The translations under genes were made by a program, and so were the position numbers. Below, one piece after another: positions 1 to 64,000 of a stretch of 64,000 nucleotides of DNA. The stretch lies in the NCBI GenBank assembly GCA_963674595.2, contig CAXXFV010000005.1:1-64000 (forward strand), written 5' to 3'. The notes beneath the pieces are model-generated. The model saw only the letters and a list, made by a program, of their open reading frames with translations, was not told the origin of the DNA and made no database searches. The number at the start of each line of letters is the position of its first letter. The first letter of the stretch is position 1. This DNA comes from a bacterium (GTDB lineage Bacteria > Zhuqueibacterota > Zhuqueibacteria > Residuimicrobiales > Krinioviventaceae).

Positions 1-10
1 GCAATAGAAT

Positions 11-898
11 ATGAAAGGCATCATCCTGGCCGGAGGGGCCGGTACAAGACTTTATCCCATAACACAGGTTGTCAGTAAACAACTGCTGCCGATTTATGAC
101 AAGCCTATGATTTATTATCCCTTGTCTGTACTTATGCTTGCAGGTATTCGGGATATTTTAATCATCACAACACCGGAAGAACAGGCAAGATTTAAAGATT
201 TGCTCAAAGACGGTTCTCAATGGGGAATTAATCTGTCCTATGCTATCCAGCCTCAGCCAAATGGTCTGGCTGAAGCTTTTATAATCGGAGAATCGTTTAT
301 TAATAACGAACCTGTTTGTCTTATTTTGGGTGATAATATTTTTTACGGGCACGAGCTTACAGATGTTTTAAACCACAGCCGTTATATACTTTCCAAACAA
401 AACGGGGCAGTCATTTTTGGTTATTATGTACGTGATCCCCAGCGTTATGGCGTGGTTGAATTTTCAGAGGATGGAACTGTTCTGAGTCTGGAAGAGAAAC
501 CGCAAAAGCCCAAAAGTCATTACGCTATTGTTGGATTATATTTTTATGACGAACATGTTTCCAGCTATGCCAGGCAATTAAAACCTTCTGCACGCGGTGA
601 ACTGGAAATTACCGACCTGAATAAAATGTATTTACAACAAGGTTCTTTAAAAGTGGAACTGTTTGGACGTGGTTTTGCCTGGTTGGATACGGGTACTCAC
701 GAAAGCATGATGGCGGCTTCCAGTTTTATAAAAACGATCGAAGACCGGCAAGGCGTAAAAATTTCCTGTCCGGAAGAAGTTGCCTACAGGCAGGACTGGA
801 TTGATAAAAAAACTGTATTAAAGCAAGCCGAACAATACAACTCGAATCAATACGGCGATTATTTAAGGGAAATGATAGAGCAAAGTTATGATATTTGA
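11..898 (+). CDS. rfbA: Glucose-1-phosphate thymidylyltransferase
   Basis: [33 protein letters not shown] and WLDTGTH motifs of RmlA. Confidence 0.97.
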
Positions 899-1421
899 AC
901 CGACCGGTATTGATGGATTGTGGATTATAAAACCGCGTATTTTTGAGGATGACCGCGGTTATTTTTTTGAAAGTTATAACAAGAGCCAATTTGATAAAAA
1001 TATAATAAAGGCTGATTTTATACAGGACAATGAAGCCAGGTCAACCTATGGCGTGTTACGTGGATTACATTTTCAAACGGCGCCCTATGAGCAGGCTAAA
1101 CTGGTACGGGTGATTGAAGGAAGCGTGTTGGATGTTGTTGTTGATCTGAGAAAAGGTTCAGAAACCTATGGTCAGCACTTTTCAATTGAACTGGATGGCA
1201 GGGAAAAAACACAGCTTTTTGTACCACGGGGCTTTGCACATGGCTATATCGTTCTCAGTCCTAAAGCTGTTTTCGCCTACAAAGTCGACAATCATTATTC
1301 AAAAGCACATGAACAGGGCATCCGCTTTAATGACCCTTTCCTGAACATTAACTGGCAGGTTCCTGAAAAGGATGTCATCCTCTCGGAAAAGGATGCCATA
1401 TTGCCGTTTCTAAATGGATAG
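888..1421 (+). CDS. rfbC: dTDP-4-dehydrorhamnose 3,5-epimerase
   Basis: [20 protein letters not shown] and VPRGFAHG motifs of RmlC. Confidence 0.96.
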
Positions 1422-1512
1422 TTTGTTTTTTTAATTGTGTTTAAGAAAAAGTCTTTAGTAAAAATTCACATTATAATAAAATCATTCCTTTAATGTAAAT
1501 TATAGGAAAAAA

Positions 1513-2982
1513 ATGAAAAAGTTTTTTAAAATTTTGCTGATATTTTTATCGGTTGTTTTTTCAACCTGTACAAAGAACTTGACGGAATCTGAGAGCTTTA
1601 GCCTGACCGGTAAGGTGACCCTGGAAGGGCAGGCCGACCACAGCGGTATAACTGTTGCTTTGTACCCCCTGGTAGAATTAGATACGGCAATCGTCAATAT
1701 GCAGAAACGTTTTCCAACTGTGGGAATACCCATTTCACAAGCCACCGAATTTGACCACCGCTTGTCTGAACCAGTCTACCAAGCTAAAACCGACAAAGAC
1801 GGCAACTATATTTTGTACAACATTCCCCAGGATGAATACAACTTGGTAGTAGAAAAAAAAGGGTTTGGCTGGCATTATCTATATAATGTGACTAATTCAA
1901 CCAAGCCGGAAAATATTAAATTACTGCCTGAAATAGAAGTACAGGGTTCACTGGGGGAATATACTGTATGGAATGAAAACCAACATTTTGTTATTATTGA
2001 TGATATTACCGTACCTGAAAACGCAACATTGGTTATTGAACCTGGCGTTGTCGCTCGTTTTAACGGATATTTTAAATTAACTGTTTTGGGAAATTTAATC
2101 GTTAGCGGCAGTGAAACTGCTATGGTTAATTTTACCCATAACCGTGTTGTTAATTTTTCCACATCAAATGCTGAATTATGGGAAAAAATAAATATTCAGG
2201 GAATAAACAGTTCAGGGCAAATTAACTATGCTATATTTACTTTTTTTGAAAACGGATTAAAATGCGATATAGGATTTCTAAATATAAAATATTCTAAATT
2301 TAAACAGGTGAATAAAAGTAATATTTCAAATTCGAAAACTTGTTTATTTTTAGAAAAGGAAGCAAACAGTAATATTGAAAATAATATTATAGAGTCAAAT
2401 TATTTAGGAATACTTGCCGGTTCAAAATCCAATGGAGAAATAAAAAATAATTTTTTTTACATAAAAAGAGATTATTTTATAGATAAAGAATTAATTAAAA
2501 ATGCAAAAAGTATTTATTGTAACTTAGCATATCAAGTAATTTCTGATAATATTTTTATGAATATTGGTAATTGTGCAATATCATCATGTTATGCTTCCAA
2601 TACTATAATTTCGAATAATTATTTCCAAAATTGTTATAATTCTATCGATGTTTATAATTTTATGGAACTTAATGATTTTTGTTCGATAGTTAATAACACG
2701 TTCGTAAGTACAGTGATGAAATGTATAAAGAGTTGGGAAGGTATCATTAATATTAATAATAATAATTTTTTTAATACTAATAATAATCCCATTTTAACTT
2801 TAGTTGGTTTTCCATTATATAATATCGATGCTAAAAATAATTATTGGGAGGTTTTTTCGGTAGACGAAATTCAAAGAAGAATTTTAGATGATCGAAAAGA
2901 TTATGAAATAGAAAATAATGACAAAGATGTGATTGTCGAACCATTTAGTAAAGCTAGATATTTGAATTCTTACCCTAGATAA
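1513..2982 (+). CDS. Exported (probable lipo)protein with N-terminal carboxypeptidase-regulatory-like Ig domain and C-terminal right-handed beta-helix
   Basis: Signal peptide ending VFSTC; TDKDGNY..YNLVVEKKG; Asn-rich repeats; DAKNNYW. Confidence 0.65.
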   Translation: MKKFFKILLIFLSVVFSTCTKNLTESESFSLTGKVTLEGQADHSGITVALYPLVELDTAIVNMQKRFPTVGIPISQATEFDHRLSEPVYQAKTDKDGNYILYNIPQDEYNLVVEKKGFGWHYLYNVTNSTKPENIKLLPEIEVQGSLGEYTVWNENQHFVIIDDITVPENATLVIEPGVVARFNGYFKLTVLGNLIVSGSETAMVNFTHNRVVNFSTSNAELWEKINIQGINSSGQINYAIFTFFENGLKCDIGFLNIKYSKFKQVNKSNISNSKTCLFLEKEANSNIENNIIESNYLGILAGSKSNGEIKNNFFYIKRDYFIDKELIKNAKSIYCNLAYQVISDNIFMNIGNCAISSCYASNTIISNNYFQNCYNSIDVYNFMELNDFCSIVNNTFVSTVMKCIKSWEGIININNNNFFNTNNNPILTLVGFPLYNIDAKNNYWEVFSVDEIQRRILDDRKDYEIENNDKDVIVEPFSKARYLNSYPR

Positions 2983-3119
2983 ATATTTCGAAATTAGAGT
3001 GTAAATTTTGAGGAGAATACATTTATTTTTGAACGATATGACTCCTGATTAATTTTAAAAAATAAACTAGCTGGACGATAATTAATTTTGTGTTGATTTT
3101 TACAGGTGCTGTCCAACAT

Positions 3120-4562
3120 ATGTCTTTAAAAGATAGAGCACTTCACGGTTTTTTTTGGAGTTTTATTGATAGTCTTGGCGGACAAGGAATACAATTTATT
3201 GTTAGCATTGTATTAGCTCGTATGTTGACGCCAAGAGAGTTTGGTTTGATTGGAATGATTACAATTTTTATTGCAATCTCTCAAACTTTTATCGATAGCG
3301 GATTCAGGAACGCATTAATAAGAAAACAAAAGTGTACAGATGATGACTATTCCACCGTTTTTTATTTCAACCTTTTGATCAGTGTATTAGTCTATTTAAT
3401 TTTATTTTTTAGCTCTGACATAATTGCAGAATTTTTTAATGAACCAAGATTATCTAAACTATTGAAGATTTTGGGCATTGGATTGATTTTTAATGCATTT
3501 GGTATTATTCAAAGCACTATTTTTACTAAAAATATTGATTTTAAGAAACAAACACGAATCTCGATTAGCTGCTCGCTTATTGCTGGTATTATAGCTATTG
3601 CTGTAGCTAAGGTCGGTTTTGGTGTATGGAGTTTAGTTATTCTTACATTAGTTAAGTATGGTCTCAGTTCAGTCTTTTTGTGGTTATGGACAATTTGGAG
3701 ACCGAAACTTATTTTTAATTTGAGATCATTTACAGAACTTTTCTCTTTTGGCAGTAACTTACTACTAAGTGGGCTACTAAATACGATATATGAAAATGTC
3801 TATTATTTTATAGTTGGAAAGTATTTCTCTGCTGTACATCTTGGCTACTATACAAGAGCAGACCAATTTAAAATGTTACCCTCTCAAACTTTGACAGGTA
3901 TTATTACACGTGTTAGCTATCCGGTTCTTTCCTCAATCCAAAATGACAAATACGCGTTAAAGCATGGCTATAAAAGAATCATTCGTACCACTACATTTGT
4001 ATCCTTTATACTCATGATTGGTATGGCCGCAGTAGCAAAACCTATGATAATAGTACTAATTGGTGTAAAATGGTTAATTGCTGCTGAATATCTCCAAATA
4101 CTGTGTTTTGTTGGAATGTTTTATCCATTGCATGCTTTAAATCTAAGTATGTTACAAGTCGTAGGAAGATCAGATTTATTTCTAAGACTTGAAATCATCA
4201 AAAAAATTTTAGCTATGCCGACGATCATTATCGGAATAATTTTTGGTATAAAACCGATGATTTTTGGGATGATTGGAAATACTTTACTTGCATTCTATTT
4301 GAATAGTTATTGGAGCGGTAAATTTATCTCATATTCTTTCTCTGAACAAGTAAAAGACATATTGCCATCTTTTATGCTTGCATGTATAATGGGTTTAACA
4401 GTATTTTTTGCAGGACAAATACTACATCTACATATCTATATAAATTTAGTCATTCAAATCGTACTTGGAGCAATGGTAACTTGGGGAATTTGTGAATTAT
4501 TTAGGTTCTCTGATTATCTTTACTTTAAAGCAAGAATTATTGATCATTTCTATCGAAGGTAG
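3120..4562 (+). CDS. wzx: Polysaccharide flippase (WzxC-like)
   Basis: SIVLARMLTPREFGLIG, DSGFRNALI, many TM helices; start moved to ATG at 3120. Confidence 0.9.
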   Translation: MSLKDRALHGFFWSFIDSLGGQGIQFIVSIVLARMLTPREFGLIGMITIFIAISQTFIDSGFRNALIRKQKCTDDDYSTVFYFNLLISVLVYLILFFSSDIIAEFFNEPRLSKLLKILGIGLIFNAFGIIQSTIFTKNIDFKKQTRISISCSLIAGIIAIAVAKVGFGVWSLVILTLVKYGLSSVFLWLWTIWRPKLIFNLRSFTELFSFGSNLLLSGLLNTIYENVYYFIVGKYFSAVHLGYYTRADQFKMLPSQTLTGIITRVSYPVLSSIQNDKYALKHGYKRIIRTTTFVSFILMIGMAAVAKPMIIVLIGVKWLIAAEYLQILCFVGMFYPLHALNLSMLQVVGRSDLFLRLEIIKKILAMPTIIIGIIFGIKPMIFGMIGNTLLAFYLNSYWSGKFISYSFSEQVKDILPSFMLACIMGLTVFFAGQILHLHIYINLVIQIVLGAMVTWGICELFRFSDYLYFKARIIDHFYRR

Positions 4563-4564
4563 AC

Positions 4565-5683
4565 ATGAATAAACTTAAGCATCCAATCTATGTTACGCAA
4601 CCAGCCTTGCCTCCGTTACAAGAATTTGTTAAAAGTTTAGAGAGAATATGGGAAAATAAAATAATTACTAATAACGGACCATTTCATCAACAATTTGAAA
4701 AAGAGCTAGCTCAGTATTTAGGGGTTAATCATATTTCTGTGTTTGCTAATGGTACCCTTGCCTTAATTGCTGCCCTTCAGGCATTGAGAATCTCTGGTGA
4801 AGTTATTACAACTCCATATAGCTTCGTTGCAACAACCCACTCGCTTTGGTGGAATAATATCAAACCTGTTTTTGTGGATATTGAAGAAAATTATTTAAAC
4901 TTAGATCCTGAAAAGGTTGAAGCGGCAATAACACCCCAGACTACAGCAATAATGGCTGTACATGTTTATGGTAATCCTTGTAATATTAAATCGTTACAGC
5001 AAATTGCTGATACATATGGTTTAAAATTAATATATGATGCGGCCCATGCCTTTGGTGTTAAGATTAATAAGGATTCAATATTAAACTATGGAGACTTATC
5101 AATATTAAGTTTCCACGCAACAAAGGCTTTTAATACTATTGAGGGTGGTGCAATAATTATGCAGGATGAAAAGACTAAGAAACGAATTGATTATTTAAAA
5201 AATTTTGGATTTGCTGGTGAAACCATAGTTGTAGGCCCAGGAATTAATGCGAAAATGAATGAAATACAAGCAGCATATGGACTACATCAGCTCAGATATG
5301 TTGATGAGTATATTGAAAAGAGGAGAAATATTACAAACAAATATAGAGAAGCACTAGGTAATATCGCTGGGATTAGGCTTCTAAAAGACATATGTGATGT
5401 AAAACATTCGTATTCATATTTTCCTATTTTTATTGAAAAGAATTTTAGCAAATCGAGGGATGAAGTATATGAAGAGCTTAAGAAGCACAATATCTTTGGA
5501 AGACGATATTTCTACCCATTAATTAGCCAATTTCCGACATATCGCGGTTTACCATCCGCCCATAAAGAGAATTTACCAATTGCTGAAAAAATGGCACAAG
5601 AGGTGTTGTGCTTACCTCTCTATCCAGCCTTAAGTAATGACCAAATAATTAGTATTATTAATATAATTCAAGGTATGGCATGA
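4565..5683 (+). CDS. DegT/DnrJ sugar aminotransferase, VioA-like (dTDP-4-amino-4,6-dideoxyglucose synthesis)
   Basis: IYVTQPALPP, ITNNGPFHQ, IYDAAHAFG, SFHATK (PLP lysine), GINAKMNE, RRYFYP. Confidence 0.88.
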   Translation: MNKLKHPIYVTQPALPPLQEFVKSLERIWENKIITNNGPFHQQFEKELAQYLGVNHISVFANGTLALIAALQALRISGEVITTPYSFVATTHSLWWNNIKPVFVDIEENYLNLDPEKVEAAITPQTTAIMAVHVYGNPCNIKSLQQIADTYGLKLIYDAAHAFGVKINKDSILNYGDLSILSFHATKAFNTIEGGAIIMQDEKTKKRIDYLKNFGFAGETIVVGPGINAKMNEIQAAYGLHQLRYVDEYIEKRRNITNKYREALGNIAGIRLLKDICDVKHSYSYFPIFIEKNFSKSRDEVYEELKKHNIFGRRYFYPLISQFPTYRGLPSAHKENLPIAEKMAQEVLCLPLYPALSNDQIISIINIIQGMA

Positions 5684-6894
5684 AAAAAGCGATAGTACTG
5701 GGTGGTACACATGATCACATTAGTTTGATAAAGAAATTGAAGGAGAGAGGGTATTATAATATTTTAATTGATTATTATAAAAACCCACCTGCGAAAGAGT
5801 TTGCCAACTTACATCTCCAGGAGAGTGCACTAGATTATGATACAGTTTTAGATATAGCTAGAAATGAAGAAGCGAACTTAGTAATCGCAACATGTATTGA
5901 CCAAGCTCTATTAATTTCGGCTCGTGTTTCAGAGGAATTGGGATTGCCCTGCCACATAACGTATAAACAGGCACAGGAAGTAACTGATAAATCTGTTATG
6001 AAAGGAATTTTATGCCAGAATGATATTGCGACATCAGTTTTTCAAAATATATACAAATCAAGTGAAATTATTTCAACACAATTGAGATATCCTCTCGTCG
6101 TTAAACCGGCGGATGCAAATAGTTCAAAAGGCGTACAAAAAGTTGAAAATTTTAGCGATGCAAGACAAGCAATTATAAATGCACTAACATTTTCTCGAAC
6201 ACAGACTGTCGTTTTGGAGGAATTCATAGATGGTATCGAAATTAGTGCTGATGTAATAATTTTGGCTGGTAAAGTGAAAGTTCTAATGATATCAGAAAAT
6301 CAGAAATCGAATTTAAATACAAACAAGTTTACTATAGCTTTAAACATTTTCAGACACAAGTTGTATGAAAAATATAAGAATAAAGTGGAATTAATTGCCT
6401 ATAAAATTGCTAAAGCATTTAACATCAATAATTCCCCTTTACTAATACAGTTGTTAGTAAAAGATGATGAATTGTATGTTATTGAATTCAGTTCGAGAAT
6501 TGGAGGTGGATCAAAAATTCACTTAATAAAAAAAGTTACTGGTTTTGATATAATCGAATTTACTCTTGCTAATATCCTAAATGAGACGTTAAATATTCAT
6601 TATAGCAGTTATATAAAATACGCTGCAATTAAATATATTTATGCACAAAAGGGTAATTTTTGTTACATTGACGGAACTCATGAGTTATTAAAAAGCAATA
6701 TAATCGAAGACTTTTTTATGTACAAATCATTTGATACCCAAATAAATAATAATATTTCTAGCACTGACAGGATTATGGGTTTTCTATCAGTGGCGCATAA
6801 TGAATTACAATTACACGATAAAATTAAAAAGGCATTTTATAATATTAAAATTATAAATGAATTAGGCCAAAATATTAAATTGAACGATCTTTAA
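5680..6894 (+). CDS. ATP-grasp domain protein (putative amide ligase)
   Basis: DKSVMK, YPLVVKPADANSSKGV, LEEFIDGIEISAD, VIEFSSRIGGG. Confidence 0.85.
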   Translation: MKKAIVLGGTHDHISLIKKLKERGYYNILIDYYKNPPAKEFANLHLQESALDYDTVLDIARNEEANLVIATCIDQALLISARVSEELGLPCHITYKQAQEVTDKSVMKGILCQNDIATSVFQNIYKSSEIISTQLRYPLVVKPADANSSKGVQKVENFSDARQAIINALTFSRTQTVVLEEFIDGIEISADVIILAGKVKVLMISENQKSNLNTNKFTIALNIFRHKLYEKYKNKVELIAYKIAKAFNINNSPLLIQLLVKDDELYVIEFSSRIGGGSKIHLIKKVTGFDIIEFTLANILNETLNIHYSSYIKYAAIKYIYAQKGNFCYIDGTHELLKSNIIEDFFMYKSFDTQINNNISSTDRIMGFLSVAHNELQLHDKIKKAFYNIKIINELGQNIKLNDL

Positions 6895-6937
6895 TCATCC
6901 AAGAGGATAAATTGTTAGTATTAACTTGAGTACTCAA

Positions 6938-8023
6938 ATGTCACAGAGAGAAAAAAAATATGAGATTGCAGTAATTGGGGCAGGTAATGGGGGGCAAGCA
7001 ATAGCTGGACATTTAGCCATGCAAGGACATGGAATAAGATTGTATGATATTAATCTCCAAAAATTATCAAGAATCACGGAAACTGGGGGGATAGTTCTAA
7101 CCGGTGAAATTGAAGGATTTGGTCGAATTAAGACTATCACTTCAAACATTTTTAAGGCGGTTAAAAATGCGGACATTATTATGGTCGCCACTACAGCTGA
7201 TGCGCATCGAAATTTAGCTTATGACCTTGCTTCAATTGTAAAAGATGGACAAATTATTATGCTTAATCCTGGAAGAACTTTGGGTGCTTATGAATTTCGA
7301 TATATTTTTCAAAATGAAAAAGTAACTAAAAAGGTTTACCTCGTTGAGACACAAAGTCTGGTTTATGCTTGTCGGAGTGAAGTACCTGGGAATGTTCGAA
7401 TAATTGGTTATAAGGACAACGTATATTATGCCTCTTTACCGAGTATAGACAATATTGAAGTGAAAAAGATTATTACTTCACTCTATGAAAGCTTTCAACA
7501 AGTAGAAAATGTTTTAGTGACAAGTCTAGAAAATTTTGGTGCAATCTTTCATACGGTGATTGTACTGACTAATGCATCAAAAATAGAACGAGGTGAAGAT
7601 TTTTATTTTTATAATGATATTACTCCTCGTGTTTGTTCGCTCCTTGAAAAAGTTGACAATGAGAGAATTTTATTAGCTAAAGCCTTCGGTATTAAAGTCA
7701 AGAGCGCAGAGAATTGGATCAGTTTTGCATATAAAAATATTGAGGGAAAGGATTTACTTTCTAAAATGCAGCATAATCCTGCGTATTATAAGATTATGGC
7801 TCCCAAAACTTTATTTTCAAGATTACTACTCGAAGACATACCCACTGGTATTTTGCCTATGATAGAATTAAGCAGCTTGGCCAATATTGAATTGCCCCTT
7901 ATGAAAGCAATTTATGAATTTTCAGCTAATCTATTAGGAATTGATTTTAAGATGGAGGGTAGAACTTTGAAAAATTTAGGATTGAGTCATTTTTCAACGC
8001 ATGAATTTTTAGATTTATTATAG
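6938..8023 (+). CDS. NAD/NADP octopine/nopaline (opine) dehydrogenase family protein
   Basis: IAVIGAGNGGQA Rossmann motif, LNPGRTLGA, ETQSLVYACR, RLLLEDIPTG, EGRTLKNLGL. Confidence 0.88.
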   Translation: MSQREKKYEIAVIGAGNGGQAIAGHLAMQGHGIRLYDINLQKLSRITETGGIVLTGEIEGFGRIKTITSNIFKAVKNADIIMVATTADAHRNLAYDLASIVKDGQIIMLNPGRTLGAYEFRYIFQNEKVTKKVYLVETQSLVYACRSEVPGNVRIIGYKDNVYYASLPSIDNIEVKKIITSLYESFQQVENVLVTSLENFGAIFHTVIVLTNASKIERGEDFYFYNDITPRVCSLLEKVDNERILLAKAFGIKVKSAENWISFAYKNIEGKDLLSKMQHNPAYYKIMAPKTLFSRLLLEDIPTGILPMIELSSLANIELPLMKAIYEFSANLLGIDFKMEGRTLKNLGLSHFSTHEFLDLL

Positions 8024-8026
8024 AAT

Positions 8027-9895
8027 ATGCCACAAAAAATTGTGAATAATGATATATTTGGGTTTATTCGTCCTTCCATAGACGCGCATACATTGGGAAT
8101 TTTCTCTGTATCACAATTATTAAAAGATTGCGGTTACAGGGTAATCATCGCTGATGTAAGAGTAACTGACGTAGTAGCTAAAATTTCCAAAACAAATAAT
8201 CTATTCCTATTTAAAAAATGGATTATTGAAAACGGGATATCAAGACTCGGTTTTAGTTATCGCCTCGATCCTATTAGTGCCCAAGAAAATTTTGGAAGGA
8301 TAATTTATTTATTAAATGAGATTAAAGTACTCGATGAAGTGGAAGGGCCAATAAAAAGTGTCTATTTTGCCGGTCTTCCTGAAGCATGTCAGCGAATTAA
8401 AATAGAATACAATGGCAGGTTCCCCATTTTTATTGGAGATGAAACACCAACTGAAACTTTACAAAAAATAGGCGTACCTTATTTTAAAATTCCGAATGAA
8501 ATACTTAAAGGCTCAGAATATGATGAATTTCGATTAAAATTTGGCAAAGAATTAATAGAAAAAGAAAGTTATTTATATAGGTCTCCTTTTGATATATCTG
8601 GTTATCCGAATTTTGGTACGAGAAAAGATACAGTAATTAGTAGAATAAAACATCGCCAAACCAAGAGACAATTACCTTTGATAAGAGTTCACGTAGGACC
8701 CTATAATCCAAATTACATAGAAGCTTTGAAAGAATTTCAAAGCTGGCTTAAAGAACTTGCAAATGATGGTTGGCTTGATATTGTTTCAATTGGATCGAGT
8801 CAGCTATCCCAATCCGATTTTGGAGCAAATTGGGGAGATAAGCCAAACGGTGGTGGTGTTCCAATTAATTCTGAATTGGATCTGATTAATATATGGGAAG
8901 CTTCAAGACCAATGCTGGTGAGGACCTATGCTGGTACCAAGAATATCCCAAATCTTGCAAGAATTTATGAAAATACTATAAATATTGCTTGGCATGCATT
9001 GTCATTTTGGTGGTTTTGTGAAATTGACGGTAGAGGTAGTTACACAGTTAAGTATAATCTTGAGCAGCATATAGAAACTCTGAAGATAATCGCAGCTACT
9101 GGTAAACCTTTTGAAGCGAATGTTCCACATCATTTTGCCTTTAGGGGAGCGGATGATTATAGTTATGTTTTGTCTGGATATTTGGCTGCAAAGACTGCCA
9201 AAAAATATGGCATCAGATTTTTTATTATTCAAAATATGTTAAATACACCAAAGCACACATGGGGTTTTCAGGATTTGGCAAAAAGCAGAGCACTGTTCAG
9301 ACTGATCAAAGAATTGGAGGATGAGCATTTTACAGTTTTTTTACAACCTCGTGCGGGGTTAGATTATTTTTCCCCAGATTTGGAAAAAGCGAAAGCTCAG
9401 TTAGCAGCTGTTACTGCATTGATGGATGATATTGTCCCATCAGATGAATTTAATCCGGATATCATCCACGTTGTTAGTTATTCAGAAGCGATTGGTCTTG
9501 CCACTCCAAAAATTATTAATGAAAGCATTAAAATCACATTTGAGGCCCTTGAGTCATATCGAAGGTTGAAAAAGCAGAATAAAATGGAAAATATGCAACT
9601 CCATCGTGATACAAACGACAGAACGTTTGATATATATAATGAAGTAAAAAAAATGGTTTTTTTAATAGAAGCTTTTTATATAGATTTGTACTCTCCTAAA
9701 GGATTGTATGATATTTTTAGAGATGGAATAATGCCTGTACCATATTTATGGGAAAGAAGAGATGAGTTTAAGGAAGCTGTAAAATGGTCAACTTCCTTAA
9801 TTGATGGTGGAATAAAAGTTGTAGATGCAAATAATATACCGATTTCGCCAAGCAATAGAATTCAAAATATAATTGAAACCAAAAGGGACAACTAG
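8027..9895 (+). CDS. Cobalamin-binding protein, putative B12-dependent mutase-like enzyme
   Basis: N-terminal DAHTLG (DxHxxG) with downstream GFSYRL and YFAG elements, then a ~450-aa putative catalytic domain; no CxxxCxxC. Confidence 0.65.
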   Translation: MPQKIVNNDIFGFIRPSIDAHTLGIFSVSQLLKDCGYRVIIADVRVTDVVAKISKTNNLFLFKKWIIENGISRLGFSYRLDPISAQENFGRIIYLLNEIKVLDEVEGPIKSVYFAGLPEACQRIKIEYNGRFPIFIGDETPTETLQKIGVPYFKIPNEILKGSEYDEFRLKFGKELIEKESYLYRSPFDISGYPNFGTRKDTVISRIKHRQTKRQLPLIRVHVGPYNPNYIEALKEFQSWLKELANDGWLDIVSIGSSQLSQSDFGANWGDKPNGGGVPINSELDLINIWEASRPMLVRTYAGTKNIPNLARIYENTINIAWHALSFWWFCEIDGRGSYTVKYNLEQHIETLKIIAATGKPFEANVPHHFAFRGADDYSYVLSGYLAAKTAKKYGIRFFIIQNMLNTPKHTWGFQDLAKSRALFRLIKELEDEHFTVFLQPRAGLDYFSPDLEKAKAQLAAVTALMDDIVPSDEFNPDIIHVVSYSEAIGLATPKIINESIKITFEALESYRRLKKQNKMENMQLHRDTNDRTFDIYNEVKKMVFLIEAFYIDLYSPKGLYDIFRDGIMPVPYLWERRDEFKEAVKWSTSLIDGGIKVVDANNIPISPSNRIQNIIETKRDN

Positions 9896-10860
9896 TGGAA
9901 ACATTTGAGGTACTTGAAACAAGGTACTTATTACAGAAAGAATACTTAGGAGAGGAGAAACAGGTGAATAGAATTACTCCGGTTGTTTCTGTAACTGTTG
10001 CTACCTACCAACACTCAACATATATAAGAGATTGTTTGGATGGGATTTTGATGCAGGAAACAACGTTTCCTTTTGAGATTATTGTTGGTGAGGATGAGTC
10101 TTCGGATGGTACCAGAGAAATATGTATTGAATATGCAAAAAAGCATCCGGATAAAATAAGACTGTTTTTACGAGATAGAAAGCTTTCACAATACTATGAG
10201 AATGGAAAGTTTGTTACACGTTTTAATGGGATTTGGAATAGGATGTCTGCTCGTGGAAAATATATAGCTTGGTGTGAAGGTGATGATTATTGGACGGATA
10301 TATATAAATTACAAAAGCAAGTAGATTTTCTAGAAGAAAATAAAAATATTAGTTTCTGCTTTCACAATGCTAAAATTTTTTATTGTGACAGCGGATACTC
10401 TGTTCCTTTTAATGTTAAACTTGAATCACAAAGATATACAACAAAAGATATTTTGATCAAAGGCTGGATTGTACCTACTGCTTCGATCGTTATGCGTAAA
10501 GAATGCTTACCTTCTCCATTACCTAGCTGGTTTTACAACGTTTCCAGTGGTGACTATGCTTTAGAGTTACTATTGACAACCAATGGCGATTCCTATTATA
10601 TGAACGAGACAATGAGTATTTATCGAAAAAATGCGTTAAATAGTTTAAGTTTGCAAGGTAACAAGCCGCTGGAACATCTCTTCAATCTTTATTATTTACA
10701 AAGAGAATTTTTGAAAATACACTATAAGAAGGATCCATTAATCATGCATTATATACTTCTACGGACTAAATATAATATTATGAAAGTATGGATATACAAC
10801 CACTTTCAATTCGTTGAATATTTAAAAAACAAAATATTCTATTCACAAAAATTTATGTAA
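9895..10860 (+). CDS. Glycosyltransferase family 2
   Basis: VSVTVATY, EIIVGEDESSDGT, GKYIAWCEGDDYW. Confidence 0.93.
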   Translation: METFEVLETRYLLQKEYLGEEKQVNRITPVVSVTVATYQHSTYIRDCLDGILMQETTFPFEIIVGEDESSDGTREICIEYAKKHPDKIRLFLRDRKLSQYYENGKFVTRFNGIWNRMSARGKYIAWCEGDDYWTDIYKLQKQVDFLEENKNISFCFHNAKIFYCDSGYSVPFNVKLESQRYTTKDILIKGWIVPTASIVMRKECLPSPLPSWFYNVSSGDYALELLLTTNGDSYYMNETMSIYRKNALNSLSLQGNKPLEHLFNLYYLQREFLKIHYKKDPLIMHYILLRTKYNIMKVWIYNHFQFVEYLKNKIFYSQKFM

Positions 10861-10954
10861 CTTTAAATCAGTTTGGGAAATTGGGTAAAATGAAGTTCTA
10901 TAATGATACTTCAGATGTTTTTATGCTTACTAGGTTTAAAAGGTCTATTCAAAA

Positions 10955-12181
10955 ATGTTGATTTTTTTTACAGTGCTTTTCATTTTTCTTTTTATCGTTG
11001 CGAAGAAAAAAGGCGAACCGTATGTACTAAGTAAATTCTTATTTTTGTTATACGGAATTTCTTTTTTGTGCTCTCTAATATTGGATATTTTTTATATTAC
11101 TCAATATGTGAATTGGGAACCTTTAGTATATTTTAGTATTATTTTAATATTATGGATATTTCCATTTAATAAGATAAGTTCAAGGACCATTTCTGAACAA
11201 TTGTATTTTAATCAAAGCCTGCTTAAAAAAATATCTATTTTCTTTATAGTATTCTCGTTAATTACGGTTTTGTTTTATTTGTTTCCCACAATTTTATTGT
11301 TCAATTCTGACTTTTTTTATGCTAGAACGAACTTATTTGATCCTGATAGATCTTTAATTACAGGTGCTCTATCGAGCTTTTGGGCAATAATACCTCCATT
11401 ATATCATATAAATCTGATTCTCTTTTTTCTTGCAACAAAATACAAATGGGATAAGAAGTATAGTATTTTGTTATTTATTTCTTCTTTTAGTTTTCCTATT
11501 CAGACACTAGCGTTTTTTGGACGTGATGGCATGGTTTTATGGATATTAAATTTTTTCATTTTGTATTACGTCTTCAAATATAAAATGAATCGACATAGAT
11601 TGAATTATATTAGGAATAAGTTGCTTATATCTTTTTCTACAATATTTATTTTTTTATGGATAATCTCCTCATCTAGGTTTGGTGTTACGAGTATTAATTA
11701 TAACATCTATGGGGGTAAAGTATTGCTATCATTTATTGATTACATGGGACAGCAACCAGAGAATTTTTCTCGTGCATTTTTAATTGATTATCGAGAACAG
11801 CCGAACTATTTTCCTACAATTAATATTCTAAAATCAAAATTCTTAGGGATGAAAGTAGCAAATGATGATACAAAAAAGGAGCTCACAAGTTTGGGGCTGC
11901 TTGAATATTATAATGTTTTTGGATTTTTTTTGAAAAAGTTTATTTGGGAGTCCGGTAAGATAGGGACTCTTTTTATATCTATATTTTTTTTAATAATTTT
12001 TAGTAAACTTCGAAATAAATTTTTGCGGGATACAAGACTATCATCGTTTATAATTCTGTATACATTTTATCAAATTCCCATGAATGGGGTCTTCTATTAT
12101 CGACAGGGTGTTGGATCGTTTGATATTGCCTATGGTTTTATAATTGGACTTTGTCTGTATTTGAGAAATAATAATTCGTAA
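10955..12181 (+). CDS. wzy: O-antigen/oligosaccharide repeat-unit polymerase (Wzy-like)
   Basis: ~10 hydrophobic segments, very AT-rich, located between glycosyltransferases. Confidence 0.7.
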   Translation: MLIFFTVLFIFLFIVAKKKGEPYVLSKFLFLLYGISFLCSLILDIFYITQYVNWEPLVYFSIILILWIFPFNKISSRTISEQLYFNQSLLKKISIFFIVFSLITVLFYLFPTILLFNSDFFYARTNLFDPDRSLITGALSSFWAIIPPLYHINLILFFLATKYKWDKKYSILLFISSFSFPIQTLAFFGRDGMVLWILNFFILYYVFKYKMNRHRLNYIRNKLLISFSTIFIFLWIISSSRFGVTSINYNIYGGKVLLSFIDYMGQQPENFSRAFLIDYREQPNYFPTINILKSKFLGMKVANDDTKKELTSLGLLEYYNVFGFFLKKFIWESGKIGTLFISIFFLIIFSKLRNKFLRDTRLSSFIILYTFYQIPMNGVFYYRQGVGSFDIAYGFIIGLCLYLRNNNS

Positions 12182-12223
12182 AAGCGCTAATAAGTTTATA
12201 AATTTAAAATTCATCTATTTATT

Positions 12224-13570
12224 ATGTTAAAAGATCAACCAAGGGTTCTCATTATCAGCCATAATTCACTTTCTTTGCACCAAAATAATGGTAAAACGTT
12301 GCATTCATTATTCCAAGAATGGCCCACCGATTCAATAGCACAACTTTATTTTCAGAGTGAGGTTCCAGAATCTAGTAAATTCAACAATTTTTTTCGCTTA
12401 ACAGATTTGGACATTATCAAGACAAAAATTTCTTTAAATAAAAAAAAATGTGGACAACAATTATCAATAAATAGGGAAGACCGTTCAAAATATAGTTTTA
12501 TTGCAACTCTAAGAAGAATTTTTGTGGGTCTTTTGAAAGACAATATTGGAATGATTTTGATTTTAAGGAATAAGATTTATGGAACAGACCTTTGGAAATC
12601 TGAAAATCTAATTCACTGGATTGGAAAATTTAAACCTGATATTATTTTTTATTTAGGTGGTAATTATGTGTTTTCATTTCGAATTACAGCTTGGATATCA
12701 GAAAAATTTAAAATACCCTTCGTTGTCTATCTCACTGATGACTATGTTCTGAATTTAAAACCGAAAAACAATTTGGAAAAAGATATTATTAATGAATTAA
12801 AAAATACCTATTCAAAAACATTTAAAGAAGCACGTAAACGATTTGTTATTGGCGAGTTAATGGCAAAATCTTTTTCTGAGTACTTTAAATATGATTTTAT
12901 ACCAATTATGAACACTACCGAAATTCGAGATCATTCGCTTAACGAAGAATGTACTGATAATGAAAACGTTAGAGTGGTATATATGGGGGGATTACATCTT
13001 AACCGATGGAAAAAGCTCGTTGAATTTGGTCAGATTGTTTATGATATTAATCAAAATTTTACCAATAGAAAAAAAATTGTAGTTGAAATTTTTTCCATTT
13101 CTCCTCCAAGAAAAAAAATTATTAATCTTTTAAATAATTCACCATTAAGATATTTTGGTGCATTGTATGGTGGTGCAGTAGTGAAAAAATTAAATGAAGC
13201 TGATATTTTATTGCATGTCGAAAGTGATGAAGAACCATATCGTTCTTTAACAAAATTGTCAATTTCGACTAAGCTATCCGAATATTTTGCATCTCACAAA
13301 TGTGTGATTGGTTTTGGTCCCTCTGATGTAGCTTCAATACGTTTACTATCAGATAATAACATAGGAATTACTTTGACAGAATTAGATTCGAACGAAGACA
13401 AAAGAGAAAAAATATTGAAGTTAGTTAAAGATAGAAAAATATTAGAGAGCTACGGGGAAAGGAGTTACCAATATGCCCTTAAAAATTTTCATGGAGATGT
13501 AGTCAGGGAAAAGCTTAAAATCTTATTGAATGATTGTATTATACAAAGAAACGAGGGAAATAATGCTTGA
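12224..13570 (+). CDS. Glycosyltransferase, GT-B fold (GT4-like)
   Basis: RVLIISHN, VVYMGGLH, ADILLHVES, SISTKLSEY. Confidence 0.75.
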   Translation: MLKDQPRVLIISHNSLSLHQNNGKTLHSLFQEWPTDSIAQLYFQSEVPESSKFNNFFRLTDLDIIKTKISLNKKKCGQQLSINREDRSKYSFIATLRRIFVGLLKDNIGMILILRNKIYGTDLWKSENLIHWIGKFKPDIIFYLGGNYVFSFRITAWISEKFKIPFVVYLTDDYVLNLKPKNNLEKDIINELKNTYSKTFKEARKRFVIGELMAKSFSEYFKYDFIPIMNTTEIRDHSLNEECTDNENVRVVYMGGLHLNRWKKLVEFGQIVYDINQNFTNRKKIVVEIFSISPPRKKIINLLNNSPLRYFGALYGGAVVKKLNEADILLHVESDEEPYRSLTKLSISTKLSEYFASHKCVIGFGPSDVASIRLLSDNNIGITLTELDSNEDKREKILKLVKDRKILESYGERSYQYALKNFHGDVVREKLKILLNDCIIQRNEGNNA

Positions 13571-14579
13571 TAATTATGTTCTACTTCTTACTGGAGGTAC
13601 TGGTTCATTTGGGAATGTTGTTTTAAAGAGATACCTTAAAACAGACATTAAAGAAATACGAATATTTAGCCGTGATGAGAAAAAACAAGACGATATGCGA
13701 GCGCTATATAGAACAGATAAAATAAAGTATTTCATTGGAGATGTACGAGATTATAGCAGTATTGAAGATGCACTAAACGGTGTTGATTATGTGTTTCATG
13801 CAGCGGCACTTAAGCAAGTACCTTCGTGTGAATTTTTTCCGGGAGAAGCAGTTAGGACGAATGTGTTGGGAACGGAAAATGTTCTCAATGCAGCACTAAG
13901 AAAGGGGGTAAAAAAAGTAATTTGCTTAAGCACAGACAAGGCAGTTTATCCTATAAATGCAATGGGTATTTCTAAAGCTTTGATGGAAAAAGTAATGGTA
14001 GCTAAATCTCGGTTAGTTAATAATACAATTTTGTGTGGTACACGCTATGGAAATGTTATTGCTTCAAGAGGATCTGTGATCCCACTGTTTATTGACCAGA
14101 TTAAAAAAGGACAACCATTGACAGTGACAGATCCTAATATGACACGTTTTATGATGTCACTCGATTCTGCAGTTGACCTAGTAATATTTGCATTTGAAAA
14201 CGGCAATCCCGGAGATATTTTTGTACAAAAAGCACCGGCCGCAACGATTGGTGAGCTTGCCCAGGTAATGAAAGAACTGTTTAATGTTAAGAATGAAATA
14301 AAAATGATTGGTACACGACATGGTGAAAAACTGTATGAGACCTTGCTTACACGGGAAGAATTTGTGAGGACCGAGGATCTGGGTGACTATTACAGAATTA
14401 CCCCGGATAACCGTGACCTGAATTACAACAAGTATTTTGTTGAGGGTGAAGCAGAAATAGCTTCAGCTCATGATTATACTTCACATAATACTCATCGGTT
14501 GACGATGGGGGAATTAAAGGAAACTCTATTAAAGGTGAATTATATTCAAAAAGCTTTAGAGGAATGGAATGCAGGATAG
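13563..14579 (+). CDS. fnlA: UDP-GlcNAc 4,6-dehydratase/epimerase FnlA (WbjB/CapE-like)
   Basis: TGGTGSFG, FSRDEKKQDDMR, HAAALKQVPSCEF, STDKAVYPINAMG. Confidence 0.9.
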   Translation: MLDNYVLLLTGGTGSFGNVVLKRYLKTDIKEIRIFSRDEKKQDDMRALYRTDKIKYFIGDVRDYSSIEDALNGVDYVFHAAALKQVPSCEFFPGEAVRTNVLGTENVLNAALRKGVKKVICLSTDKAVYPINAMGISKALMEKVMVAKSRLVNNTILCGTRYGNVIASRGSVIPLFIDQIKKGQPLTVTDPNMTRFMMSLDSAVDLVIFAFENGNPGDIFVQKAPAATIGELAQVMKELFNVKNEIKMIGTRHGEKLYETLLTREEFVRTEDLGDYYRITPDNRDLNYNKYFVEGEAEIASAHDYTSHNTHRLTMGELKETLLKVNYIQKALEEWNAG

Positions 14580-15681
14580 AAATATATTAATCACAGGTTC
14601 TGAAGGCTTTATTGGTAAAAATCTCTACTATCGACTTAAGGAATCGGGATTTACCCAGATATATGGCTGGGACAAGCAGAACAGTATTGCCGAGTTATAT
14701 GATTATCTGACAAAAGCAAATACTGTTTTCCATTTGGCAGGCGTTAACCGCCCTGAGAATATATCCGAGTTTGATGAAATTAATTCAGGGCTTACTGCAA
14801 CAATCGTCCATTATCTTGTAAAAATAAAAAAAACGCCTCAAATTATTTTCAGTTCTTCAACACAGGTAGCATTGGATAATCCTTATGGTAAAAGTAAAAG
14901 AGGGGCAGAAGAGTTACTGAAGCGTTACTCTGAAGAAACGGGTGCAACTGTTACTGTTTACCGTTTAACCAATGTTTTTGGAAAATGGTCAAGGCCAAAT
15001 TATAACTCTGTTGTCTCTACATTTTGTCATAATATTGCCAACGGTCTGTCAATTGAGATTCATGATAAGAATAAAGAGTTAGAACTTGTTTATATCGATG
15101 ATGTGGTTAAGTCTTTTGTTTCTCAATTGGCGAATATAAAGAAAAATGGTTTTATAATAAAAACAGGTGAGCCAACATATAGTATTACGTTGGGACAACT
15201 TGCTGAATTGGTGACGTCACTAAGAAACTCCCGACATGACCTTGTATTATCTGATTTTTCTGATCCTTTTATTAAAAAGCTTAATTCAACTTTTTTAAGC
15301 TATTTACCAGAACATAATAATTTTCCTATTACAAAGGAGGATAACAGGGGCAAATTGACAGAGTTGTTAAAATCTAAACATATCGGACAAATATTTATAT
15401 CTACAACAAAAGAAGGTGTTATTAGAGGAAATCATTATCATCATACAAAAGTGGAAAAATTTTGTGTGATCAAGGGAAATGCTTTTATATCTTTACGGAA
15501 AATTGATAGTGATTCAATTATTAAATATAATGTTTCCGGTAAGAAAATAGAAATCGTTGATATTCCTCCCGGTTATACGCACAATATAGAGAATATCGGC
15601 AAAGATGAAATGATTTGTTTATTTTGGGCTAGTGAAATTTTTGATCCAGAAAACACAGATACATATTTTTTAAAAGTTTAA
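14569..15681 (+). CDS. fnlB: Sugar-nucleotide reductase/epimerase FnlB (WbjC/CapF-like), SDR plus cupin
   Basis: HLAGVNRP, NVFGKWSRPNYNSVV, RGNHYHHTKVEKF. Confidence 0.9.
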   Translation: MQDRNILITGSEGFIGKNLYYRLKESGFTQIYGWDKQNSIAELYDYLTKANTVFHLAGVNRPENISEFDEINSGLTATIVHYLVKIKKTPQIIFSSSTQVALDNPYGKSKRGAEELLKRYSEETGATVTVYRLTNVFGKWSRPNYNSVVSTFCHNIANGLSIEIHDKNKELELVYIDDVVKSFVSQLANIKKNGFIIKTGEPTYSITLGQLAELVTSLRNSRHDLVLSDFSDPFIKKLNSTFLSYLPEHNNFPITKEDNRGKLTELLKSKHIGQIFISTTKEGVIRGNHYHHTKVEKFCVIKGNAFISLRKIDSDSIIKYNVSGKKIEIVDIPPGYTHNIENIGKDEMICLFWASEIFDPENTDTYFLKV

Positions 15682-15742
15682 AGTTATTAATATTACCTAA
15701 AACTGTTTAAATTTAAATCGAACCCTCCTAGAATGTAATAAT

Positions 15743-16894
15743 ATGAAAAAATTTAAAGTTATAACTGTCGTTGGAACTCGTCCTGAAATAATCCGGTTAT
15801 CAAGGGTTGTTTCCAAATTAGAGACTTGTGATGCCATTGAACATGTATTGGTACATACAGGTCAGAATTATGATCATGAATTAAACCAGATATTTTTTGA
15901 TGAACTTGAAATAAAAAAGCCAGAATATTTTTTGAATGCTGCTGGTAAAAACGCTATTGAAACCATTGGGAAGGTTATAATTAATATTGATCCTATTCTT
16001 GATATAGTTCAACCTGATGCTTTTTTGGTTTTAGGTGATACAAATAGTTGTTTGTGCGCAATTCCTGCAAAAAAACGAAAAATACCTATTTTTCATATGG
16101 AAGCAGGAAATCGTTGCTTTGATCAAAGAGTACCAGAAGAAACAAATCGGAAAATAGTTGACCATATAAGTGATATAAATTTGCCTTACAGTGATATTGC
16201 TCGTGAATATTTGCTTAGAGAAGGAATATCGCCTGACAGGATAATAAAAACCGGCAGTCCCATGTTTGAGGTGTTAAATTATTATTTACCCAAAATACAA
16301 AAATCAGGTGTTCTTGAAAAGCTTAATTTAAAACCACAGAAATATTTTCTTGTTTCATCACATCGAGAAGAAAACATAGAAGGAAAAGGTAAATTTGAAA
16401 GATTAGTTGAATTGCTTAATAATTTAGCATCTATCTATAATTATCCTGTTATTGTTACAACCCATCCCAGAACAAGAAAAAAAATTGATTCTGAGGGTAT
16501 TACTCTCAATCCGTTAGTAAATTTGTTAAAACCTTTTGGATTGGTTGATTATGTGAAGTTGCAACTTTGTTCTTTTGTTACACTCTCTGATAGTGGCACT
16601 ATTTCTGAAGAATCTTCTATTCTTAATTTTCCGGCTTTGAATATTCGTGAGGCACATGAAAGACCTGAAGCGATGGAACAGACATCTGTAATGATGGTAG
16701 GTTTTAATATTGATCGGATTTTACAGGGTATTAAAATACTCGAAAGACAAAAAAGGGGCGCTTTACGCACACTTGAATTGGTTAATGATTATTCTATGCC
16801 TAATGTTTCGGAAAAAGTTTTAAGGATTATTTTATCATACACTGACTATGTAAATAGAATTGTATGGGGAAAAACCAAAATTGAATCTTGTTAG
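15743..16894 (+). CDS. fnlC: Non-hydrolysing UDP-sugar 2-epimerase FnlC (WbjD/CapG-like)
   Basis: [36 protein letters not shown]. Confidence 0.9.
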
Positions 16895-16897
16895 TTT

Positions 16898-18109
16898 ATG
16901 CGTATTTTATTTTTGACACAGTGGTTTCAACCAGAACCTATGTTTAAAGGTCTTCCTTTTGCGAAAGCTTTACAAGAAAAAGGACACCATGTAGAAGTAT
17001 TGACAGGTTTTCCTAATTATCCTAGTGGGAAAATTTATCCAAAGTACAAATTAAAATTCTATCAAAAAGAATTAATAGATGGAATATTAGTACATCGTCT
17101 TTTCCTCTATCCTAGCCATGACCGTTCGGGTATTAAAAGATTATTGAATTATCTAAGTTTTATGGTTTCATCTTTATTTCTTGCACCTTTTCTTACCGAG
17201 AGGAATGATATTATTTATGTGTATAATTTAATAACGTTAGGTTGGACTGCTAGGTTTTTGCGAGTTTTTAAAGGTGGTAAAATTGTATATGATGTCCAAG
17301 ATATGTGGCCTGAATCTGTAACAAATTCAGGTATGTTGAATAATGAAATGTTGAATTGGATATTGAAATGCTGGAGCAATTCAATTTATAGAAAAGCTGA
17401 TCATCTAGTTGTTCTTTCCCCAGGATTTAAAAAGGAATTAATGAATAGAAAAATTCCTGATGAAAGAATTTCTATAATTTATAATTGGAGTGATAGCTAT
17501 GTCAAGGAAAGGACCTTTCTTTCTGATAACATAGAGAATTTATTTAAGTCAAGACAAAATTTTAATATTGTTTTTGCTGGTACAATAGGTTTCTTCCAAG
17601 CTTTGGATGTCTTGTTGGAAGCAGCTAAAGAATTGAAACAATATGATTCTTTTATTAAATTTATTGTGGCAGGTAGTGGAACAGAGGTTGAAAGGCTTAA
17701 AAAATCAGCACAAAAAATGTATCTTGATAATGTTCATTTTGTTGGACAAATAGATCGGCAAAATGTTGGTACATTTTTATCAAAGGCTGATGCACTATTG
17801 GTGCATTTAAAAGATGATCCCCTTTTCAGGATAACTATTCCATCAAAAACCCAGACTTACTTATCAATTGGTAAGCCTATTTTGATGGGTGTAAAGGGAG
17901 ATGCTGCCGATATTATTAAAGAGGCTGACTGTGGTTATTGTTTTGAGCCTGAAGATTCTAGTAGTTTAATAAAAAACATATGCAAATTAAAAACAATAAG
18001 TATTGATATGAGAAACAAAATGGGAGAAAACGCTAAAAATTTTTATAATATAAATATGTCTTTTGAAAAGGCATTGGAATCTTTTTTATACCTTTTTAAT
18101 AATTTATAA
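16898..18109 (+). CDS. GT4 glycosyltransferase, WbuB-like (putative L-FucNAc transferase)
   Basis: TQWFQPEP, LTGFPNYPSG, QDMWPES, IPSKTQTY; directly after fnlABC. Confidence 0.85.
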   Translation: MRILFLTQWFQPEPMFKGLPFAKALQEKGHHVEVLTGFPNYPSGKIYPKYKLKFYQKELIDGILVHRLFLYPSHDRSGIKRLLNYLSFMVSSLFLAPFLTERNDIIYVYNLITLGWTARFLRVFKGGKIVYDVQDMWPESVTNSGMLNNEMLNWILKCWSNSIYRKADHLVVLSPGFKKELMNRKIPDERISIIYNWSDSYVKERTFLSDNIENLFKSRQNFNIVFAGTIGFFQALDVLLEAAKELKQYDSFIKFIVAGSGTEVERLKKSAQKMYLDNVHFVGQIDRQNVGTFLSKADALLVHLKDDPLFRITIPSKTQTYLSIGKPILMGVKGDAADIIKEADCGYCFEPEDSSSLIKNICKLKTISIDMRNKMGENAKNFYNINMSFEKALESFLYLFNNL

Positions 18110-18116
18110 AAATTTT

Positions 18117-18719
18117 ATGTATTTAAAATTTAAAAATGTTATTGATATCATTTTGGGTATAATATTAATTTTAATTTTTTCTCCATTATTTTTAGTATTA
18201 ATAATACTTTGTCTGATTTTCCAAGGAAAACCAGTTTTCTTTATTCAAACAAGGCCAGGATTGTCTGGTAAATTATTTAATATAGTTAAGTTTAGAACTA
18301 TGTTAAATAGAACAAATAAGGATAGTCTACTCCTTCATGATTCAAAAAGACTAACAAAATTTGGTTTTTTTTTAAGAAAAACAAGCTTGGATGAACTACC
18401 AGAATTATTAAATATAGTAAAGAGACAAATGAGTTTTGTTGGGCCTCGTCCTCTTTTACCTCAGTACTTGGATCGATACACACCTGAGCAAATGAGACGT
18501 CATGAGGTGAAGCCAGGAATTACAGGATGGGCCCAAGTGAATGGTAGAAATACTTTATCTTGGGAAGAAAAATTTAAATTGGATGTTTGGTACGTTGATA
18601 ATATCTCTTTTAAACTAGATATGAAAATATTATTTTTGACACTTGTTAAAGTGATCAAACGTGAAGGAATAAACCACCCAGGTACGGCAACAATGGAAGA
18701 ATTTTTAGGATCTGAATGA
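18117..18719 (+). CDS. Initiating phosphoglycosyl transferase (PglC/EpsL-like)
   Basis: KFRTM, LRKTSLDELP, GPRPLL, KPGITGWAQVNGRN. Confidence 0.92.
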   Translation: MYLKFKNVIDIILGIILILIFSPLFLVLIILCLIFQGKPVFFIQTRPGLSGKLFNIVKFRTMLNRTNKDSLLLHDSKRLTKFGFFLRKTSLDELPELLNIVKRQMSFVGPRPLLPQYLDRYTPEQMRRHEVKPGITGWAQVNGRNTLSWEEKFKLDVWYVDNISFKLDMKILFLTLVKVIKREGINHPGTATMEEFLGSE

Positions 18720-19348
18720 TGACAGATATTCTTGTAATAGGTGCTGGAGGGCATGGTCAAGTCGTTGCAGATATTCTAAGTATGAATCCATCTCATAATA
18801 TTTTAGGTTTTCTAGATGACGATGAAAGTCTTAAAGGTACTCATATTTTAGATTATACTGTGTTGGGGCTTATTGATGATCTTTCAAATATTAAGCATGA
18901 TGCTGTTATTATTGCTATTGGAAATAATAAAATTCGGAAACAAATTGCTGAAAGGATTAAGAGGATAACCCGCTTTTGTAATGCGATCCATCCATCTGCT
19001 ATTATTGCCAAAGATGTAATTATTGGAACTGGGATCGTTATTTGTGCCGGTGCTGTTGTTAATCCAGGTTCCCTTGTTGGTAATCATGTTATCTTGAATA
19101 CCTGTAGTTCTGTTGATCACCATAATATTTTACAAAAATATATACATATCGCACCAGGGGCTCATTCTGGTGGTAATGTAAAAATGAATGAAGGTACTTT
19201 TGTGGGGATTGGGGCATCCATTGTTCCTGGAATAAGTATAGGTCAATGGGTTGTTGTTGGTGCAGGTTCTGTTGCATTAAATAATGTTGATGATTTTCAG
19301 GTTGTTGTTGGAAATCCAGCTAGAGTAATTAGGGATTTAAGAAAATAA
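18716..19348 (+). CDS. Hexapeptide-repeat sugar N-acetyltransferase (PglD/NeuD-like)
   Basis: IGAGGHG, AIGNN, IHPSA, VDHH, VVVGNPAR. Confidence 0.9.
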   Translation: MMTDILVIGAGGHGQVVADILSMNPSHNILGFLDDDESLKGTHILDYTVLGLIDDLSNIKHDAVIIAIGNNKIRKQIAERIKRITRFCNAIHPSAIIAKDVIIGTGIVICAGAVVNPGSLVGNHVILNTCSSVDHHNILQKYIHIAPGAHSGGNVKMNEGTFVGIGASIVPGISIGQWVVVGAGSVALNNVDDFQVVVGNPARVIRDLRK

Positions 19349-19349
19349 A

Positions 19350-20486
19350 ATGGATAAAATTTGGCTTTCATCACCTCATATGGGTGAGACTGAACTTGGA
19401 TATGTTATAGATGCTTTTAAGAGCAACTGGATTGCACCTTTGGGTCCATATGTAGATAACTTTGAATATGAAATTTCACGTTATATAAAAGTTGGGCACT
19501 GTGCTGCCCTCAGTTCCGGTACGGCTGCTATTCATTTGGCTTTAATTGCATTGGGGATTGGAAGAGGGGATGAAGTATTATGTTCTACGTTTACTTTTTC
19601 TGCCTCTGCTAATCCTATTCTTTATCAGTCAGCGGTTCCAGTATTTATCGAGAGTGAGGACAAGACATGGAATATGAATCCATTTTGGTTAAAAAAAGCA
19701 ATTGAAGATCGCATTCACAAGGGCCAAAAACCAAAGGCTTTAATTTTAGTGCATCTTTATGGAATGCCTGCACAAATTGATGAAATTTTAAATATTTGTG
19801 AATTTTACCGTATTCCTGTGATTGAAGACGCAGCCGAAGCTCTGGGTTCCAAATATAAGGACAGGTTTTTAGGTAGCTTCGGAACAATAGGGATTTTTTC
19901 CTTTAATGGTAACAAAATTATTACTACCTCAGGTGGTGGAGCACTTGTTTCATCTGATAACGAAATTGTCAATAAAATCAGGTTTCTGGCTACTCAGGCA
20001 CGAGACGAGGCCCCACATTATCAACATTCTCAGGTAGGTTATAATTATCGAATGAGTAACATACTGGCTGCATTAGGTTTAGGGCAAATTCAAGTGTTGG
20101 ATGATAGGGTGCGTCAACGGCGCTCTAACCATTATTACTATTATCAGGCATTAAAAGATATTGATGGAATTTCTTTTTTATCTGAGCCATCAGAAGATTA
20201 TTTTTCCAACCATTGGTTGACTTGTATTTTAGTTGATCCCAGATATACTGCTGGAATAACACACGAGGATATTCGGTTAGCACTTTTAAATGAAAATATC
20301 GAATCAAGACCACTATGGAAACCGATGCATTTACAGCCTGTTTTTACTACTTACCCATATTATGGTGATGGTATATCTGAAAGACTTTTTAAAAATGGAT
20401 TATGTTTACCTTCAGGATCAAATTTATCTAAAAATGTTTTAAAAAAAATAACAAGTATCGTTCGAAAAACTGTTAAAAAAGATTAG
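19350..20486 (+). CDS. PLP-dependent sugar aminotransferase (PglE/EpsN-like)
   Basis: IWLSSPHM, SGTAAIHL, EDAAEALGS, SFNGNKIITTSGGG. Confidence 0.92.
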   Translation: MDKIWLSSPHMGETELGYVIDAFKSNWIAPLGPYVDNFEYEISRYIKVGHCAALSSGTAAIHLALIALGIGRGDEVLCSTFTFSASANPILYQSAVPVFIESEDKTWNMNPFWLKKAIEDRIHKGQKPKALILVHLYGMPAQIDEILNICEFYRIPVIEDAAEALGSKYKDRFLGSFGTIGIFSFNGNKIITTSGGGALVSSDNEIVNKIRFLATQARDEAPHYQHSQVGYNYRMSNILAALGLGQIQVLDDRVRQRRSNHYYYYQALKDIDGISFLSEPSEDYFSNHWLTCILVDPRYTAGITHEDIRLALLNENIESRPLWKPMHLQPVFTTYPYYGDGISERLFKNGLCLPSGSNLSKNVLKKITSIVRKTVKKD

Positions 20487-20548
20487 CCTTTCACCTCAAT
20501 TTTTTTTCAACTTTTTATTTTATTATTGTTTTTGCGGAGGGTTTAGAA

Positions 20549-22426
20549 ATGCGCATTACGATTATGAATAATATTCGGCGCAGTATAAAAATTTTTCTTG
20601 ATCTCATTTTGGTTGCTTTAGCCTATTATGCAGCTTTTAATATTAGGCTTGATGGAGATATAGTTGAACCTTATAAGTCTACGATGAAGGAGACTTTCTT
20701 CTATGTATTAATGATTTATTTTGTTGTGTTTTTAGTTGTGGGGCTTTATCGTGGTGTTTGGAGGTACTCGTCTATTCGTGATCTCGGTTTAATAATGCTT
20801 TCAAATACGATCAGTGCTGTTATTTGTCTGTTAGTTTTTCATGAGTTTGGCATATCTAGTGTACCGCGTTCAGTGATTGTTATCTTTTGGCTTTTAGTTT
20901 TAATATCGGTTGGCGGTGTTCGTTTTGCATATAGAACATTTACTTTATATCTTCCAATGTTGGTTCATAATCGAAAACATGTTCTGGTTATTGGTGCAGG
21001 GAATGCAGGGGAAATGTTGGTACGTCAGGCTTTAAAGGAACCCACTCTTGGCTACAAGCCCGTTGCGCTTATTGATGATAATGTAAAACTTCAAGGCAGC
21101 CAAATACACGGTATACGGGTAATTGGAAAAGTATCTGATATTCCAAAAATTATTAAAAAGCACCATATTGATGAAATAATTATTGCTGCACCATCTGCAA
21201 ATGCCACTCAAATGCGTCGTATTGTTAATTTTTGTGAACAAGGAAATGTTCCTTTTAAAACGTTGCCCGGACCAAAGGAAATTATAAACGGAGATGTAAT
21301 TATTAGCAAAATTCGAGAAGTGAAAATAGAGGACCTATTAGAACGTTCTCCTGTTGAAGCCGATTCTAATAGTTTGAAAAAATATTTTGAAAACAAGGTA
21401 ATTCTCGTTACTGGAGCTGCCGGCTCTATCGGTTCTGAGTTGTGTCGACAATTGTCTAATTTTCCAATATCGAGGTTGATTGCCCTTGATCGGGCTGAAA
21501 GTGATTTGTTTGATCTTGAGCATGAACTGTATAGTATCTGTTCAAAGCGCAAAGATTGTTTGAAATGTATTATTGCTGATATTACTCACACTTTTGAACT
21601 TGAAAAGGTGTTTGCTTTTTATAAACCTCATATTGTTTTTCACGCTGCTGCTTATAAACATGTTCCTTTTATGGAGTATTTTCCCGAACAGGCTGTTAAA
21701 AATAATGTATTTGGAACTATTAATGTTTCTACTATCGCGGAAAAATATGGAGTAGATCGATTTATTATGATTTCGACTGACAAAGCCGTCAATCCTTCCA
21801 GCATAATGGGAGCTACAAAACGACTAAGTGAATTATATTGTGTTTCAAAAAATGGTCATACAACATTGAAACATATAGTAGTACGTTTTGGAAATGTACT
21901 TGCTAGCAAAGGAAGTGTAATTCCGTTATTTCAACAACAAATTCGAAACGGTGGTCCAATTACTGTAACCAGTAAAAAGATTAATCGTTTTTTTATGACA
22001 ATTCCCGAAGCCGTTGGTTTGGTTTTAATGGCTGGGACATCTGGTATTGGCGGAGAAATATTCATTCTTGATATGGGGGACCCTGTCAATATTTATACTA
22101 TGGCTAAACATCTGGTTTCGTTATCCGGTCTTGTGCTTGATAAAGATGTAAAAATTGAGATTACTGGTTTACGTCCTGGAGAAAAGCTTTATGAAGAATT
22201 ATGGAACAAGGAAGAAAATCCCGTTGCTACAGATATGCCCAAAGTTTTAAAATCGACCCAGGTTTCTCAAAATGGTAATATAAAAGCGGACAAGTTAAAT
22301 CTTTTAAAACAATTTGCAGATGCTGGAGATAGAAATAAAATTGTAAAATTACTACAGGAAATGGTACCAACTGCGCAATTCGAAAAAAGTATCATTCATG
22401 AATCAATTAAACAGTATGCAGGATAA
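20549..22426 (+). CDS. Membrane-bound UDP-GlcNAc 4,6-dehydratase (PglF/CapD/WbpM-like)
   Basis: N-terminal TM helices; TGAAGSIG, HAAAYKHVP, STDKAVNP, GLRPGEKLYEEL. Confidence 0.92.
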   Translation: MRITIMNNIRRSIKIFLDLILVALAYYAAFNIRLDGDIVEPYKSTMKETFFYVLMIYFVVFLVVGLYRGVWRYSSIRDLGLIMLSNTISAVICLLVFHEFGISSVPRSVIVIFWLLVLISVGGVRFAYRTFTLYLPMLVHNRKHVLVIGAGNAGEMLVRQALKEPTLGYKPVALIDDNVKLQGSQIHGIRVIGKVSDIPKIIKKHHIDEIIIAAPSANATQMRRIVNFCEQGNVPFKTLPGPKEIINGDVIISKIREVKIEDLLERSPVEADSNSLKKYFENKVILVTGAAGSIGSELCRQLSNFPISRLIALDRAESDLFDLEHELYSICSKRKDCLKCIIADITHTFELEKVFAFYKPHIVFHAAAYKHVPFMEYFPEQAVKNNVFGTINVSTIAEKYGVDRFIMISTDKAVNPSSIMGATKRLSELYCVSKNGHTTLKHIVVRFGNVLASKGSVIPLFQQQIRNGGPITVTSKKINRFFMTIPEAVGLVLMAGTSGIGGEIFILDMGDPVNIYTMAKHLVSLSGLVLDKDVKIEITGLRPGEKLYEELWNKEENPVATDMPKVLKSTQVSQNGNIKADKLNLLKQFADAGDRNKIVKLLQEMVPTAQFEKSIIHESIKQYAG

Positions 22427-22432
22427 TATAAT

Positions 22433-23974
22433 ATGTCTGTAGAGAAAGTTTTTAATATAACACTTTTAAAGTTATTTTGTTATACATTGATATTGTTTTT
22501 GGGCCCGGTTTATTTGTATGCCGGGTCTTTTGCTTTTAATGATTGGCGGAATGATTATCTTTTGTTGATTCATAAACGAGGTGATTTTGGTCAAAAATCT
22601 CTTGGTGTATGGCCAATTGGAATGAGAGAAGCTAAATTACTTTCGATTAAGAAAGAAATTTGGCTGAATAATCTACTTTTTGATATTTTTACTAATGACA
22701 ATACAATTGATCAATCAGATTATTCAGAAACAGGTATTTCATTATCATCTGGTTTTCGGGAAAATGTTAAGAGTGTTTCCCCTAATATTTCTATATTTAG
22801 CCAGAGTTGGGTCAGATTGTTACCTAAATTATCTTTTTTTTTAAGGATTCGTGCAACAAGTGATATACATGGAATTCCTTCATTTACAGGGATAGACAGA
22901 GGTTCGCGATTTGGGTTTAAAGCTGCTGAGGCCGATTATTTTGTACTAAATTATGAAGGAAAGTATGGTGGGTTGAGCTTTGGCCGGATGCGTCATGAAT
23001 GGTCTGCTGAACCTGGTGGTTCATTGTTATTGTCATCAACAAGTTCAAGTTATGATGGTGGATCGGGTTATTTAAAGTATGGCCCTTTTAGTTTATATTT
23101 TGTATCTGCTTATTTAGAGTCGTTTAATACTGCGGATAGTTCATATATGACACATCGATATCTTGCAGGTCACTATTTGACCTTTAAGAATAAGGGATTA
23201 TTACTATCGCTTGGTGAAAGCATTATATATGCAGGTAAAAATCGACCATTTGATGTTGTTTATACCATACCTTTTATGACGTATGTTGAGGCAGACTATA
23301 ATAAAAGATTTAATCAGGTTGGTCCTGAAATAGATAATGCCCTAATTCATTTTTCTATGCGATATCAGTTTATAAATAAATGGTCAATATTTGGAGAGTT
23401 TATTGTTGATGAATTACAAATTGATAGCGAAGATAGCAAGAAATATCCCAACGCTATGGGATATCGATGTGGATTTAATATACCATTTGGCTCAATTTTA
23501 AAATATAGTGTGTTAAGTGTTGAATATGCTAGTATTGGTACATGGGTATATCGTTATCATCAGGAATATGGCAATTATGCTTCACGTGGTATCAGTTTAG
23601 GATGGCCAGATGGAAGTGATATTAAAAAAGTGCAAATTTCCTGGCTTGGATTGCCTTTTTCCAAACTATATTTACGTGCTAATTGTTTTTATAGTCGGTC
23701 AGGTGAGGAAAATTTTATTTATAATATTTATAATCCTGAGGTTTTTGAAAAACGGTCTTTTCCCAGTGGTGTTGTTGAAGAACAATTTGGCTTTTTAACG
23801 GTTCTAAGGTATCAGCCACGTCAACATTTACGAATAGAATTTTTTAATGAATGTATTTGGATGAAAAATGAAAATCATATAAGCGGTAGAGAATCAAATA
23901 TTTTTCGTATAGGGATTAAATTTGAAACAGATGTAGGTTATTCTTTTTTCCCTAAAAGCTTTATCAAATATTAA
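22433..23974 (+). CDS. Outer-membrane protein, capsule assembly Wzi-like
   Basis: Signal peptide; LSFGR..W..GSLLLS, GESIIY, DNAL, GEFIVDE, LGWPDG patterns; last gene of the cluster. Confidence 0.6.
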   Translation: MSVEKVFNITLLKLFCYTLILFLGPVYLYAGSFAFNDWRNDYLLLIHKRGDFGQKSLGVWPIGMREAKLLSIKKEIWLNNLLFDIFTNDNTIDQSDYSETGISLSSGFRENVKSVSPNISIFSQSWVRLLPKLSFFLRIRATSDIHGIPSFTGIDRGSRFGFKAAEADYFVLNYEGKYGGLSFGRMRHEWSAEPGGSLLLSSTSSSYDGGSGYLKYGPFSLYFVSAYLESFNTADSSYMTHRYLAGHYLTFKNKGLLLSLGESIIYAGKNRPFDVVYTIPFMTYVEADYNKRFNQVGPEIDNALIHFSMRYQFINKWSIFGEFIVDELQIDSEDSKKYPNAMGYRCGFNIPFGSILKYSVLSVEYASIGTWVYRYHQEYGNYASRGISLGWPDGSDIKKVQISWLGLPFSKLYLRANCFYSRSGEENFIYNIYNPEVFEKRSFPSGVVEEQFGFLTVLRYQPRQHLRIEFFNECIWMKNENHISGRESNIFRIGIKFETDVGYSFFPKSFIKY

Positions 23975-24018
23975 ATAAACGTAATAAAAAAGTTTTGATT
24001 TATATAGATCGTTCTGAA

Positions 24019-24080
24019 TGTCAGGGGCGCTTGAAAATGTACTACTTGTTCGGGTGGTACATTTTAAGTTCCCCCTGGAA
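24019..24080. mobile_element. Fused IS21-like left and right ends (minimal hairpin relic)
   Basis: tgtcaggggcgcttgaaaatgtactac and gtggtacattttaagttccccctg are imperfect inverted repeats resembling the element end at 34881. Confidence 0.5.
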
Positions 24081-24137
24081 TCTTCCTCCAATTATCCGAA
24101 GGCAGTTTAGTAACAATGAACATTTTTTTCAACCTGA

Positions 24138-24191
24138 TAATGGCCGCTTTTAAAGTGCACTAAAGTGGCCGTTTTTGTGTACCCGATGACA
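24138..24191. mobile_element. IS21-like terminal fragment
   Basis: Tandem tggccg boxes ending in ...gtacccgatgaca (TGACA terminus). Confidence 0.45.
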
Positions 24192-24462
24192 TCAATGCCT
24201 GATGTTTTATAGATTAATATTCTGAAAGTTAATCGTTTTCGAGGCTATAATATCTTATTAAAGTGGCCTAACGATCAGTTTATGCGATACATCCAACAGT
24301 AGCACTCAGATTGATACGCTTTAAAACATTCTTAACTGCGCAGACCAATCCATCTAAAGAAACGTACAATAGACGACCTAAGTCGTTAGAAAATTTATAT
24401 TAAAAAGACAAGAAAGTCCAATCGCGTCAGTATGAAACGTTGGTTGACCACTTCCTTTTAAA

Positions 24463-25881
24463 TCATTGAAAGACACCCTGTATATACCCAAGTACCTCTT
24501 TGGGCTGATTTAAAATTTGATTAAATAATAACTTTGATGAAAAATATGGATATTTTTTTAAAAATTTCCATATTCTTCTGTTTTTCTTAAAAATTTTAAA
24601 ACCAATTTCATCCCTTATTTTCTCCAGATCTTGAGATGATAAACTATAAGTCCTTACATTTGCATGAAACAGGTCATATTTAGAATAATCATCTTTATTG
24701 GTAATTAATTCCTGCAGGAGAAGATCATTACGAATCTCGGTTTTTGGAAATGGTGTTAGAATGAGAAAAAGGGGGATATCTACATTGATATGATTAGCGA
24801 ATTGAAAATTTTCATAAATAATTTCACGTGTATCACCCGGATTCCCGATAATGAATGATCCAATCACAGTAACACCATAACCCTGTAATTCATTAATGAC
24901 ATCTTTGGTTCCAGAAAAGTCAAGAGATTTAGTATCCAAAAAATTAGTGTTTTTATCGAAACTATTTTCTATACCCAGAAAGCATATATCCACTCCAGCC
25001 TCTGCCATTAGTTTAGGTAATCCAGGCGCTCGTGTTAAACCAGGAATACTCGCCTGAACAGCATACTTTATATTATTCAACTTGTTTTTTACAATTTCTT
25101 GACAAATATGCTCAAAACGCACTGAATCTACTGTTATATTATCATCCGCTATTAGAATTGCTCGAGCACCATTGTCATATGAATTTTTAATATCTTGTAT
25201 AACACGTTCAATTTTATATTTTCTGAACGTTGAACCATACATCTGTCTAATACTGCAAAATTTACAGCGATTAACACATCCCCGGGATGTTTCAATAACA
25301 TCCGCAGGTATTCCTAGAATGTGAAATCCCTTATTTAAAATTCGATTCTCTCTATCTGGAAATTTTACATAATCCAAATCAAGGACTTTATCCATAGGAT
25401 TATGGACAGCAATTCCATTGTCTATATATGAGAGAGAAGGGATTTTATGGTATTGCTTCTTCCCCCGAATCTGTTCTATGAGCAGGTTAAATGTGATTTC
25501 ACCTTCATTTCTTAGAATAAAATCAATGTATTGTTTTTGATCACTTGCAAATATATTTTCAAAATCAATTGTAGGATGATAACCGCCTAAAACAATTTTA
25601 ATCTGGCTATTATATTCTTTCACCAATCTGACAAGTTGCATTGTATTATCAAATTGAAAAGTCATACAACTGAATCCAACAACATCTGGTCTATAGAATT
25701 TGAGGATTTTAAGTAAAAATTGATCAACTCTGTTTTTAATTAAAACAAGATCCAGTATTTTTATATCTATATCATCGTTTAATATATTTGAAGCAATAGA
25801 ATTCAAGCCCAGGTTTGGAAGTTTTGTGAGTCTATCAAACCCTAAAATTGTTTTAGGACTACCAATAAGTAAAATGCGCAT
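24463..25881 (-). CDS. B12-binding radical SAM protein (class B methyltransferase-like)
   Basis: PDVVGFS, LGGYHPT, ETSRGCVNRCKFC (CxxxCxxC), DDN, LGIEN, FIIGNPGDT. Confidence 0.9.
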   Translation of the reverse strand: MRILLIGSPKTILGFDRLTKLPNLGLNSIASNILNDDIDIKILDLVLIKNRVDQFLLKILKFYRPDVVGFSCMTFQFDNTMQLVRLVKEYNSQIKIVLGGYHPTIDFENIFASDQKQYIDFILRNEGEITFNLLIEQIRGKKQYHKIPSLSYIDNGIAVHNPMDKVLDLDYVKFPDRENRILNKGFHILGIPADVIETSRGCVNRCKFCSIRQMYGSTFRKYKIERVIQDIKNSYDNGARAILIADDNITVDSVRFEHICQEIVKNKLNNIKYAVQASIPGLTRAPGLPKLMAEAGVDICFLGIENSFDKNTNFLDTKSLDFSGTKDVINELQGYGVTVIGSFIIGNPGDTREIIYENFQFANHINVDIPLFLILTPFPKTEIRNDLLLQELITNKDDYSKYDLFHANVRTYSLSSQDLEKIRDEIGFKIFKKNRRIWKFLKKYPYFSSKLLFNQILNQPKEVLGYIQGVFQ

Positions 25882-25978
25882 AAAAATTGTATGCCTTTTT
25901 TATGGTTAACGGTAAAATTCAGTTGCCTGCAGAATTAATACACAGGACTTCAACAGTGTAATAACGTTATTTTTATTC

Positions 25979-26056
25979 TAAATTTGCTATATTTTAGTGG
26001 ACAAAGTTAATCTCCTTTTATATTATAAACCAAAGGAGGTGTCCACAGGACAAACA
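25979..26056 (+). mobile_element. IS3-family-like left-end fragment (copy 1 of 4)
   Basis: taaatttgctatattttagtggaca...aaaggaggtgtccaca shared with 39403, 42022 and 42366. Confidence 0.55.
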
Positions 26057-26427
26057 CTCGATGGTAAATTTTTAAAATACAAAAACAGTAATTCGCACAT
26101 CGGTTTGTATTTTTTAAGATGATTTAATTTTTTAAAAATAAAAACAAGAGAGGTATTTGTCAGGGATAAACAAACAGTCTTTATTCTACTGAATAATTTT
26201 AGGATGGTAAGAACAGGAATGTGGTTATGGACCGGCACAACAATTTATTCCTCGTATTTGCTTTTAAAACCCATATTATAAAAAGTACTGATTCAGCTAA
26301 AGGACATCAGGAATTCCCGTATTCGACCAAATTGTCCTGAAAACAATCCTTTATATTTGACAGATAATGATACAAATTTTTAATTTTTCCCACAAGTTGT
26401 TTTTAAAAAATTTATATTTTTTTTCTG

Positions 26428-26555
26428 CTTGAAAAGCACACAGGTTTTCTACTATATTATCAAATTATTAAGCCCGTACACCACTCTTTAAAACACCAAA
26501 GCCCCACATATTTGCAGGGCTTGATAAATGATTGAATTCCATTATTATTGGTTTT
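26428..26555 (+). repeat. Dispersed ~125-bp promoter-plus-hairpin motif (copy A of 3)
   Basis: ttgaaa-18nt-tatatt, then aagccc...gggctt hairpin and attgaatt; homologous to 39259 and 40094. Confidence 0.55.
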
Positions 26556-26855
26556 TAGCTCTCTATAATCACCACCTTCTTTTATATAATTTAACATTTA
26601 TATCCATCATCTCACATCAATCCAGACATGGGCAATACTACTTCAGTTTTCTATCACTTCAACAACCTTTAAATCCATCCAACATCTTCAAGAACCTCTT
26701 TTAGAAATATATGATGCAATTTTGGATGAATTCGAGAATTAAACAGTTTATGCTTTATTTGTTTTAGATCCTCGTTTCTATTTCCATTTATTATCCCTGC
26801 TCCCGCCGATCTAATAGTTGATTCTATCAGTCAGGAATACATTATAATCCTTGTA

Positions 26856-27419
26856 CTAGATATTAATACTTAATTGTTCCGAATAAACTTTTATTAATTC
26901 ATTCCAGGGCTGTTTTTGAGATAATAAAGGCCATTTATGACTCGTGGTTGCCAATTGATGCAATGCCTCAAATGTCTTGTTCCCAACATAACGATTAGCA
27001 AATTGAAACACATATCTTCCAATTAAGGCACTATCGATCTCCGGCATATTTCTTAAATTCAACTGAAGAGTCTGTAAAGACATTTGACGCTTCATATAAT
27101 CCTGGTGCCCGGACCGGTTCCATTGTGACGGGCTAATGAGAATATAAGAATCAAATATCTCTTTACAGATCGTCAATTGAGTTTGAGTGACATGGGCATT
27201 CACATCCCATGTCATGTTACTGTTTATGCTCTGCTCATGATCCTCAATCACTGCAAACGCAATATTGTGATGTTGTTTAGTTTTGTATAATCTTTCACTA
27301 TAATCAAGATGTCTAAAATATTTTATTGTTCCGGTGTTTATATATTTACCATACTGGTCCCAGATGGTCAAACCGGTAAAACTACCTGGGGAAATACTCA
27401 CAAATGTCATGTTATTCAT
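26856..27419 (-). CDS. RuvC-like (RNase H fold) paralog, first catalytic Asp replaced by Ser
   Basis: FVSISPGSFTG, AVIED, SPSQWNR, IDSALIG align with the neighbouring gene; start moved to ATG at 27419. Confidence 0.6.
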   Translation of the reverse strand: MNNMTFVSISPGSFTGLTIWDQYGKYINTGTIKYFRHLDYSERLYKTKQHHNIAFAVIEDHEQSINSNMTWDVNAHVTQTQLTICKEIFDSYILISPSQWNRSGHQDYMKRQMSLQTLQLNLRNMPEIDSALIGRYVFQFANRYVGNKTFEALHQLATTSHKWPLLSQKQPWNELIKVYSEQLSINI

Positions 27420-27435
27420 AATCACACCTTTTATT

Positions 27436-28020
27436 TTAATTTTCAAGCCATGGTTTTAATTGATTGACAGTCGGATATGGCAGTTGTTCAAAAGCCATCT
27501 GTTTCATGGCAATAAATCCAGCCCCATTCGTGTCGAAATCAATAATTTCAAAAGTTAGTTTCCCCATAAGAGCTGAATCAGTTTGATGAGAATTGGGCAG
27601 TTGTTCTCCAAATAGATCCCTGGCCCATTGTCGTTTAAATTTATCTTTACATTTATTCCGGTTCCACTGCGTGTGAAAGATTAGGATGTGATCCGGGAAC
27701 ACTTCTTTACATACCTGGATTTGAATTGAGACTTTATATGAGTTTTTTCTTTTCATACCGATAAACGGTTTGTAATCTTCCAGAAGGATAAATTCAAGCT
27801 TGTACTCTTTCTCAATGTGTTCCAGTAACAGTCTGTATTGTTGTGTGTCTTTAAAGGGTAGATTCTTTGAACAAACCTTTGATCCCATACTGTTAAACAC
27901 ACTGATCCCACCGGGATTGCCCGGATCAACCGCACCCCAAAATCTGTTTAAATTCGACATGGTTTCTGTCTTTTGAGATTCCACCAAAGCTGTAATCATA
28001 CTATTCTGTAATCGAATCAT
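27436..28020 (-). CDS. Phage RuvC-like Holliday-junction resolvase
   Basis: WGAVDPGNPGGIS, FILLED, TQWNR, QTDSALMG; sits in a phage replication/recombination module. Confidence 0.7.
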   Translation of the reverse strand: MIRLQNSMITALVESQKTETMSNLNRFWGAVDPGNPGGISVFNSMGSKVCSKNLPFKDTQQYRLLLEHIEKEYKLEFILLEDYKPFIGMKRKNSYKVSIQIQVCKEVFPDHILIFHTQWNRNKCKDKFKRQWARDLFGEQLPNSHQTDSALMGKLTFEIIDFDTNGAGFIAMKQMAFEQLPYPTVNQLKPWLEN

Positions 28021-28034
28021 GTCAAACTCCTTTT

Positions 28035-28574
28035 CTATTTCTCATTGATACTAGATAATTCAATTTTTTTCCATTTTAATTCTCTGGACATCGTATCTGT
28101 CGTAAACTGTTTTTTCTCTTCTACCTTGCGGTTATTTTTATAAGCATCCAAAAAAAGTTTGCGTGTGGCGGCAATGGCAGTGGTGGATCGTATTTCAGGT
28201 CCCCACTGTACAAGAAGAGGATATAAATGCCCTTCACCGTTTTTCTGCATTCGTTTTTCTATCACCATCATCATACAGGAACCAATGGATGGATCATAAA
28301 AATGGTCAAGATACATTTTAATCCGATTCCATGCCACTTGAGCTTGCTGTTGAAGAGGATCCTGTCCCCGTAAATCTGCCGGTGACGGGAAAAAAGCATT
28401 TTTATTTCTAAAATATAAAACAGCATTCTTTTCAATTTCCTTAAAACTCAGGTCCTGTAATATCTTGAAATAAAAATCTATCTTCTCTACGGTCAACGGT
28501 TGTTTATTATTCACAGCAACAGTTTCCATTTGCCACATGAGTTTTGAAAAACATTCTCTATCTTTTTCAGTCAT
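28035..28574 (-). CDS. Phage replication-associated protein (helicase loader/inhibitor-like N-terminus)
   Basis: FYFKILQDLS...FFPSPADLR motif typical of phage genes next to replication initiators. Confidence 0.5.
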   Translation of the reverse strand: MTEKDRECFSKLMWQMETVAVNNKQPLTVEKIDFYFKILQDLSFKEIEKNAVLYFRNKNAFFPSPADLRGQDPLQQQAQVAWNRIKMYLDHFYDPSIGSCMMMVIEKRMQKNGEGHLYPLLVQWGPEIRSTTAIAATRKLFLDAYKNNRKVEEKKQFTTDTMSRELKWKKIELSSINEK

Positions 28575-28738
28575 ATATCAACCTCTATGATAAGACATTA
28601 AGATGTTACCTTTTTATTAATTTCATAATCAATAGATGTTACATCTGTTGATTGATTATTTTTTATCAAATTTCTCAGGCCGTCGTATTTAAACGACGAC
28701 CCGGAGTATTAAAAGAACATGGCAACAAACCAAAATTC

Positions 28739-29149
28739 CTAAAACGGCAGGTCATCTGCCGGTTCATCAGGGAAATTTGTTTGTTGTTCCTGTTCATAGG
28801 TTTGACTGTATTGTAAAATCTGCACCTGTTCTGCTTGTATTTCTGTCATATATTGCTTGTTGCCATCTTTATCATCCCAGGAACGAGTGGCAAGCTTGCC
28901 TTCGATATAAACCAGATCACCTTTTTTAGCATATTGAGAAATCATTTCAGCGGTTTTTCGCCATATAACGACACGATGCCATTCTGTTTTTTGGACAATT
29001 TCTCCGTCCTGGGATTTATAGGATGTATTGGTTGCCATGTTTAACGTCACAACAGCCACCTCGGAATTGGTGTATTTGATTTCCGGGTCTTTACCTAATC
29101 GACCGATTAACATGACTTTGTTTAATGTTGCTTTACTATTGTATGCCAT
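28739..29149 (-). CDS. ssb: Single-stranded DNA-binding protein
   Basis: NKVMLIGRLGKDPE, TEWHRVV, IEGKLATRSW, C-terminal DDLPF. Confidence 0.95.
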   Translation of the reverse strand: MAYNSKATLNKVMLIGRLGKDPEIKYTNSEVAVVTLNMATNTSYKSQDGEIVQKTEWHRVVIWRKTAEMISQYAKKGDLVYIEGKLATRSWDDKDGNKQYMTEIQAEQVQILQYSQTYEQEQQTNFPDEPADDLPF

Positions 29150-29154
29150 TTTTA

Positions 29155-29871
29155 TTACCTCACTCGTATATCATCTTTTGAATAAACTCTAATGCCTTGA
29201 AATTTATCAACAGCATCTTTTTTTAATTTTTGTACTTGAGCGTTAATTTTTGAACGGGACGGTTCGCATAGTTCCGGGTGATGTTGACACACCAGGTCCG
29301 GATCTGTTATGTCATATTTCCAGTAGGTCACAACACTTGAAGTCGCCTGAATGGATTGAACCGATGATTTTGCGACAATCTCCTGACTTGCTACATGTTT
29401 GACAGCTTTATCCAGTGCCTGCTTTGTTTCTTCATCACCCGCAGCTTGTTTGGCTTGTTCAAGTTCTTTGATTTGTTGTGCTTTCTCTGCTTTTAAACGT
29501 TGTTCTTCTTTGTGTTTTTTCCCCTTTTGATATGCCAAAAGTTTTGATCGCAGCATGCCATTCAGCTTTTCAACTTCATTTGTTAAATTTTTAAATGGCT
29601 GCTCTTTTGTTTTTATCTGTTCCTTTAATTCTTTTACCGATTCTTTTTTAGCACTATCAAGGTACTTTATAAATTTTGATATTTTTCCGGTATAATCGGT
29701 CACCTCAAAAATAGTAGCATCATCAACCGTTATATCGACAACTGTTAACCGAATGTCTGTATATGTTGAGATGATCATTACGTCATCTATTTCTGCCAAC
29801 TCCGGTAACGCTTCTGCTTCAATGACATCAGGTACACCATTCAAAATGCTGTCGAAAAAATCATTTTCCAT
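29155..29871 (-). CDS. Phage coiled-coil hypothetical protein of the recombination module
   Basis: Long helical region, C-terminal WKYDITD...GIRVY; lies between annealase and SSB. Confidence 0.55.
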   Translation of the reverse strand: MENDFFDSILNGVPDVIEAEALPELAEIDDVMIISTYTDIRLTVVDITVDDATIFEVTDYTGKISKFIKYLDSAKKESVKELKEQIKTKEQPFKNLTNEVEKLNGMLRSKLLAYQKGKKHKEEQRLKAEKAQQIKELEQAKQAAGDEETKQALDKAVKHVASQEIVAKSSVQSIQATSSVVTYWKYDITDPDLVCQHHPELCEPSRSKINAQVQKLKKDAVDKFQGIRVYSKDDIRVR

Positions 29872-30745
29872 TATCCGTCTCCTTTTTCTCTTGTTGAACC
29901 TGCTGCATTCTCTCTTTTAACTTTTGCAGGAAAAAGTTTTGTTTTTTCTTGTCTATTTTTTGGGCTGTTGTCACACCCATATCCTCAAGCATTTTTAAAT
30001 AAATGGTGTGCGTTCCTGTCTGTTTAAAAAGCCACTCTTTGGCATTTTTACATTTGTCCTCAAAGGACGGTTCAGTTTTTGATTTTTGATCAAGTTGATT
30101 GTTATTAACAGAATCACCGTGCGTGTTATTGTTTGAAATCTCATAGGGCCAGCCATATTGAGGATAGTCTTTGCGCCGCCACAACAAAACTTTATTATTA
30201 TCTCTTTTATCTGTATACCATTCACTAATAGCAAAGTCTTGTTTCCATTCCATGATAAAATTGGGAGACCACAGTTCTGTAGCAATTCCCAAATCTTTAC
30301 AACATCGGGTCAGACAATCTGTTTTGGCTCCTTCAACAGCACTGGCATAGGTCATGGACTTGTTGTTCGGATGGTATTTCTGTTCTCCGACAGCTTCAGA
30401 TATAAACTGTCCAAGAACAAATAAAACCCCGTGATAACAGACCAGATTGATGTTTTTGTCATAAAAAATATTTCGACTATACAAGGCCCATCCACCAGCA
30501 TGAAAAGCTTCAATTAATCTTTTACGATAAAAAACACCCGGTAAATAAATAATGCCATCGGGCCGGATGGCAACATCGTTTTTATCTATTTCAGCAGACA
30601 ACTTTCGTTGAACCTGATCTGTAACAGGATTCTCAGCAATGTTATTATACAGATCGATTTCACAATTTTCCTGAACTGTCACTTCTTTATTTTGGTCTGA
30701 CTTTATTGCCAAAGCAACTTGAGATTGATTTCCATTTCCATTCAT
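29861..30745 (-). CDS. Rad52-superfamily single-strand annealing protein, Mgm101-like
   Basis: IRPDGIIYLP..YRKRLIEAF..GGWAL and EGAKTDCLTRCCKDLGIATELW match the Mgm101 core as recalled. Confidence 0.8.
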   Translation of the reverse strand: MNGNGNQSQVALAIKSDQNKEVTVQENCEIDLYNNIAENPVTDQVQRKLSAEIDKNDVAIRPDGIIYLPGVFYRKRLIEAFHAGGWALYSRNIFYDKNINLVCYHGVLFVLGQFISEAVGEQKYHPNNKSMTYASAVEGAKTDCLTRCCKDLGIATELWSPNFIMEWKQDFAISEWYTDKRDNNKVLLWRRKDYPQYGWPYEISNNNTHGDSVNNNQLDQKSKTEPSFEDKCKNAKEWLFKQTGTHTIYLKMLEDMGVTTAQKIDKKKQNFFLQKLKERMQQVQQEKKETDNGK

Positions 30746-30753
30746 GATTCACC

Positions 30754-31020
30754 TCAAAAATTTAATTTATCCTGATCTGTAAATCCTATTTGCATATTCT
30801 CAATGATTTGATTCATAAGGATTTCTTTGACATCCATATTGGAATAGGCTATTTTGACAGCACCTTGTAATGCCACCATTCCAATAGAATTGTTCCCACC
30901 AAGTATGATTTGTGCAAGAGACACAATATCATGATCAATGGTAATGTCGATGTTTAAATTCTCTATCAGCATTTTTGCTGCTGAGACTTGTCTCTCTTTT
31001 GAAGGATATTTTTTTCCCAT
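30754..31020 (-). CDS. Phage hypothetical protein
   Basis: 88-aa ORF with GGAG RBS, co-oriented with the module. Confidence 0.55.
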   Translation of the reverse strand: MGKKYPSKERQVSAAKMLIENLNIDITIDHDIVSLAQIILGGNNSIGMVALQGAVKIAYSNMDVKEILMNQIIENMQIGFTDQDKLNF

Positions 31021-31187
31021 TTCTAATCTCCAGTAATAATTGTTAAAAATATTATGGCCATGTTTTACACGTAGCCTGACATCATGCCGCTACTATGTTG
31101 CACCGATACTTTTTCCGCTTTAGGTTCTCTCCGGTGCTGAACACTAAACAAGAATTTTTATGTAATTTATCATAGCTATATTAAAAT

Positions 31188-31451
31188 TTACATCCATGTC
31201 TCAAAGAGTCCTGATGCCGGGTCATACTCTATATCAAACATCCTCTTACAATAGCTGATGGGACATTTTATAGAGTCTGTTGCTCCGGTTTGAACCTGTT
31301 CTACGATTTCAGAATCCAAATATCCATCCACAACAGTACCACAATGCGGACAAATAATATGAAAAGCTTTTGTGTCGATTTTTTCCTTTTCAGGAACATC
31401 AAAAGGAGCCACAAATAACGGATTCGTGTCCATGTCATCATGATACATCAT
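31188..31451 (-). CDS. Small Zn-ribbon-like phage protein
   Basis: CPHC...CPISYC; start moved to ATG at 31451 after a GGAG RBS. Confidence 0.55.
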   Translation of the reverse strand: MMYHDDMDTNPLFVAPFDVPEKEKIDTKAFHIICPHCGTVVDGYLDSEIVEQVQTGATDSIKCPISYCKRMFDIEYDPASGLFETWM

Positions 31452-31800
31452 CAGTATCTCCGTCTCTTTGACGTTTACTGGTATGATCATACAAGTACAA
31501 ATCTTCACAACCCATGATGTTTCTGGCCATACGAAGCCATCTTAAACGATTAGCTTGTCTGATTAAATTGGATATAATCCGAAAGTCTCCGGCATCTATC
31601 GGTGTCCGGCCCCCTTTACATAAATTGTTTAATCGCCCGATTGTCATTTTCGCTTCCTGAGCAAACCATTCCCTGGTCAGTTGTTTATTCTGTGAGATAC
31701 AATCCTTGATAGCATTATCGATTTCTGATGCAATAAACCGAAACAGTTTCTCTTCTGCTGTTGAGAGTGTATCTTGTTTTTCAAATTGTCTTTCTTTCAT
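31438..31800 (-). CDS. Putative HTH protein (Cro/CII-like)
   Basis: LTREWFAQEAKMTIGRLNNLCKG HTH-like segment; first gene of the leftward operon. Confidence 0.5.
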   Translation of the reverse strand: MKERQFEKQDTLSTAEEKLFRFIASEIDNAIKDCISQNKQLTREWFAQEAKMTIGRLNNLCKGGRTPIDAGDFRIISNLIRQANRLRWLRMARNIMGCEDLYLYDHTSKRQRDGDTDDVS

Positions 31801-31837
31801 TTTCTACTCGCTTTTTTACGTGGTTTTATAATTGATG

Positions 31838-31869
31838 ATTAATTTTTGCACATTCCTGCAAAAATTAAT
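31838..31869. promoter_or_regulatory. Perfect 13-bp inverted repeat upstream of the leftward phage operon (candidate operator or hairpin)
   Basis: attaatttttgca-cattcc-tgcaaaaattaat. Confidence 0.45.
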
Positions 31870-32517
31870 GGCACTGCCCATTGAAAAAACCATTCACCCA
31901 TATTATATTGAATTGTCAACTTTTAAAAAATGAGGTCAATTATGAAAGCAAAGAAAAGAGAACCTGTTGAATATACACTGAATTTAAGCTGTGAAATCAA
32001 CTTTGATTTATTGAGGATTATCGAAGCGGCATGTATTTTTCAGAAAGCTTTTATTTCTTTATTGTTAAAAGACAAGAATTTCACTATCTTCAAATACAAA
32101 GGCTGCTCAGGTGCTTATGTTGATATTCAACAGGCTCTTTGCAGTTCTTTTACGTCACCCTCTGGTTTGCAACGTTTGGCGACTGAACAGACCAGGGGGT
32201 TTTATTTTAATTGACCTGAAAATTCAACTTAACAAGGATCACGAATTTTCAGACGAGAGCAATTTTCCATTATAGTTAAATGCTCTATTGTTTGAATGTC
32301 GTTCTGACAGATCAATTGACTAAATGACCTCTTATTTATTATTGATTTTAAATGTTTTTTTCTTTAAAATAAAAATCAGCATAACCATATAAAAATAAAT
32401 GTGTACGGAGTCTGTTCCCGGTCCGCAGAGGGTCACCAAATTATAGGATTAAAAATTAATATATCCTATCGTACACATTGCACCATAGTTTAATTAATGT
32501 TATTATAAGTAGTTAAC

Positions 32518-32925
32518 ATGACAATGGCAAGCAAAGATTATAATAATCACATTTTTTTTGAAAATCTTTTACATCTATGCAAAGAGAAAAATTGGTCCCC
32601 AAACAGATTGGCAAAAGAAACACATGTGTCAGCTTCTTTTATTTCAAAAATTAAAAATATGGGTGCACATTCATCAAATACCCTTTTATTAAATTTGTAC
32701 AATATTTTTTCAGACGAAACCAAAATATTAAATCCGTTTTGGCTTTTTTATAATGAAGGTCCGCAATATCTCTACTTGAAAAAAGAAAATATTTTAAAAT
32801 CAGATCCTCTTCAAAACGAACCGGATCAAATTGTTCAGACTGTGAAAAAGATCCGAACCCTGCCTAAAGAAAAACAAGATTCCTTATTACAAATTATTAA
32901 TGGATTTATTACATTTAATAAATAA
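32518..32925 (+). CDS. XRE-family HTH repressor (CI-like)
   Basis: WSPNRLAKETHVSASFISKI, LNPFWLFYNEG; divergent from the phage early operon. Confidence 0.75.
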   Translation: MTMASKDYNNHIFFENLLHLCKEKNWSPNRLAKETHVSASFISKIKNMGAHSSNTLLLNLYNIFSDETKILNPFWLFYNEGPQYLYLKKENILKSDPLQNEPDQIVQTVKKIRTLPKEKQDSLLQIINGFITFNK

Positions 32926-33346
32926 TTTGAAATATCCAACCAGTAAAAGAATTTTATAAAAATTTAATTATCTTATTGATTCCGTAAAAATCATGCCGGG
33001 GATAAACTGATAAATTCCTAATCGAATCAAAATACTAAATACATGTTGTATTACACATTCATCCGGATTAGGTTCACTATGGCGAATTCCAAAATTTAAT
33101 CAAATCAAATATTATAATTAGAAAATTACAAGAAATCAGGGGCATAAAGAAAGTGAAGTTTCAATCCACCTGTAACTACATTTGCTTACCCAATAAATAA
33201 ATCGCTACGGTAAATCATTCTGGAGATTTGGGTCTTGTTTTTTATGGACCTGTGGGAGTTAAATTAAGGCTAGATAGAAAATTTCAGGTTAGAGTAATAA
33301 AATCTCAAGATTGCTCCAATAAAAATATAACAAGGCAATATTCGGA

Positions 33347-33482
33347 TACATATTCCAGAGCAAAATTGCCACCAATTCCAGTGAAAACTGCCACCATGAT
33401 AAATTAAAATTGTCAAAATGTTTGGATTGTTCAGTACTAAACTTTCAGCCGAAATCACTGGCAGGCTTTATAAGAACACACA
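33347..33482. mobile_element. IS21-like MITE (copy 1 of 5)
   Basis: tacatattcc...tgccacc x2...tggcagg...agaacacaca; same core at 35287, 39499, 42117 and 42461. Confidence 0.6.
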
Positions 33483-33841
33483 GTAAGATTCAGGCTGATA
33501 GTAAAAATGACCTGAAATGGGGAATTGAGTTAAAAGAAGAACAATACAAGTCAAAGGTTTGAAGCCTTTAATTTAAAATTAATTTGTTAAACAGGGTGAA
33601 AAAACAATAAAATTTTAAAGACAGCTTAATATTATTTGTGTTAATTATGGCTTTTCTCATATTTCCCTTGAATTATTACAAGACCTGGTTTAATTGGCTT
33701 AAATAAAAACAATTGTTCTTATACTTTTACTTTTGTATAATAACAACACAGATTATACAATTATGGCACTATTCATTAAAAAACATTATGCAAAAAAATA
33801 GATATGACGATTTAGATTTGTATACTTGAGAAAACTTTGCT

Positions 33842-34825
33842 ATGAATGAATCAAATATCAGGATATATCAGCTACAAGACGGAAAAACAGAAATTAATGT
33901 AAAGTTGGATAATGAAACTGTTTGGTTGAATTTAAATCAAATGGTTGATTTGTTTGAACGCGACAAATCAGTAATATCCAGACATATAAATAATATATTT
34001 AAAGAGAAGGAATTACTTAAAGATTCAGTTGTTGCAAAAAATGCAACAACTGCTTCAGATGGTAAAACATATCAAGTAGATTATTATAATCTTGACGTAA
34101 TTATTTCTGTTGGTTATCGGATTAAATCCAAACGGGGCACTCAATTTAGAATTTGGGCAAATAACGTTATAAAGGATTATTTAATAAAAGGATATTCATT
34201 AAATGAGAAACGATTATCTCAACAAAATGAACTATTAAAAGAACTCCAGGAATCAGTTAAAATTCTGGGAAATGTATTGAATTACAAAATTTTGACTAAT
34301 GAAGAAAGTATTGGATTACTTGAAATAATTTCAAATTATGCATATGCATTGGATATTTTAGACCAATATGATTATCAAAAACTTGAAATAAAAGATACAT
34401 CCGGAAAAGAAACTTATCAATTAACATATAAGGAAGCAACAGAGCAAATAAAAATTGCAAAAAAAGCACATGGGAATAGTGATTTGTTTGGACATGAAAA
34501 GGATAATTCATTCAAGAGTTCAATATCAACGATTTACCAAACTTTTGAAGGAGAGGATTTATATCCCAGTATTGAGGAGAAAGCAGCTAATTTGTTGTAC
34601 TTTATCACAAAGAATCATTCATTTACCGATGGGAATAAACGGATTGCTGCATTTTTATTCCTATACTTTTTAGAAAGAAACGGAATTTTGCTGGATGAAA
34701 ATGGAAATAAGAGAATAGCAGACAATACACTGGTTGCATTGACACTGATGATCGCTGTGAGCAAACCCGAGGAGAAAGAAACAATGGTAAAAGTGGTAGT
34801 AAATTTGATAAATAAGAATAATTAA
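33842..34825 (+). CDS. RhuM-family/Fic-DOC fusion protein
   Basis: ETVWL, YNLDVIISVGYR, FRIWA (RhuM); HSFTDGNKR (Doc-type Fic motif). Confidence 0.88.
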   Translation: MNESNIRIYQLQDGKTEINVKLDNETVWLNLNQMVDLFERDKSVISRHINNIFKEKELLKDSVVAKNATTASDGKTYQVDYYNLDVIISVGYRIKSKRGTQFRIWANNVIKDYLIKGYSLNEKRLSQQNELLKELQESVKILGNVLNYKILTNEESIGLLEIISNYAYALDILDQYDYQKLEIKDTSGKETYQLTYKEATEQIKIAKKAHGNSDLFGHEKDNSFKSSISTIYQTFEGEDLYPSIEEKAANLLYFITKNHSFTDGNKRIAAFLFLYFLERNGILLDENGNKRIADNTLVALTLMIAVSKPEEKETMVKVVVNLINKNN

Positions 34826-34880
34826 TACGTGGCAAAATGCGGTCATAAAATATTTCGTAGAAAGTGGAGTAATAATTTTT

Positions 34881-35228
34881 TGTCAGGGGATACATCAAAG
34901 TGTACCACCTTTAAACCGGAAAAATAATAGATTCTTCCGTATAAAAACAGGAGGATCTGTAAATGGCGAACAGGTTAAAGATGGTGCAAAAAGTCCTTTT
35001 TTTACAAAACTGGTCTATTCGTAAGATCAATATAGTAAAAGAGATACGCCAAAAAACATTACAACATATTGAGATGAGTGGCAACATCTTCAAAAGGAAG
35101 CGTCTCAATCAGGTAAAAAAGCTTCTGCACTAAAGCCGCCTACAAAAAAAGGCACTTGTCATCTAAGTGTACCACCCAGACGAAAAAGTGCCCACCGATA
35201 AAGTAGCACACTTTCAAGTACCCCTGTC
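34881..35228 (+). mobile_element. Internally deleted IS21-family element with truncated istA
   Basis: Left end tgtcaggggatacatcaaagtgtaccac; GGAGG then MANRLKM..WSIRKI from 34963; right end gtagcacactttcaagtacccctg. Confidence 0.65.
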
Positions 35229-35286
35229 TTGTGCATAATTATTATAAAATTGCAATGAATGGAGATTCCATGAGAAAAATTTTCTG

Positions 35287-35400
35287 TAAACATTCCAGCT
35301 CAAAACTGACACTATGATAAATTAAAATTGTCAAAATGTTTGGATTGCCCAGTACTAAACTTTCAGCCAAAATCAGTGGCAAGTTTTATCAGAATATGCA
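35287..35400. mobile_element. IS21-like MITE (copy 2, shorter)
   Basis: Shared core gataaattaaaattgtcaaaatgtttggattg; ends agaatatgca. Confidence 0.6.
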
Positions 35401-36048
35401 CATTGAACAAAATGTCCCTGAAATGCAACATTTTTTCGCACCATTTCATGATCAGTTATTATATGACAATATCAGCTTAAATTATTTACATGATTTAACA
35501 TATTAAATAGTCTAATGTTATCATTATGTGAAAGTCGTCCTGCCACTGAATATGGATTTTTTTAAATTTGTATTACAGGCATAAATATTGCAAAAACTAT
35601 AAAAAAAGGGGATAAATAATTACGTGGAAAGTATTGACTGCTTTTCTTTATATAACTGATTTGCCGGAGTTGACTCTAACTTGTTAAATCAGTTACAAGC
35701 AATTATCATTTATTCGAGTTCATACCTATCACTGCCGGAACAAGGAGCGGATTGCTTTATTTCTATCCACTATCAGGATTGTTCTTTAATGGCGTGAAAA
35801 GTTGCTTTGTTTATATCGATTATTGAATGGAAACTAAAAAGAAACGGCTTCTGAAACATAAAAAGCATAACGTCTCTGAGAAGAAAATTCCTTCATTCAT
35901 TATTTTGAAATTAATTTTTAGGTTCTAGTTTAATTAGAATGATTTCTTGTTTAAAATCATAAATAGAGCCTCTGAAAAATTGAAAGATATTTAAATAATT
36001 ATGATATCTTTATCGACTAATTTTTTTGAATTAATTTAGAATGTTAAT

Positions 36049-36273
36049 ATGGCTACTATCGAGTTTGATTTAAAAGGCAAAATTTGTCCATTTGTTGTTA
36101 TGCATATCATAAAAAAAATCAGCACAATGGAAATTGGTGATGTTTTTAAATTTCAGGTCTGTGATCCATTGGCAATAAAATCCATACCTGAAGAGCTTGA
36201 AGACTATGTTGATTTAAATGTAGAAATTGAAACTATAAATAGTGGCTGGACAATAATTATTGCCAGATATTAA
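36049..36273 (+). CDS. TusA/SirA-family sulfur carrier
   Basis: FDLKGKICPF motif, DP..IP; 74 aa. Confidence 0.85.
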   Translation: MATIEFDLKGKICPFVVMHIIKKISTMEIGDVFKFQVCDPLAIKSIPEELEDYVDLNVEIETINSGWTIIIARY

Positions 36274-36283
36274 GGAGAGCGAG

Positions 36284-36712
36284 ATGTCATTTATTAATTT
36301 CTTTAAAAAACCAACAGCCATAATAGTATTTTTCGCGTTATTAAATATTATCATGTATATGACTATAAAAAAATTCTGGATTGGAGGTAGCAGTTTTCTT
36401 CCGATGATTGGAAAGTTTGGACCTGATAATAAATTTGTATTTTCACTTTTTGTAAATCTGGGCGTCATTTTCGGTGCTTTTTTAGGAGCCCGGTTTAACG
36501 GTGAGTTTCGCATTCGAATCCCCAATAAAATAAATGTGTTAAAAGCAATCACAGGAGGAATACTTATCGGTATTGGTATAACATTGGCACCTGGGACATG
36601 TACAACAGCTTTTGTAACAGGAATTCCTATGCTTTCTATCTCTTCTTTTCTTTCAGCAGCCGGTATATTTATTGGGGCTTACATTGTTTATAAAATTATG
36701 TGGAAGGAATAA
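36284..36712 (+). CDS. YeeE/YedE-family sulfur-compound transporter, half-size
   Basis: NLGVIFGAFLGA..GEF, GGILIGIG..LAPGTC. Confidence 0.8.
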   Translation: MSFINFFKKPTAIIVFFALLNIIMYMTIKKFWIGGSSFLPMIGKFGPDNKFVFSLFVNLGVIFGAFLGARFNGEFRIRIPNKINVLKAITGGILIGIGITLAPGTCTTAFVTGIPMLSISSFLSAAGIFIGAYIVYKIMWKE

Positions 36713-36714
36713 AA

Positions 36715-37269
36715 ATGTCATTTCCTATTTTAATTCTTGTAGGGTTTATATTCGGTATTGGGTTTGGTTTTATTGTGCAGCGAGCCGGTTTTTGTATAGC
36801 TATCGGTTTGGGTGAAGTTTTTATTGGTAGGGGCAAACGAATAATTAGGTTATTGCTTTTGATTTTTATCATATCAACCATTGGTTTTTCATTATCCCAT
36901 TATATTTCACCTGGTTTGGGAATTAAACCAATCGGCCAAATTCGTGGATATGGTTTTTACAATATTATTTCCGGTATGTTTTTTGGAGCGGGTATATTTA
37001 TAAATGGGGGGTGTATTCTTGGTACATTACGTCAAATCGGCGAAGGTGATTTGACATTTCTCATCGTTCTCTTTTCTTTCATACCGGGGATGGCTTTTGT
37101 TGTATATTTTCTTGACCCGATACTCGCTGAAGGTTATAATATCCAGCAATTGACATTATCACATTTATTTGGAGTGCCGGCTGTTTATATTTCAGTTGTT
37201 TTGGCTTTTGCGGCTTTGTTTTGGTTGTATTCCATCCGTTCACATAAAAAGAAAATTCAAAAGATTTAG
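36715..37269 (+). CDS. YeeE/YedE-family sulfur-compound transporter, half-size
   Basis: GFGFIVQRAGFC, FGAGIFINGGCILGTL..GEG. Confidence 0.85.
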   Translation: MSFPILILVGFIFGIGFGFIVQRAGFCIAIGLGEVFIGRGKRIIRLLLLIFIISTIGFSLSHYISPGLGIKPIGQIRGYGFYNIISGMFFGAGIFINGGCILGTLRQIGEGDLTFLIVLFSFIPGMAFVVYFLDPILAEGYNIQQLTLSHLFGVPAVYISVVLAFAALFWLYSIRSHKKKIQKI

Positions 37270-37294
37270 CTTGTAGATTTATCAGTACCTGAAA

Positions 37295-38902
37295 ATGAGA
37301 TTATCTATCGTGAATTCAGAAAAACCCAAAACAGTTTCAAATATTTTTTCAGACAGACTCCATCTCGATATATTGGAGAAACGAAATGAAGCCTTTCGAT
37401 TATTGTATAATACAGTGATGGAAGTTGAAGGGGCAGATGATAATGATATTTTTCAGATCCTTTGTCGAAATCTCAGCTTAATGGCAAATGCGGAATGGAC
37501 CGCTTTGGCTTCTTTTAATGCTTATTCAAAAACGCTTACACTCGAATCAATTGTGATTAATAAAGAGAAAGATGCATCGTTTATAGAACAAAGACCACGA
37601 ATCGTCAGAAAAATTAATAATGACGCCATTTTCAAATTTAAAGAAAAAACGATTTCCAAATGTCATGAGCATCGTGACTGTCTCATAAAAATATTTTCTG
37701 ACAGTTCCTTAAAGCAACTGTTGAACCAGGATGATAAAGTCTGTTACCGTTTGTCATGTATAAGGGGAGGAGAACTAGTAGCCGTAGGTTTACTCCATCT
37801 AGGAAATGGAGAACGCCTTCAGTTAAAAGACATGGTTGACACATTTCTCGGTTTTTCCGGTGTAATTATTCAACGTGTCAATTCAGTAAAAGCTTTGCAG
37901 CATAGTGAAGAACGTTTTCGTTCTGTTGTGGAAACTGCCAATGATGCTGTCATTGTGGCTGACGAAAATTTTAAAATTGTTTCATGGAATTTTACAGCTA
38001 AATCTATGTTTGGATACAAAGTTAAAGAAGCAATAAATATGTCATTAAAAAAGATCATTCCTAAAACATGCTTTCATGACTATTTAAAATCCTATACTGT
38101 TAACGACAAAGTTTTTAGTGGAAGAACTATCGAAAATATTGGTGTAAAAAAGGATGGAACCCATTTTCCTATTGAACTGTCTTTAACGGAGTGGAATACG
38201 CACGAGAATTATTTTTACACATTTATCATTCGCGATATAACTCTAAGAAAACAAACAGAACTTCAGATTGTCAATTCATTAGAGGAAAAAGAGGTCCTTT
38301 TAAAAGAAATACATCATCGTGTGAAAAACAATTTACAAATTATCTCTAGCCTGTTATATTTACAATCAAAGAATAAAGATCCATATACGGCTTGCCTTTT
38401 ACAGGATAGCCAAACGAGAATAAAATCAATAGCACTAATTCATGAAATGTTATATAAATCGGAAGATTTGGCTAACATAAATTTTTGTAAATATATTCAA
38501 TGCCTTGTCGAAAATATCTTTCACTCATATTCCGACATAGCCAAACGTGTAAAAAAGAATGTAAATATTAAACCAATAAATTTGCGTATAGAAACGGCTA
38601 TTCCCTGTGGATTGATTATTAATGAGCTTGTATCAAATTCTTTAAAATATGCTTTTCCTGATGATCGTTATGGAACTATTAATATTGAGTTTAATAAAAT
38701 CAACGATACTCAGACTTCTAACAAATATAGGCTTGTTATTGCAGATGATGGAGTTGGTTTTCCGGAAAATTTTAATTTAGATGAAATAAATTCATTGGGT
38801 TTGCAGCTTGTAAAAAATCTTACTGACCAAATTGACGGCGCACTTTTGGTTGAAAATAAAAATGGGATCAGACATCAAATTGAATTTAAATTTGAGGGTT
38901 AA
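37295..38902 (+). CDS. PAS-domain sensor histidine kinase (HisKA_2)
   Basis: SEERFRSVVETANDAV PAS; EIHHRVKNNLQ; NELVSNSLKYAF; DDGVG. Confidence 0.92.
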   Translation: MRLSIVNSEKPKTVSNIFSDRLHLDILEKRNEAFRLLYNTVMEVEGADDNDIFQILCRNLSLMANAEWTALASFNAYSKTLTLESIVINKEKDASFIEQRPRIVRKINNDAIFKFKEKTISKCHEHRDCLIKIFSDSSLKQLLNQDDKVCYRLSCIRGGELVAVGLLHLGNGERLQLKDMVDTFLGFSGVIIQRVNSVKALQHSEERFRSVVETANDAVIVADENFKIVSWNFTAKSMFGYKVKEAINMSLKKIIPKTCFHDYLKSYTVNDKVFSGRTIENIGVKKDGTHFPIELSLTEWNTHENYFYTFIIRDITLRKQTELQIVNSLEEKEVLLKEIHHRVKNNLQIISSLLYLQSKNKDPYTACLLQDSQTRIKSIALIHEMLYKSEDLANINFCKYIQCLVENIFHSYSDIAKRVKKNVNIKPINLRIETAIPCGLIINELVSNSLKYAFPDDRYGTINIEFNKINDTQTSNKYRLVIADDGVGFPENFNLDEINSLGLQLVKNLTDQIDGALLVENKNGIRHQIEFKFEG

Positions 38903-39258
38903 TATGATTAATTACATTATTTAAATATTATGATTTAAAGATGACCATCATAAGATAAGAACAGTACCATAAACAAAATATGTCAATTTTAAAACGATAT
39001 TTGATTTTTTTACCTACACTTGACGTTAAATTTTTAAAAAATCCGATATTTTAATAAAAAGCAAAAGAACTCTGCACCATCGGCTCTTGCATTAAGGATT
39101 TAGCTAGGTAAGCAATGAATACTTAAAACAGCCTTACCCTTGTTAAATGTGAAAAACGTAAAATTTTAAAAGCGTTTAGGAACATCAAATACTCTCCTTG
39201 TATCCCGTCAATGTATATCACCAGAACATTTCGGACACTTTTATTTTAAGAAAAAGAT

Positions 39259-39383
39259 TTGCAAAGTACACAGATTTTCTATTATCACATCAAATTAAAG
39301 TCCCTACATCTTTTATATATACAAAAGCCCCACAGTATCGTAGGGCTTGATATATAATTGAATTCTCTTTATTTGATTTCAAC
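39259..39383 (+). repeat. Dispersed promoter-plus-hairpin motif (copy B)
   Basis: ttgcaa...aagccccacagtatcgtagggctt...attgaatt. Confidence 0.55.
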
Positions 39384-39402
39384 AAAATCATTTTCACAAT
39401 AT

Positions 39403-39498
39403 TAAACTTGCTATATTTTAAAGGACATAAAGACAAGCACTTTGTATATTATAAACCAAAGGAGGTGTCCACATGACAAACAGAAGACGACGCTATAC
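39403..39498 (+). mobile_element. IS3-family-like left end with first codons of orfA (copy 2)
   Basis: taaacttgctatatttta...ggaggtgtccacATG, reading MTNRRRRYT from 39473. Confidence 0.6.
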
Positions 39499-39634
39499 TA
39501 CATATTCCTGACCAAAACTGCCAACAATCCGTTTGAATACTGCCACCATGATAAATTAAAATTGTCAAAATGTTTGGATTGTCCAGTACTAAACTTTCAG
39601 TTTGAATAAGTGGCAGGTTTTATCAAAATATAAA
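39499..39634. mobile_element. IS21-like MITE (copy 3)
   Basis: Same core and termini as 33347. Confidence 0.6.
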
Positions 39635-39764
39635 TGTACTTTAGTATTTGATTATAAATAGGTTATCTCTCACAATTCAAAACTATAGCCACATAAGTAG
39701 CATAACTCCACATTTTCCTTAAAGCTTCAATTATTTGACAGACAGTATAATTCTGTTTACCCAT
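39635..39764 (-). pseudogene. Decayed 5' fragment of a phage-type HTH gene (terminase small-subunit-like)
   Basis: Manual translation MGKQNYTVCQIIEALRKMWSYATYVAIVLNCER*PIYNQILKY. Confidence 0.5.
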
Positions 39765-39769
39765 TATGG

Positions 39770-40073
39770 ACCAGTGTCAAAAATGTAAAAAATGTAAAAA
39801 TACCACCCTTTAATCGTTATTCCTTGAAGTGAAAAAGGTGAATCCAGGATCTCCATTTCCGATTATGACCTCTGCTCTCTCCCGATAACAGCGATAAAAG
39901 CCTACCAGTGTATAAAGTGTGTAAAATTAGGAAACTTTCGGTTTTTGATTTATAAAACTTTGATCCTTACATCCATTTCCGATTATTATCTCTGTTCCCT
40001 CGCGATGACAGTTATAAAAGCCTACCAGTGTCAAAAATGTAAAAAATACCATTCTTTAATCGTTATTCCTTGA
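39770..40073. repeat. Mini-array of ~2.5 units of the 42726-46735 repeat
   Basis: accagtgt at 39770, 39904 and 40024 with the same constant block. Confidence 0.9.
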
Positions 40074-40093
40074 ATCTATAATTTCTTTCCCAC

Positions 40094-40222
40094 TTGAAGA
40101 ATACATGGATTTTTTATTACAATACAAATTATGTAAGCCCCAACAGTCGCTATATTAAACAAAAAGCCCAACAGTATTGTAGGGCTTAGTAAACTATTGA
40201 ATTTCATTATTCGGTTTCAACT
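40094..40222 (+). repeat. Dispersed promoter-plus-hairpin motif (copy C)
   Basis: ttgaag-18nt-tacaat...aagcccaacagtattgtagggctt...attgaattt. Confidence 0.55.
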
Positions 40223-40320
40223 GTCGTATTCGGTTCTACCACACCTATTACTTAACCATGGGAAAATTCCTAAGGCGAGTAAAAATTAGAAAAAATGGAA
40301 TACTGTTCGATCCCGAAAAA

Positions 40321-41481
40321 TTAGTAAATCTGTACACTGAATTTACAGTTGAAACCTGGTTTATTTATTATCTTCATTTCACTGTTTAACTGTTTAATTA
40401 GTGATTTGATTATTAACATACCAAATGAATTGCTTGATTCAAAATCAAATCCTTCAGGAAGCCCAACCCCATTATCTTCGTAATGTATGGACAATCGTTT
40501 TAAAGATGTTGATGATATCTTAATTTTGATATAAGGTCGCTCAATCGAATGAAAAGCATATTTGATCGAGTTTGTCGTTAACTCTGCGATAATTAAACCA
40601 ATAGGAAGCATCTGTTCTTGATTGACGATAATATCATTAGCATCAACAATCAAATTAATATCACTTTTAGTAAGATTGGAATCAATATGCCCACACAATT
40701 CAGTTATATAATCTTTAATTGAAATGCTCGATGTATCTTTGGACATATATAGTTTTTCGTGAATAAGGGAGATTGCAGTGATGCGATGTGTAATGTCACC
40801 TAAAATACTCAAAAATTCACTTTCATTGTTTATTTGTTTTGATTGAAGACGAATAGAGCTTATTAATACATTAAAGTGGTTTTTAATTCTATGATGTATC
40901 TCACGTACTATTAAATCAGTATTAGTAAGTTTATCCTTTAATTCTTCATAAAGCGTTAGCTGATTTAAATCTGACTCTATAATGCTTTTAAATTCTTGCA
41001 AAATATCGATATATAATTTTGAATATTCATTTTCTTTGTTATCCAGAACACAAAAAGTGCCAAATATTTCACCGTCATTCCATGTTATTGGAAATCCCAG
41101 ATAGGAAATCATATTTAATTTTATATCAGGATTACTTTTCCAATATTCTGATTCCAGTGCATTTTTTACAAGTAAGTCTCTTCGTTTACCAACAACTGTT
41201 TCACAATACAAGCCCAGCCCCAGCACCTCAGAATCATTTTTATGATATGGGTTCCCTTTTGTATGACTGCTTGCATAAACTTCAATTCGGTCTTTTTTTA
41301 ATTTCATAATGAGTGCTGACGGCACATGTAATAGTTCTGCGATTAAATCAAGTATCTTTTGCCATTTTACTTGTACATCGTCTGGTATCTCTGGTTTGCC
41401 CAAAGATGTGATAGGTACAATTATTCTGGCAGCTTCTTTCTCAACTTTAACTTTAGAATATTGATTTTTATTTACAGACAT
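40321..41481 (-). CDS. GAF-domain sensor histidine kinase (HisKA_2)
   Basis: GLYCETV, SYLGFPI..FGTFCVLD GAF; EIHHRIKNH; ELTTNSIKYAF; DNGVG. Confidence 0.9.
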   Translation of the reverse strand: MSVNKNQYSKVKVEKEAARIIVPITSLGKPEIPDDVQVKWQKILDLIAELLHVPSALIMKLKKDRIEVYASSHTKGNPYHKNDSEVLGLGLYCETVVGKRRDLLVKNALESEYWKSNPDIKLNMISYLGFPITWNDGEIFGTFCVLDNKENEYSKLYIDILQEFKSIIESDLNQLTLYEELKDKLTNTDLIVREIHHRIKNHFNVLISSIRLQSKQINNESEFLSILGDITHRITAISLIHEKLYMSKDTSSISIKDYITELCGHIDSNLTKSDINLIVDANDIIVNQEQMLPIGLIIAELTTNSIKYAFHSIERPYIKIKISSTSLKRLSIHYEDNGVGLPEGFDFESSNSFGMLIIKSLIKQLNSEMKIINKPGFNCKFSVQIY

Positions 41482-42021
41482 GTTGTTTGTACCTCACTAA
41501 AGTAATATTAAATATTAATATTTAAATACATATAAGATGGCGGTTCCGGATATGCAAGGTCACGAAGGTCCCTAAATGCCTGGTATTATCTGTTTCTTAT
41601 CCAAATACGTGTTACTTGAAAATGAACACAGTCGAATTTGTACTTTTCAATTTAGTTTTTATTTGTTTTGCGGTTGGTTATCTATAGGCAATTATTTTGA
41701 AAAAATGATTTTTTTGTGTAACATGTTACAAATTTAGAAATGAATTATAACTCTATCTCACGGGGTAAAATTTAACGCTACATAAAAGGTTTCATTGACC
41801 GTAAGGAGGGATTAAAACCGATAGATCACTTTCTACCAAGTTAGAAGAAATACGTTTGTTGTGAACAGTACAAAAAATTTAAGTCAAAAGCAATCTTTTC
41901 TTCATGTTTGTCTGTAACTAAAGTATTGAAGAAGAAAATTAGATAAGGATACTATGAACTCATATGATCGACCAAATAATGCTAAAATACAATAATTTGG
42001 CTAAGATGCCAAGGTCGGGCC

Positions 42022-42365
42022 TAAACTTGCCATATTTTAGTGGACACAAAGTTAAGCACTTTTTATATTATAAACCAAAGGAAGTGTCCACATGAAAACA
42101 AAAGACGACACTATACTACGTATTCCTGACCAAAATTGCCACCCATTCCAGTGAATACTACCTCCATGATAAATTAAAATTGTCTAAAGGTTTGGATTGT
42201 CCAGTGGTAAACTTTCAGCCGAAATCAGTGGCAGGCATTATCGTGGAATACATAGTCGGATTCAGGTTGATAGTAAAAATGGTCTGAAATGGGAAATTGA
42301 GTTAAAAGAAGAACAATACAAGTCAAGGATTTGAAACCCTTAATTTAAAATTAATTTGTTAAACA
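42022..42365 (+). mobile_element. IS3-like left end (42022-42116), IS21-like MITE copy 4 (42117-42254) and a tail shared with 33483-33593
   Basis: Direct sequence similarity to the other copies; MITE termini tacgtattcc / ggaatacata. Confidence 0.6.
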
Positions 42366-42590
42366 TAAACTTGCTATATTTTAGTGGACACAAAGTTAAG
42401 CTCTTTTTATATTATAAACCAAAGGAAGTGTCCACATGAAAACAAAAGACGACACTATACTGCGTATTCCTGACCAAAATTGCCACCCATTAATACTACC
42501 ACCATGGTAAACTAAAATTGTCAAAATGTTTGGATTGTTCAGTGGTAAACTTTCAACTGGAATCAATGACAGGTTATATCAGAATATAAA
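42366..42590 (+). mobile_element. IS3-like left end (42366-42460) and IS21-like MITE copy 5 (42461-42590)
   Basis: Tandem second copy of the 42022 composite. Confidence 0.6.
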
Positions 42591-42720
42591 CGTACTTTAG
42601 TATTTGATTATAAATAGGTTATCGCTAACCATCCAAAACCATGTCCACATAGGTAGCATGACTCCACGTTTTCCTTCAAGTTTCAATTATTTGACAGGAA
42701 GTATAATTCTGTTTACCCAT
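42591..42720 (-). pseudogene. Second decayed copy of the phage-type HTH gene fragment
   Basis: MGKQNYTSCQIIET*RKTWSHATYVDMVLDG*R*PIYNQILKY. Confidence 0.5.
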
Positions 42721-42725
42721 TATAG

Positions 42726-45700
42726 ACCAGTGTCAAAAATGTAAAAAATGAAATAATGTAAAAATACCATCCTTTAATTGTTATTCATTGAAGTGAAAAA
42801 GGTGAATCCAGGATCTCCATTTCCTATTATTATCTCTGCTCTCTCCCGATAACAGCCATAAAAGCCTACCAGTGTATAATATGTAAAATAATGGACAACC
42901 TTATCTGTTTTTAGATATAAAACTTTGATCCTTATTTCCATTTCCGATTATTATTTCTGTTCCCTCTCGATGACAGCCATAAAAGCCTACCAGTGTCAAA
43001 AATGTAAAAAAACCATCATTTAATCATTATTCCTTGAAGTGCAAAAGGTGAACCCGGATTTTCCATTTCAGATCATTACCTGTGTTCTCTCCCGATAACA
43101 GCCATAAAAGCCTACCAGTGTGTAAAATGTGTAAAATTAGAAAACTTTCTGTTTTTAGATATATAAAATTTTGATCCATACATCCATTTCCGATTATTAT
43201 CTCTGCTCTCTCGTGACGACAGTTATAAAAGCCTACCAGTGTGTAAAATGTGTAAAATGTTTAAAATTAGAAAATTTTCTGTTTTTAGATTTATAAAACT
43301 TAAATCTATACATCAATTTCCGATTATTATCTCTGCTCTCTCCCGATAACAACCATAAAAGCTTACCAGTGTGTAATAATTGTAATAATAGACGATTTTC
43401 TGTTTTTAAATATATAAAACTTTGATCCTTATTTACATTTCCGATTATTATCTCTGCTCTCTCCCGATGATAGCCATAAAAGCCTACCAGTGTGTAATAT
43501 GTAAAATAATGGACAACCTTATCTGTTTTTAGATACAAAATTTTGATCCTTACTTTCATTTCCGATAATAATCTCTGTTCCCTCCAGATGCCAGCCATAA
43601 AAGCTTACCAGTGTATAATATGTAAAATAATAGACAACCTTATCTGTTTATAGATATAAAACTTTGATCCTTATTTCCATTTCCGATTACTATATCTGCT
43701 CTCTCGCGATAACAGTTATAAAAGCCTACCAGTGTGTAAAGTGTGTAAAATGTAAAAATAGACAACTTTCTGTTTTTAGATATATAAACTTTGATCCTTA
43801 TTTCCATTTCCGATTATCATCTCTGTTCTCTCCCGATGACAGCGATAAACGCCTACCAGTGTGTAAAATGTGTAAAATGTTTAAAATTATAAAATTTTGA
43901 TCCATACTTTCATTTCCGATTATTATCTCTGTTCCCTCGCGATGACATCCATAAAAACCTACCAGTGTCAAAAATGTCAAAAATGTAAAAGTACCATCCT
44001 TTAATCGTTATTTCTTGAAGTGCAATAGGTGAACCCAGGATCGCCATTTCCGATTGCTATCTCTGTTTCTTCCCGATGACAGTTATAAAAGCCTACCAGT
44101 GTGTAATAATTGTAATAATAGACGACTTTCTGTTTTTAAATATATAATACTTTGATCCTTATTTCCATTTCCGATTACTATCTCTGTTCCCTCACGACGA
44201 CAGACATAAGAGCCTACCAGTGTATAATATGTAAAATAATAGAAAACTTTCTGTTTTTAGATATATAAAACTTTAATCCTTATTTCCATTTCCGATTACT
44301 ATCTCTGATCCCTCGCGATGACGGAAATTAACGCCTACCAGTGTGTAAAATGTGTAAAATGTATAAAATTAGAAAACTTTCTGTTTTTAGATTTATAAAA
44401 CTTTGATCCTTACTTTCATTTACGATTGTTATCTCTGTTCTCTCGCGATGACAGCAATAAAAGCCTACCAGTGTATAATATGTGAAATAATAAACGACTT
44501 TTTGTTTTTAGATGTATAAAACTTAAATCTATAAATCCATTTCCGATTATTATCTCTGTTCCCTCGCGATAACAGCCTACCAGTGTGTAAAATGTGTAAA
44601 ATGTATAAAATTATAAAATTTTCTGTTTTTAGATTTATAAAACTTAAATCCTTACATCCATTCCCGATTATTATCTATGTTCCTTCCAGATGACAGGAAT
44701 AAACGCCTACCAGTGTATAAAATGTGAAAAATGTAAAAATACCATTCTTTAATCGTTATTCCTTGAATTGCAAAAGGTGAATCCAGATTGTCCATTTTCG
44801 ATTATTATCTCTGCTCTCTCCCGATGACAGCTATAAAAGCCTACCAGTGTATAATATGTAAAATAATGGACAACCTTATCTGTTTTTAGATATAAAATTT
44901 TGATCCTTATTTACATTTCCGATTATTATCTCTGCTCTCTCGACGACAGCGATAAAAGCCTACCAGTGTGTAAAATGTATAAAATTAGAAAACTTTCTGT
45001 TTTTAGATATATTAAACTTTGATCCTTACACCCATTTCCGATTATGATCTCTGCTCCTTCGCGATGACAGCCACAAAAGCTTACCAGTGTGTAAAGTGTG
45101 TAAAATGTCAAAAATTAGACAACTTTCTGTTTATAGATATAAAATTTTGATCCTTATTTACATTTCCGATTATTATCTCTGCTCTCTCGACGACAGCGAT
45201 AAAAGCCTACCAGTGTGTAAAATGTATAAAATTAGAAAACTTTCTGTTTTTAGATATATTAAACTTTGATCCTTACACCCATTTCCGATTATGATCTCTG
45301 CTCCTTCGCGATGACAGCCACAAAAGCTTACCAGTGTGTAAAGTGTGTAAAATGTCAAAAATTAGACAACTTTCTGTTTATAGATATAAAACTTTGATCC
45401 TTATTTCTATATCCGATTACTATCTCTGCTCTCTCCCGGTGACAGCTATAAAAGCCTACCAGTGTATAAAGTGTGTAAAATTAGAAAACTTTCGGTTTTT
45501 GATTTATAAAACATTGATCCTTATTTCCATTTCCGATTATTATCACTGTTCCTTCCCGATGTCAGCGATAAACGCTTACCAGTGTAAAAAATGTGAAAAA
45601 TGTGTAAAATTAGACAACTTTCTGTTTTTAAATATATAAAATTTTGATCCATAAATCCCTTTCTGATTATTATCTCTGTTCTCACCCGATGACAGTTATA

Positions 45701-46735
45701 AAAGCCTACCAGTGTGTAATAATTGTAATAATAGACGACTTTCTGTTTTTAAATATTTAAAACTTTGATCCTTATTTCCATTTCCGATTATTATCTCTGT
45801 TCCCTCGCGATCACAGCCATAAAAGCCTACCAGTGTATAATAATTATAATAATAGACGATTTTCTGTTTTTAAATATATAAAACTTTGATCCTTATTTCC
45901 ATTTCCGATTATTATCTCTGTCTCTCCCGATAACAACCATAAAAGCCTACCAGTGTATAAAATGTGAAAAATGTAAAAATACCATTCTTTAATCGTTATT
46001 CCTTGAATTGCAAAAGGTGATTCCAGGATCGCCATTTCCGATTATTACCTCTGCTCCTTCGCTATGACAGTTATAAAAGCCTACCAGTGTCAAAAATGTA
46101 AAAAATGTAAAAGTACCATCCTTTAATTGCTATTCCTTGAAGTGAAAAAAGTGAACCCAGGATCGCCATTTCAGATCATTATCTCTGTTCCCTCGCGATG
46201 ACAGTTATAAAAGCCTACCAGTGTCAAAAATGTAAAAAATGTAAAAATACCATTCTTTAATCGTTATTCCTTGAATTGCAAAAGGTGAATCCAAGATTTC
46301 CATTTCCGATTATTATCTCTGCTCTCTCGCGACGACAGCGATAAAAGCCTACCAGTGTATAAAGTGTGTAAAATTAGAAAACTTTCTGTTTTTAGATATA
46401 TAAAACATTAATCCTTACATCCATTTCCGATTATCATCTCTGTTCCCTCGCGATCACAGCCATAAAAGCCTACCAGTGTATAATAATTATAATAATAGAC
46501 GATTTTCTGTTTTTAAATATATAAAACTTTGATCCTAATTTCCATTTCCGATTACTATCTCTGTTCCCTCCAGATGACAGCTATAAAAGCCTACCAGTGT
46601 GTAATAATTGTAATAATAGACAACTTTCTGTTTTTAGATTTATAAAACTTTGATCCTTACATCCATTTCTGATTATAATCTCTGTTCCCTTGCGATGACA
46701 GCCAAGAAGCCTACCAGTGTATAAAGTGTATAATA
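42726..46735. repeat. Non-coding modular tandem array, 32 full units (mostly 121, 130 or 134 bp)
   Basis: 33 copies of accagtgt counted by hand from 42726 to 46713; constant block ccatttccgattattatctctg...gacagccataaaagcctaccagtgt. Confidence 0.95.
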
Positions 46736-46736
46736 T

Positions 46737-46770
46737 AAAAAAAGGCCGGAAAAATTTTCCCGGCCTTTTT
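46737..46770. terminator. Bidirectional rho-independent terminator
   Basis: aaaaaaaggccgg-aaaaattttc-ccggccttttt, between the array and the 3' end of the 46793 gene. Confidence 0.85.
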
Positions 46771-46792
46771 CTATAATATATAATATGTAATC

Positions 46793-49114
46793 TTATTTAA
46801 CATAAAATAATTTTTGTAACGATCTGTATCCCGGGGTTTTCATTTCTATAAAGTACACGCCTGTCGACAACAATTGGTTGTGTGAATTTAAACTGTTCCA
46901 TATTAACCGGTGCTGACCGGCCTGTTGTTCACCATTATAAAGAGTCTGGACTTTTTGTCCCAATGTGTTATAAACAGTCAAGGTGACATGTTCACTCTTT
47001 GGCAATGAGTAGCTGATAACAGTGGAAGAATTGAATGGATTTGGATAGGGCATTGACAATTTATACTGATCCGGAGTTTGCATAGTAACGGTAACCGTCT
47101 CCGAATAGGTGCTGCTGCCGTCCAGGTCTGTCATCTTTAAACGATAACTGTTTGTTTGGTCCGGGGAATTATCTGTAAAAGAATAGTTCTGTTCCTGTGT
47201 TGATGTGCCGGCTGCTTTTTCAAATCCGATTTGCTGAAATTTATCTCCTACTTTTTTTTCAATATAAAAACCAAGGGTATTGGACTCTGTTGCTGTTTTC
47301 CAGTTCAGAATAACGGAATTTGATTCGGTGGTTTGCGCGCTAAAAGAGACCAGCTCTACAGGCACTACCGATCCGGTTGATAACATGGAGGTATTGCCAT
47401 TAGCATCTGTAACGGTTGCTGTGGCATGACTTTGTGATATGGTGCCGTTCCATGTAAAGTTACCTGTTGCACTGGATGTTGTTTTTCCCAAATAGGTTTG
47501 TGCCTGGGTCCCATTATCGGAAAACAACTCGACTGTGCTGTTGGCGATTGTCGTACCGGTAATTGTTGTCTTGTTGGCACCGGTGATTTGCGGGGCAGGA
47601 ACTAATGCATTGAGTCCGGTTTGGATAAGGATGGCAAATTCACCATTATTATAAATGGAATTTTGAGAAATGGTATTGTTTATGGTATCTTCTCCTTTTA
47701 TCCAGATGCCATAGTAACCATGTCCGGTTATAACATTATTTGTACCGATAAAATTTTGACTTGCCCCTGAAAAGAGCATAATCCCCGTATCATATCCTGA
47801 GATCAGGGTTTGGGTGGCGTTTGTGCCGAGATAATTATTTTTAATGGTTGTATTAAAATTACCAGCACCAGTCATTTTTATAGCCGCGTAGGACAAGTCC
47901 GGTTCCATATTCTGACCGACGATGACATTCCCGGGACCGATTATGTTACCATCCGGCAGGCCGCCTTTAGCTTCAGGCATAATCACCAGTCCGTTACCCG
48001 TGTTGGGGACAACGGTTGAACCATCTGCACTGCTGCCGATATAATTGTTTTCCATCACTGTATTGTGTGCACCCCTGATTTCAACGGCATTGGAGGTGTT
48101 TCCTGAAAGAACATTGTTTTTAATTTTTGTGCCGTCTGCAATATCTACGATCCAGATGGCACCTTCACCGTTCGGCAATGCGGTTTGTCCGTCGGCACCG
48201 ACACCGATATAATTGTATTGTATAAGATTATTATCTGTGCCTTCATCTTTGGCATCTTTGATAATAATAGCCTGGCGCCCGCAGGCACACATGACATTCC
48301 CGGAGTCCGGAGTGGAACCGCCGACCTGGTTTGAGTAACTTCCGTTTCGGATATACATACCTGCCCAGGGACCGCCATAGGTTACATCTACGCCCCAACC
48401 AATAGGCAATTCTGATATACCGGATTTGTTTACACCGATATAGTTACCGATGATTTTATTATCATGTACATTTAAAACCATTTCTATCGCTTCGTAATAA
48501 AACCCACCCATAATATTTCTATCCTCACCGACGCCGCCGATGACATTATGATGGGCGCCTTCCCGGATATTAACACCGTTACTTTTCTGTACAACATAAG
48601 ACTGATTGCCGTCCGGATCAGTACCGATAAGGCATCCACGGATGATATTATGGTGTGCGTTTTCACCTTCAATCCAGAAATGATGGGCACGAAATTTACC
48701 GATACATATTCCCTCTATGGTGTTATAGGCGGAATAAATACTGATTGCCGGCAATTCGACCGGAGAACGGTTGCTGAGAATAACAATTTCCAGACCGTCT
48801 GCGTTGGTATTGCCGATATTTCCGGCCTGACTGTGACCGTCGATATGTGTGTTATCATCCGTAATATCCGGCAGGGCTGTTGTACATTCAATTTCAAATG
48901 TTCCGCTGCTTGCTGAATAATTAGGATCGCTTGTTGGTATGGCAAACTCAATCGTATCTGCACCGGGATTGGCGGCTGCCTGGGTCATGGCCCATGTTAA
49001 TGATCCGTTTCCTGTCTCATTGGTATTTGTGACCGTGTAGGTATTTGCCGACAGGATTGCCGGGAGTGCCAGCATTATTAAAATTGATTTTATGTTTTTA
49101 ATAACAAAAGACAT
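46793..49114 (-). CDS. Secreted parallel beta-helix protein with C-terminal sorting (T9SS type A/FlgD-Ig-like) domain
   Basis: Signal peptide after GAGGG RBS (ATG at 49114); repeated NxIxxNYIG; VPVELVSF; PNPFNSST..GVYFIEM tail. Confidence 0.8.
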   Translation of the reverse strand: MSFVIKNIKSILIMLALPAILSANTYTVTNTNETGNGSLTWAMTQAAANPGADTIEFAIPTSDPNYSASSGTFEIECTTALPDITDDNTHIDGHSQAGNIGNTNADGLEIVILSNRSPVELPAISIYSAYNTIEGICIGKFRAHHFWIEGENAHHNIIRGCLIGTDPDGNQSYVVQKSNGVNIREGAHHNVIGGVGEDRNIMGGFYYEAIEMVLNVHDNKIIGNYIGVNKSGISELPIGWGVDVTYGGPWAGMYIRNGSYSNQVGGSTPDSGNVMCACGRQAIIIKDAKDEGTDNNLIQYNYIGVGADGQTALPNGEGAIWIVDIADGTKIKNNVLSGNTSNAVEIRGAHNTVMENNYIGSSADGSTVVPNTGNGLVIMPEAKGGLPDGNIIGPGNVIVGQNMEPDLSYAAIKMTGAGNFNTTIKNNYLGTNATQTLISGYDTGIMLFSGASQNFIGTNNVITGHGYYGIWIKGEDTINNTISQNSIYNNGEFAILIQTGLNALVPAPQITGANKTTITGTTIANSTVELFSDNGTQAQTYLGKTTSSATGNFTWNGTISQSHATATVTDANGNTSMLSTGSVVPVELVSFSAQTTESNSVILNWKTATESNTLGFYIEKKVGDKFQQIGFEKAAGTSTQEQNYSFTDNSPDQTNSYRLKMTDLDGSSTYSETVTVTMQTPDQYKLSMPYPNPFNSSTVISYSLPKSEHVTLTVYNTLGQKVQTLYNGEQQAGQHRLIWNSLNSHNQLLSTGVYFIEMKTPGYRSLQKLFYVK

Positions 49115-49172
49115 GTTCCCTCCAAACAAAGAGTGATGAGTTAAATGATTAATAAATTTAATAAAACGCATT

Positions 49173-49448
49173 TCAATAGATTTCATCATGATGACCTACG
49201 TTTACGAGAATGATTTCTTTTTCAGTAATATAAAATTCTAATACAATTCGATATGAAATGTTTATTGATACGGAATATAGTTTGTTAAATTTACCCTTTA
49301 ATTGATGCAACCTAAGGGATGGATGGTCGGGATTCATTTCTAAAATTTTTAATGTTTTTTCATATTGTGAAATTATTTCCGGATGCTTTTTTAAAAATTT
49401 GGATGCTCTTTTGATATAACTGTACGTATAAACAAGTTGATATGTCAT
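49173..49448 (-). CDS. Type II toxin, RelE/ParE/YafQ superfamily
   Basis: HPSLRLHQLKG, SINISYRI, VGHHDEIY. Confidence 0.85.
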   Translation of the reverse strand: MTYQLVYTYSYIKRASKFLKKHPEIISQYEKTLKILEMNPDHPSLRLHQLKGKFNKLYSVSINISYRIVLEFYITEKEIILVNVGHHDEIY

Positions 49449-49696
49449 TTTGTTACTCGTTGAACATGTTCTTCAACAGATTCTGTAACAAAATTTCCGG
49501 CTTTATAATCGGCCTCTGTTTCGCGTAAAGCAGCATCAAGTTCACATTCACGGAGATAATTATAGTATTTCATATCCATAACGACAAATTTTTCTTTACC
49601 ACGAACAGTAATTACCAATTCGCTATTGTCTTCAAGATTGCTCTCTATAGCAGATATACCTTTTGTTTTTAATTGATTGGCTGTTATCGTATTCAT
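49445..49696 (-). CDS. Type II antitoxin, Phd/YefM family
   Basis: ITANQLK, VITVRGKEKFVVM; ATGA overlap with the toxin gene. Confidence 0.85.
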   Translation of the reverse strand: MNTITANQLKTKGISAIESNLEDNSELVITVRGKEKFVVMDMKYYNYLRECELDAALRETEADYKAGNFVTESVEEHVQRVTK

Positions 49697-49907
49697 AATA
49701 AACCTTTTTAGAATGCTTTTAATAGTACTCTTGTGAGTGATAATATATTAACATTCGATACGATAATCAAGTTAAAATTTGATATATGCTTTTCCTGTGC
49801 ATTTGTCATGGCTCAACCTGTTTACGGGTATTTCTTTATATATACAGAAAAAAATACATTTTCGCCTAAAAAATAAATGATTTTATTTAAAAATAGAGTA
49901 ACATTTT

Positions 49908-51281
49908 TTATTCAAGTTCCTGAAAACAAATATCATTAAACCAGCTTTGTCCTGATCCTTGCTGATAAAGCAGCAAATGAACTCTGTCCGGTGCCGGTGA
50001 AATGGGCGGTGTTATAACAGATATTTTTTGCCGGACAACGGTACCGGTCAATTGTGTGTTGCTATTATATATTTCATAACTTTTTATGTCAAATACATCG
50101 CCGATTCCTGTTTTGTGCAGGCGAACGGCAATGCCGGTATGACCGCTAATATTTTCCGTACAAATATCACATGTCAACTGGTATCGTTTACCATCAATAA
50201 ATGACGGCTGTCCGTAGGCCGGACCCAATGCTGTAAACTGCCAGATGGAATAAGTGTCCTGTTTATTGATTATTGTTAAAGATGGATTTGGGTTTTCAAG
50301 TTGGTCTTTATCGATAAATCCTTTGGCTGTATTTACCTCTGCATCTGAGGTGAATTCCCAGGGCCAGAGATCGCTGAGCTGGTCGGGATAGTCCAGAATT
50401 GTTTTTGAAAAGTCATTGATGCCGTTTACGAATATGGGGAACTGTTCCAATTGTTTGATATTCGTCAGTTGGGCCTGTTTAAAATATGGTTGTGCCGTCG
50501 CTTTGTTTATGGAATAGATTTGAAACCCGGCTGAATAGGTGAGGGGGCCGACAAGATCAATATCGGTTTTGTCGCAAACTTTATAGCCAAAATGGGCGTC
50601 CCACATATAGGCGCATACACCGGCATGTACGGTTTTTTTCGATAAAAGCTGAAAAATCGGATTGTGTTCTTCATGCATCCACATAAACCGATTGTTTGAA
50701 TTTAGGATAATGTTGTTTTTATCATCTGTGGGCAGGTGGTGGTGAGGTATTTTGATGATTTTTTCACCGTTATCAACAACACACGCCTGATATTTTTTTT
50801 GCATACCGGATTTACTGTGAAAACAGTCCAACGGCCAAAAGTTGCAAAATTCCAGTTCCCCATGTGACGGATTGGCCTTGATATGCCATTTTGTATTATC
50901 CGGTATTTCCAGCACAGCGTTTATGTGGTAAACATAGCTTGAAAATGTTTCCGAATAGTTTATTGTTACTTTATACTGACCGGACGCTGTTTTGGATTTG
51001 TTTTCGCCTGTTACCGTAAATATCGCGTGATCGTCATTTTGCTCGATCAATTTTAATTGAATGTTAGAACCCAGATTTCGGTCCGGATGCTGGTGTTCTG
51101 CATATTGCCACCAGTAAAGCGGCATGGGCACGTCCTTGCCGATGATTTCTTTAGTCATATCGCTCATAATCAGATATGAAAAACAACCTTTGGAAATAAC
51201 CGCTATTGTCCGCTCTTTGTGTTGTATCTCGGCCGAGTCTGTGGATTGTTGTTCAAATGTAAAATTACATTTTTTTTGCAT
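49908..51281 (-). CDS. Hypothetical protein, possible C-terminal carbohydrate-binding jelly-roll
   Basis: Last gene of the sugar operon; C-terminal GSGQSWFNDI pattern. Confidence 0.5.
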   Translation of the reverse strand: MQKKCNFTFEQQSTDSAEIQHKERTIAVISKGCFSYLIMSDMTKEIIGKDVPMPLYWWQYAEHQHPDRNLGSNIQLKLIEQNDDHAIFTVTGENKSKTASGQYKVTINYSETFSSYVYHINAVLEIPDNTKWHIKANPSHGELEFCNFWPLDCFHSKSGMQKKYQACVVDNGEKIIKIPHHHLPTDDKNNIILNSNNRFMWMHEEHNPIFQLLSKKTVHAGVCAYMWDAHFGYKVCDKTDIDLVGPLTYSAGFQIYSINKATAQPYFKQAQLTNIKQLEQFPIFVNGINDFSKTILDYPDQLSDLWPWEFTSDAEVNTAKGFIDKDQLENPNPSLTIINKQDTYSIWQFTALGPAYGQPSFIDGKRYQLTCDICTENISGHTGIAVRLHKTGIGDVFDIKSYEIYNSNTQLTGTVVRQKISVITPPISPAPDRVHLLLYQQGSGQSWFNDICFQELE

Positions 51282-51284
51282 GGA

Positions 51285-52145
51285 TTAACCTCTTATACCG
51301 CCGACGTTAATTCCTTTCATAAAATGGCGCTGGGCCAAAAAGAATACGACAATATTGGGGATCAGGACGATAACCGAACCTGCCATAATAATATGCCATT
51401 GAGTGGCGCCGGAACCGATAATTTGTGTCTTTAACAAATTGAGTCCCAGTGTCAACGTTGCTTTTTCAAATGAATTAATATAAATAAGCGGATTGAAAAA
51501 GTCGTTCCACACACCGATAAAGCTGAATACAATCACCGTGGCGATAGCCGTTTTTGCCATGGGAAGAATGATATTCCAATAGATTCGGAAACGTGAGGCC
51601 CCGTCGATAAGGGCCGCTTCATCGTATTCATAGGGTATATTGAGAAAAAATTGTCTGAGCAAAAAGATGTAAAAGGGTGATCCAAAAAAAGCAGGGACTA
51701 TGAGGGGGAGGAATGTATCGACCCAGCCCAGTTTGGAAAAAAGCACATAAAGGGGAATCATGGTTACCTGGCCCGGCAGCAGCATGGTTGCTATACAAAG
51801 GCCGAACAGTTTATTTTTTCCGACAAATTTTAAACGGGCAAAACCATAGGCAACCAAGGTGCTTGAAAAGACGGTTCCGAAAATAACGGAAAAGGTTATA
51901 AGGACCGTATTAAAAAGATATTTTCCGAACGGCAGCAGCGTCATGGCATCGATATAGTTTTTCCATTGAAAATCTTTTGGTATCCATTGAAAGGGGATGG
52001 AGAAAATGGTGTTGCTGTTTTGAAAAGAGCATGAGAGCATCCACAATAATGGCGTGATAAAAACCAGCGCCATGACTGTCAATCCCAGGTATGCAAAACC
52101 CAGGCTCACATATTGCAGTATTGGAGTTGATTCTTTTTTGATCAT
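51285..52145 (-). CDS. Carbohydrate ABC transporter permease (MalG-like)
   Basis: EAALIDGAS, FLLRQFF, WNDF. Confidence 0.93.
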   Translation of the reverse strand: MIKKESTPILQYVSLGFAYLGLTVMALVFITPLLWMLSCSFQNSNTIFSIPFQWIPKDFQWKNYIDAMTLLPFGKYLFNTVLITFSVIFGTVFSSTLVAYGFARLKFVGKNKLFGLCIATMLLPGQVTMIPLYVLFSKLGWVDTFLPLIVPAFFGSPFYIFLLRQFFLNIPYEYDEAALIDGASRFRIYWNIILPMAKTAIATVIVFSFIGVWNDFFNPLIYINSFEKATLTLGLNLLKTQIIGSGATQWHIIMAGSVIVLIPNIVVFFLAQRHFMKGINVGGIRG

Positions 52146-53080
52146 ACGCCTTTGTCCTTTGCTTCGTAATAAACCCATCGTTTTGACATGCTAAATTGAA
52201 AGATTGTAAAAACAAGAATAATGATAAAAAGCACCCAGGCTAAAGCGGATGCATAACCCATTTTAAACTGTTGAAATGCTTTTTTGTACAGATACAACAC
52301 GAAAAAGAGAGTTGAGTTGTTTGGTCCGCCTTCCTGACCCTGGTTGGAGGAGGCCGTCATAACAAAGGCCTGGGTAAAAACCTGAAACGAGCCGATCATG
52401 TTCATCACCAGGTTGAAAAACAGGGCCGGTGAAATGAGCGGAATTGTTATATGTCTCAATTTCCTCCAGCGTCGGGCGCCGTCCAGTTCTGCCGCTTCGT
52501 ATAATTCAGGGGGAATTCCCTGCAATGCCGCCAGATTAATGATCATGCCGCCGCCGATTCCCCAAAGCGACATGATGATAAGCGCCGGTTTTGACCATAT
52601 TTCGCTTTGCAGCCACAGGGGGCCGGTGATATGAAATATATCCAAAAATCTGTTAATCAGACCGAATTCCGGGTTGAAAATCCACATCCACAAAATCGAT
52701 ACAGCAACAAGATTCGTTACGGATGGTAAAAAATAAACCGTACGAAAAATGGATATCCCTTTTAATTTTTGGTTCAGCATAAGCGCCAACACCAGCGATA
52801 AAAGAACACCTGTGGGAACGGAAAATAATACATAATAGGCTGTGTTCCACAGACTTTTGTAAACCAACGGATCGTCTGTAAATACCTGTTTATAGTTATC
52901 AAAACCGATCCACTGGGGCGGAGATAATAACGACCAGCGTGTGAAACTCATATAGAGCGATATCAGAATAGGACCGGCTGTCAAAAAAACAAATCCGATG
53001 AGCCAGGGCGAAATGTACAGATACCCTTCCAGATTTTGTTTTAATGTGATGGTTGGTTTGGAGGATTTCCTGAAAATCAT
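52142..53080 (-). CDS. Carbohydrate ABC transporter permease (MalF-like)
   Basis: ALQGIPPELYEAAELDGA, MGYASALAW. Confidence 0.93.
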   Translation of the reverse strand: MIFRKSSKPTITLKQNLEGYLYISPWLIGFVFLTAGPILISLYMSFTRWSLLSPPQWIGFDNYKQVFTDDPLVYKSLWNTAYYVLFSVPTGVLLSLVLALMLNQKLKGISIFRTVYFLPSVTNLVAVSILWMWIFNPEFGLINRFLDIFHITGPLWLQSEIWSKPALIIMSLWGIGGGMIINLAALQGIPPELYEAAELDGARRWRKLRHITIPLISPALFFNLVMNMIGSFQVFTQAFVMTASSNQGQEGGPNNSTLFFVLYLYKKAFQQFKMGYASALAWVLFIIILVFTIFQFSMSKRWVYYEAKDKGV

Positions 53081-55605
53081 TATAAAGCCTCGTAAATAAT
53101 TCGCAAATTGTGTGTGCCGTTCAATTCGAATTGATGAAAAATTTCAGTTTTTTGCGGCTGAGAATCAAACAGGAATTGATCATCCAGATGGACCGTAAAT
53201 GCAACATCAGATTGTATGACCATATCTGTTAAACCATAGCCGTTTACTTGCACCATTAGATTATTATCAGAATGAGTGATATTTAAAATTTCAGCGCCCC
53301 ATAATGCTTTGAGTACAGGATGGGGTGGTTTTGTTGTTGTTCGGACAAGTACCAAATCATGTGGACCGGGCGTATAAAATTCCCTGGGGATTTTGTAACA
53401 GCCTTTAATAACATGATTATCAACGCGTATTTCTTTAATATAATTTCCCTGACCGGATTTTGATACGTTCCATTTTCCTTTTCGGAAGGACAGGTTTTTT
53501 AAAGTCACCTCCGGTACATCGCCGGTGCTGTGGCAGGTTATGCCGCCCAAATCACATTCAACCCCTGTCATGGCATCAATGATGGCCTGATACCAACCGA
53601 CCGAACAGTTCAGGTTCCAGGCGGCCCCGTGTCGTGACCATTTTTTATCCGGGGGCGTGTTTGTGTCTGTAAATTCGGGACAATAACCAAGTGATGTATA
53701 GGCATCGTTTACGGTTTCAAACCATTTGCCGACAGCCGTGGTCCCGGACGTTTGTGATAACAGCTTTAATGCCGGGTAATCCCAATGCGGATACCAGGCC
53801 GACATGACCGGTTCACTGGTGTGGAACACGTCCCATTCCGGTGTTTGCTGAATGCCCTGTTCTGTTATCAGTAATTTTGATATAAAGTCAGCACATTGAT
53901 GGATTTTGTCTTTTAATAAATAATAACCAAAAGCTGATTCCATGAATAAAAATGAAAATAGCGGGTAACTTTTGACCTGGGGAATTTTGTTTTTATCAAC
54001 CGAATCAAACAAAAATCCTTTTTCATCGTCCCAAAAGAGGTTAAAATTTGCTTCTATCTTTTTTGCCATTTGGTTTGCCTGACTGGCGGTACGGTCGTCT
54101 TTGAGCAGCCGGGCAATTTTTTCCATGTTGCGGCAAAAGCAATACCAGGCGCCGGCATCAATGGCAACATAGCCGTCTTCCGAACGTCCCATTTTTTGCG
54201 GTAAATCAGGATACATGCCGATTGTTTTATACAAACCGTTTTCATCAGACCGGTTTACAAGCGTTGTAAAAGCATGGAAAAGTACCGGATAGTTTGAATA
54301 GAGTATTTGCGTATCCAGCGTTTCAGCATAATAGCCGAGAACCAGATTGGAGAACAGAAAATCCAGTGCGCCGATACCCCGGGTGTCCATGGCCTGCAAA
54401 TCCCGTGTCCAGCGGCCCGGAATGGCCCCGTCCGTGTCCCGGTGAATGCGGACAAAATCAATCACTGATTTCATCAGGTCCAGATTTCCCCACCGGGCCA
54501 GGGCCGCCGCTGTCACCAGGTTGTCCCAGGCCCAGATCCAGTAATAGGTACCCGGACAGGCCCGGGTCATGCCGGTATTACGGACATGGGCGGATTGAAC
54601 GATTTGCGGCGTTTTATCAAAAAATTGAGAGACACCTTTTTTATCGCACTCTATTTGCGGAATGGTTGCCGCCAGGTTTTTATAGCGTTTTTTTTGCCTG
54701 GCTGATACTTTTTTATGTGTACGGTCCGGCTTTTTGTTTGTTTGATTGAACGGCTGATTGGAAGAAAAGCTCAGGATAAAATCATCACTTTGCCATAAAT
54801 CCGTTTTATGCTGCTTCATGCCATTGTAAAAACCGGTCCATTGTCCGTCGATTGATATCTTGTTGAATTGGCGGTATTTCAAAAATACATACGTATCGGC
54901 CTGATAGATATTTAATTCCGAATGCTGGTATTCGGCCCAGACATCTTTCATTCTACCCAAACCGGATACGAACCGCGTTTTAAAGATCAGTTTTCTCCAT
55001 CCCTCGGGAATGAGAAAATCTCCCTGATAATCACCTGTTCGCTGCAGCCATTTGTCCAGTTGTATTTTTTCAGTCGATTTAAAAACATCAACCTTTTTCG
55101 TGGTTTCTGCGAGTTGAGTCCAGCTCCGGTCGCCATGGATTTCCGTTGACAGGGCCTGGTTGTTAAACAAAATATAAAATTTGGGCGCTGATTCGGATTT
55201 GTTTTTATTTTTAAACCGAGCGGTTATATAAAGTGAATCCTTGTACAGGGTTATTTTGATCTGTAACGTTCCCTGGTCAAATTTTTGCCGTATCATCGTT
55301 CCGTATACGGAGGTGTAAATTTCTGCCTTTTCAAACGATACAGGATATTCCTTGTTGCCTGTTTTTATTTTGAACGTCAGGACGCCTTTGGGATGCTGCA
55401 ATATTTTGGCGTTTCTGCTGACCGGCTGTGAACCATGAAAATCGATTTGCTCAAGTCCGTTGCAGGCAAGGGAAAGACACGCTGAAATTCGGTCGTCGGA
55501 CATCCAGCAGTTTTTGTCAATTGTATCGGATAGATTGGTTTTTGTAAATATCAACACAGCCTCGTTATTTTTAATACAACTCTTTCGGTGTAAAGAACGG
55601 ATCAC
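53080..55605 (-). CDS. Putative (alpha/alpha)6-barrel glycoside hydrolase
   Basis: YYWIWAWD, DGAIPG, FWDDEKGFLFD, GYCPE patterns of six-hairpin glycosidases. Confidence 0.6.
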   Translation of the reverse strand: MIRSLHRKSCIKNNEAVLIFTKTNLSDTIDKNCWMSDDRISACLSLACNGLEQIDFHGSQPVSRNAKILQHPKGVLTFKIKTGNKEYPVSFEKAEIYTSVYGTMIRQKFDQGTLQIKITLYKDSLYITARFKNKNKSESAPKFYILFNNQALSTEIHGDRSWTQLAETTKKVDVFKSTEKIQLDKWLQRTGDYQGDFLIPEGWRKLIFKTRFVSGLGRMKDVWAEYQHSELNIYQADTYVFLKYRQFNKISIDGQWTGFYNGMKQHKTDLWQSDDFILSFSSNQPFNQTNKKPDRTHKKVSARQKKRYKNLAATIPQIECDKKGVSQFFDKTPQIVQSAHVRNTGMTRACPGTYYWIWAWDNLVTAAALARWGNLDLMKSVIDFVRIHRDTDGAIPGRWTRDLQAMDTRGIGALDFLFSNLVLGYYAETLDTQILYSNYPVLFHAFTTLVNRSDENGLYKTIGMYPDLPQKMGRSEDGYVAIDAGAWYCFCRNMEKIARLLKDDRTASQANQMAKKIEANFNLFWDDEKGFLFDSVDKNKIPQVKSYPLFSFLFMESAFGYYLLKDKIHQCADFISKLLITEQGIQQTPEWDVFHTSEPVMSAWYPHWDYPALKLLSQTSGTTAVGKWFETVNDAYTSLGYCPEFTDTNTPPDKKWSRHGAAWNLNCSVGWYQAIIDAMTGVECDLGGITCHSTGDVPEVTLKNLSFRKGKWNVSKSGQGNYIKEIRVDNHVIKGCYKIPREFYTPGPHDLVLVRTTTKPPHPVLKALWGAEILNITHSDNNLMVQVNGYGLTDMVIQSDVAFTVHLDDQFLFDSQPQKTEIFHQFELNGTHNLRIIYEAL

Positions 55606-57412
55606 TATTTTCAGGCGCTTTAATTGTCAGGTGTTGAATGTTTTCCGGGATATTATTAAAAGTGCGGCTTTCAATACGTTCCGCCAGGGGATCGTAACAG
55701 AATTTCATATCAAAATCTGGATTTTGCATTTGTATACATCGCGTAAAAGGCTTATTTATCTCGTCAGTCACTTTTGTCTGTTCCAGTAAAGATGCCGCCT
55801 TTTTATTGTCTGAATTTTCAAGAATGCAGGCAAAACCGTTAAAAGTTTGGCTTATTTGTGCTTTGGTAAAATCTTTACGTGCCCCTTTAAAATTATAAAA
55901 AGAAATGATAAACAGTTTACCGGTGCTCCATAATCTCACGCTGCCCGGATAGTTTTCCAGCGGCGTAATATTTAAGGGGAAAATTATAAAATTGGTATTG
56001 TAATCACGAATCAGAATATGATTGACGGATTTACATGTAAATGGAAATTTTTTAACCGGCCGGTCATTAATTTGAACGTAATCAAAGGATTTGTTATAGG
56101 TAAAAATAATATCCAACCGTATTTCAGTTACATTTTTATGTCCGACTCTTTTTGGTGTATAGGCGACAATGGCCTTGTTTTGATGCTGATAGGTAAATAC
56201 CCTGCCTTCTTCGTAAAGATAATCTTTTGAACCCTGATAATTAGAAACATGGCAAAAGTTGGCCTGTCCGGCTGTGGAACCGTTATAAACCATGCGTGAA
56301 TAAACACCGCGAAAATCTTTAACATGGTGGATTGATTTGTTACATCGAATGCGGACCGAAAAAGAATCGGTTTGCGCGGCATTAACATAGGGCCTGGAAG
56401 CCGTACCCATACAAAATTCGTCTGTTAAATAACTCGTTAAATCGCCCCAGCCGCCGGGATAAATATCCGGATAAAAAGATGATTTTTGTTGGTAGATTAA
56501 ATTTTCATGATACTGTTCGCAATAGGTGGTTTTTTGAACATAATAGGGCAAAGGCTTTTCAAAGGCCATTTTTTTCATTTTTGGGGGAAGATGGAAATCC
56601 AGCAAAGCTATAAAAGCGTTTTCGATAAGCGCAGAGGGATGGACATACTGGACCGGTAAATCCGGGTCCAGGAATATATCTTTATCAAGTGCATAGCCAA
56701 AGGTACAGTGCAGGGCTGAAAAACCTCCCAGGGAATCTTCGCTGTAGGCCCTTGAAAACGGACCACAAAATTGCTGTGTTGGTTCGTGCCAATGCATGGC
56801 TACATTCAACCATAATTTTTGTTCGATCAACAGCGCCAGTTCACGGGCATTTTTATCTTGCGCATATTCGGCAATAATGGATAAAAACCAGAGCGTTAAC
56901 GCCGTATAGGTGGGACTGTTATATTCCGACATTTCCGCCTGTTTAAGCGGGCCGTGCTGTCTTTTGCAGGTGGATTTGTAAAATTGTTCCAGTTGTTGCA
57001 TGCCGAATTGGGTATAAACTTTATCATCAAATAATTCACCGCAGCAAATCAGGGCGGCAAACGCGGCCACCGGATGATTGACATTCCCTTCGGAAAATCT
57101 GACTGTTGAAGCAATAGAGAGATTATTTTTCATCTCTTTTTTAATATGGGATATACAGGATTTTGTCAACCGGTGCTGTAATTTTTTATGGATAACATAA
57201 AGCGTACAGGGAGAATGGGTGCCGTCGTTAAAAGAGAGTTGTGATAATAATTCATTTCCGAATTTTTGGTCTGCTTTTTCATCGCTCATAAGCAAGGTAA
57301 TGGCATACCATGCCGTTTCCCGGGGTATCAAACAGAGTTTGGTTTCCGGATCGTAATATTTTTCCGCCTCTTTACGCGCACCGGATAAAAGCCATTCTTT
57401 ATTTACTTTCAA
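55571..57412 (-). CDS. Hypothetical lyase-like (helical toroid plus beta-sandwich) protein
   Basis: NVNH, SEYNSPTY, GPFSRAY motifs; operon context. Confidence 0.5.
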   Translation of the reverse strand: MKVNKEWLLSGARKEAEKYYDPETKLCLIPRETAWYAITLLMSDEKADQKFGNELLSQLSFNDGTHSPCTLYVIHKKLQHRLTKSCISHIKKEMKNNLSIASTVRFSEGNVNHPVAAFAALICCGELFDDKVYTQFGMQQLEQFYKSTCKRQHGPLKQAEMSEYNSPTYTALTLWFLSIIAEYAQDKNARELALLIEQKLWLNVAMHWHEPTQQFCGPFSRAYSEDSLGGFSALHCTFGYALDKDIFLDPDLPVQYVHPSALIENAFIALLDFHLPPKMKKMAFEKPLPYYVQKTTYCEQYHENLIYQQKSSFYPDIYPGGWGDLTSYLTDEFCMGTASRPYVNAAQTDSFSVRIRCNKSIHHVKDFRGVYSRMVYNGSTAGQANFCHVSNYQGSKDYLYEEGRVFTYQHQNKAIVAYTPKRVGHKNVTEIRLDIIFTYNKSFDYVQINDRPVKKFPFTCKSVNHILIRDYNTNFIIFPLNITPLENYPGSVRLWSTGKLFIISFYNFKGARKDFTKAQISQTFNGFACILENSDNKKAASLLEQTKVTDEINKPFTRCIQMQNPDFDMKFCYDPLAERIESRTFNNIPENIQHLTIKAPENSDPFFTPKELY

Positions 57413-59747
57413 AAATTAATTCCTCTTTTTGGTCATGAAAATAGAGTGTAATTGTTTTAGTAGGTTCTTTTGATGTTATTTCACATTTATACCGGGTCGG
57501 TTTTAATGTGATCATGACCAGAAAAGTAACGTTGTTACCGGTGTGGTCAAGTTTTAAAAAATAGTCTCTTTTGCCTGGATTCGGATAGGCCGGTACAAAT
57601 TCGGACAAGCCGGTTTGATAGCCGGGAGCATCAGGGCTTAAACAGGTGATATTGACGGATTTTTTGTTTGTTAACTGAAATGATAACGAATTTTTTTTAA
57701 TCATTTCAATAGGAGAGTAAGAGTGGATGTTCCACTCAATGTGCCGCTCTTTATCGAGTTCGATTTGGTCATAGATAAGAAAAACATCCGGTTTGAGATA
57801 AATAAAATCACGATGGAATTTTATTAAACCCAGATGGTCAGGGTAAATATGGGTCAGGTCCGTATGCACTCTTTCGGTGTGTTTTGTGCTTTTCTCCTGG
57901 ACCGTGGTTGGGAAATGCCGGTCCGGGATAAATTCAGGGGCCCACACCATTTTATCGCCTATTTGTCCGCACCCGTTCAAGGTCACCGTGTTATGCAGGC
58001 CGGTTTCTCTTTTATAAACAGGTCCGGGCCCGCAAATAAACAGGTCGTTATCATCACAAATAAGAAACGCTCCCTGGGCCGGATCGCTGTGTCCGTATCC
58101 GCTCCATTCGCCCCACTGCTGTCTCTGACTGCCAAGCATGGAGCCGGAACGAAACGTGGCCGTTATGTTTTTATGATGTACAATATCTTTCCAAAAAATT
58201 TGACCGCCATCGGGAAAATAGAATGTGTTTTTATTGGCAGGTTTGCTTTTAATATCGTGATTAAAAAACAGATACTCCCACACACGTCTGCGGGGCGGCG
58301 TGTTGCGAAAATCTACAGAGCCGGTTTCAACCGGTTCCAGGTGTTTGGCCAGCCATTGAGCCTGGTTTGACCCTGTTCTGGAAGCAATGAGATAATGCAT
58401 CCAGGCATCTCCGCTGACCCGATATTGCGGATCGCCAAATGTAATGCCGTGTTTTTTATCCGGGCTCAGCGAGGCCCATCGAAACAGGGATGCATTCAGC
58501 CAATAGCGGCTTTCGGACCATAAATCGATTCCCGTACATTGTTTAAGCAATTCCAGATAACGTAACAGGAAGGTATGTTCATAAATCCACAAATTAATGC
58601 CGTGGGGATAAAAACCGTCTTGCGGCAGCATTTTTATGACGTGTTTGAAAACCGCGACCAGGTATTTTATCCATTCCATGGCCCTTGGATGTTCCTGCCA
58701 AAAGAGAAAAGAAAATGCCAGCAATCCATGACTGCACCCTAAAAAATGGGCCTGACCATAATCGTAACGGTTATAGCCCAAATGCTGCCATACTTTGTCA
58801 GCAACCTGAAATAATTTTTGTTTGTTCGCTGCTTTTATCTTTTCCGGCAAGTGATCGTATAACCAGTCATATCCTATACATAATGTAAAAAGACATTCCC
58901 CTGACTGGGTATCGATATTCATTGGTTCATATTGCGGCGACAAGGCCAGATCCAGCAAATGTTCCCAGGCGTGTAATGCTTTGTTTATGGAAGCTTTTTC
59001 TTGTGACAGCAACGCATGAAAAGCATTAACCACTACCCGGTCCATTTCGTTGAGACGTTCGGGGCCGTCCAAAGTTTTGCTTTCGGGTGTCAGTTTAAAG
59101 GGAATGGACTGGTTGTTCAGCAGCTTTTCTATTTTTTGCCATATCTCTTTATGAGTTGTATGTTTTTGCTTTTTCAATAAAGAAAGTTGCTCTTTTGAAA
59201 AAAGTAATCTGGGATAGGATACCGGCAGATTATTTAAAGGTTCGGTTTGAGATATTAAGTCTAGGTATTTTGGATTTTTGTAGAATGAAATTTCCAGCGG
59301 TGAAAATTCTTTTTCCGGTATTTGCAGAATGATACAATTATCCTTAACCTTGTCGATTTTTGTATAAAATAAAATTCGGCAGGTATTTGTATATTCTTCA
59401 TCTCCCCAAAAATTATACAATCCCTTTACTTTTTTATGATTGTGGACAAGATAAATATCCGGCATTTCAGGAATGCCTCTCCAACCCGGCCAGGGCCCTG
59501 TTTTGATGCCGGGTGGAGATAATTTGAAATCCATTTCGGAAAAAACCAGCTTGTCCAATTCTTCAAGGGATTCTTTTGATTGATGGCGCATATAACAACA
59601 GTGCTTTACCAACGGATATTCGTTTGTTTTTATGACAAGGTGAATACCATAGTAACCTGCCTGAAGGTCTGGAAGTTTTACCGAAACATGGGATCCTTTG
59701 TCCGATTTCGGTATATTTATTTTAACATGATATTTACTTTTGGGCAT
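57399..59747 (-). CDS. Heparinase II/III-like polysaccharide lyase
   Basis: YPRLLF, DWLYD, QDGFYPHG, GHSDP..F, HNTVT. Confidence 0.75.
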   Translation of the reverse strand: MPKSKYHVKINIPKSDKGSHVSVKLPDLQAGYYGIHLVIKTNEYPLVKHCCYMRHQSKESLEELDKLVFSEMDFKLSPPGIKTGPWPGWRGIPEMPDIYLVHNHKKVKGLYNFWGDEEYTNTCRILFYTKIDKVKDNCIILQIPEKEFSPLEISFYKNPKYLDLISQTEPLNNLPVSYPRLLFSKEQLSLLKKQKHTTHKEIWQKIEKLLNNQSIPFKLTPESKTLDGPERLNEMDRVVVNAFHALLSQEKASINKALHAWEHLLDLALSPQYEPMNIDTQSGECLFTLCIGYDWLYDHLPEKIKAANKQKLFQVADKVWQHLGYNRYDYGQAHFLGCSHGLLAFSFLFWQEHPRAMEWIKYLVAVFKHVIKMLPQDGFYPHGINLWIYEHTFLLRYLELLKQCTGIDLWSESRYWLNASLFRWASLSPDKKHGITFGDPQYRVSGDAWMHYLIASRTGSNQAQWLAKHLEPVETGSVDFRNTPPRRRVWEYLFFNHDIKSKPANKNTFYFPDGGQIFWKDIVHHKNITATFRSGSMLGSQRQQWGEWSGYGHSDPAQGAFLICDDNDLFICGPGPVYKRETGLHNTVTLNGCGQIGDKMVWAPEFIPDRHFPTTVQEKSTKHTERVHTDLTHIYPDHLGLIKFHRDFIYLKPDVFLIYDQIELDKERHIEWNIHSYSPIEMIKKNSLSFQLTNKKSVNITCLSPDAPGYQTGLSEFVPAYPNPGKRDYFLKLDHTGNNVTFLVMITLKPTRYKCEITSKEPTKTITLYFHDQKEELIFESK

Positions 59748-59751
59748 AGTC

Positions 59752-61101
59752 TTATTGTGGAATTTGTTCGGTTTTCAACTGTTCCTGTATTTTTTGACGG
59801 AACTCGGGTTTAAGTCCGGGATTGGCCAGAAAAAAATCCAGTTCTTTGAGAACCTTTTTATTAATTTCCTGTTCGGAATTTATAATATCGGCTAATTCCA
59901 GTTTCCCGGCATAATACATGTCCATTTTGGGGCCTAACTGTTCGAGAATGGTCTGACTCGTCCAGGAAGAGTATCTGACAAAATTACGCTTGTCGCCGCC
60001 GTCATACTTTTCCGATAATTCCCATACCTGTCTAAAATTTTTCTTTGCCAGTTCCGGGTATTTGTTTTCATAAGCGTCGACAAAATTGTTGCTTAATATG
60101 GGATTCGGTGTATTGTATTCGGACTTTGTTACCAGCCATTTAATCGTCTGCCAGGCTTCCTTCGGGTGTTCACAGGACGAACTGACGGACAAGCCGCCGG
60201 ATGCGGAACGAAAGTATGACGGTTTTTTGTTTTTAAATCGGGGAATAGGCGCAACATCCCAGTCTATGGTTAAGGACTGTATAAAATCCAGATTCGGCAC
60301 GGCTTCAACAATCATGGCAACTTTGCCGGTATTCAGCATCTGCGAAAATTGCATGCCCTGGGCCTGGGTAAATGCCAGTGACGGCATAACCTGATATTTA
60401 TTCATCAAGTCCATGTACTTTTGCTGGACCTCGGCCGCCTCTTTTGGAACAGAGAAAAACAGCGGATTGGCTTGCTGGTAGGCGCCGTTCATTTGTTCAA
60501 ATGCAGAGATAAAATGTCTGGCAATGAAAACACCATACTGGTCTGTTTTGCCGTCGTTATCCAGGTCTTTGGTCAGTTTTTTGGCTTTATCCAGCATATC
60601 TGCCCAGGTCCATGAGGAATCCGGAAGGGAGACATTGTATTTTTCAAATAATGTTTTGTTGTAATAAAAGCCATAGGTAAACGTCCAGTCACAAAACTGG
60701 TACCAGCCGTTATCAATGGATTGGCCCCGTTTTAAATAGATGGGATTGATAATGTTTAAAATAGAATCACCGGCGGCAATGGTATTCAAATCCAACAGTC
60801 TGCCTTCGGCGGCCAGTCTGTCTTTAATGACCGAATTTGTGTAAAATATATCCGGCGGAGACCCGGCCGACATCATGGCATAAAGTTTTTCCTGTCCGGA
60901 AAAAGGAATGAGGCGCACCTTGATCCCGGATTGTTCCGTGAACTGCGGAAGTGATTGACGCAGGGATTTCAGCAAATTGGCGTTAGCCGGTACGTTCAGT
61001 GTAATTTCTATAGTTCCGGCATCATTTCCTGAATTGCAAAACAGGAATAATGAAAAGGACAAAAATAGTAAAGGGATCAATAATTTTTTAAACACAAGCA
61101 C
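59752..61101 (-). CDS. Sugar ABC transporter substrate-binding lipoprotein
   Basis: Lipobox LFC, PPDIF, YYNKTLF, WTW, GKVAM. Confidence 0.88.
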   Translation of the reverse strand: MLVFKKLLIPLLFLSFSLFLFCNSGNDAGTIEITLNVPANANLLKSLRQSLPQFTEQSGIKVRLIPFSGQEKLYAMMSAGSPPDIFYTNSVIKDRLAAEGRLLDLNTIAAGDSILNIINPIYLKRGQSIDNGWYQFCDWTFTYGFYYNKTLFEKYNVSLPDSSWTWADMLDKAKKLTKDLDNDGKTDQYGVFIARHFISAFEQMNGAYQQANPLFFSVPKEAAEVQQKYMDLMNKYQVMPSLAFTQAQGMQFSQMLNTGKVAMIVEAVPNLDFIQSLTIDWDVAPIPRFKNKKPSYFRSASGGLSVSSSCEHPKEAWQTIKWLVTKSEYNTPNPILSNNFVDAYENKYPELAKKNFRQVWELSEKYDGGDKRNFVRYSSWTSQTILEQLGPKMDMYYAGKLELADIINSEQEINKKVLKELDFFLANPGLKPEFRQKIQEQLKTEQIPQ

Positions 61102-61117
61102 CTCCGGTTTTATATCA

Positions 61118-62104
61118 TTAGAAAAGCCATTTATTCATAAAGTTTAAACCGTTCTCAAAATCTATTTCATGGTCGCCGTTATGTAAACACCAGTCAAATT
61201 TTTCTTTGATGCCCAGCCTGTTATAATGTGCTGCCGCTTTTTCAATTTCTTTTTTAACAAGCGGGGGCCAGGCAACATTATCTTTTTCGCCTGTTTGGAC
61301 CTGGACCGGTCGTGGACAGGCCAAAGAGACTAAATCCGCATCACTGAATTGGGTCAAAAGACCGGGTAAAAAAGCGTGTTCTTCCTCCGTGCTTAAAAAA
61401 CACGAGTAATTGGGATTTTCGACCACCATCTTTTCCGGCCGTTTGTTGAACCAGGCTGATATGATGCCGAGTTTTATTTTTTGTTCAACCGGCAATGTAT
61501 AAAGCGTATAACCCCCGCCCATGCTGATGCCCCATAGGGATATTTTATTGTCGTCTATGTTATATTCGAATGTAATGAATTTTATAAATTCAAGGATTGC
61601 AAAGCTTTCCAGGGACCATATATGAAAACCGAGCAGCAAAGACAAGCGGTTGATAATGGCCCGATCGTGAAAATTATTTACCAGTTCCGGCGCTGTTACG
61701 GCAAACCCGTTTTCCGTTAGTTTGGCTCCGAAATCGTGATAACTGTGCTTCAGCGAAGCATCAAGGCCCATCACCATTTCCGGTGTGCCGTTCATCCCGT
61801 GCAGACAGATCACAAGCGGCCAGGATTTTGCCGGTTTGTCCGGCTTTTTAAACAGGGAACGAAATGTAAACCCGTTTTCGAAACAAAGGGTTATTTCGTC
61901 AAGATCGTTTTTAGGTGTGATTGTATGCGATAACAATTTTAATGCCGGCAGGTTCCCTAATAAAACCGATTTCCAGTCTGCCTGTTTCCGGCTTGTGGAT
62001 AATTGATAGGCTTTTGCGGACGAATAATCAAATCCGGATTCGGATTGTCTTTGATCATATTCCAAAATCATCTGTTGTAATGGTTTTTGCAGGTTGTTAC
62101 ACAT
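61118..62104 (-). CDS. Alpha/beta hydrolase (dienelactone hydrolase/esterase-like)
   Basis: VICLHG, GISMGG nucleophile elbow, PRP..GEKD, H.GDH. Confidence 0.82.
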   Translation of the reverse strand: MCNNLQKPLQQMILEYDQRQSESGFDYSSAKAYQLSTSRKQADWKSVLLGNLPALKLLSHTITPKNDLDEITLCFENGFTFRSLFKKPDKPAKSWPLVICLHGMNGTPEMVMGLDASLKHSYHDFGAKLTENGFAVTAPELVNNFHDRAIINRLSLLLGFHIWSLESFAILEFIKFITFEYNIDDNKISLWGISMGGGYTLYTLPVEQKIKLGIISAWFNKRPEKMVVENPNYSCFLSTEEEHAFLPGLLTQFSDADLVSLACPRPVQVQTGEKDNVAWPPLVKKEIEKAAAHYNRLGIKEKFDWCLHNGDHEIDFENGLNFMNKWLF

Positions 62105-62129
62105 TCTGGATCGTCTTTTTAGTAAAGGG

Positions 62130-63107
62130 TCATACCGGATACGTTTGGTTTATTGTTTGTTGTGTGTTTGTGTCAAGGGAGCGAATGGCGGCATCAATCA
62201 TTTCCTGGGCCATAAAACCGTCAAATATCGTACAGGGCGCTGTCTGATTTTTTCGGACAGCCTCAAGAAATTCTTTATTTTCCTGCTCAAAACCATCTTC
62301 CGTACCTGTAAATTCCTCAACATTTGAAGAATTGGCCGGTTTATAATATAATTTGGTGAGGCGGTTATTTATAAATATTGAACCCTGGGAACCAAATATT
62401 TGCACACTGAATTTACTTGATACCGGAAGCGTCCCACAATCTCCCACCATAAGCGACGCGGCTGTTCCGTTTTTAAACTGAAACGTTGCGCTGATATTGT
62501 CGATCACGCCGGTCGGTTGATGATAATTGGCACCGGCAGCAAAAACAGAGCGGGGTTCATCGGCGACGAAAAATCGTAATAAATCCGTACCATGCACGCC
62601 CTGTGAAATAACATTACCGCCGCCCAGTTTCGGATCATTGGCCCAGAAATCAGCGGGCCAGGGATCGTCAATTATTTGTACCTGGACCATATATGGATTG
62701 GGAATAAGTTGTTTTGCTTTTTTTACCAGCGAATAAAATCGAAACTTGAAACCGGACATACAAACCGCACTGGTATTTTTAGCAAGTTGATAAAATTTAT
62801 ACGATTCGGCGGCTGTTAATGCCAGTGGTTTTTCTATGAGAATATGTTTTTTATGTTTAACAGCCAGTGAAAATAAATCAAAATGACTGTTTGTGGTTGA
62901 GGTGATATAAACAACATCTATGTCGGGATGGGTAATCAGGTGGCCGGCATCTGACGTTATCTGTTCAATATGATAAGTGTTTTTTAAATCTTTTGCTTTT
63001 TGGGGATTGGTGTCACAGCACATCAACAAAGTGACATTATCATCATTCGAAAGACTTGAGGCATGAGTTTTCCCCATATCCCCACAGCCGATTATACCGA
63101 TATTCAT
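62130..63107 (-). CDS. Gfo/Idh/MocA-family oxidoreductase
   Basis: IGIIGCGDMG, IEKPLA, GGG...HGTD; start moved to ATG at 63107. Confidence 0.9.
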   Translation of the reverse strand: MNIGIIGCGDMGKTHASSLSNDDNVTLLMCCDTNPQKAKDLKNTYHIEQITSDAGHLITHPDIDVVYITSTTNSHFDLFSLAVKHKKHILIEKPLALTAAESYKFYQLAKNTSAVCMSGFKFRFYSLVKKAKQLIPNPYMVQVQIIDDPWPADFWANDPKLGGGNVISQGVHGTDLLRFFVADEPRSVFAAGANYHQPTGVIDNISATFQFKNGTAASLMVGDCGTLPVSSKFSVQIFGSQGSIFINNRLTKLYYKPANSSNVEEFTGTEDGFEQENKEFLEAVRKNQTAPCTIFDGFMAQEMIDAAIRSLDTNTQQTINQTYPV

Positions 63108-63274
63108 TCTGCTCAAAATTATCCTCGGACGTGACAGAGTGGTCATAACAGTTATCGTTCGGATAATGTAACCATAAACGGGGAGATTTGCAAAAGTCTT
63201 TTTCCCCAAAATAAAAAATTGTGAATTTAAATCATCTTTTTTCTGAATTCCATTATCAGTCGCCGCTTTTAAAC

Positions 63275-63691
63275 TTAATTAAAAATTTCATCTTTTGGGA
63301 CGCCCCTTATGGTTTCTTTGTGGTTTTTTAAATTTTGAAACACGTGAAGCAAAAGCCCTAATCCCCAGAAAAGAATAATTATAAAGATAATTTTTAAGGA
63401 TTCATACCTTAAATATCCTGATAAATACCATAAAATTGCAATTGTATTATAGATTATATACACAGCAAGATGATATTTAAAGCCAAGACTCAATCTGCCC
63501 GATTTTAGGTTATCTGCTTTGCCAAGTAGAAAAGCAGTTAAATAAATGACAATGCCATAAATGATAGATGTTGACCACGTTAGGGTATGATTGTGATGTA
63601 TGATTGACAGATAGAGAATATAACGAAAAACGAGTGTATAGACCGTGAAAAGAATTACAAATATTTTTAAATTTTTTGAGATTTTAATCAT
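63275..63691 (-). CDS. Small membrane protein (4 TM)
   Basis: Four hydrophobic segments, FWGLGLLLH; overlaps the PadR gene. Confidence 0.65.
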   Translation of the reverse strand: MIKISKNLKIFVILFTVYTLVFRYILYLSIIHHNHTLTWSTSIIYGIVIYLTAFLLGKADNLKSGRLSLGFKYHLAVYIIYNTIAILWYLSGYLRYESLKIIFIIILFWGLGLLLHVFQNLKNHKETIRGVPKDEIFN

Positions 63692-64000
63692 TTTTTAATC
63701 CTTTCGAAAGTAAGGTTGCTATGTTGTCATTAAAAAACAATTTTATATTTCTTTCGATAAATTCACCTAAAATTTCCAGACCGAGAGTTGTTAGAAAATA
63801 ATATTTTCTGTCCGGTCCTTTGTTTCCTTTACCCGTTTTAAAATCAACCATTTCAAAATCATAATATTTTCTCAAAGTGCGATACAGGCTTTGCTCTTCA
63901 CAAGAGATGGTATTATTGGATTGTGTTTCAATGAAGTCTTTGATTTCATTCACATATTTTGGATTTTCCTTGAGGGCTAAAAACAGCCACAATGTTAGTT
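63684..64000 (-). CDS. PadR-family transcriptional regulator (5' end outside the window)
   Basis: SLYRTLRK, GPDRKYYFLT..G. Confidence 0.8.
   Translation of the reverse strand, partial: LTLWLFLALKENPKYVNEIKDFIETQSNNTISCEEQSLYRTLRKYYDFEMVDFKTGKGNKGPDRKYYFLTTLGLEILGEFIERNIKLFFNDNIATLLSKGLKND

Follow-up and report, generated by a model that had tools for sequence, protein, structure and literature searches.

The stretch of DNA analysed here (the window, 64,000 nucleotides) opens with a glycan cluster, in which four closely spaced genes on the + strand (4565-9895) have wzx on one side and the gene of a GT2 glycosyltransferase on the other. Position 1 of the window is also position 1 of the contig, so the cluster abuts the contig end. 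The features are as follows.

11-898, +: rmlA, glucose-1-phosphate thymidylyltransferase, supplying dTDP-glucose (Pfam NTP_transferase, E 1e-74)
888-1421, +: rmlC-like dTDP-sugar 3,5-epimerase (Pfam dTDP_sugar_isom, E 2e-68)
3090-4562, +: Wzx-type flippase (Polysacc_synt_3, E 1.5e-94; 10 hydrophobic segments)
4565-5683, +: DesI/VioA-like PLP sugar 4-aminotransferase (Pfam DegT_DnrJ_EryC1, E 2e-103)
5680-6894, +: ATP-grasp amide ligase, similar to L-amino-acid ligases (Pfam ATP-grasp_4, E 2e-14, and Dala_Dala_lig_C)
6926-8023, +: opine dehydrogenase, of the type preferring acidic amino acids (Pfam Octopine_DH, E 2.5e-37)
8027-9895, +: B12-binding domain and GlmE-like barrel in one chain, putative AdoCbl mutase (DAHTLG motif, fold)
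9895-10860, +: GT2 glycosyltransferase, member of the cassette (Glycos_transf_2, E 3e-17)
10955-12181, +: Wzy-like repeat-unit polymerase (TIGR04370, E 1e-8, below the cut-off; 9 hydrophobic segments)
12224-23974, +: remaining glycan cluster, with GT-B-like orf448 (Atlas features), FnlA/B/C-like genes and a GT1 (Pfam); an initiating Bac_transf, a PglD-like acetyltransferase and a second DegT (Pfam); a PglF-like dehydratase and a Wzi-like protein (Pfam)

The wzx gene stops at 4562 and the ATG of the aminotransferase gene is at 4565; the latter gene overlaps that of the ATP-grasp protein in the sequence ATGA. The dehydrogenase gene starts with TTG, 31 nt after the ATP-grasp gene, the ATG of the B12 gene lies 3 nt past the dehydrogenase gene, and base 9895 is common to the stop of the B12 gene and the GTG start of the GT2 gene. 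These coordinates and junctions bear out the sequence-only reading, which had described four linked genes between wzx and a GT2 gene. It had also seen no acetyl- or formyltransferase beside the VioA-like gene, and indeed a Pfam scan of the ORFs of the window revealed neither between wzx and GT2. The sole acetyltransferase of the cluster, the PglD-like protein (18716-19348), adjoins the second DegT gene (19350-20486). No uronic-acid dehydrogenase was found among the cluster ORFs scanned; the carboxylate should therefore be that of the acid and the amine that of the sugar.

The aminotransferase and the opine dehydrogenase

The identities proposed earlier for the four proteins (aminotransferase, ATP-grasp, opine dehydrogenase and B12 enzyme) hold on the basis of Pfam, motif and fold. 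The closest solved relative of the aminotransferase is DesI (2po3, E 4e-66), and the PLP lysine, located in SFHATK, is retained and aligned with that of DesI. The best NCBIfam match was likewise DesI (TIGR04427, 300.6 bits). Since the equivalog cut-off of this best family (650) was missed, the sugar and the position of amination that follow from the DesI/VioA assignment are likely, not certain. An RmlB scoring over the NCBIfam cut-off was absent from the assembly, which is 97.6% complete (best score 192 bits versus 365), so a supply of dTDP-4-keto-6-deoxyglucose for the aminotransferase is presumed.

The dehydrogenase scores 128.6 bits with Octopine_DH (PF02317), where the Pfam cut-off is 30, and is clearly homologous to the Arthrobacter N-(1-D-carboxyethyl)-L-norvaline dehydrogenase (CENDH or ArODH, 1bg6, E 3.6e-72), with its Rossmann motif GAGNGG aligned to GLGNGG of 1bg6. 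Residues R117, G205, H209 and D304 correspond to positions 111, 198, 202 and 297 of ArODH. The catalytic His and Asp of CENDH/ArODH are thereby kept: the dyad H209/D304 (His202/Asp297 in ArODH) is invariant in all 18 aligned sequences, and the His is present in all 64 B12-linked dehydrogenases. These 64 all carry Arg at ArODH position 111, and 63 of them carry Gly at position 198. This Arg/Gly pair was found by mutagenesis to turn the preference to L-Asp or L-Glu with pyruvate (PMC10787698); by the same published residue rule, the window dehydrogenase resembles the metagenomic mODHs of Telek et al. 2024. Judged from these residues, the protein is a true opine dehydrogenase and is predicted to belong to the subclass acting on acidic amino acids. 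It differs from most of its relatives in having Asp-Ile where 55 of the 64 have an Arg linked to the use of NADPH.

The 622-residue B12 protein

The B12 assignment is based on the motif and the fold, with the Pfam B12-binding match of the 622-residue protein below threshold (19.6 bits; cut-off 32.1). The DxHxxG motif (DAHTLG, residues 19-24) is retained in 17 of 18 aligned relatives, and a shorter paralogue reaches 45 bits with the same Pfam family. When the N-terminal domain was folded alone, its top Foldseek matches were B12 domains, headed by the small subunit of HCM (E 2e-4) and followed by MttC, MCM, MetH and GlmS (1i9c_A, E 9.5e-3). In addition, the genome encodes a PduO-type adenosyltransferase as B12 supply.

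The AF2 model of the protein (pLDDT 85) provides a link to the B12-dependent mutases. Residues 195-614, the C-terminal 420, align with glutamate mutase E (GlmE, 1cb7_B) with a VIA-align Z of 27.5 and an rmsd of 3.4 A over 376 residues, and a Foldseek comparison of the B12 protein with the same chain gave E 5.7e-13. Because these 420 residues superpose on GlmE and on the B12 aminomutases, the predicted function can be narrowed to that of a mutase-type enzyme and not a methyltransferase. The sequence-only reading had allowed for either rearrangement or methyl transfer; the fold points to the former.

Glutamate mutase (GlmS/GlmE or MutS/MutE; 1cb7, 1i9c, 6h9e) is the top structural match of the barrel, and both systems have a B12 domain with a His-on DxHxxG motif. 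Nevertheless, glutamate mutase consists of two subunits, whereas the window protein is one fused chain with its B12 domain at the N-terminus. The window protein shares 16% identity with GlmE, contains a highly conserved insert (residues 256-283, modelled with low confidence), and is encoded next to an opine dehydrogenase, with no GlmL-type reactivase gene beside it. A search by sequence, even with a profile, matched the protein to no solved chain in the PDB; Pfam Met_asp_mut_E (PF06368) gave no match to it at E <= 0.001, and the search of the whole genome with PF06368 found nothing. The glutamate-binding residues of GlmE are Arg66, Arg100, Arg149, Glu171 and Tyr181; a weak hhalign profile alignment that is consistent in order (probability 1-3%) puts R299 opposite R149 and D334 opposite E171, with R100 of GlmE falling in a gap and R66 having no clear counterpart. 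Past the eighth barrel strand, a motif ending in SEA..LATP aligns with the motifs of GlmE and MCM. The family has 150 invariant residues, 69 of which are kept in the shorter paralogue, including five barrel arginines (R220, R299, R336, R373 and R442).

Lysine 5,6-aminomutase (Z 26.4, aligned over 198-581) is nearly tied with GlmE, so another rearrangement is possible. The likeness of the barrel to this enzyme and to ornithine 4,5-aminomutase (Z 24.4) is nearly as strong as that to GlmE, and these are likewise B12 radical enzymes acting on amino acids. The window enzyme might perform a 1,2-amino shift of the aminomutase type; alternatively, it might rearrange the carbon skeleton of the finished opine or of some 2-oxo or 2-hydroxy acid. 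In each case the sugar would carry a different unusual acyl group. The absence of a Pfam GlmE match is consistent with such a change in chemistry, and the five invariant arginines, compared to the three in the barrel of GlmE, would suit a tricarboxylic opine. However, aminomutases require PLP bound to a B12-domain lysine, and residues 1-150 of the window B12 family contain no invariant lysine. Moreover, the alignment to GlmE spans more of the chain than that to the aminomutase, and the signature of the partner dehydrogenase indicates amino acids of the Asp/Glu type. We therefore consider these other rearrangements unlikely and prefer one of the glutamate type.

Pairing and recurrence across genomes

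The neighbourhood of the B12 gene was examined in the best 80 of 577 loci, a selection that leans to close relatives. Within these best 80, the dehydrogenase gene adjoins the B12 gene in 60 of the 71 loci whose upstream flank reaches 1300 bp or more. It is located upstream in 62 of the 63 same-strand pairs, with the frames at most 200 nt apart in 53 of those 62. Two dehydrogenases of this type turned up in a sample of 401 Bacteroidota genomes, each followed by a relative of the B12 gene.

The pairing itself is not new: it was predicted by Zhang, Rodionov, Gelfand and Gladyshev in 2009 (PMC2667541), and our literature searches returned no experimental test of that prediction. Their family is described as having a distant N-terminal B12-binding domain and as always adjoining an octopine/nopaline dehydrogenase, with genes for D-Ala-D-Ala-ligase-like proteins and asparagine synthase close by, in 11 genomes from four phyla. 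Matched by this description, the window family shares both domain layout and partners; a glycan context, a mutase fold or a substrate class is not given in the passages of that paper concerned with the family.

The opine dehydrogenase-B12 pair is a widespread general module that is common outside glycan loci, where it occurs with AsnB-like enzymes or alone, and its product is therefore not glycan-specific. The co-occurrence in other glycan loci anticipated by the sequence-only reading was found for the gene set as a whole, but the pair is not restricted to such loci. One may ask whether the product of the pair is a free small molecule, such as a stress solute of the kind suspected in other phyla, that does not feed the glycan despite the locus. 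The majority of the B12 family lies outside glycan loci, and the company of the pair there, AsnB-like genes, mechanosensitive channels or a Na+/H+ antiporter and in one case (L033) a nearby nhaA-I riboswitch, is in line with that function. The pair in the window, however, is held tightly between the ATP-grasp and GT2 genes (31 nt, 3 nt and the shared base), in a glycan cluster in which no AsnB, mechanosensitive channel or riboswitch was found. In addition, the B12 proteins of glycan loci cluster in the tree, and the same gene order appears again in Bacteroidota, a cyanobacterium and proteobacterial MAGs. A free product is thus quite improbable for the window, and we favour a role of the pair in supplying the glycan.

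In one clade of the B12 family the pair is accompanied by the same aminotransferase, ATP-grasp and GT2. The four-gene arrangement with GT2 is not accidental, as the identical gene set is found again in other phyla. Long flanks (5 kb or more upstream, 1.5 kb or more downstream) were available for 48 of the best 80 loci of 577; in this set ATP-grasp was found in 21, the aminotransferase in 17, GT2 in 11 and all four neighbours in 10. In 17 of the best 80 loci the B12 gene has a related GT2 at a distance of at most 1.5 kb. In 11 of the same 48 loci, which lack ATP-grasp, the pair is followed by an AsnB-like enzyme that forms amides. Some relatives show variations: a polysaccharide deacetylase and another ATP-grasp are located upstream of the pair in L020, where the deacetylase would be a second route to an exposed sugar amine, and elsewhere a GNAT or a methyltransferase is found between ligase and dehydrogenase, the GNAT sitting oddly with a secondary-amine opine.

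The ATP-grasp protein is predicted, from its fold and nearest characterised relative, to be a ligase of the carboxylate-activating type; its orthologues in the cassette loci are 41-46% identical. The nearest solved relative, L-amino acid ligase 3vot (E 4.7e-24), couples two amino acids, and in relatives such as L013, L015 and L045 the ATP-grasp genes number two or three, some of them PylC-like, which suggests multi-step peptide-like chains. It is conceivable that the window ligase, too, extends a peptide-like side chain or uses another acceptor, the product of the aminotransferase being otherwise modified. Yet the only ATP-grasp gene of the window overlaps the aminotransferase gene, which is adjoined by no other acylating enzyme, and a DegT gene is also present in 22 of the 29 loci with ATP-grasp (among the best 80 of 577). 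We consequently attach little probability to another acceptor and retain the amino sugar in that role.

Proposed pathway

Taken with the observed gene identities, folds, residue signatures and conserved synteny, it seems to us somewhat probable that the product of the pair is a rearranged acidic amino acid with an N-(1-carboxyethyl) group, which the ligase amide-links to the 4-amino sugar for transfer by the GT2. The substrates, the order of steps, the product and the acceptor would be the following. RmlA, a 4,6-dehydratase (none found here) and the DesI-like aminotransferase would produce a dTDP-4-amino-4,6-dideoxyhexose. Ordinary metabolites would be the substrates of the enzyme pair, with the fused B12 mutase rearranging a glutamate-type carbon skeleton via adenosylcobalamin radical chemistry and the opine dehydrogenase reductively joining the acidic amino acid and pyruvate. 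Whichever enzyme acts first, the result would be a polycarboxylic acid resembling N-(1-carboxyethyl)-3-methylaspartate. The ATP-grasp enzyme would activate one carboxylate and form the amide with the 4-amino group of the sugar, after which the repeat unit would receive the acylated sugar through the GT2. The four genes and the GT2 would in that case represent a portable cassette that decorates a Wzx/Wzy glycan.

The proposed type of product has a direct chemical precedent in Providencia alcalifaciens O35, in whose O-antigen, according to a review table, alanopine, N-(1-carboxyethyl)alanine, is amide-linked to Qui4N (4-amino-4,6-dideoxyglucose). The alanopine there requires no B12 step; literature searches returned no genes for it. 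A protein that works without cobalamin, with a cofactor-free flavodoxin-like N-terminal fold and a non-radical barrel, is very improbable: the sub-threshold Pfam score and the modest Foldseek values of the N-terminal domain (best 2e-4, with CheY- and flavodoxin-like folds also listed) are outweighed by the conserved His and Gly of the motif, present as well in the paralogue that passes Pfam, by B12 enzymes as top matches of both domains, and by the SEA..LATP motif aligned with its counterparts in GlmE and MCM.

Following the adenosylcobalamin-dependent pathway further, we tentatively propose, as a more doubtful extension, that the group is of the N-(1-carboxyethyl)-3-methylaspartyl type and carried by a 4-amino-4,6-dideoxyhexose, and that the same acid, made in many phyla, is elsewhere amidated by AsnB-like enzymes to a free metabolite. 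We know of no demonstration so far of B12 rearrangement chemistry for bacterial surface sugars. If the proposal is correct, it would provide the first case of a bacterial surface glycan whose synthesis involves an adenosylcobalamin radical rearrangement. The free amidated metabolite elsewhere would possibly be salt-protective, and one B12 reaction would then serve two very different biological uses.

A glycan cluster with four tightly packed genes

The glycan cluster runs on the + strand from the window start, which is base 1 of a 74.5-kb contig, to about position 23974, with a G+C content of 32.3% versus 38.8% for the genome. It comprises, in order:

Within 1-1421, +: rmlA and rmlC, at the extreme start of the contig
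1513-2982, +: right-handed beta-helix protein of 489 aa between rmlC and wzx, including a CarboxypepD_reg-like stretch
Following this, +: wzx, the four genes (4565-9895; aminotransferase, ATP-grasp ligase, opine dehydrogenase, B12 protein), a GT2 gene and a Wzy-like membrane protein
12224-13570, +: orf448, placed by Atlas features (0.99) with GT-B/GT4-like glycosyltransferases
After orf448, +: FnlA/B/C-like genes, a GT1 gene and the initiating Bac_transf gene
3' part, +: PglD-like acetyltransferase, second DegT gene, PglF-like dehydratase and Wzi-like protein

The sequence-only reading had placed four tightly linked genes between wzx and the GT2 gene, with no acetyl- or formyltransferase near the VioA-like gene. 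Both points were confirmed: from wzx to the GT2 gene, neighbouring genes overlap or lie at most 31 nt apart, and neither type of transferase was found in the wzx-GT2 interval. The gene calls were also right, judging from families, motif and fold. The aminotransferase is of the DegT family, keeps the PLP lysine and has as top family and top solved relative DesI, a dTDP-4-keto-6-deoxyglucose 4-aminotransferase; because its score is under the equivalog cut-off, the exact sugar is likely rather than certain. The closest solved relative of the ATP-grasp enzyme is the L-amino-acid ligase 3vot (E 5e-24). The dehydrogenase is clearly homologous to the Arthrobacter N-(1-carboxyethyl)-norvaline dehydrogenase (ArODH; E 3.6e-72) and retains the Rossmann motif as well as both catalytic residues, His and Asp.

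Elsewhere in the cluster, the beta-helix protein has, its repeat aside, no PHROG or NCBIfam family. For orf448 neither a Pfam or NCBIfam match nor a membrane segment was found, and the Atlas features provide a lead towards a GT-B-like protein; grouped with the glycosyltransferases, it would bring their number in the cluster to four. No RmlB exceeds the TIGR01181 cut-off in the genome assembly (97.6% complete), where the best candidate (192 bits vs 365) lies on contig C16 and is interrupted by an in-frame stop. An rmlB gene could lie beyond the contig end, which is immediately before rmlA.

Directly after the cluster, on the opposite strand (24463-25881, -), lies a radical SAM protein with a B12-binding domain (Pfam B12-binding at 67 bits, and Radical_SAM), a second cobalamin enzyme less than 15 kb from the first. 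Further along is a phage-like recombination set (28035-30745, -): proteins resembling a helicase loader and an exonuclease (PHROGs), and an annealing protein of the Mgm101 type (Pfam E 8e-46). The set probably represents the remains of a prophage, or a mobile element, adjoining the glycan locus.

A putative single-chain cobalamin mutase

The sole Pfam match of the 622-aa protein is B12-binding, under threshold. NCBIfam yielded no match, and against solved structures phmmer found none and a profile search reached chance level only (E 0.6). The protein carries DAHTLG at residues 19-24. In a model built with 24 relatives (pLDDT 85), residues 195-614 form a barrel that best matches glutamate mutase E (GlmE; Foldseek E 6e-13; VIA Z 27.5, rmsd 3.4 Å, 376 residues aligned). 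The next VIA matches are lysine 5,6-aminomutase (Z 26.4), ornithine 4,5-aminomutase (24.4) and methylmalonyl-CoA mutase (18.9), so that in the model GlmE leads the aminomutases by a small margin. When the N-terminal 164 residues are folded separately (pLDDT 88), their best matches are B12-binding domains, headed with a modest E of 2e-4 by the 2-hydroxyisobutyryl-CoA mutase small subunit. Because of the fold matches of both domains, we consider the protein a putative single-chain mutase-type cobalamin enzyme rather than a methyltransferase.

Mapping onto GlmE by hhalign gave a probability of 1-3%, also with 120 and 40 sequences. This weak alignment places R299 opposite R149, D334 opposite E171 and E487 opposite E330 of GlmE, of which R149 and E171 bind glutamate, and leaves the remaining arginines unmatched. 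Five arginines in the barrel are invariant and shared by a shorter paralogue, a conservation that would suit a polycarboxylate substrate. Two apparent connections to GlmE were discarded: the resemblance of NGGG to the NEGGG of GlmE contradicts the strand order, and the weak PF06368 matches in seven genomes of the phylum are methylmalonyl-CoA-mutase-like proteins rather than intermediates. In the genome itself, which encodes a PduO-type adenosyltransferase, at least seven other proteins score above the Pfam B12-binding cut-off; a canonical GlmE was not found there.

The dehydrogenase-B12 pair as a conserved module

The B12 family is large, with at least 2895 sequence clusters at E <= 0.001 (8000 candidates scored) and relatives on at least 577 stretches in species genomes. 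Neighbourhoods were counted in the best 80 of these at least 577 loci, a selection biased to close relatives. Of these best 80, 71 extend at least 1300 bp upstream, and in 60 of the 71 the dehydrogenase adjoins the B12 gene. The two genes share a strand, with the dehydrogenase first, in 62/63 pairs; the frames of 53 of these 62 are at most 200 nt apart. Conversely, only two of 401 evenly sampled Bacteroidota genomes contain a dehydrogenase of this type, and a B12 relative follows in both. Within the window's phylum an orthologue occurs in three of the 167 sampled genomes, and in none of the 18 other genomes of the window's taxonomic family. Five further genomes of the phylum encode the shorter paralogue, which has about 37% identity in the barrel and passes Pfam B12-binding. 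The two paralogue loci inspected (L108 and L109) are:

L108, 7514-10378, -: opine dehydrogenase and paralogue (543-551 aa over the two loci, CxHxxG replacing DxHxxG)
L109, 4678-7497, -: opine dehydrogenase and paralogue (543-551 aa over the two loci, CxHxxG replacing DxHxxG)

In both, the paralogue follows an opine dehydrogenase, beside a Na+/H+ antiporter or MscS channel. As a separate observation, the B12 protein of five Rikenellaceae MAGs (loci L005, L007, L008, L010 and L011) has no adjoining opine dehydrogenase; the two such loci that were scanned or gene-called show three genes of methyltransferase type (PEMT, LCM and Methyltransf_11), then the B12 protein, then a TonB-dependent receptor.

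The pairing has been described before. Zhang et al. (2009; PMC2667541) proposed a new B12 family, by prediction, that is "always adjacent" to an octopine/nopaline dehydrogenase and has Ddl-like and asparagine-synthase genes nearby; they asked for experimental work on it. The openly accessible literature covered yielded no paper characterising the pair.

Wider contexts were counted in 48 loci from the best 80 of at least 577, those with 5 kb or more of upstream and 1.5 kb or more of downstream sequence. The neighbours are the dehydrogenase (41 loci), ATP-grasp (21), aminotransferase (17), GT2 (11) and AsnB-like enzymes (11), and dehydrogenase, ATP-grasp, aminotransferase and GT2 occur all together in 10 of these 48. 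The cassette recurs in the window's gene order in Bacteroidota, in one cyanobacterium (L013) and in MAGs of Delta- and Gammaproteobacteria, with identities to the window of 41-68% (aminotransferase), 41-46% (ligase), 48-52% (dehydrogenase) and 53-65% (B12 protein). Its variants include:

With a GNAT gene: L001, L021, L022, L074
With a SAM methyltransferase gene: L012, L022, L036, L041, L049, L061
With additional ATP-grasp genes
With an LPG-synthase-type membrane protein, GT2 and DegT gene: L004, L006

A further locus, L020, has a polysaccharide deacetylase and another ATP-grasp upstream of the pair. An AsnB-like enzyme comes after the pair in MAGs of Planctomycetota, Deltaproteobacteria, WOR-3 and other groups, where the dehydrogenase often has an EIIA domain. 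A tree of 78 B12 proteins (FastTree, midpoint-rooted, sequences under 590 aa left out, topology alone read) groups them by context, with the window in the glycan/ATP-grasp half beside L001. What the contexts share is the pair together with an enzyme that forms amides; where the latter is an ATP-grasp, a route to a sugar amine is usually also close by.

Two loci show additional features. Inserted between aminotransferase and ligase of L013 (1784-5696, +) are two HpcH/citrate-lyase-like proteins, a MaoC/mesaconyl-CoA-hydratase-like protein, a PglD-like acetyltransferase and a PylC-like ATP-grasp; the inserted enzymes resemble those of mesaconate/methylaspartate metabolism. Rfam at gathering thresholds, for the window and five loci, matched solely an nhaA-I (Li+/Na+) riboswitch in L033 (5023-5074, -). 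The riboswitch is located some 1.2 kb upstream of an operon of EIIA-opine dehydrogenase, B12 and AsnB genes, on the opposite strand, and precedes a different small gene rather than the dehydrogenase.

Proposed product and implications

The substrate class is suggested by the dehydrogenase. In the work of Telek et al. (2024; PMC10787698), a preference for L-Asp/L-Glu with pyruvate went with Arg at ArODH position 111 and Gly at 198 in metagenomic opine dehydrogenases, and exchanging the two residues flipped it. The window dehydrogenase has R117 and G205 at these positions, and the B12-linked dehydrogenases have the Arg in 64/64 and the Gly in 63/64. A glutamate-mutase-like partner fits this signature, since acidic amino acids include both glutamate and 3-methylaspartate. 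The equilibrium of glutamate mutase is unfavourable, and the reductive step by the dehydrogenase would pull it. In either order of the two steps, an N-(1-carboxyethyl)-3-methylaspartate-like acid would result. The GNAT of some cassettes is not explained by such a secondary-amine product.

The cassette is real and conserved, and its core is a predicted B12 mutase-opine dehydrogenase module, matched by description to the 2009 family. The sequence-only reading, in which the B12 enzyme and dehydrogenase make an opine that the ATP-grasp ligates to the 4-amino sugar, stands as the best reading, namely that the module was recruited here to decorate an amino sugar. What it overlooked is that the pair is a general module whose pairing had already been published. 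An opine on Qui4N is already known chemically; in the openly accessible literature covered, neither a characterised B12 step in glycan side-group synthesis nor an ATP-grasp acylating Qui4N was found.

Among B12-dependent mutases, a small family, every new reaction has so far been notable. The glycan cassette offers a tractable route to the reaction of this branch, because the product should be covalently fixed on the polysaccharide, isolable and readable by NMR. Through it, surface-glycan biosynthesis would gain a new class of side group, acidic and opine-like, and a need for cobalamin; this bears on serotype diversity, the B12 economy of microbial communities and glycoengineering.

Follow-up and report, generated by a model that had tools for sequence, protein, structure and literature searches.

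Phage packaging sites are the closest described relatives of the locus reported here. In phage SPP1 the direct repeats of the pac site span promoters and the start of terS, the small terminase gene, and pac sites of the SPP1/SF6 type consist of direct repeats at the promoter region or start of an HTH-type (helix-turn-helix) terS, vary between related phages, and occur once in the genome of an active phage (PMC4737164, in excerpt). Terminases also begin headful packaging at pac-like chromosomal sites, which cos phages do rarely, and in pseudo-pac packaging, lateral transduction and SaPI island-mediated transduction a chromosomal pac-like start moves adjacent DNA one way, the start being one of several single dispersed look-alikes or a prophage's own site (PMC6687093, in excerpt). 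Ectopic copies of the lambda replication origin block lambda growth (PMC4488673, in excerpt), and elements that carry several oriT sites have a wider helper range (PMC11389934, in excerpt). Judged from titles and the starts of abstracts, searches of the literature gave no description of a packaging-site array of the kind that follows, and the excerpt of PMC13434031 does not describe one.

The window (the whole stretch of DNA that was analysed, 64,000 nucleotides) contains two tandem arrays, each directly upstream of a 5' fragment of terS:

42727..46735, minus strand: main array, 32 units and a final partial unit
42583..42720, minus strand: terS pseudogene, 5' fragment comprising the HTH part, with three stops (tblastn 43% over 46 aa)
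39771-40075, minus strand: second, short array, about 2.4 units long and made up of a B unit, an A unit and a truncated B unit
39636..39764, minus strand: terS pseudogene, 5' fragment, with one stop (tblastn 53% over 43 aa)

The earlier note on this DNA made no mention of the short array and the adjoining terS pseudogenes. The array is phage-derived and a candidate variant of known pac-type cis elements. It shares with the SPP1 and SF6 sites the placing of variable direct repeats before an HTH-type terS, but here there are 36 chromosomal copies, of several alleles and without an intact terS. Where pseudo-pac, lateral and SaPI starts are single, these are tandem, allelically diverse, true homologues beside a terS pseudogene that would likewise move neighbouring DNA in one direction. 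Like hitcher elements with several oriT sites and phage satellites, the array would depend on cis-only motifs held in common with a helper, with several alleles widening the range, although their multiple sites are oriT rather than pac and we found no integrase, att sites or replication origin here. Like lambda origins on a plasmid, extra copies of a phage cis-site would compete for the phage's own protein; that decoy is an engineered, high-copy replication origin, whereas this one is natural, chromosomal and a pre-terS site.

Exact matches to the 7-mer CCAGTGT, of which the main array has 33 (the first at 42727, the last at 46714), divide it into 32 units of 106-142 bp, most often 121 bp (14 units), 134 bp (5) or 130 bp (4), and only 4/32 lengths are multiples of 3 (120 bp three times, and 126 bp), in agreement with the earlier description of the units. 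The array's TRF score is about 3000, and no other non-coding tandem repeat listed by TRF for this genome is as long. By eye the 32 units fall into four module classes (7 B, 13 A, 6 C and 6 D), and they follow the aperiodic order that had been reported, B C B A A D C C A A B D ... D D B B B A D D. One class A unit, unit 10, carries a deletion. Units within a class are 85-88% identical. Neighbouring units are no closer to each other than random pairs (likeness 0.825 vs 0.831), and same-class adjacency, 12 against 8.1 expected, is not significant (p 0.07). Both arrays together hold 36 sites and 80 boxes.

The main array is real, and this is confirmed. The earlier note had named collapse of the array as an assembly artefact as a reason to abandon it; a collapsed-repeat artefact is argued against because only one pair of units in the main array (u19 and u21) is identical, and because array pieces are present in contigs of sequencing runs from three further studies (two clear, one sparse). 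These pieces carry different letters and other junctions, and unit junctions absent from this array occur in runs X3 and X7, in one low-depth contig each. Run X1 is a possible source sample and was left out of this count, the word shares of X7 and X8 are small, and in X4 much of the main array is uncovered, a hole that is no proof of absence.

The origin of the units is seen by comparison with the rest of the 6.6-Mb genome, where BLAST and nhmmer searches give two clear matches outside the arrays, C10:54529 and C3:119365. At each, the matching DNA separates a formyltransferase gene (PF00551) from a 134-aa HTH gene, after which comes a large terminase gene (phrog_675, E 3e-73; PF05876), with portal and major head genes further along at C10. 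The genome thus holds two intact terS-terL loci of this phage family, in prophages that persist beside the arrays, as well as many decayed copies of the phage. The 134-aa HTH gene is the phage small terminase gene: its product has a weak phrog_309 match and an HTH_8 match, is predicted to form an HTH and a long helix, has fold matches in BFVD that include one annotated TerS (E 3e-5), and has a homologue annotated TerS in Flavobacterium phage 1/32, while a fold search of the PDB gives nothing at E 0.001 and only generic HTH proteins. TerL follows terS in 21/23 relatives tested; these come from a hand-picked set of 24 among 81 viral loci, in which one has no downstream ORF and 18 were chosen because they have doublets.

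Unit 5 is identical to both intact prophage junctions at 39/39 bases, and outside the arrays the triple-box pattern occurs in the 6.6 Mb only at those 2 places. The first 22 bases of the resident junction recur unchanged in 5/36 array sites, among which there are 14 different 22-mers. The part of the units free of boxes aligns in register with the end of the formyltransferase gene, for class B with p 0.001 against shuffles and 0.001-0.002 against random genome pieces, and for the other classes with p 0.003-0.014. With a 5' terS fragment immediately after each array, a unit on the minus strand reads as the decayed 3' end of the formyltransferase gene, its stop region, two or three 9-bp boxes, an invariant core and, last, the place where terS would begin. 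These alignments demonstrate, at the level of sequence, that each array unit is a decayed copy of the phage formyltransferase-terS junction. The earlier note had called class B essentially unrelated to A, C and D, and module against module this holds (p 0.14-0.21, not significant), but B and A/C/D align in register with the same phage segment and so are alleles of one locus.

More than one phage contributed to the array. The TerS cluster has five close members, whose differences are almost confined to the N-terminal arm and the recognition helix. The terS pseudogene immediately downstream of the main array begins MGKQNYT and has the N-terminus of the P0031 allele type (MAKQNYT) rather than that of the resident phage (MAENIFT); the pseudogene immediately downstream of the short array is 74.7% identical in DNA to the C10 locus over 95 bp. 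In the same way, the translation of module B, IGNGDPGFTFFTSRNND, resembles the end of formyltransferase P0160, IGNGGDPGFTFYTSRSNF, and is unlike the resident IGSGGDGFQYVTSKNSY. TerS P0031 and formyltransferase P0160 each come from a 94,542-bp contig of another assembly, presumably one and the same. Other units carry the resident phage's boxes. Because module B and the pseudogene resemble a foreign variant while unit 5 is the resident site, a cassette of formyltransferase tail, boxes and TerS arm is evidently swapped within the family, and comparison of the alleles shows that the array mixes cassettes from at least two phage variants. Sources for modules A, C and D were not found, and searches with the formyltransferase in viral contigs and with P0031 in metagenome contigs gave no relatives. 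The hybrid units and the shuffling by recombination that had been proposed are borne out: 136/231 informative column pairs fail the four-gamete test, a duplication of two units is seen (u18-19/u20-21), and boxes and modules form hybrids.

The surroundings of the arrays are made up of the following features:

46793..49189, minus strand: flanking gene for a secreted beta-helix protein with a FlgD/Por-secretion tail
46737-46770: hairpin resembling an intrinsic terminator, with A and T tails (-28 kcal/mol, minus strand)
42366..42587: leader of the main array, an IS left-end remnant (IS3-like) joined to the right-end remnant of another IS (IS21-like)
42022..42242: third, partial copy of the IS-end leader, without a terS fragment
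40321..41481, minus strand: GAF-HisKA_2 histidine kinase between the two arrays, cargo associated with them by position only
39403..39631: leader of the short array, with the same two IS-end remnants
26856..32925: early-gene module of the same phage family (repressor, Mgm101/Rad52-type recombinase, SSB, helicase loader, two RuvC-like ORFs)

The names IS3-like and IS21-like are a reading of flanking ORFs, with no library match. The segment 42366-43038 duplicates 39403-40074 at 86.7% identity, and the duplication is old. The hairpin at which the array had been said to stop is there; it closes the convergent end of the gene at 46793-49189 and bounds the array. The stop at a terminator would suit a processed non-coding RNA array, one of the functions first proposed, and the cassettes, being variant alleles of one phage locus, would suit a silent donor for phage diversification. 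We consider either very unlikely: the terminator is accounted for by the flanking gene, the units have a mean folding z of about 0 on both strands with a consensus structure of none on the plus strand and -2 kcal/mol on the minus strand, Rfam gives 0 matches to the array, and donor cassettes would lack the TerS arm that would need swapping along with the boxes. An integron attC or REP array was rejected in view of the units' absence of a hairpin signal and of an inverse core in the alignments. The array is not CRISPR, as had been stated, its repeat part being 85% identical and its modules reused, and a scan of 29 window ORFs shows no cas gene; the genome's true CRISPR arrays lie elsewhere and are built of unrelated repeats, and 138 extracted spacers, some of them from REP-type arrays, have no match to the prophages or the array among the matches listed.

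The earlier note had described a constant block of about 58 bp in each unit. A block common to the units exists, but it is only 85% identical between them and is their most mutated part, and what is invariant within it is only TACCAGTGT, a 9-bp core unchanged in 34/34 internal junctions, with its last 8 bases present at 36/36 sites. This invariance is not an effect of the splitting, since there is no double-length unit. Outside the core the shared block has 63 alleles in 51 columns, whereas the core has 0 against 9.9-10.6 expected from base-specific rates (P about 3-5e-5), 0 singletons against 4.4-5.6 expected (P 0.004-0.012), and a column permutation p of 1.5e-4; these values are overstated because units are related and columns are not independent. 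Translation does not explain the core, for the units lack coding constraint in every frame of the minus strand (pN/pS across the frames 0.45-1.44, in keeping with the earlier view of the array as non-coding), the position of the terS start codon is not conserved in them, and the adjoining terS fragments, with 2 synonymous and 12 non-synonymous differences and 70-73% identity to the phage after the arm, drift neutrally.

Minisatellites and VNTRs in decayed prophages arise, as here, by head-to-tail amplification in a phage relic with unequal exchange. The copies in such minisatellites are nearly identical, unlike the units here, which are 15%-diverged mosaics drawn from two or more phage alleles and keep a sharply invariant core. 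It is nevertheless possible, though we think it doubtful, that the array is a functionless minisatellite of this kind, in which slippage and unequal crossing-over, seeded by the 9-bp boxes, multiplied the pre-terS DNA of a dead prophage, and ordinary recombination with other prophage copies supplied the further alleles. The setting is junk-like (IS-end remnants, stops in terS, a duplicated leader), the units lack codon constraint, and, besides many decayed phage copies, the genome has further non-coding arrays in tandem (C17, C29) and a different dispersed element linked to phages, present in at least 53 copies. Substitutions are not spread evenly over the unit as neutrality would have them, however, and the sharp core is precisely the part in which the units equal the intact phages, whereas the pseudogene next to it has diverged from them by 27-30%; retention of the array in contigs of other studies, with other letters and junctions, also speaks against this account.

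A selfish array driven by cutting would need no benefit to host or island: terminase would cut the units, and repair against sister units or prophages would amplify them, shuffle them and homogenise the core. This would account for the mosaicism, for resident boxes imported into units with foreign tails and for the invariance of the core, and the family encodes single-strand-annealing recombinases (an Mgm101 match). We regard it as improbable, since diversity does not fall gradually towards the core, where invariant TGT and AA positions interleave with variable ones in the manner of a binding motif, and repeated cuts in the chromosome would presumably fall in a cell already committed to lysis.

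The boxes also have counterparts across the phage family. Among 52 non-redundant viral relatives (drawn from 81 loci after removal of those with <200 nt upstream, no start codon or >70% identity), 18 have direct-repeat doublets of 8-10 bp in the 35 nt before terS. Shuffles give 1.4 (maximum 5 in 300), and the doublet rate is 5.9% at 222 other ORF starts and 0-8% in the windows alongside. As in known packaging sites, then, the repeats lie at or just before the 5' end of terS and are enriched there in the family, and their sequence varies from phage to phage. The exact box doublet was found at 22 loci in viral contigs, 0 of them beside a terS relative.

A place within 40 bp of the terS start is also operator-like, and the boxes might be a late-operon operator or promoter (for TerS autoregulation, another regulator or DnaA) whose array titrates the regulator without starting packaging. 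The main array has 21 boxes that fit a relaxed DnaA consensus. Sigma-70-like sequences number 71 where 40.7 would be expected, and most of them are two weak patterns that recur. Yet no box is a strict DnaA box, a cluster of DnaA boxes being rejected for want of a high-affinity consensus, the doublets differ between phages in a way that a host protein would not require, and 36 sites would probably be few against an abundant late protein, so that we see little prospect for titration.

The reading that we favour, tentatively and at somewhat less than an even chance, is that terminases of several phage variants recognise the array and are drawn by it to package chromosomal DNA, the array acting as a decoy or as a hitchhiker. 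Of the functions first proposed, a protein-binding platform is the best supported, with phage TerS as the candidate protein, and a selfish or neutral satellite is its live rival. The array is a tandem, recombining collection of pre-terS control segments with alleles of two or more phage variants, in which the 9-bp boxes and the core form a putative pac site or operator recognised by the helix-turn-helix small terminase. On induction of, or infection by, a family member, terminase might load on the 36 chromosomal sites with their 80 boxes, which is the least certain step. Packaging of host DNA would then begin in the terS direction, towards lower coordinates, and take up in order the histidine kinases, the early-gene relic and the polysaccharide cluster. 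Proheads wasted in this way would amount to defence, and spread of the array and its linked DNA to hitchhiking. Several box alleles would give a wider range of helper variants, and selection for that range could keep the core while the rest decays. The more specific proposal is of a cis-only, protein-free library of packaging sites on the chromosome, collected from several variants of one phage family, that diverts the terminase of each onto host DNA and so acts as anti-phage decoy and transduction hot spot; recombination would keep it up to date with changes in the phage's TerS arm and boxes. We consider this possible but rather less likely than not.

Several results weigh against a terminase-recognition array. 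No significant co-variation links the boxes to the recognition helix (partial Mantel, partial r 0.04, p 0.26, 31 relatives) or, in the same 31, to the TerS arm (p 0.14), doublets fall below threshold in 34/52 relatives, and the DNA-binding domain of SF6 TerS has little specificity for pac repeats (PMC4737164, in excerpt). When an HMM of the box-free modules is run blind over the whole genome, the formyltransferase end is not among its matches. Sources of A, C and D are missing, and intact prophages of the family persist in the genome. TerL has a GpA-type ATPase and its nearest cultured relatives are <26% identical, so that the packaging type is not readable from them, and if the phage is of cos type, single sites would transduce poorly (PMC6687093, in excerpt). 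The array is found in a single lineage, which fits a neutral origin and counts against a packaging function: its box pattern occurs in 0/166 other genomes of the phylum (none of the same genus), and TRF finds no arrays of pre-terS units at 94 terS loci, the flanks there being at most 3-6 kb and all the genes intact. Array DNA gives just three weak matches of 42-63 bp, in 2/60 relative genomes, and the core pattern is absent from the viral and the metagenome contigs searched; these collections may omit records of this genome or very near ones.

The early-gene module at 26856-32925, 7 kb from the arrays and downstream of them in the terS direction, has the gene content of a satellite, with regulatory and replication genes and without structural genes; it has no integrase and no parB-formyltransferase-terS-terL block. 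Contig C5 has no integrase match, no flanking (att) repeats surround the array element and the window contains no tRNA genes; a classical phage satellite or PICI-like element was rejected for the lack of its own integrase or att sites, a lack that weighs against the favoured reading too.

If the units are terminase sites, they would represent a natural, DNA-only interference with, or exploitation of, phage packaging that is broad across variants; if they are neutral, they would still be a clean record of the swapping of a phage specificity cassette among variants. The 14 box alleles, the four alleles of the TerS arm and helix and the pre-terS doublet of the family form a test set for how HTH small terminases choose their own genome, and those arm and helix alleles sit on an almost constant protein.

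The phage family from which the window's 32-unit array derives is represented in the 6.6-Mb genome holding the window by one apparently complete prophage together with many partial copies, and its copies are distributed over five contigs as follows:

C10, about 22000-67400
C3, 1-11000, 27800-42700, 77900-84000 and 111900-132400
C9, 119100-149600
C25
C26

Large blocks of cargo, in the form of CRISPR-Cas loci, secreted proteins and defence-like ORFs, lie within the partial copies, and in several copies of the family the large terminase (TerL) is broken off at an identical position near residue 55.

Five close small terminase (TerS) sequences, P0001 and P0030-P0033, are alleles ~90% identical to one another, their differences falling in the N-terminal arm and the recognition helix. 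From these sequences, the variable arm and helix are a candidate for a swappable cassette that would set packaging specificity. Across the family, as seen in the terS loci of viral relatives (L031-L110), doublets of 8-10 bp with a phage-specific sequence lie within the 35 nt directly 5' of the terS start codon.

Between the terL and portal genes of a prophage on C3 we identified by eye an integron-integrase-like gene (L013, 115820-116812), which is immediately preceded, within the prophage, by one copy of a 230-bp element. This element is dispersed in at least 53 copies, one of them at 26186-26435 of the window. Other repeat arrays in the genome are:

C3, 108318-111843: CRISPR array of 48 repeats with an exact duplication of a 10-spacer block
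C17, 82637-86768: long non-coding tandem array of 19 REP-like units of 76 bp
C29, 170610-172303: long non-coding tandem array of six 279-bp units

The CRISPR array adjoins cas1 and a long reverse-transcriptase-like ORF.

Two further kinds of feature are found in the window itself:

33347-33680 and 35226-35400: additional remnants of IS ends, like those that make up the array leaders, on either side of a RhuM/Fic gene
49173-49696: toxin-antitoxin pair (Phd/YefM antitoxin, RelE/YafQ-like toxin) close to the island's right-hand edge
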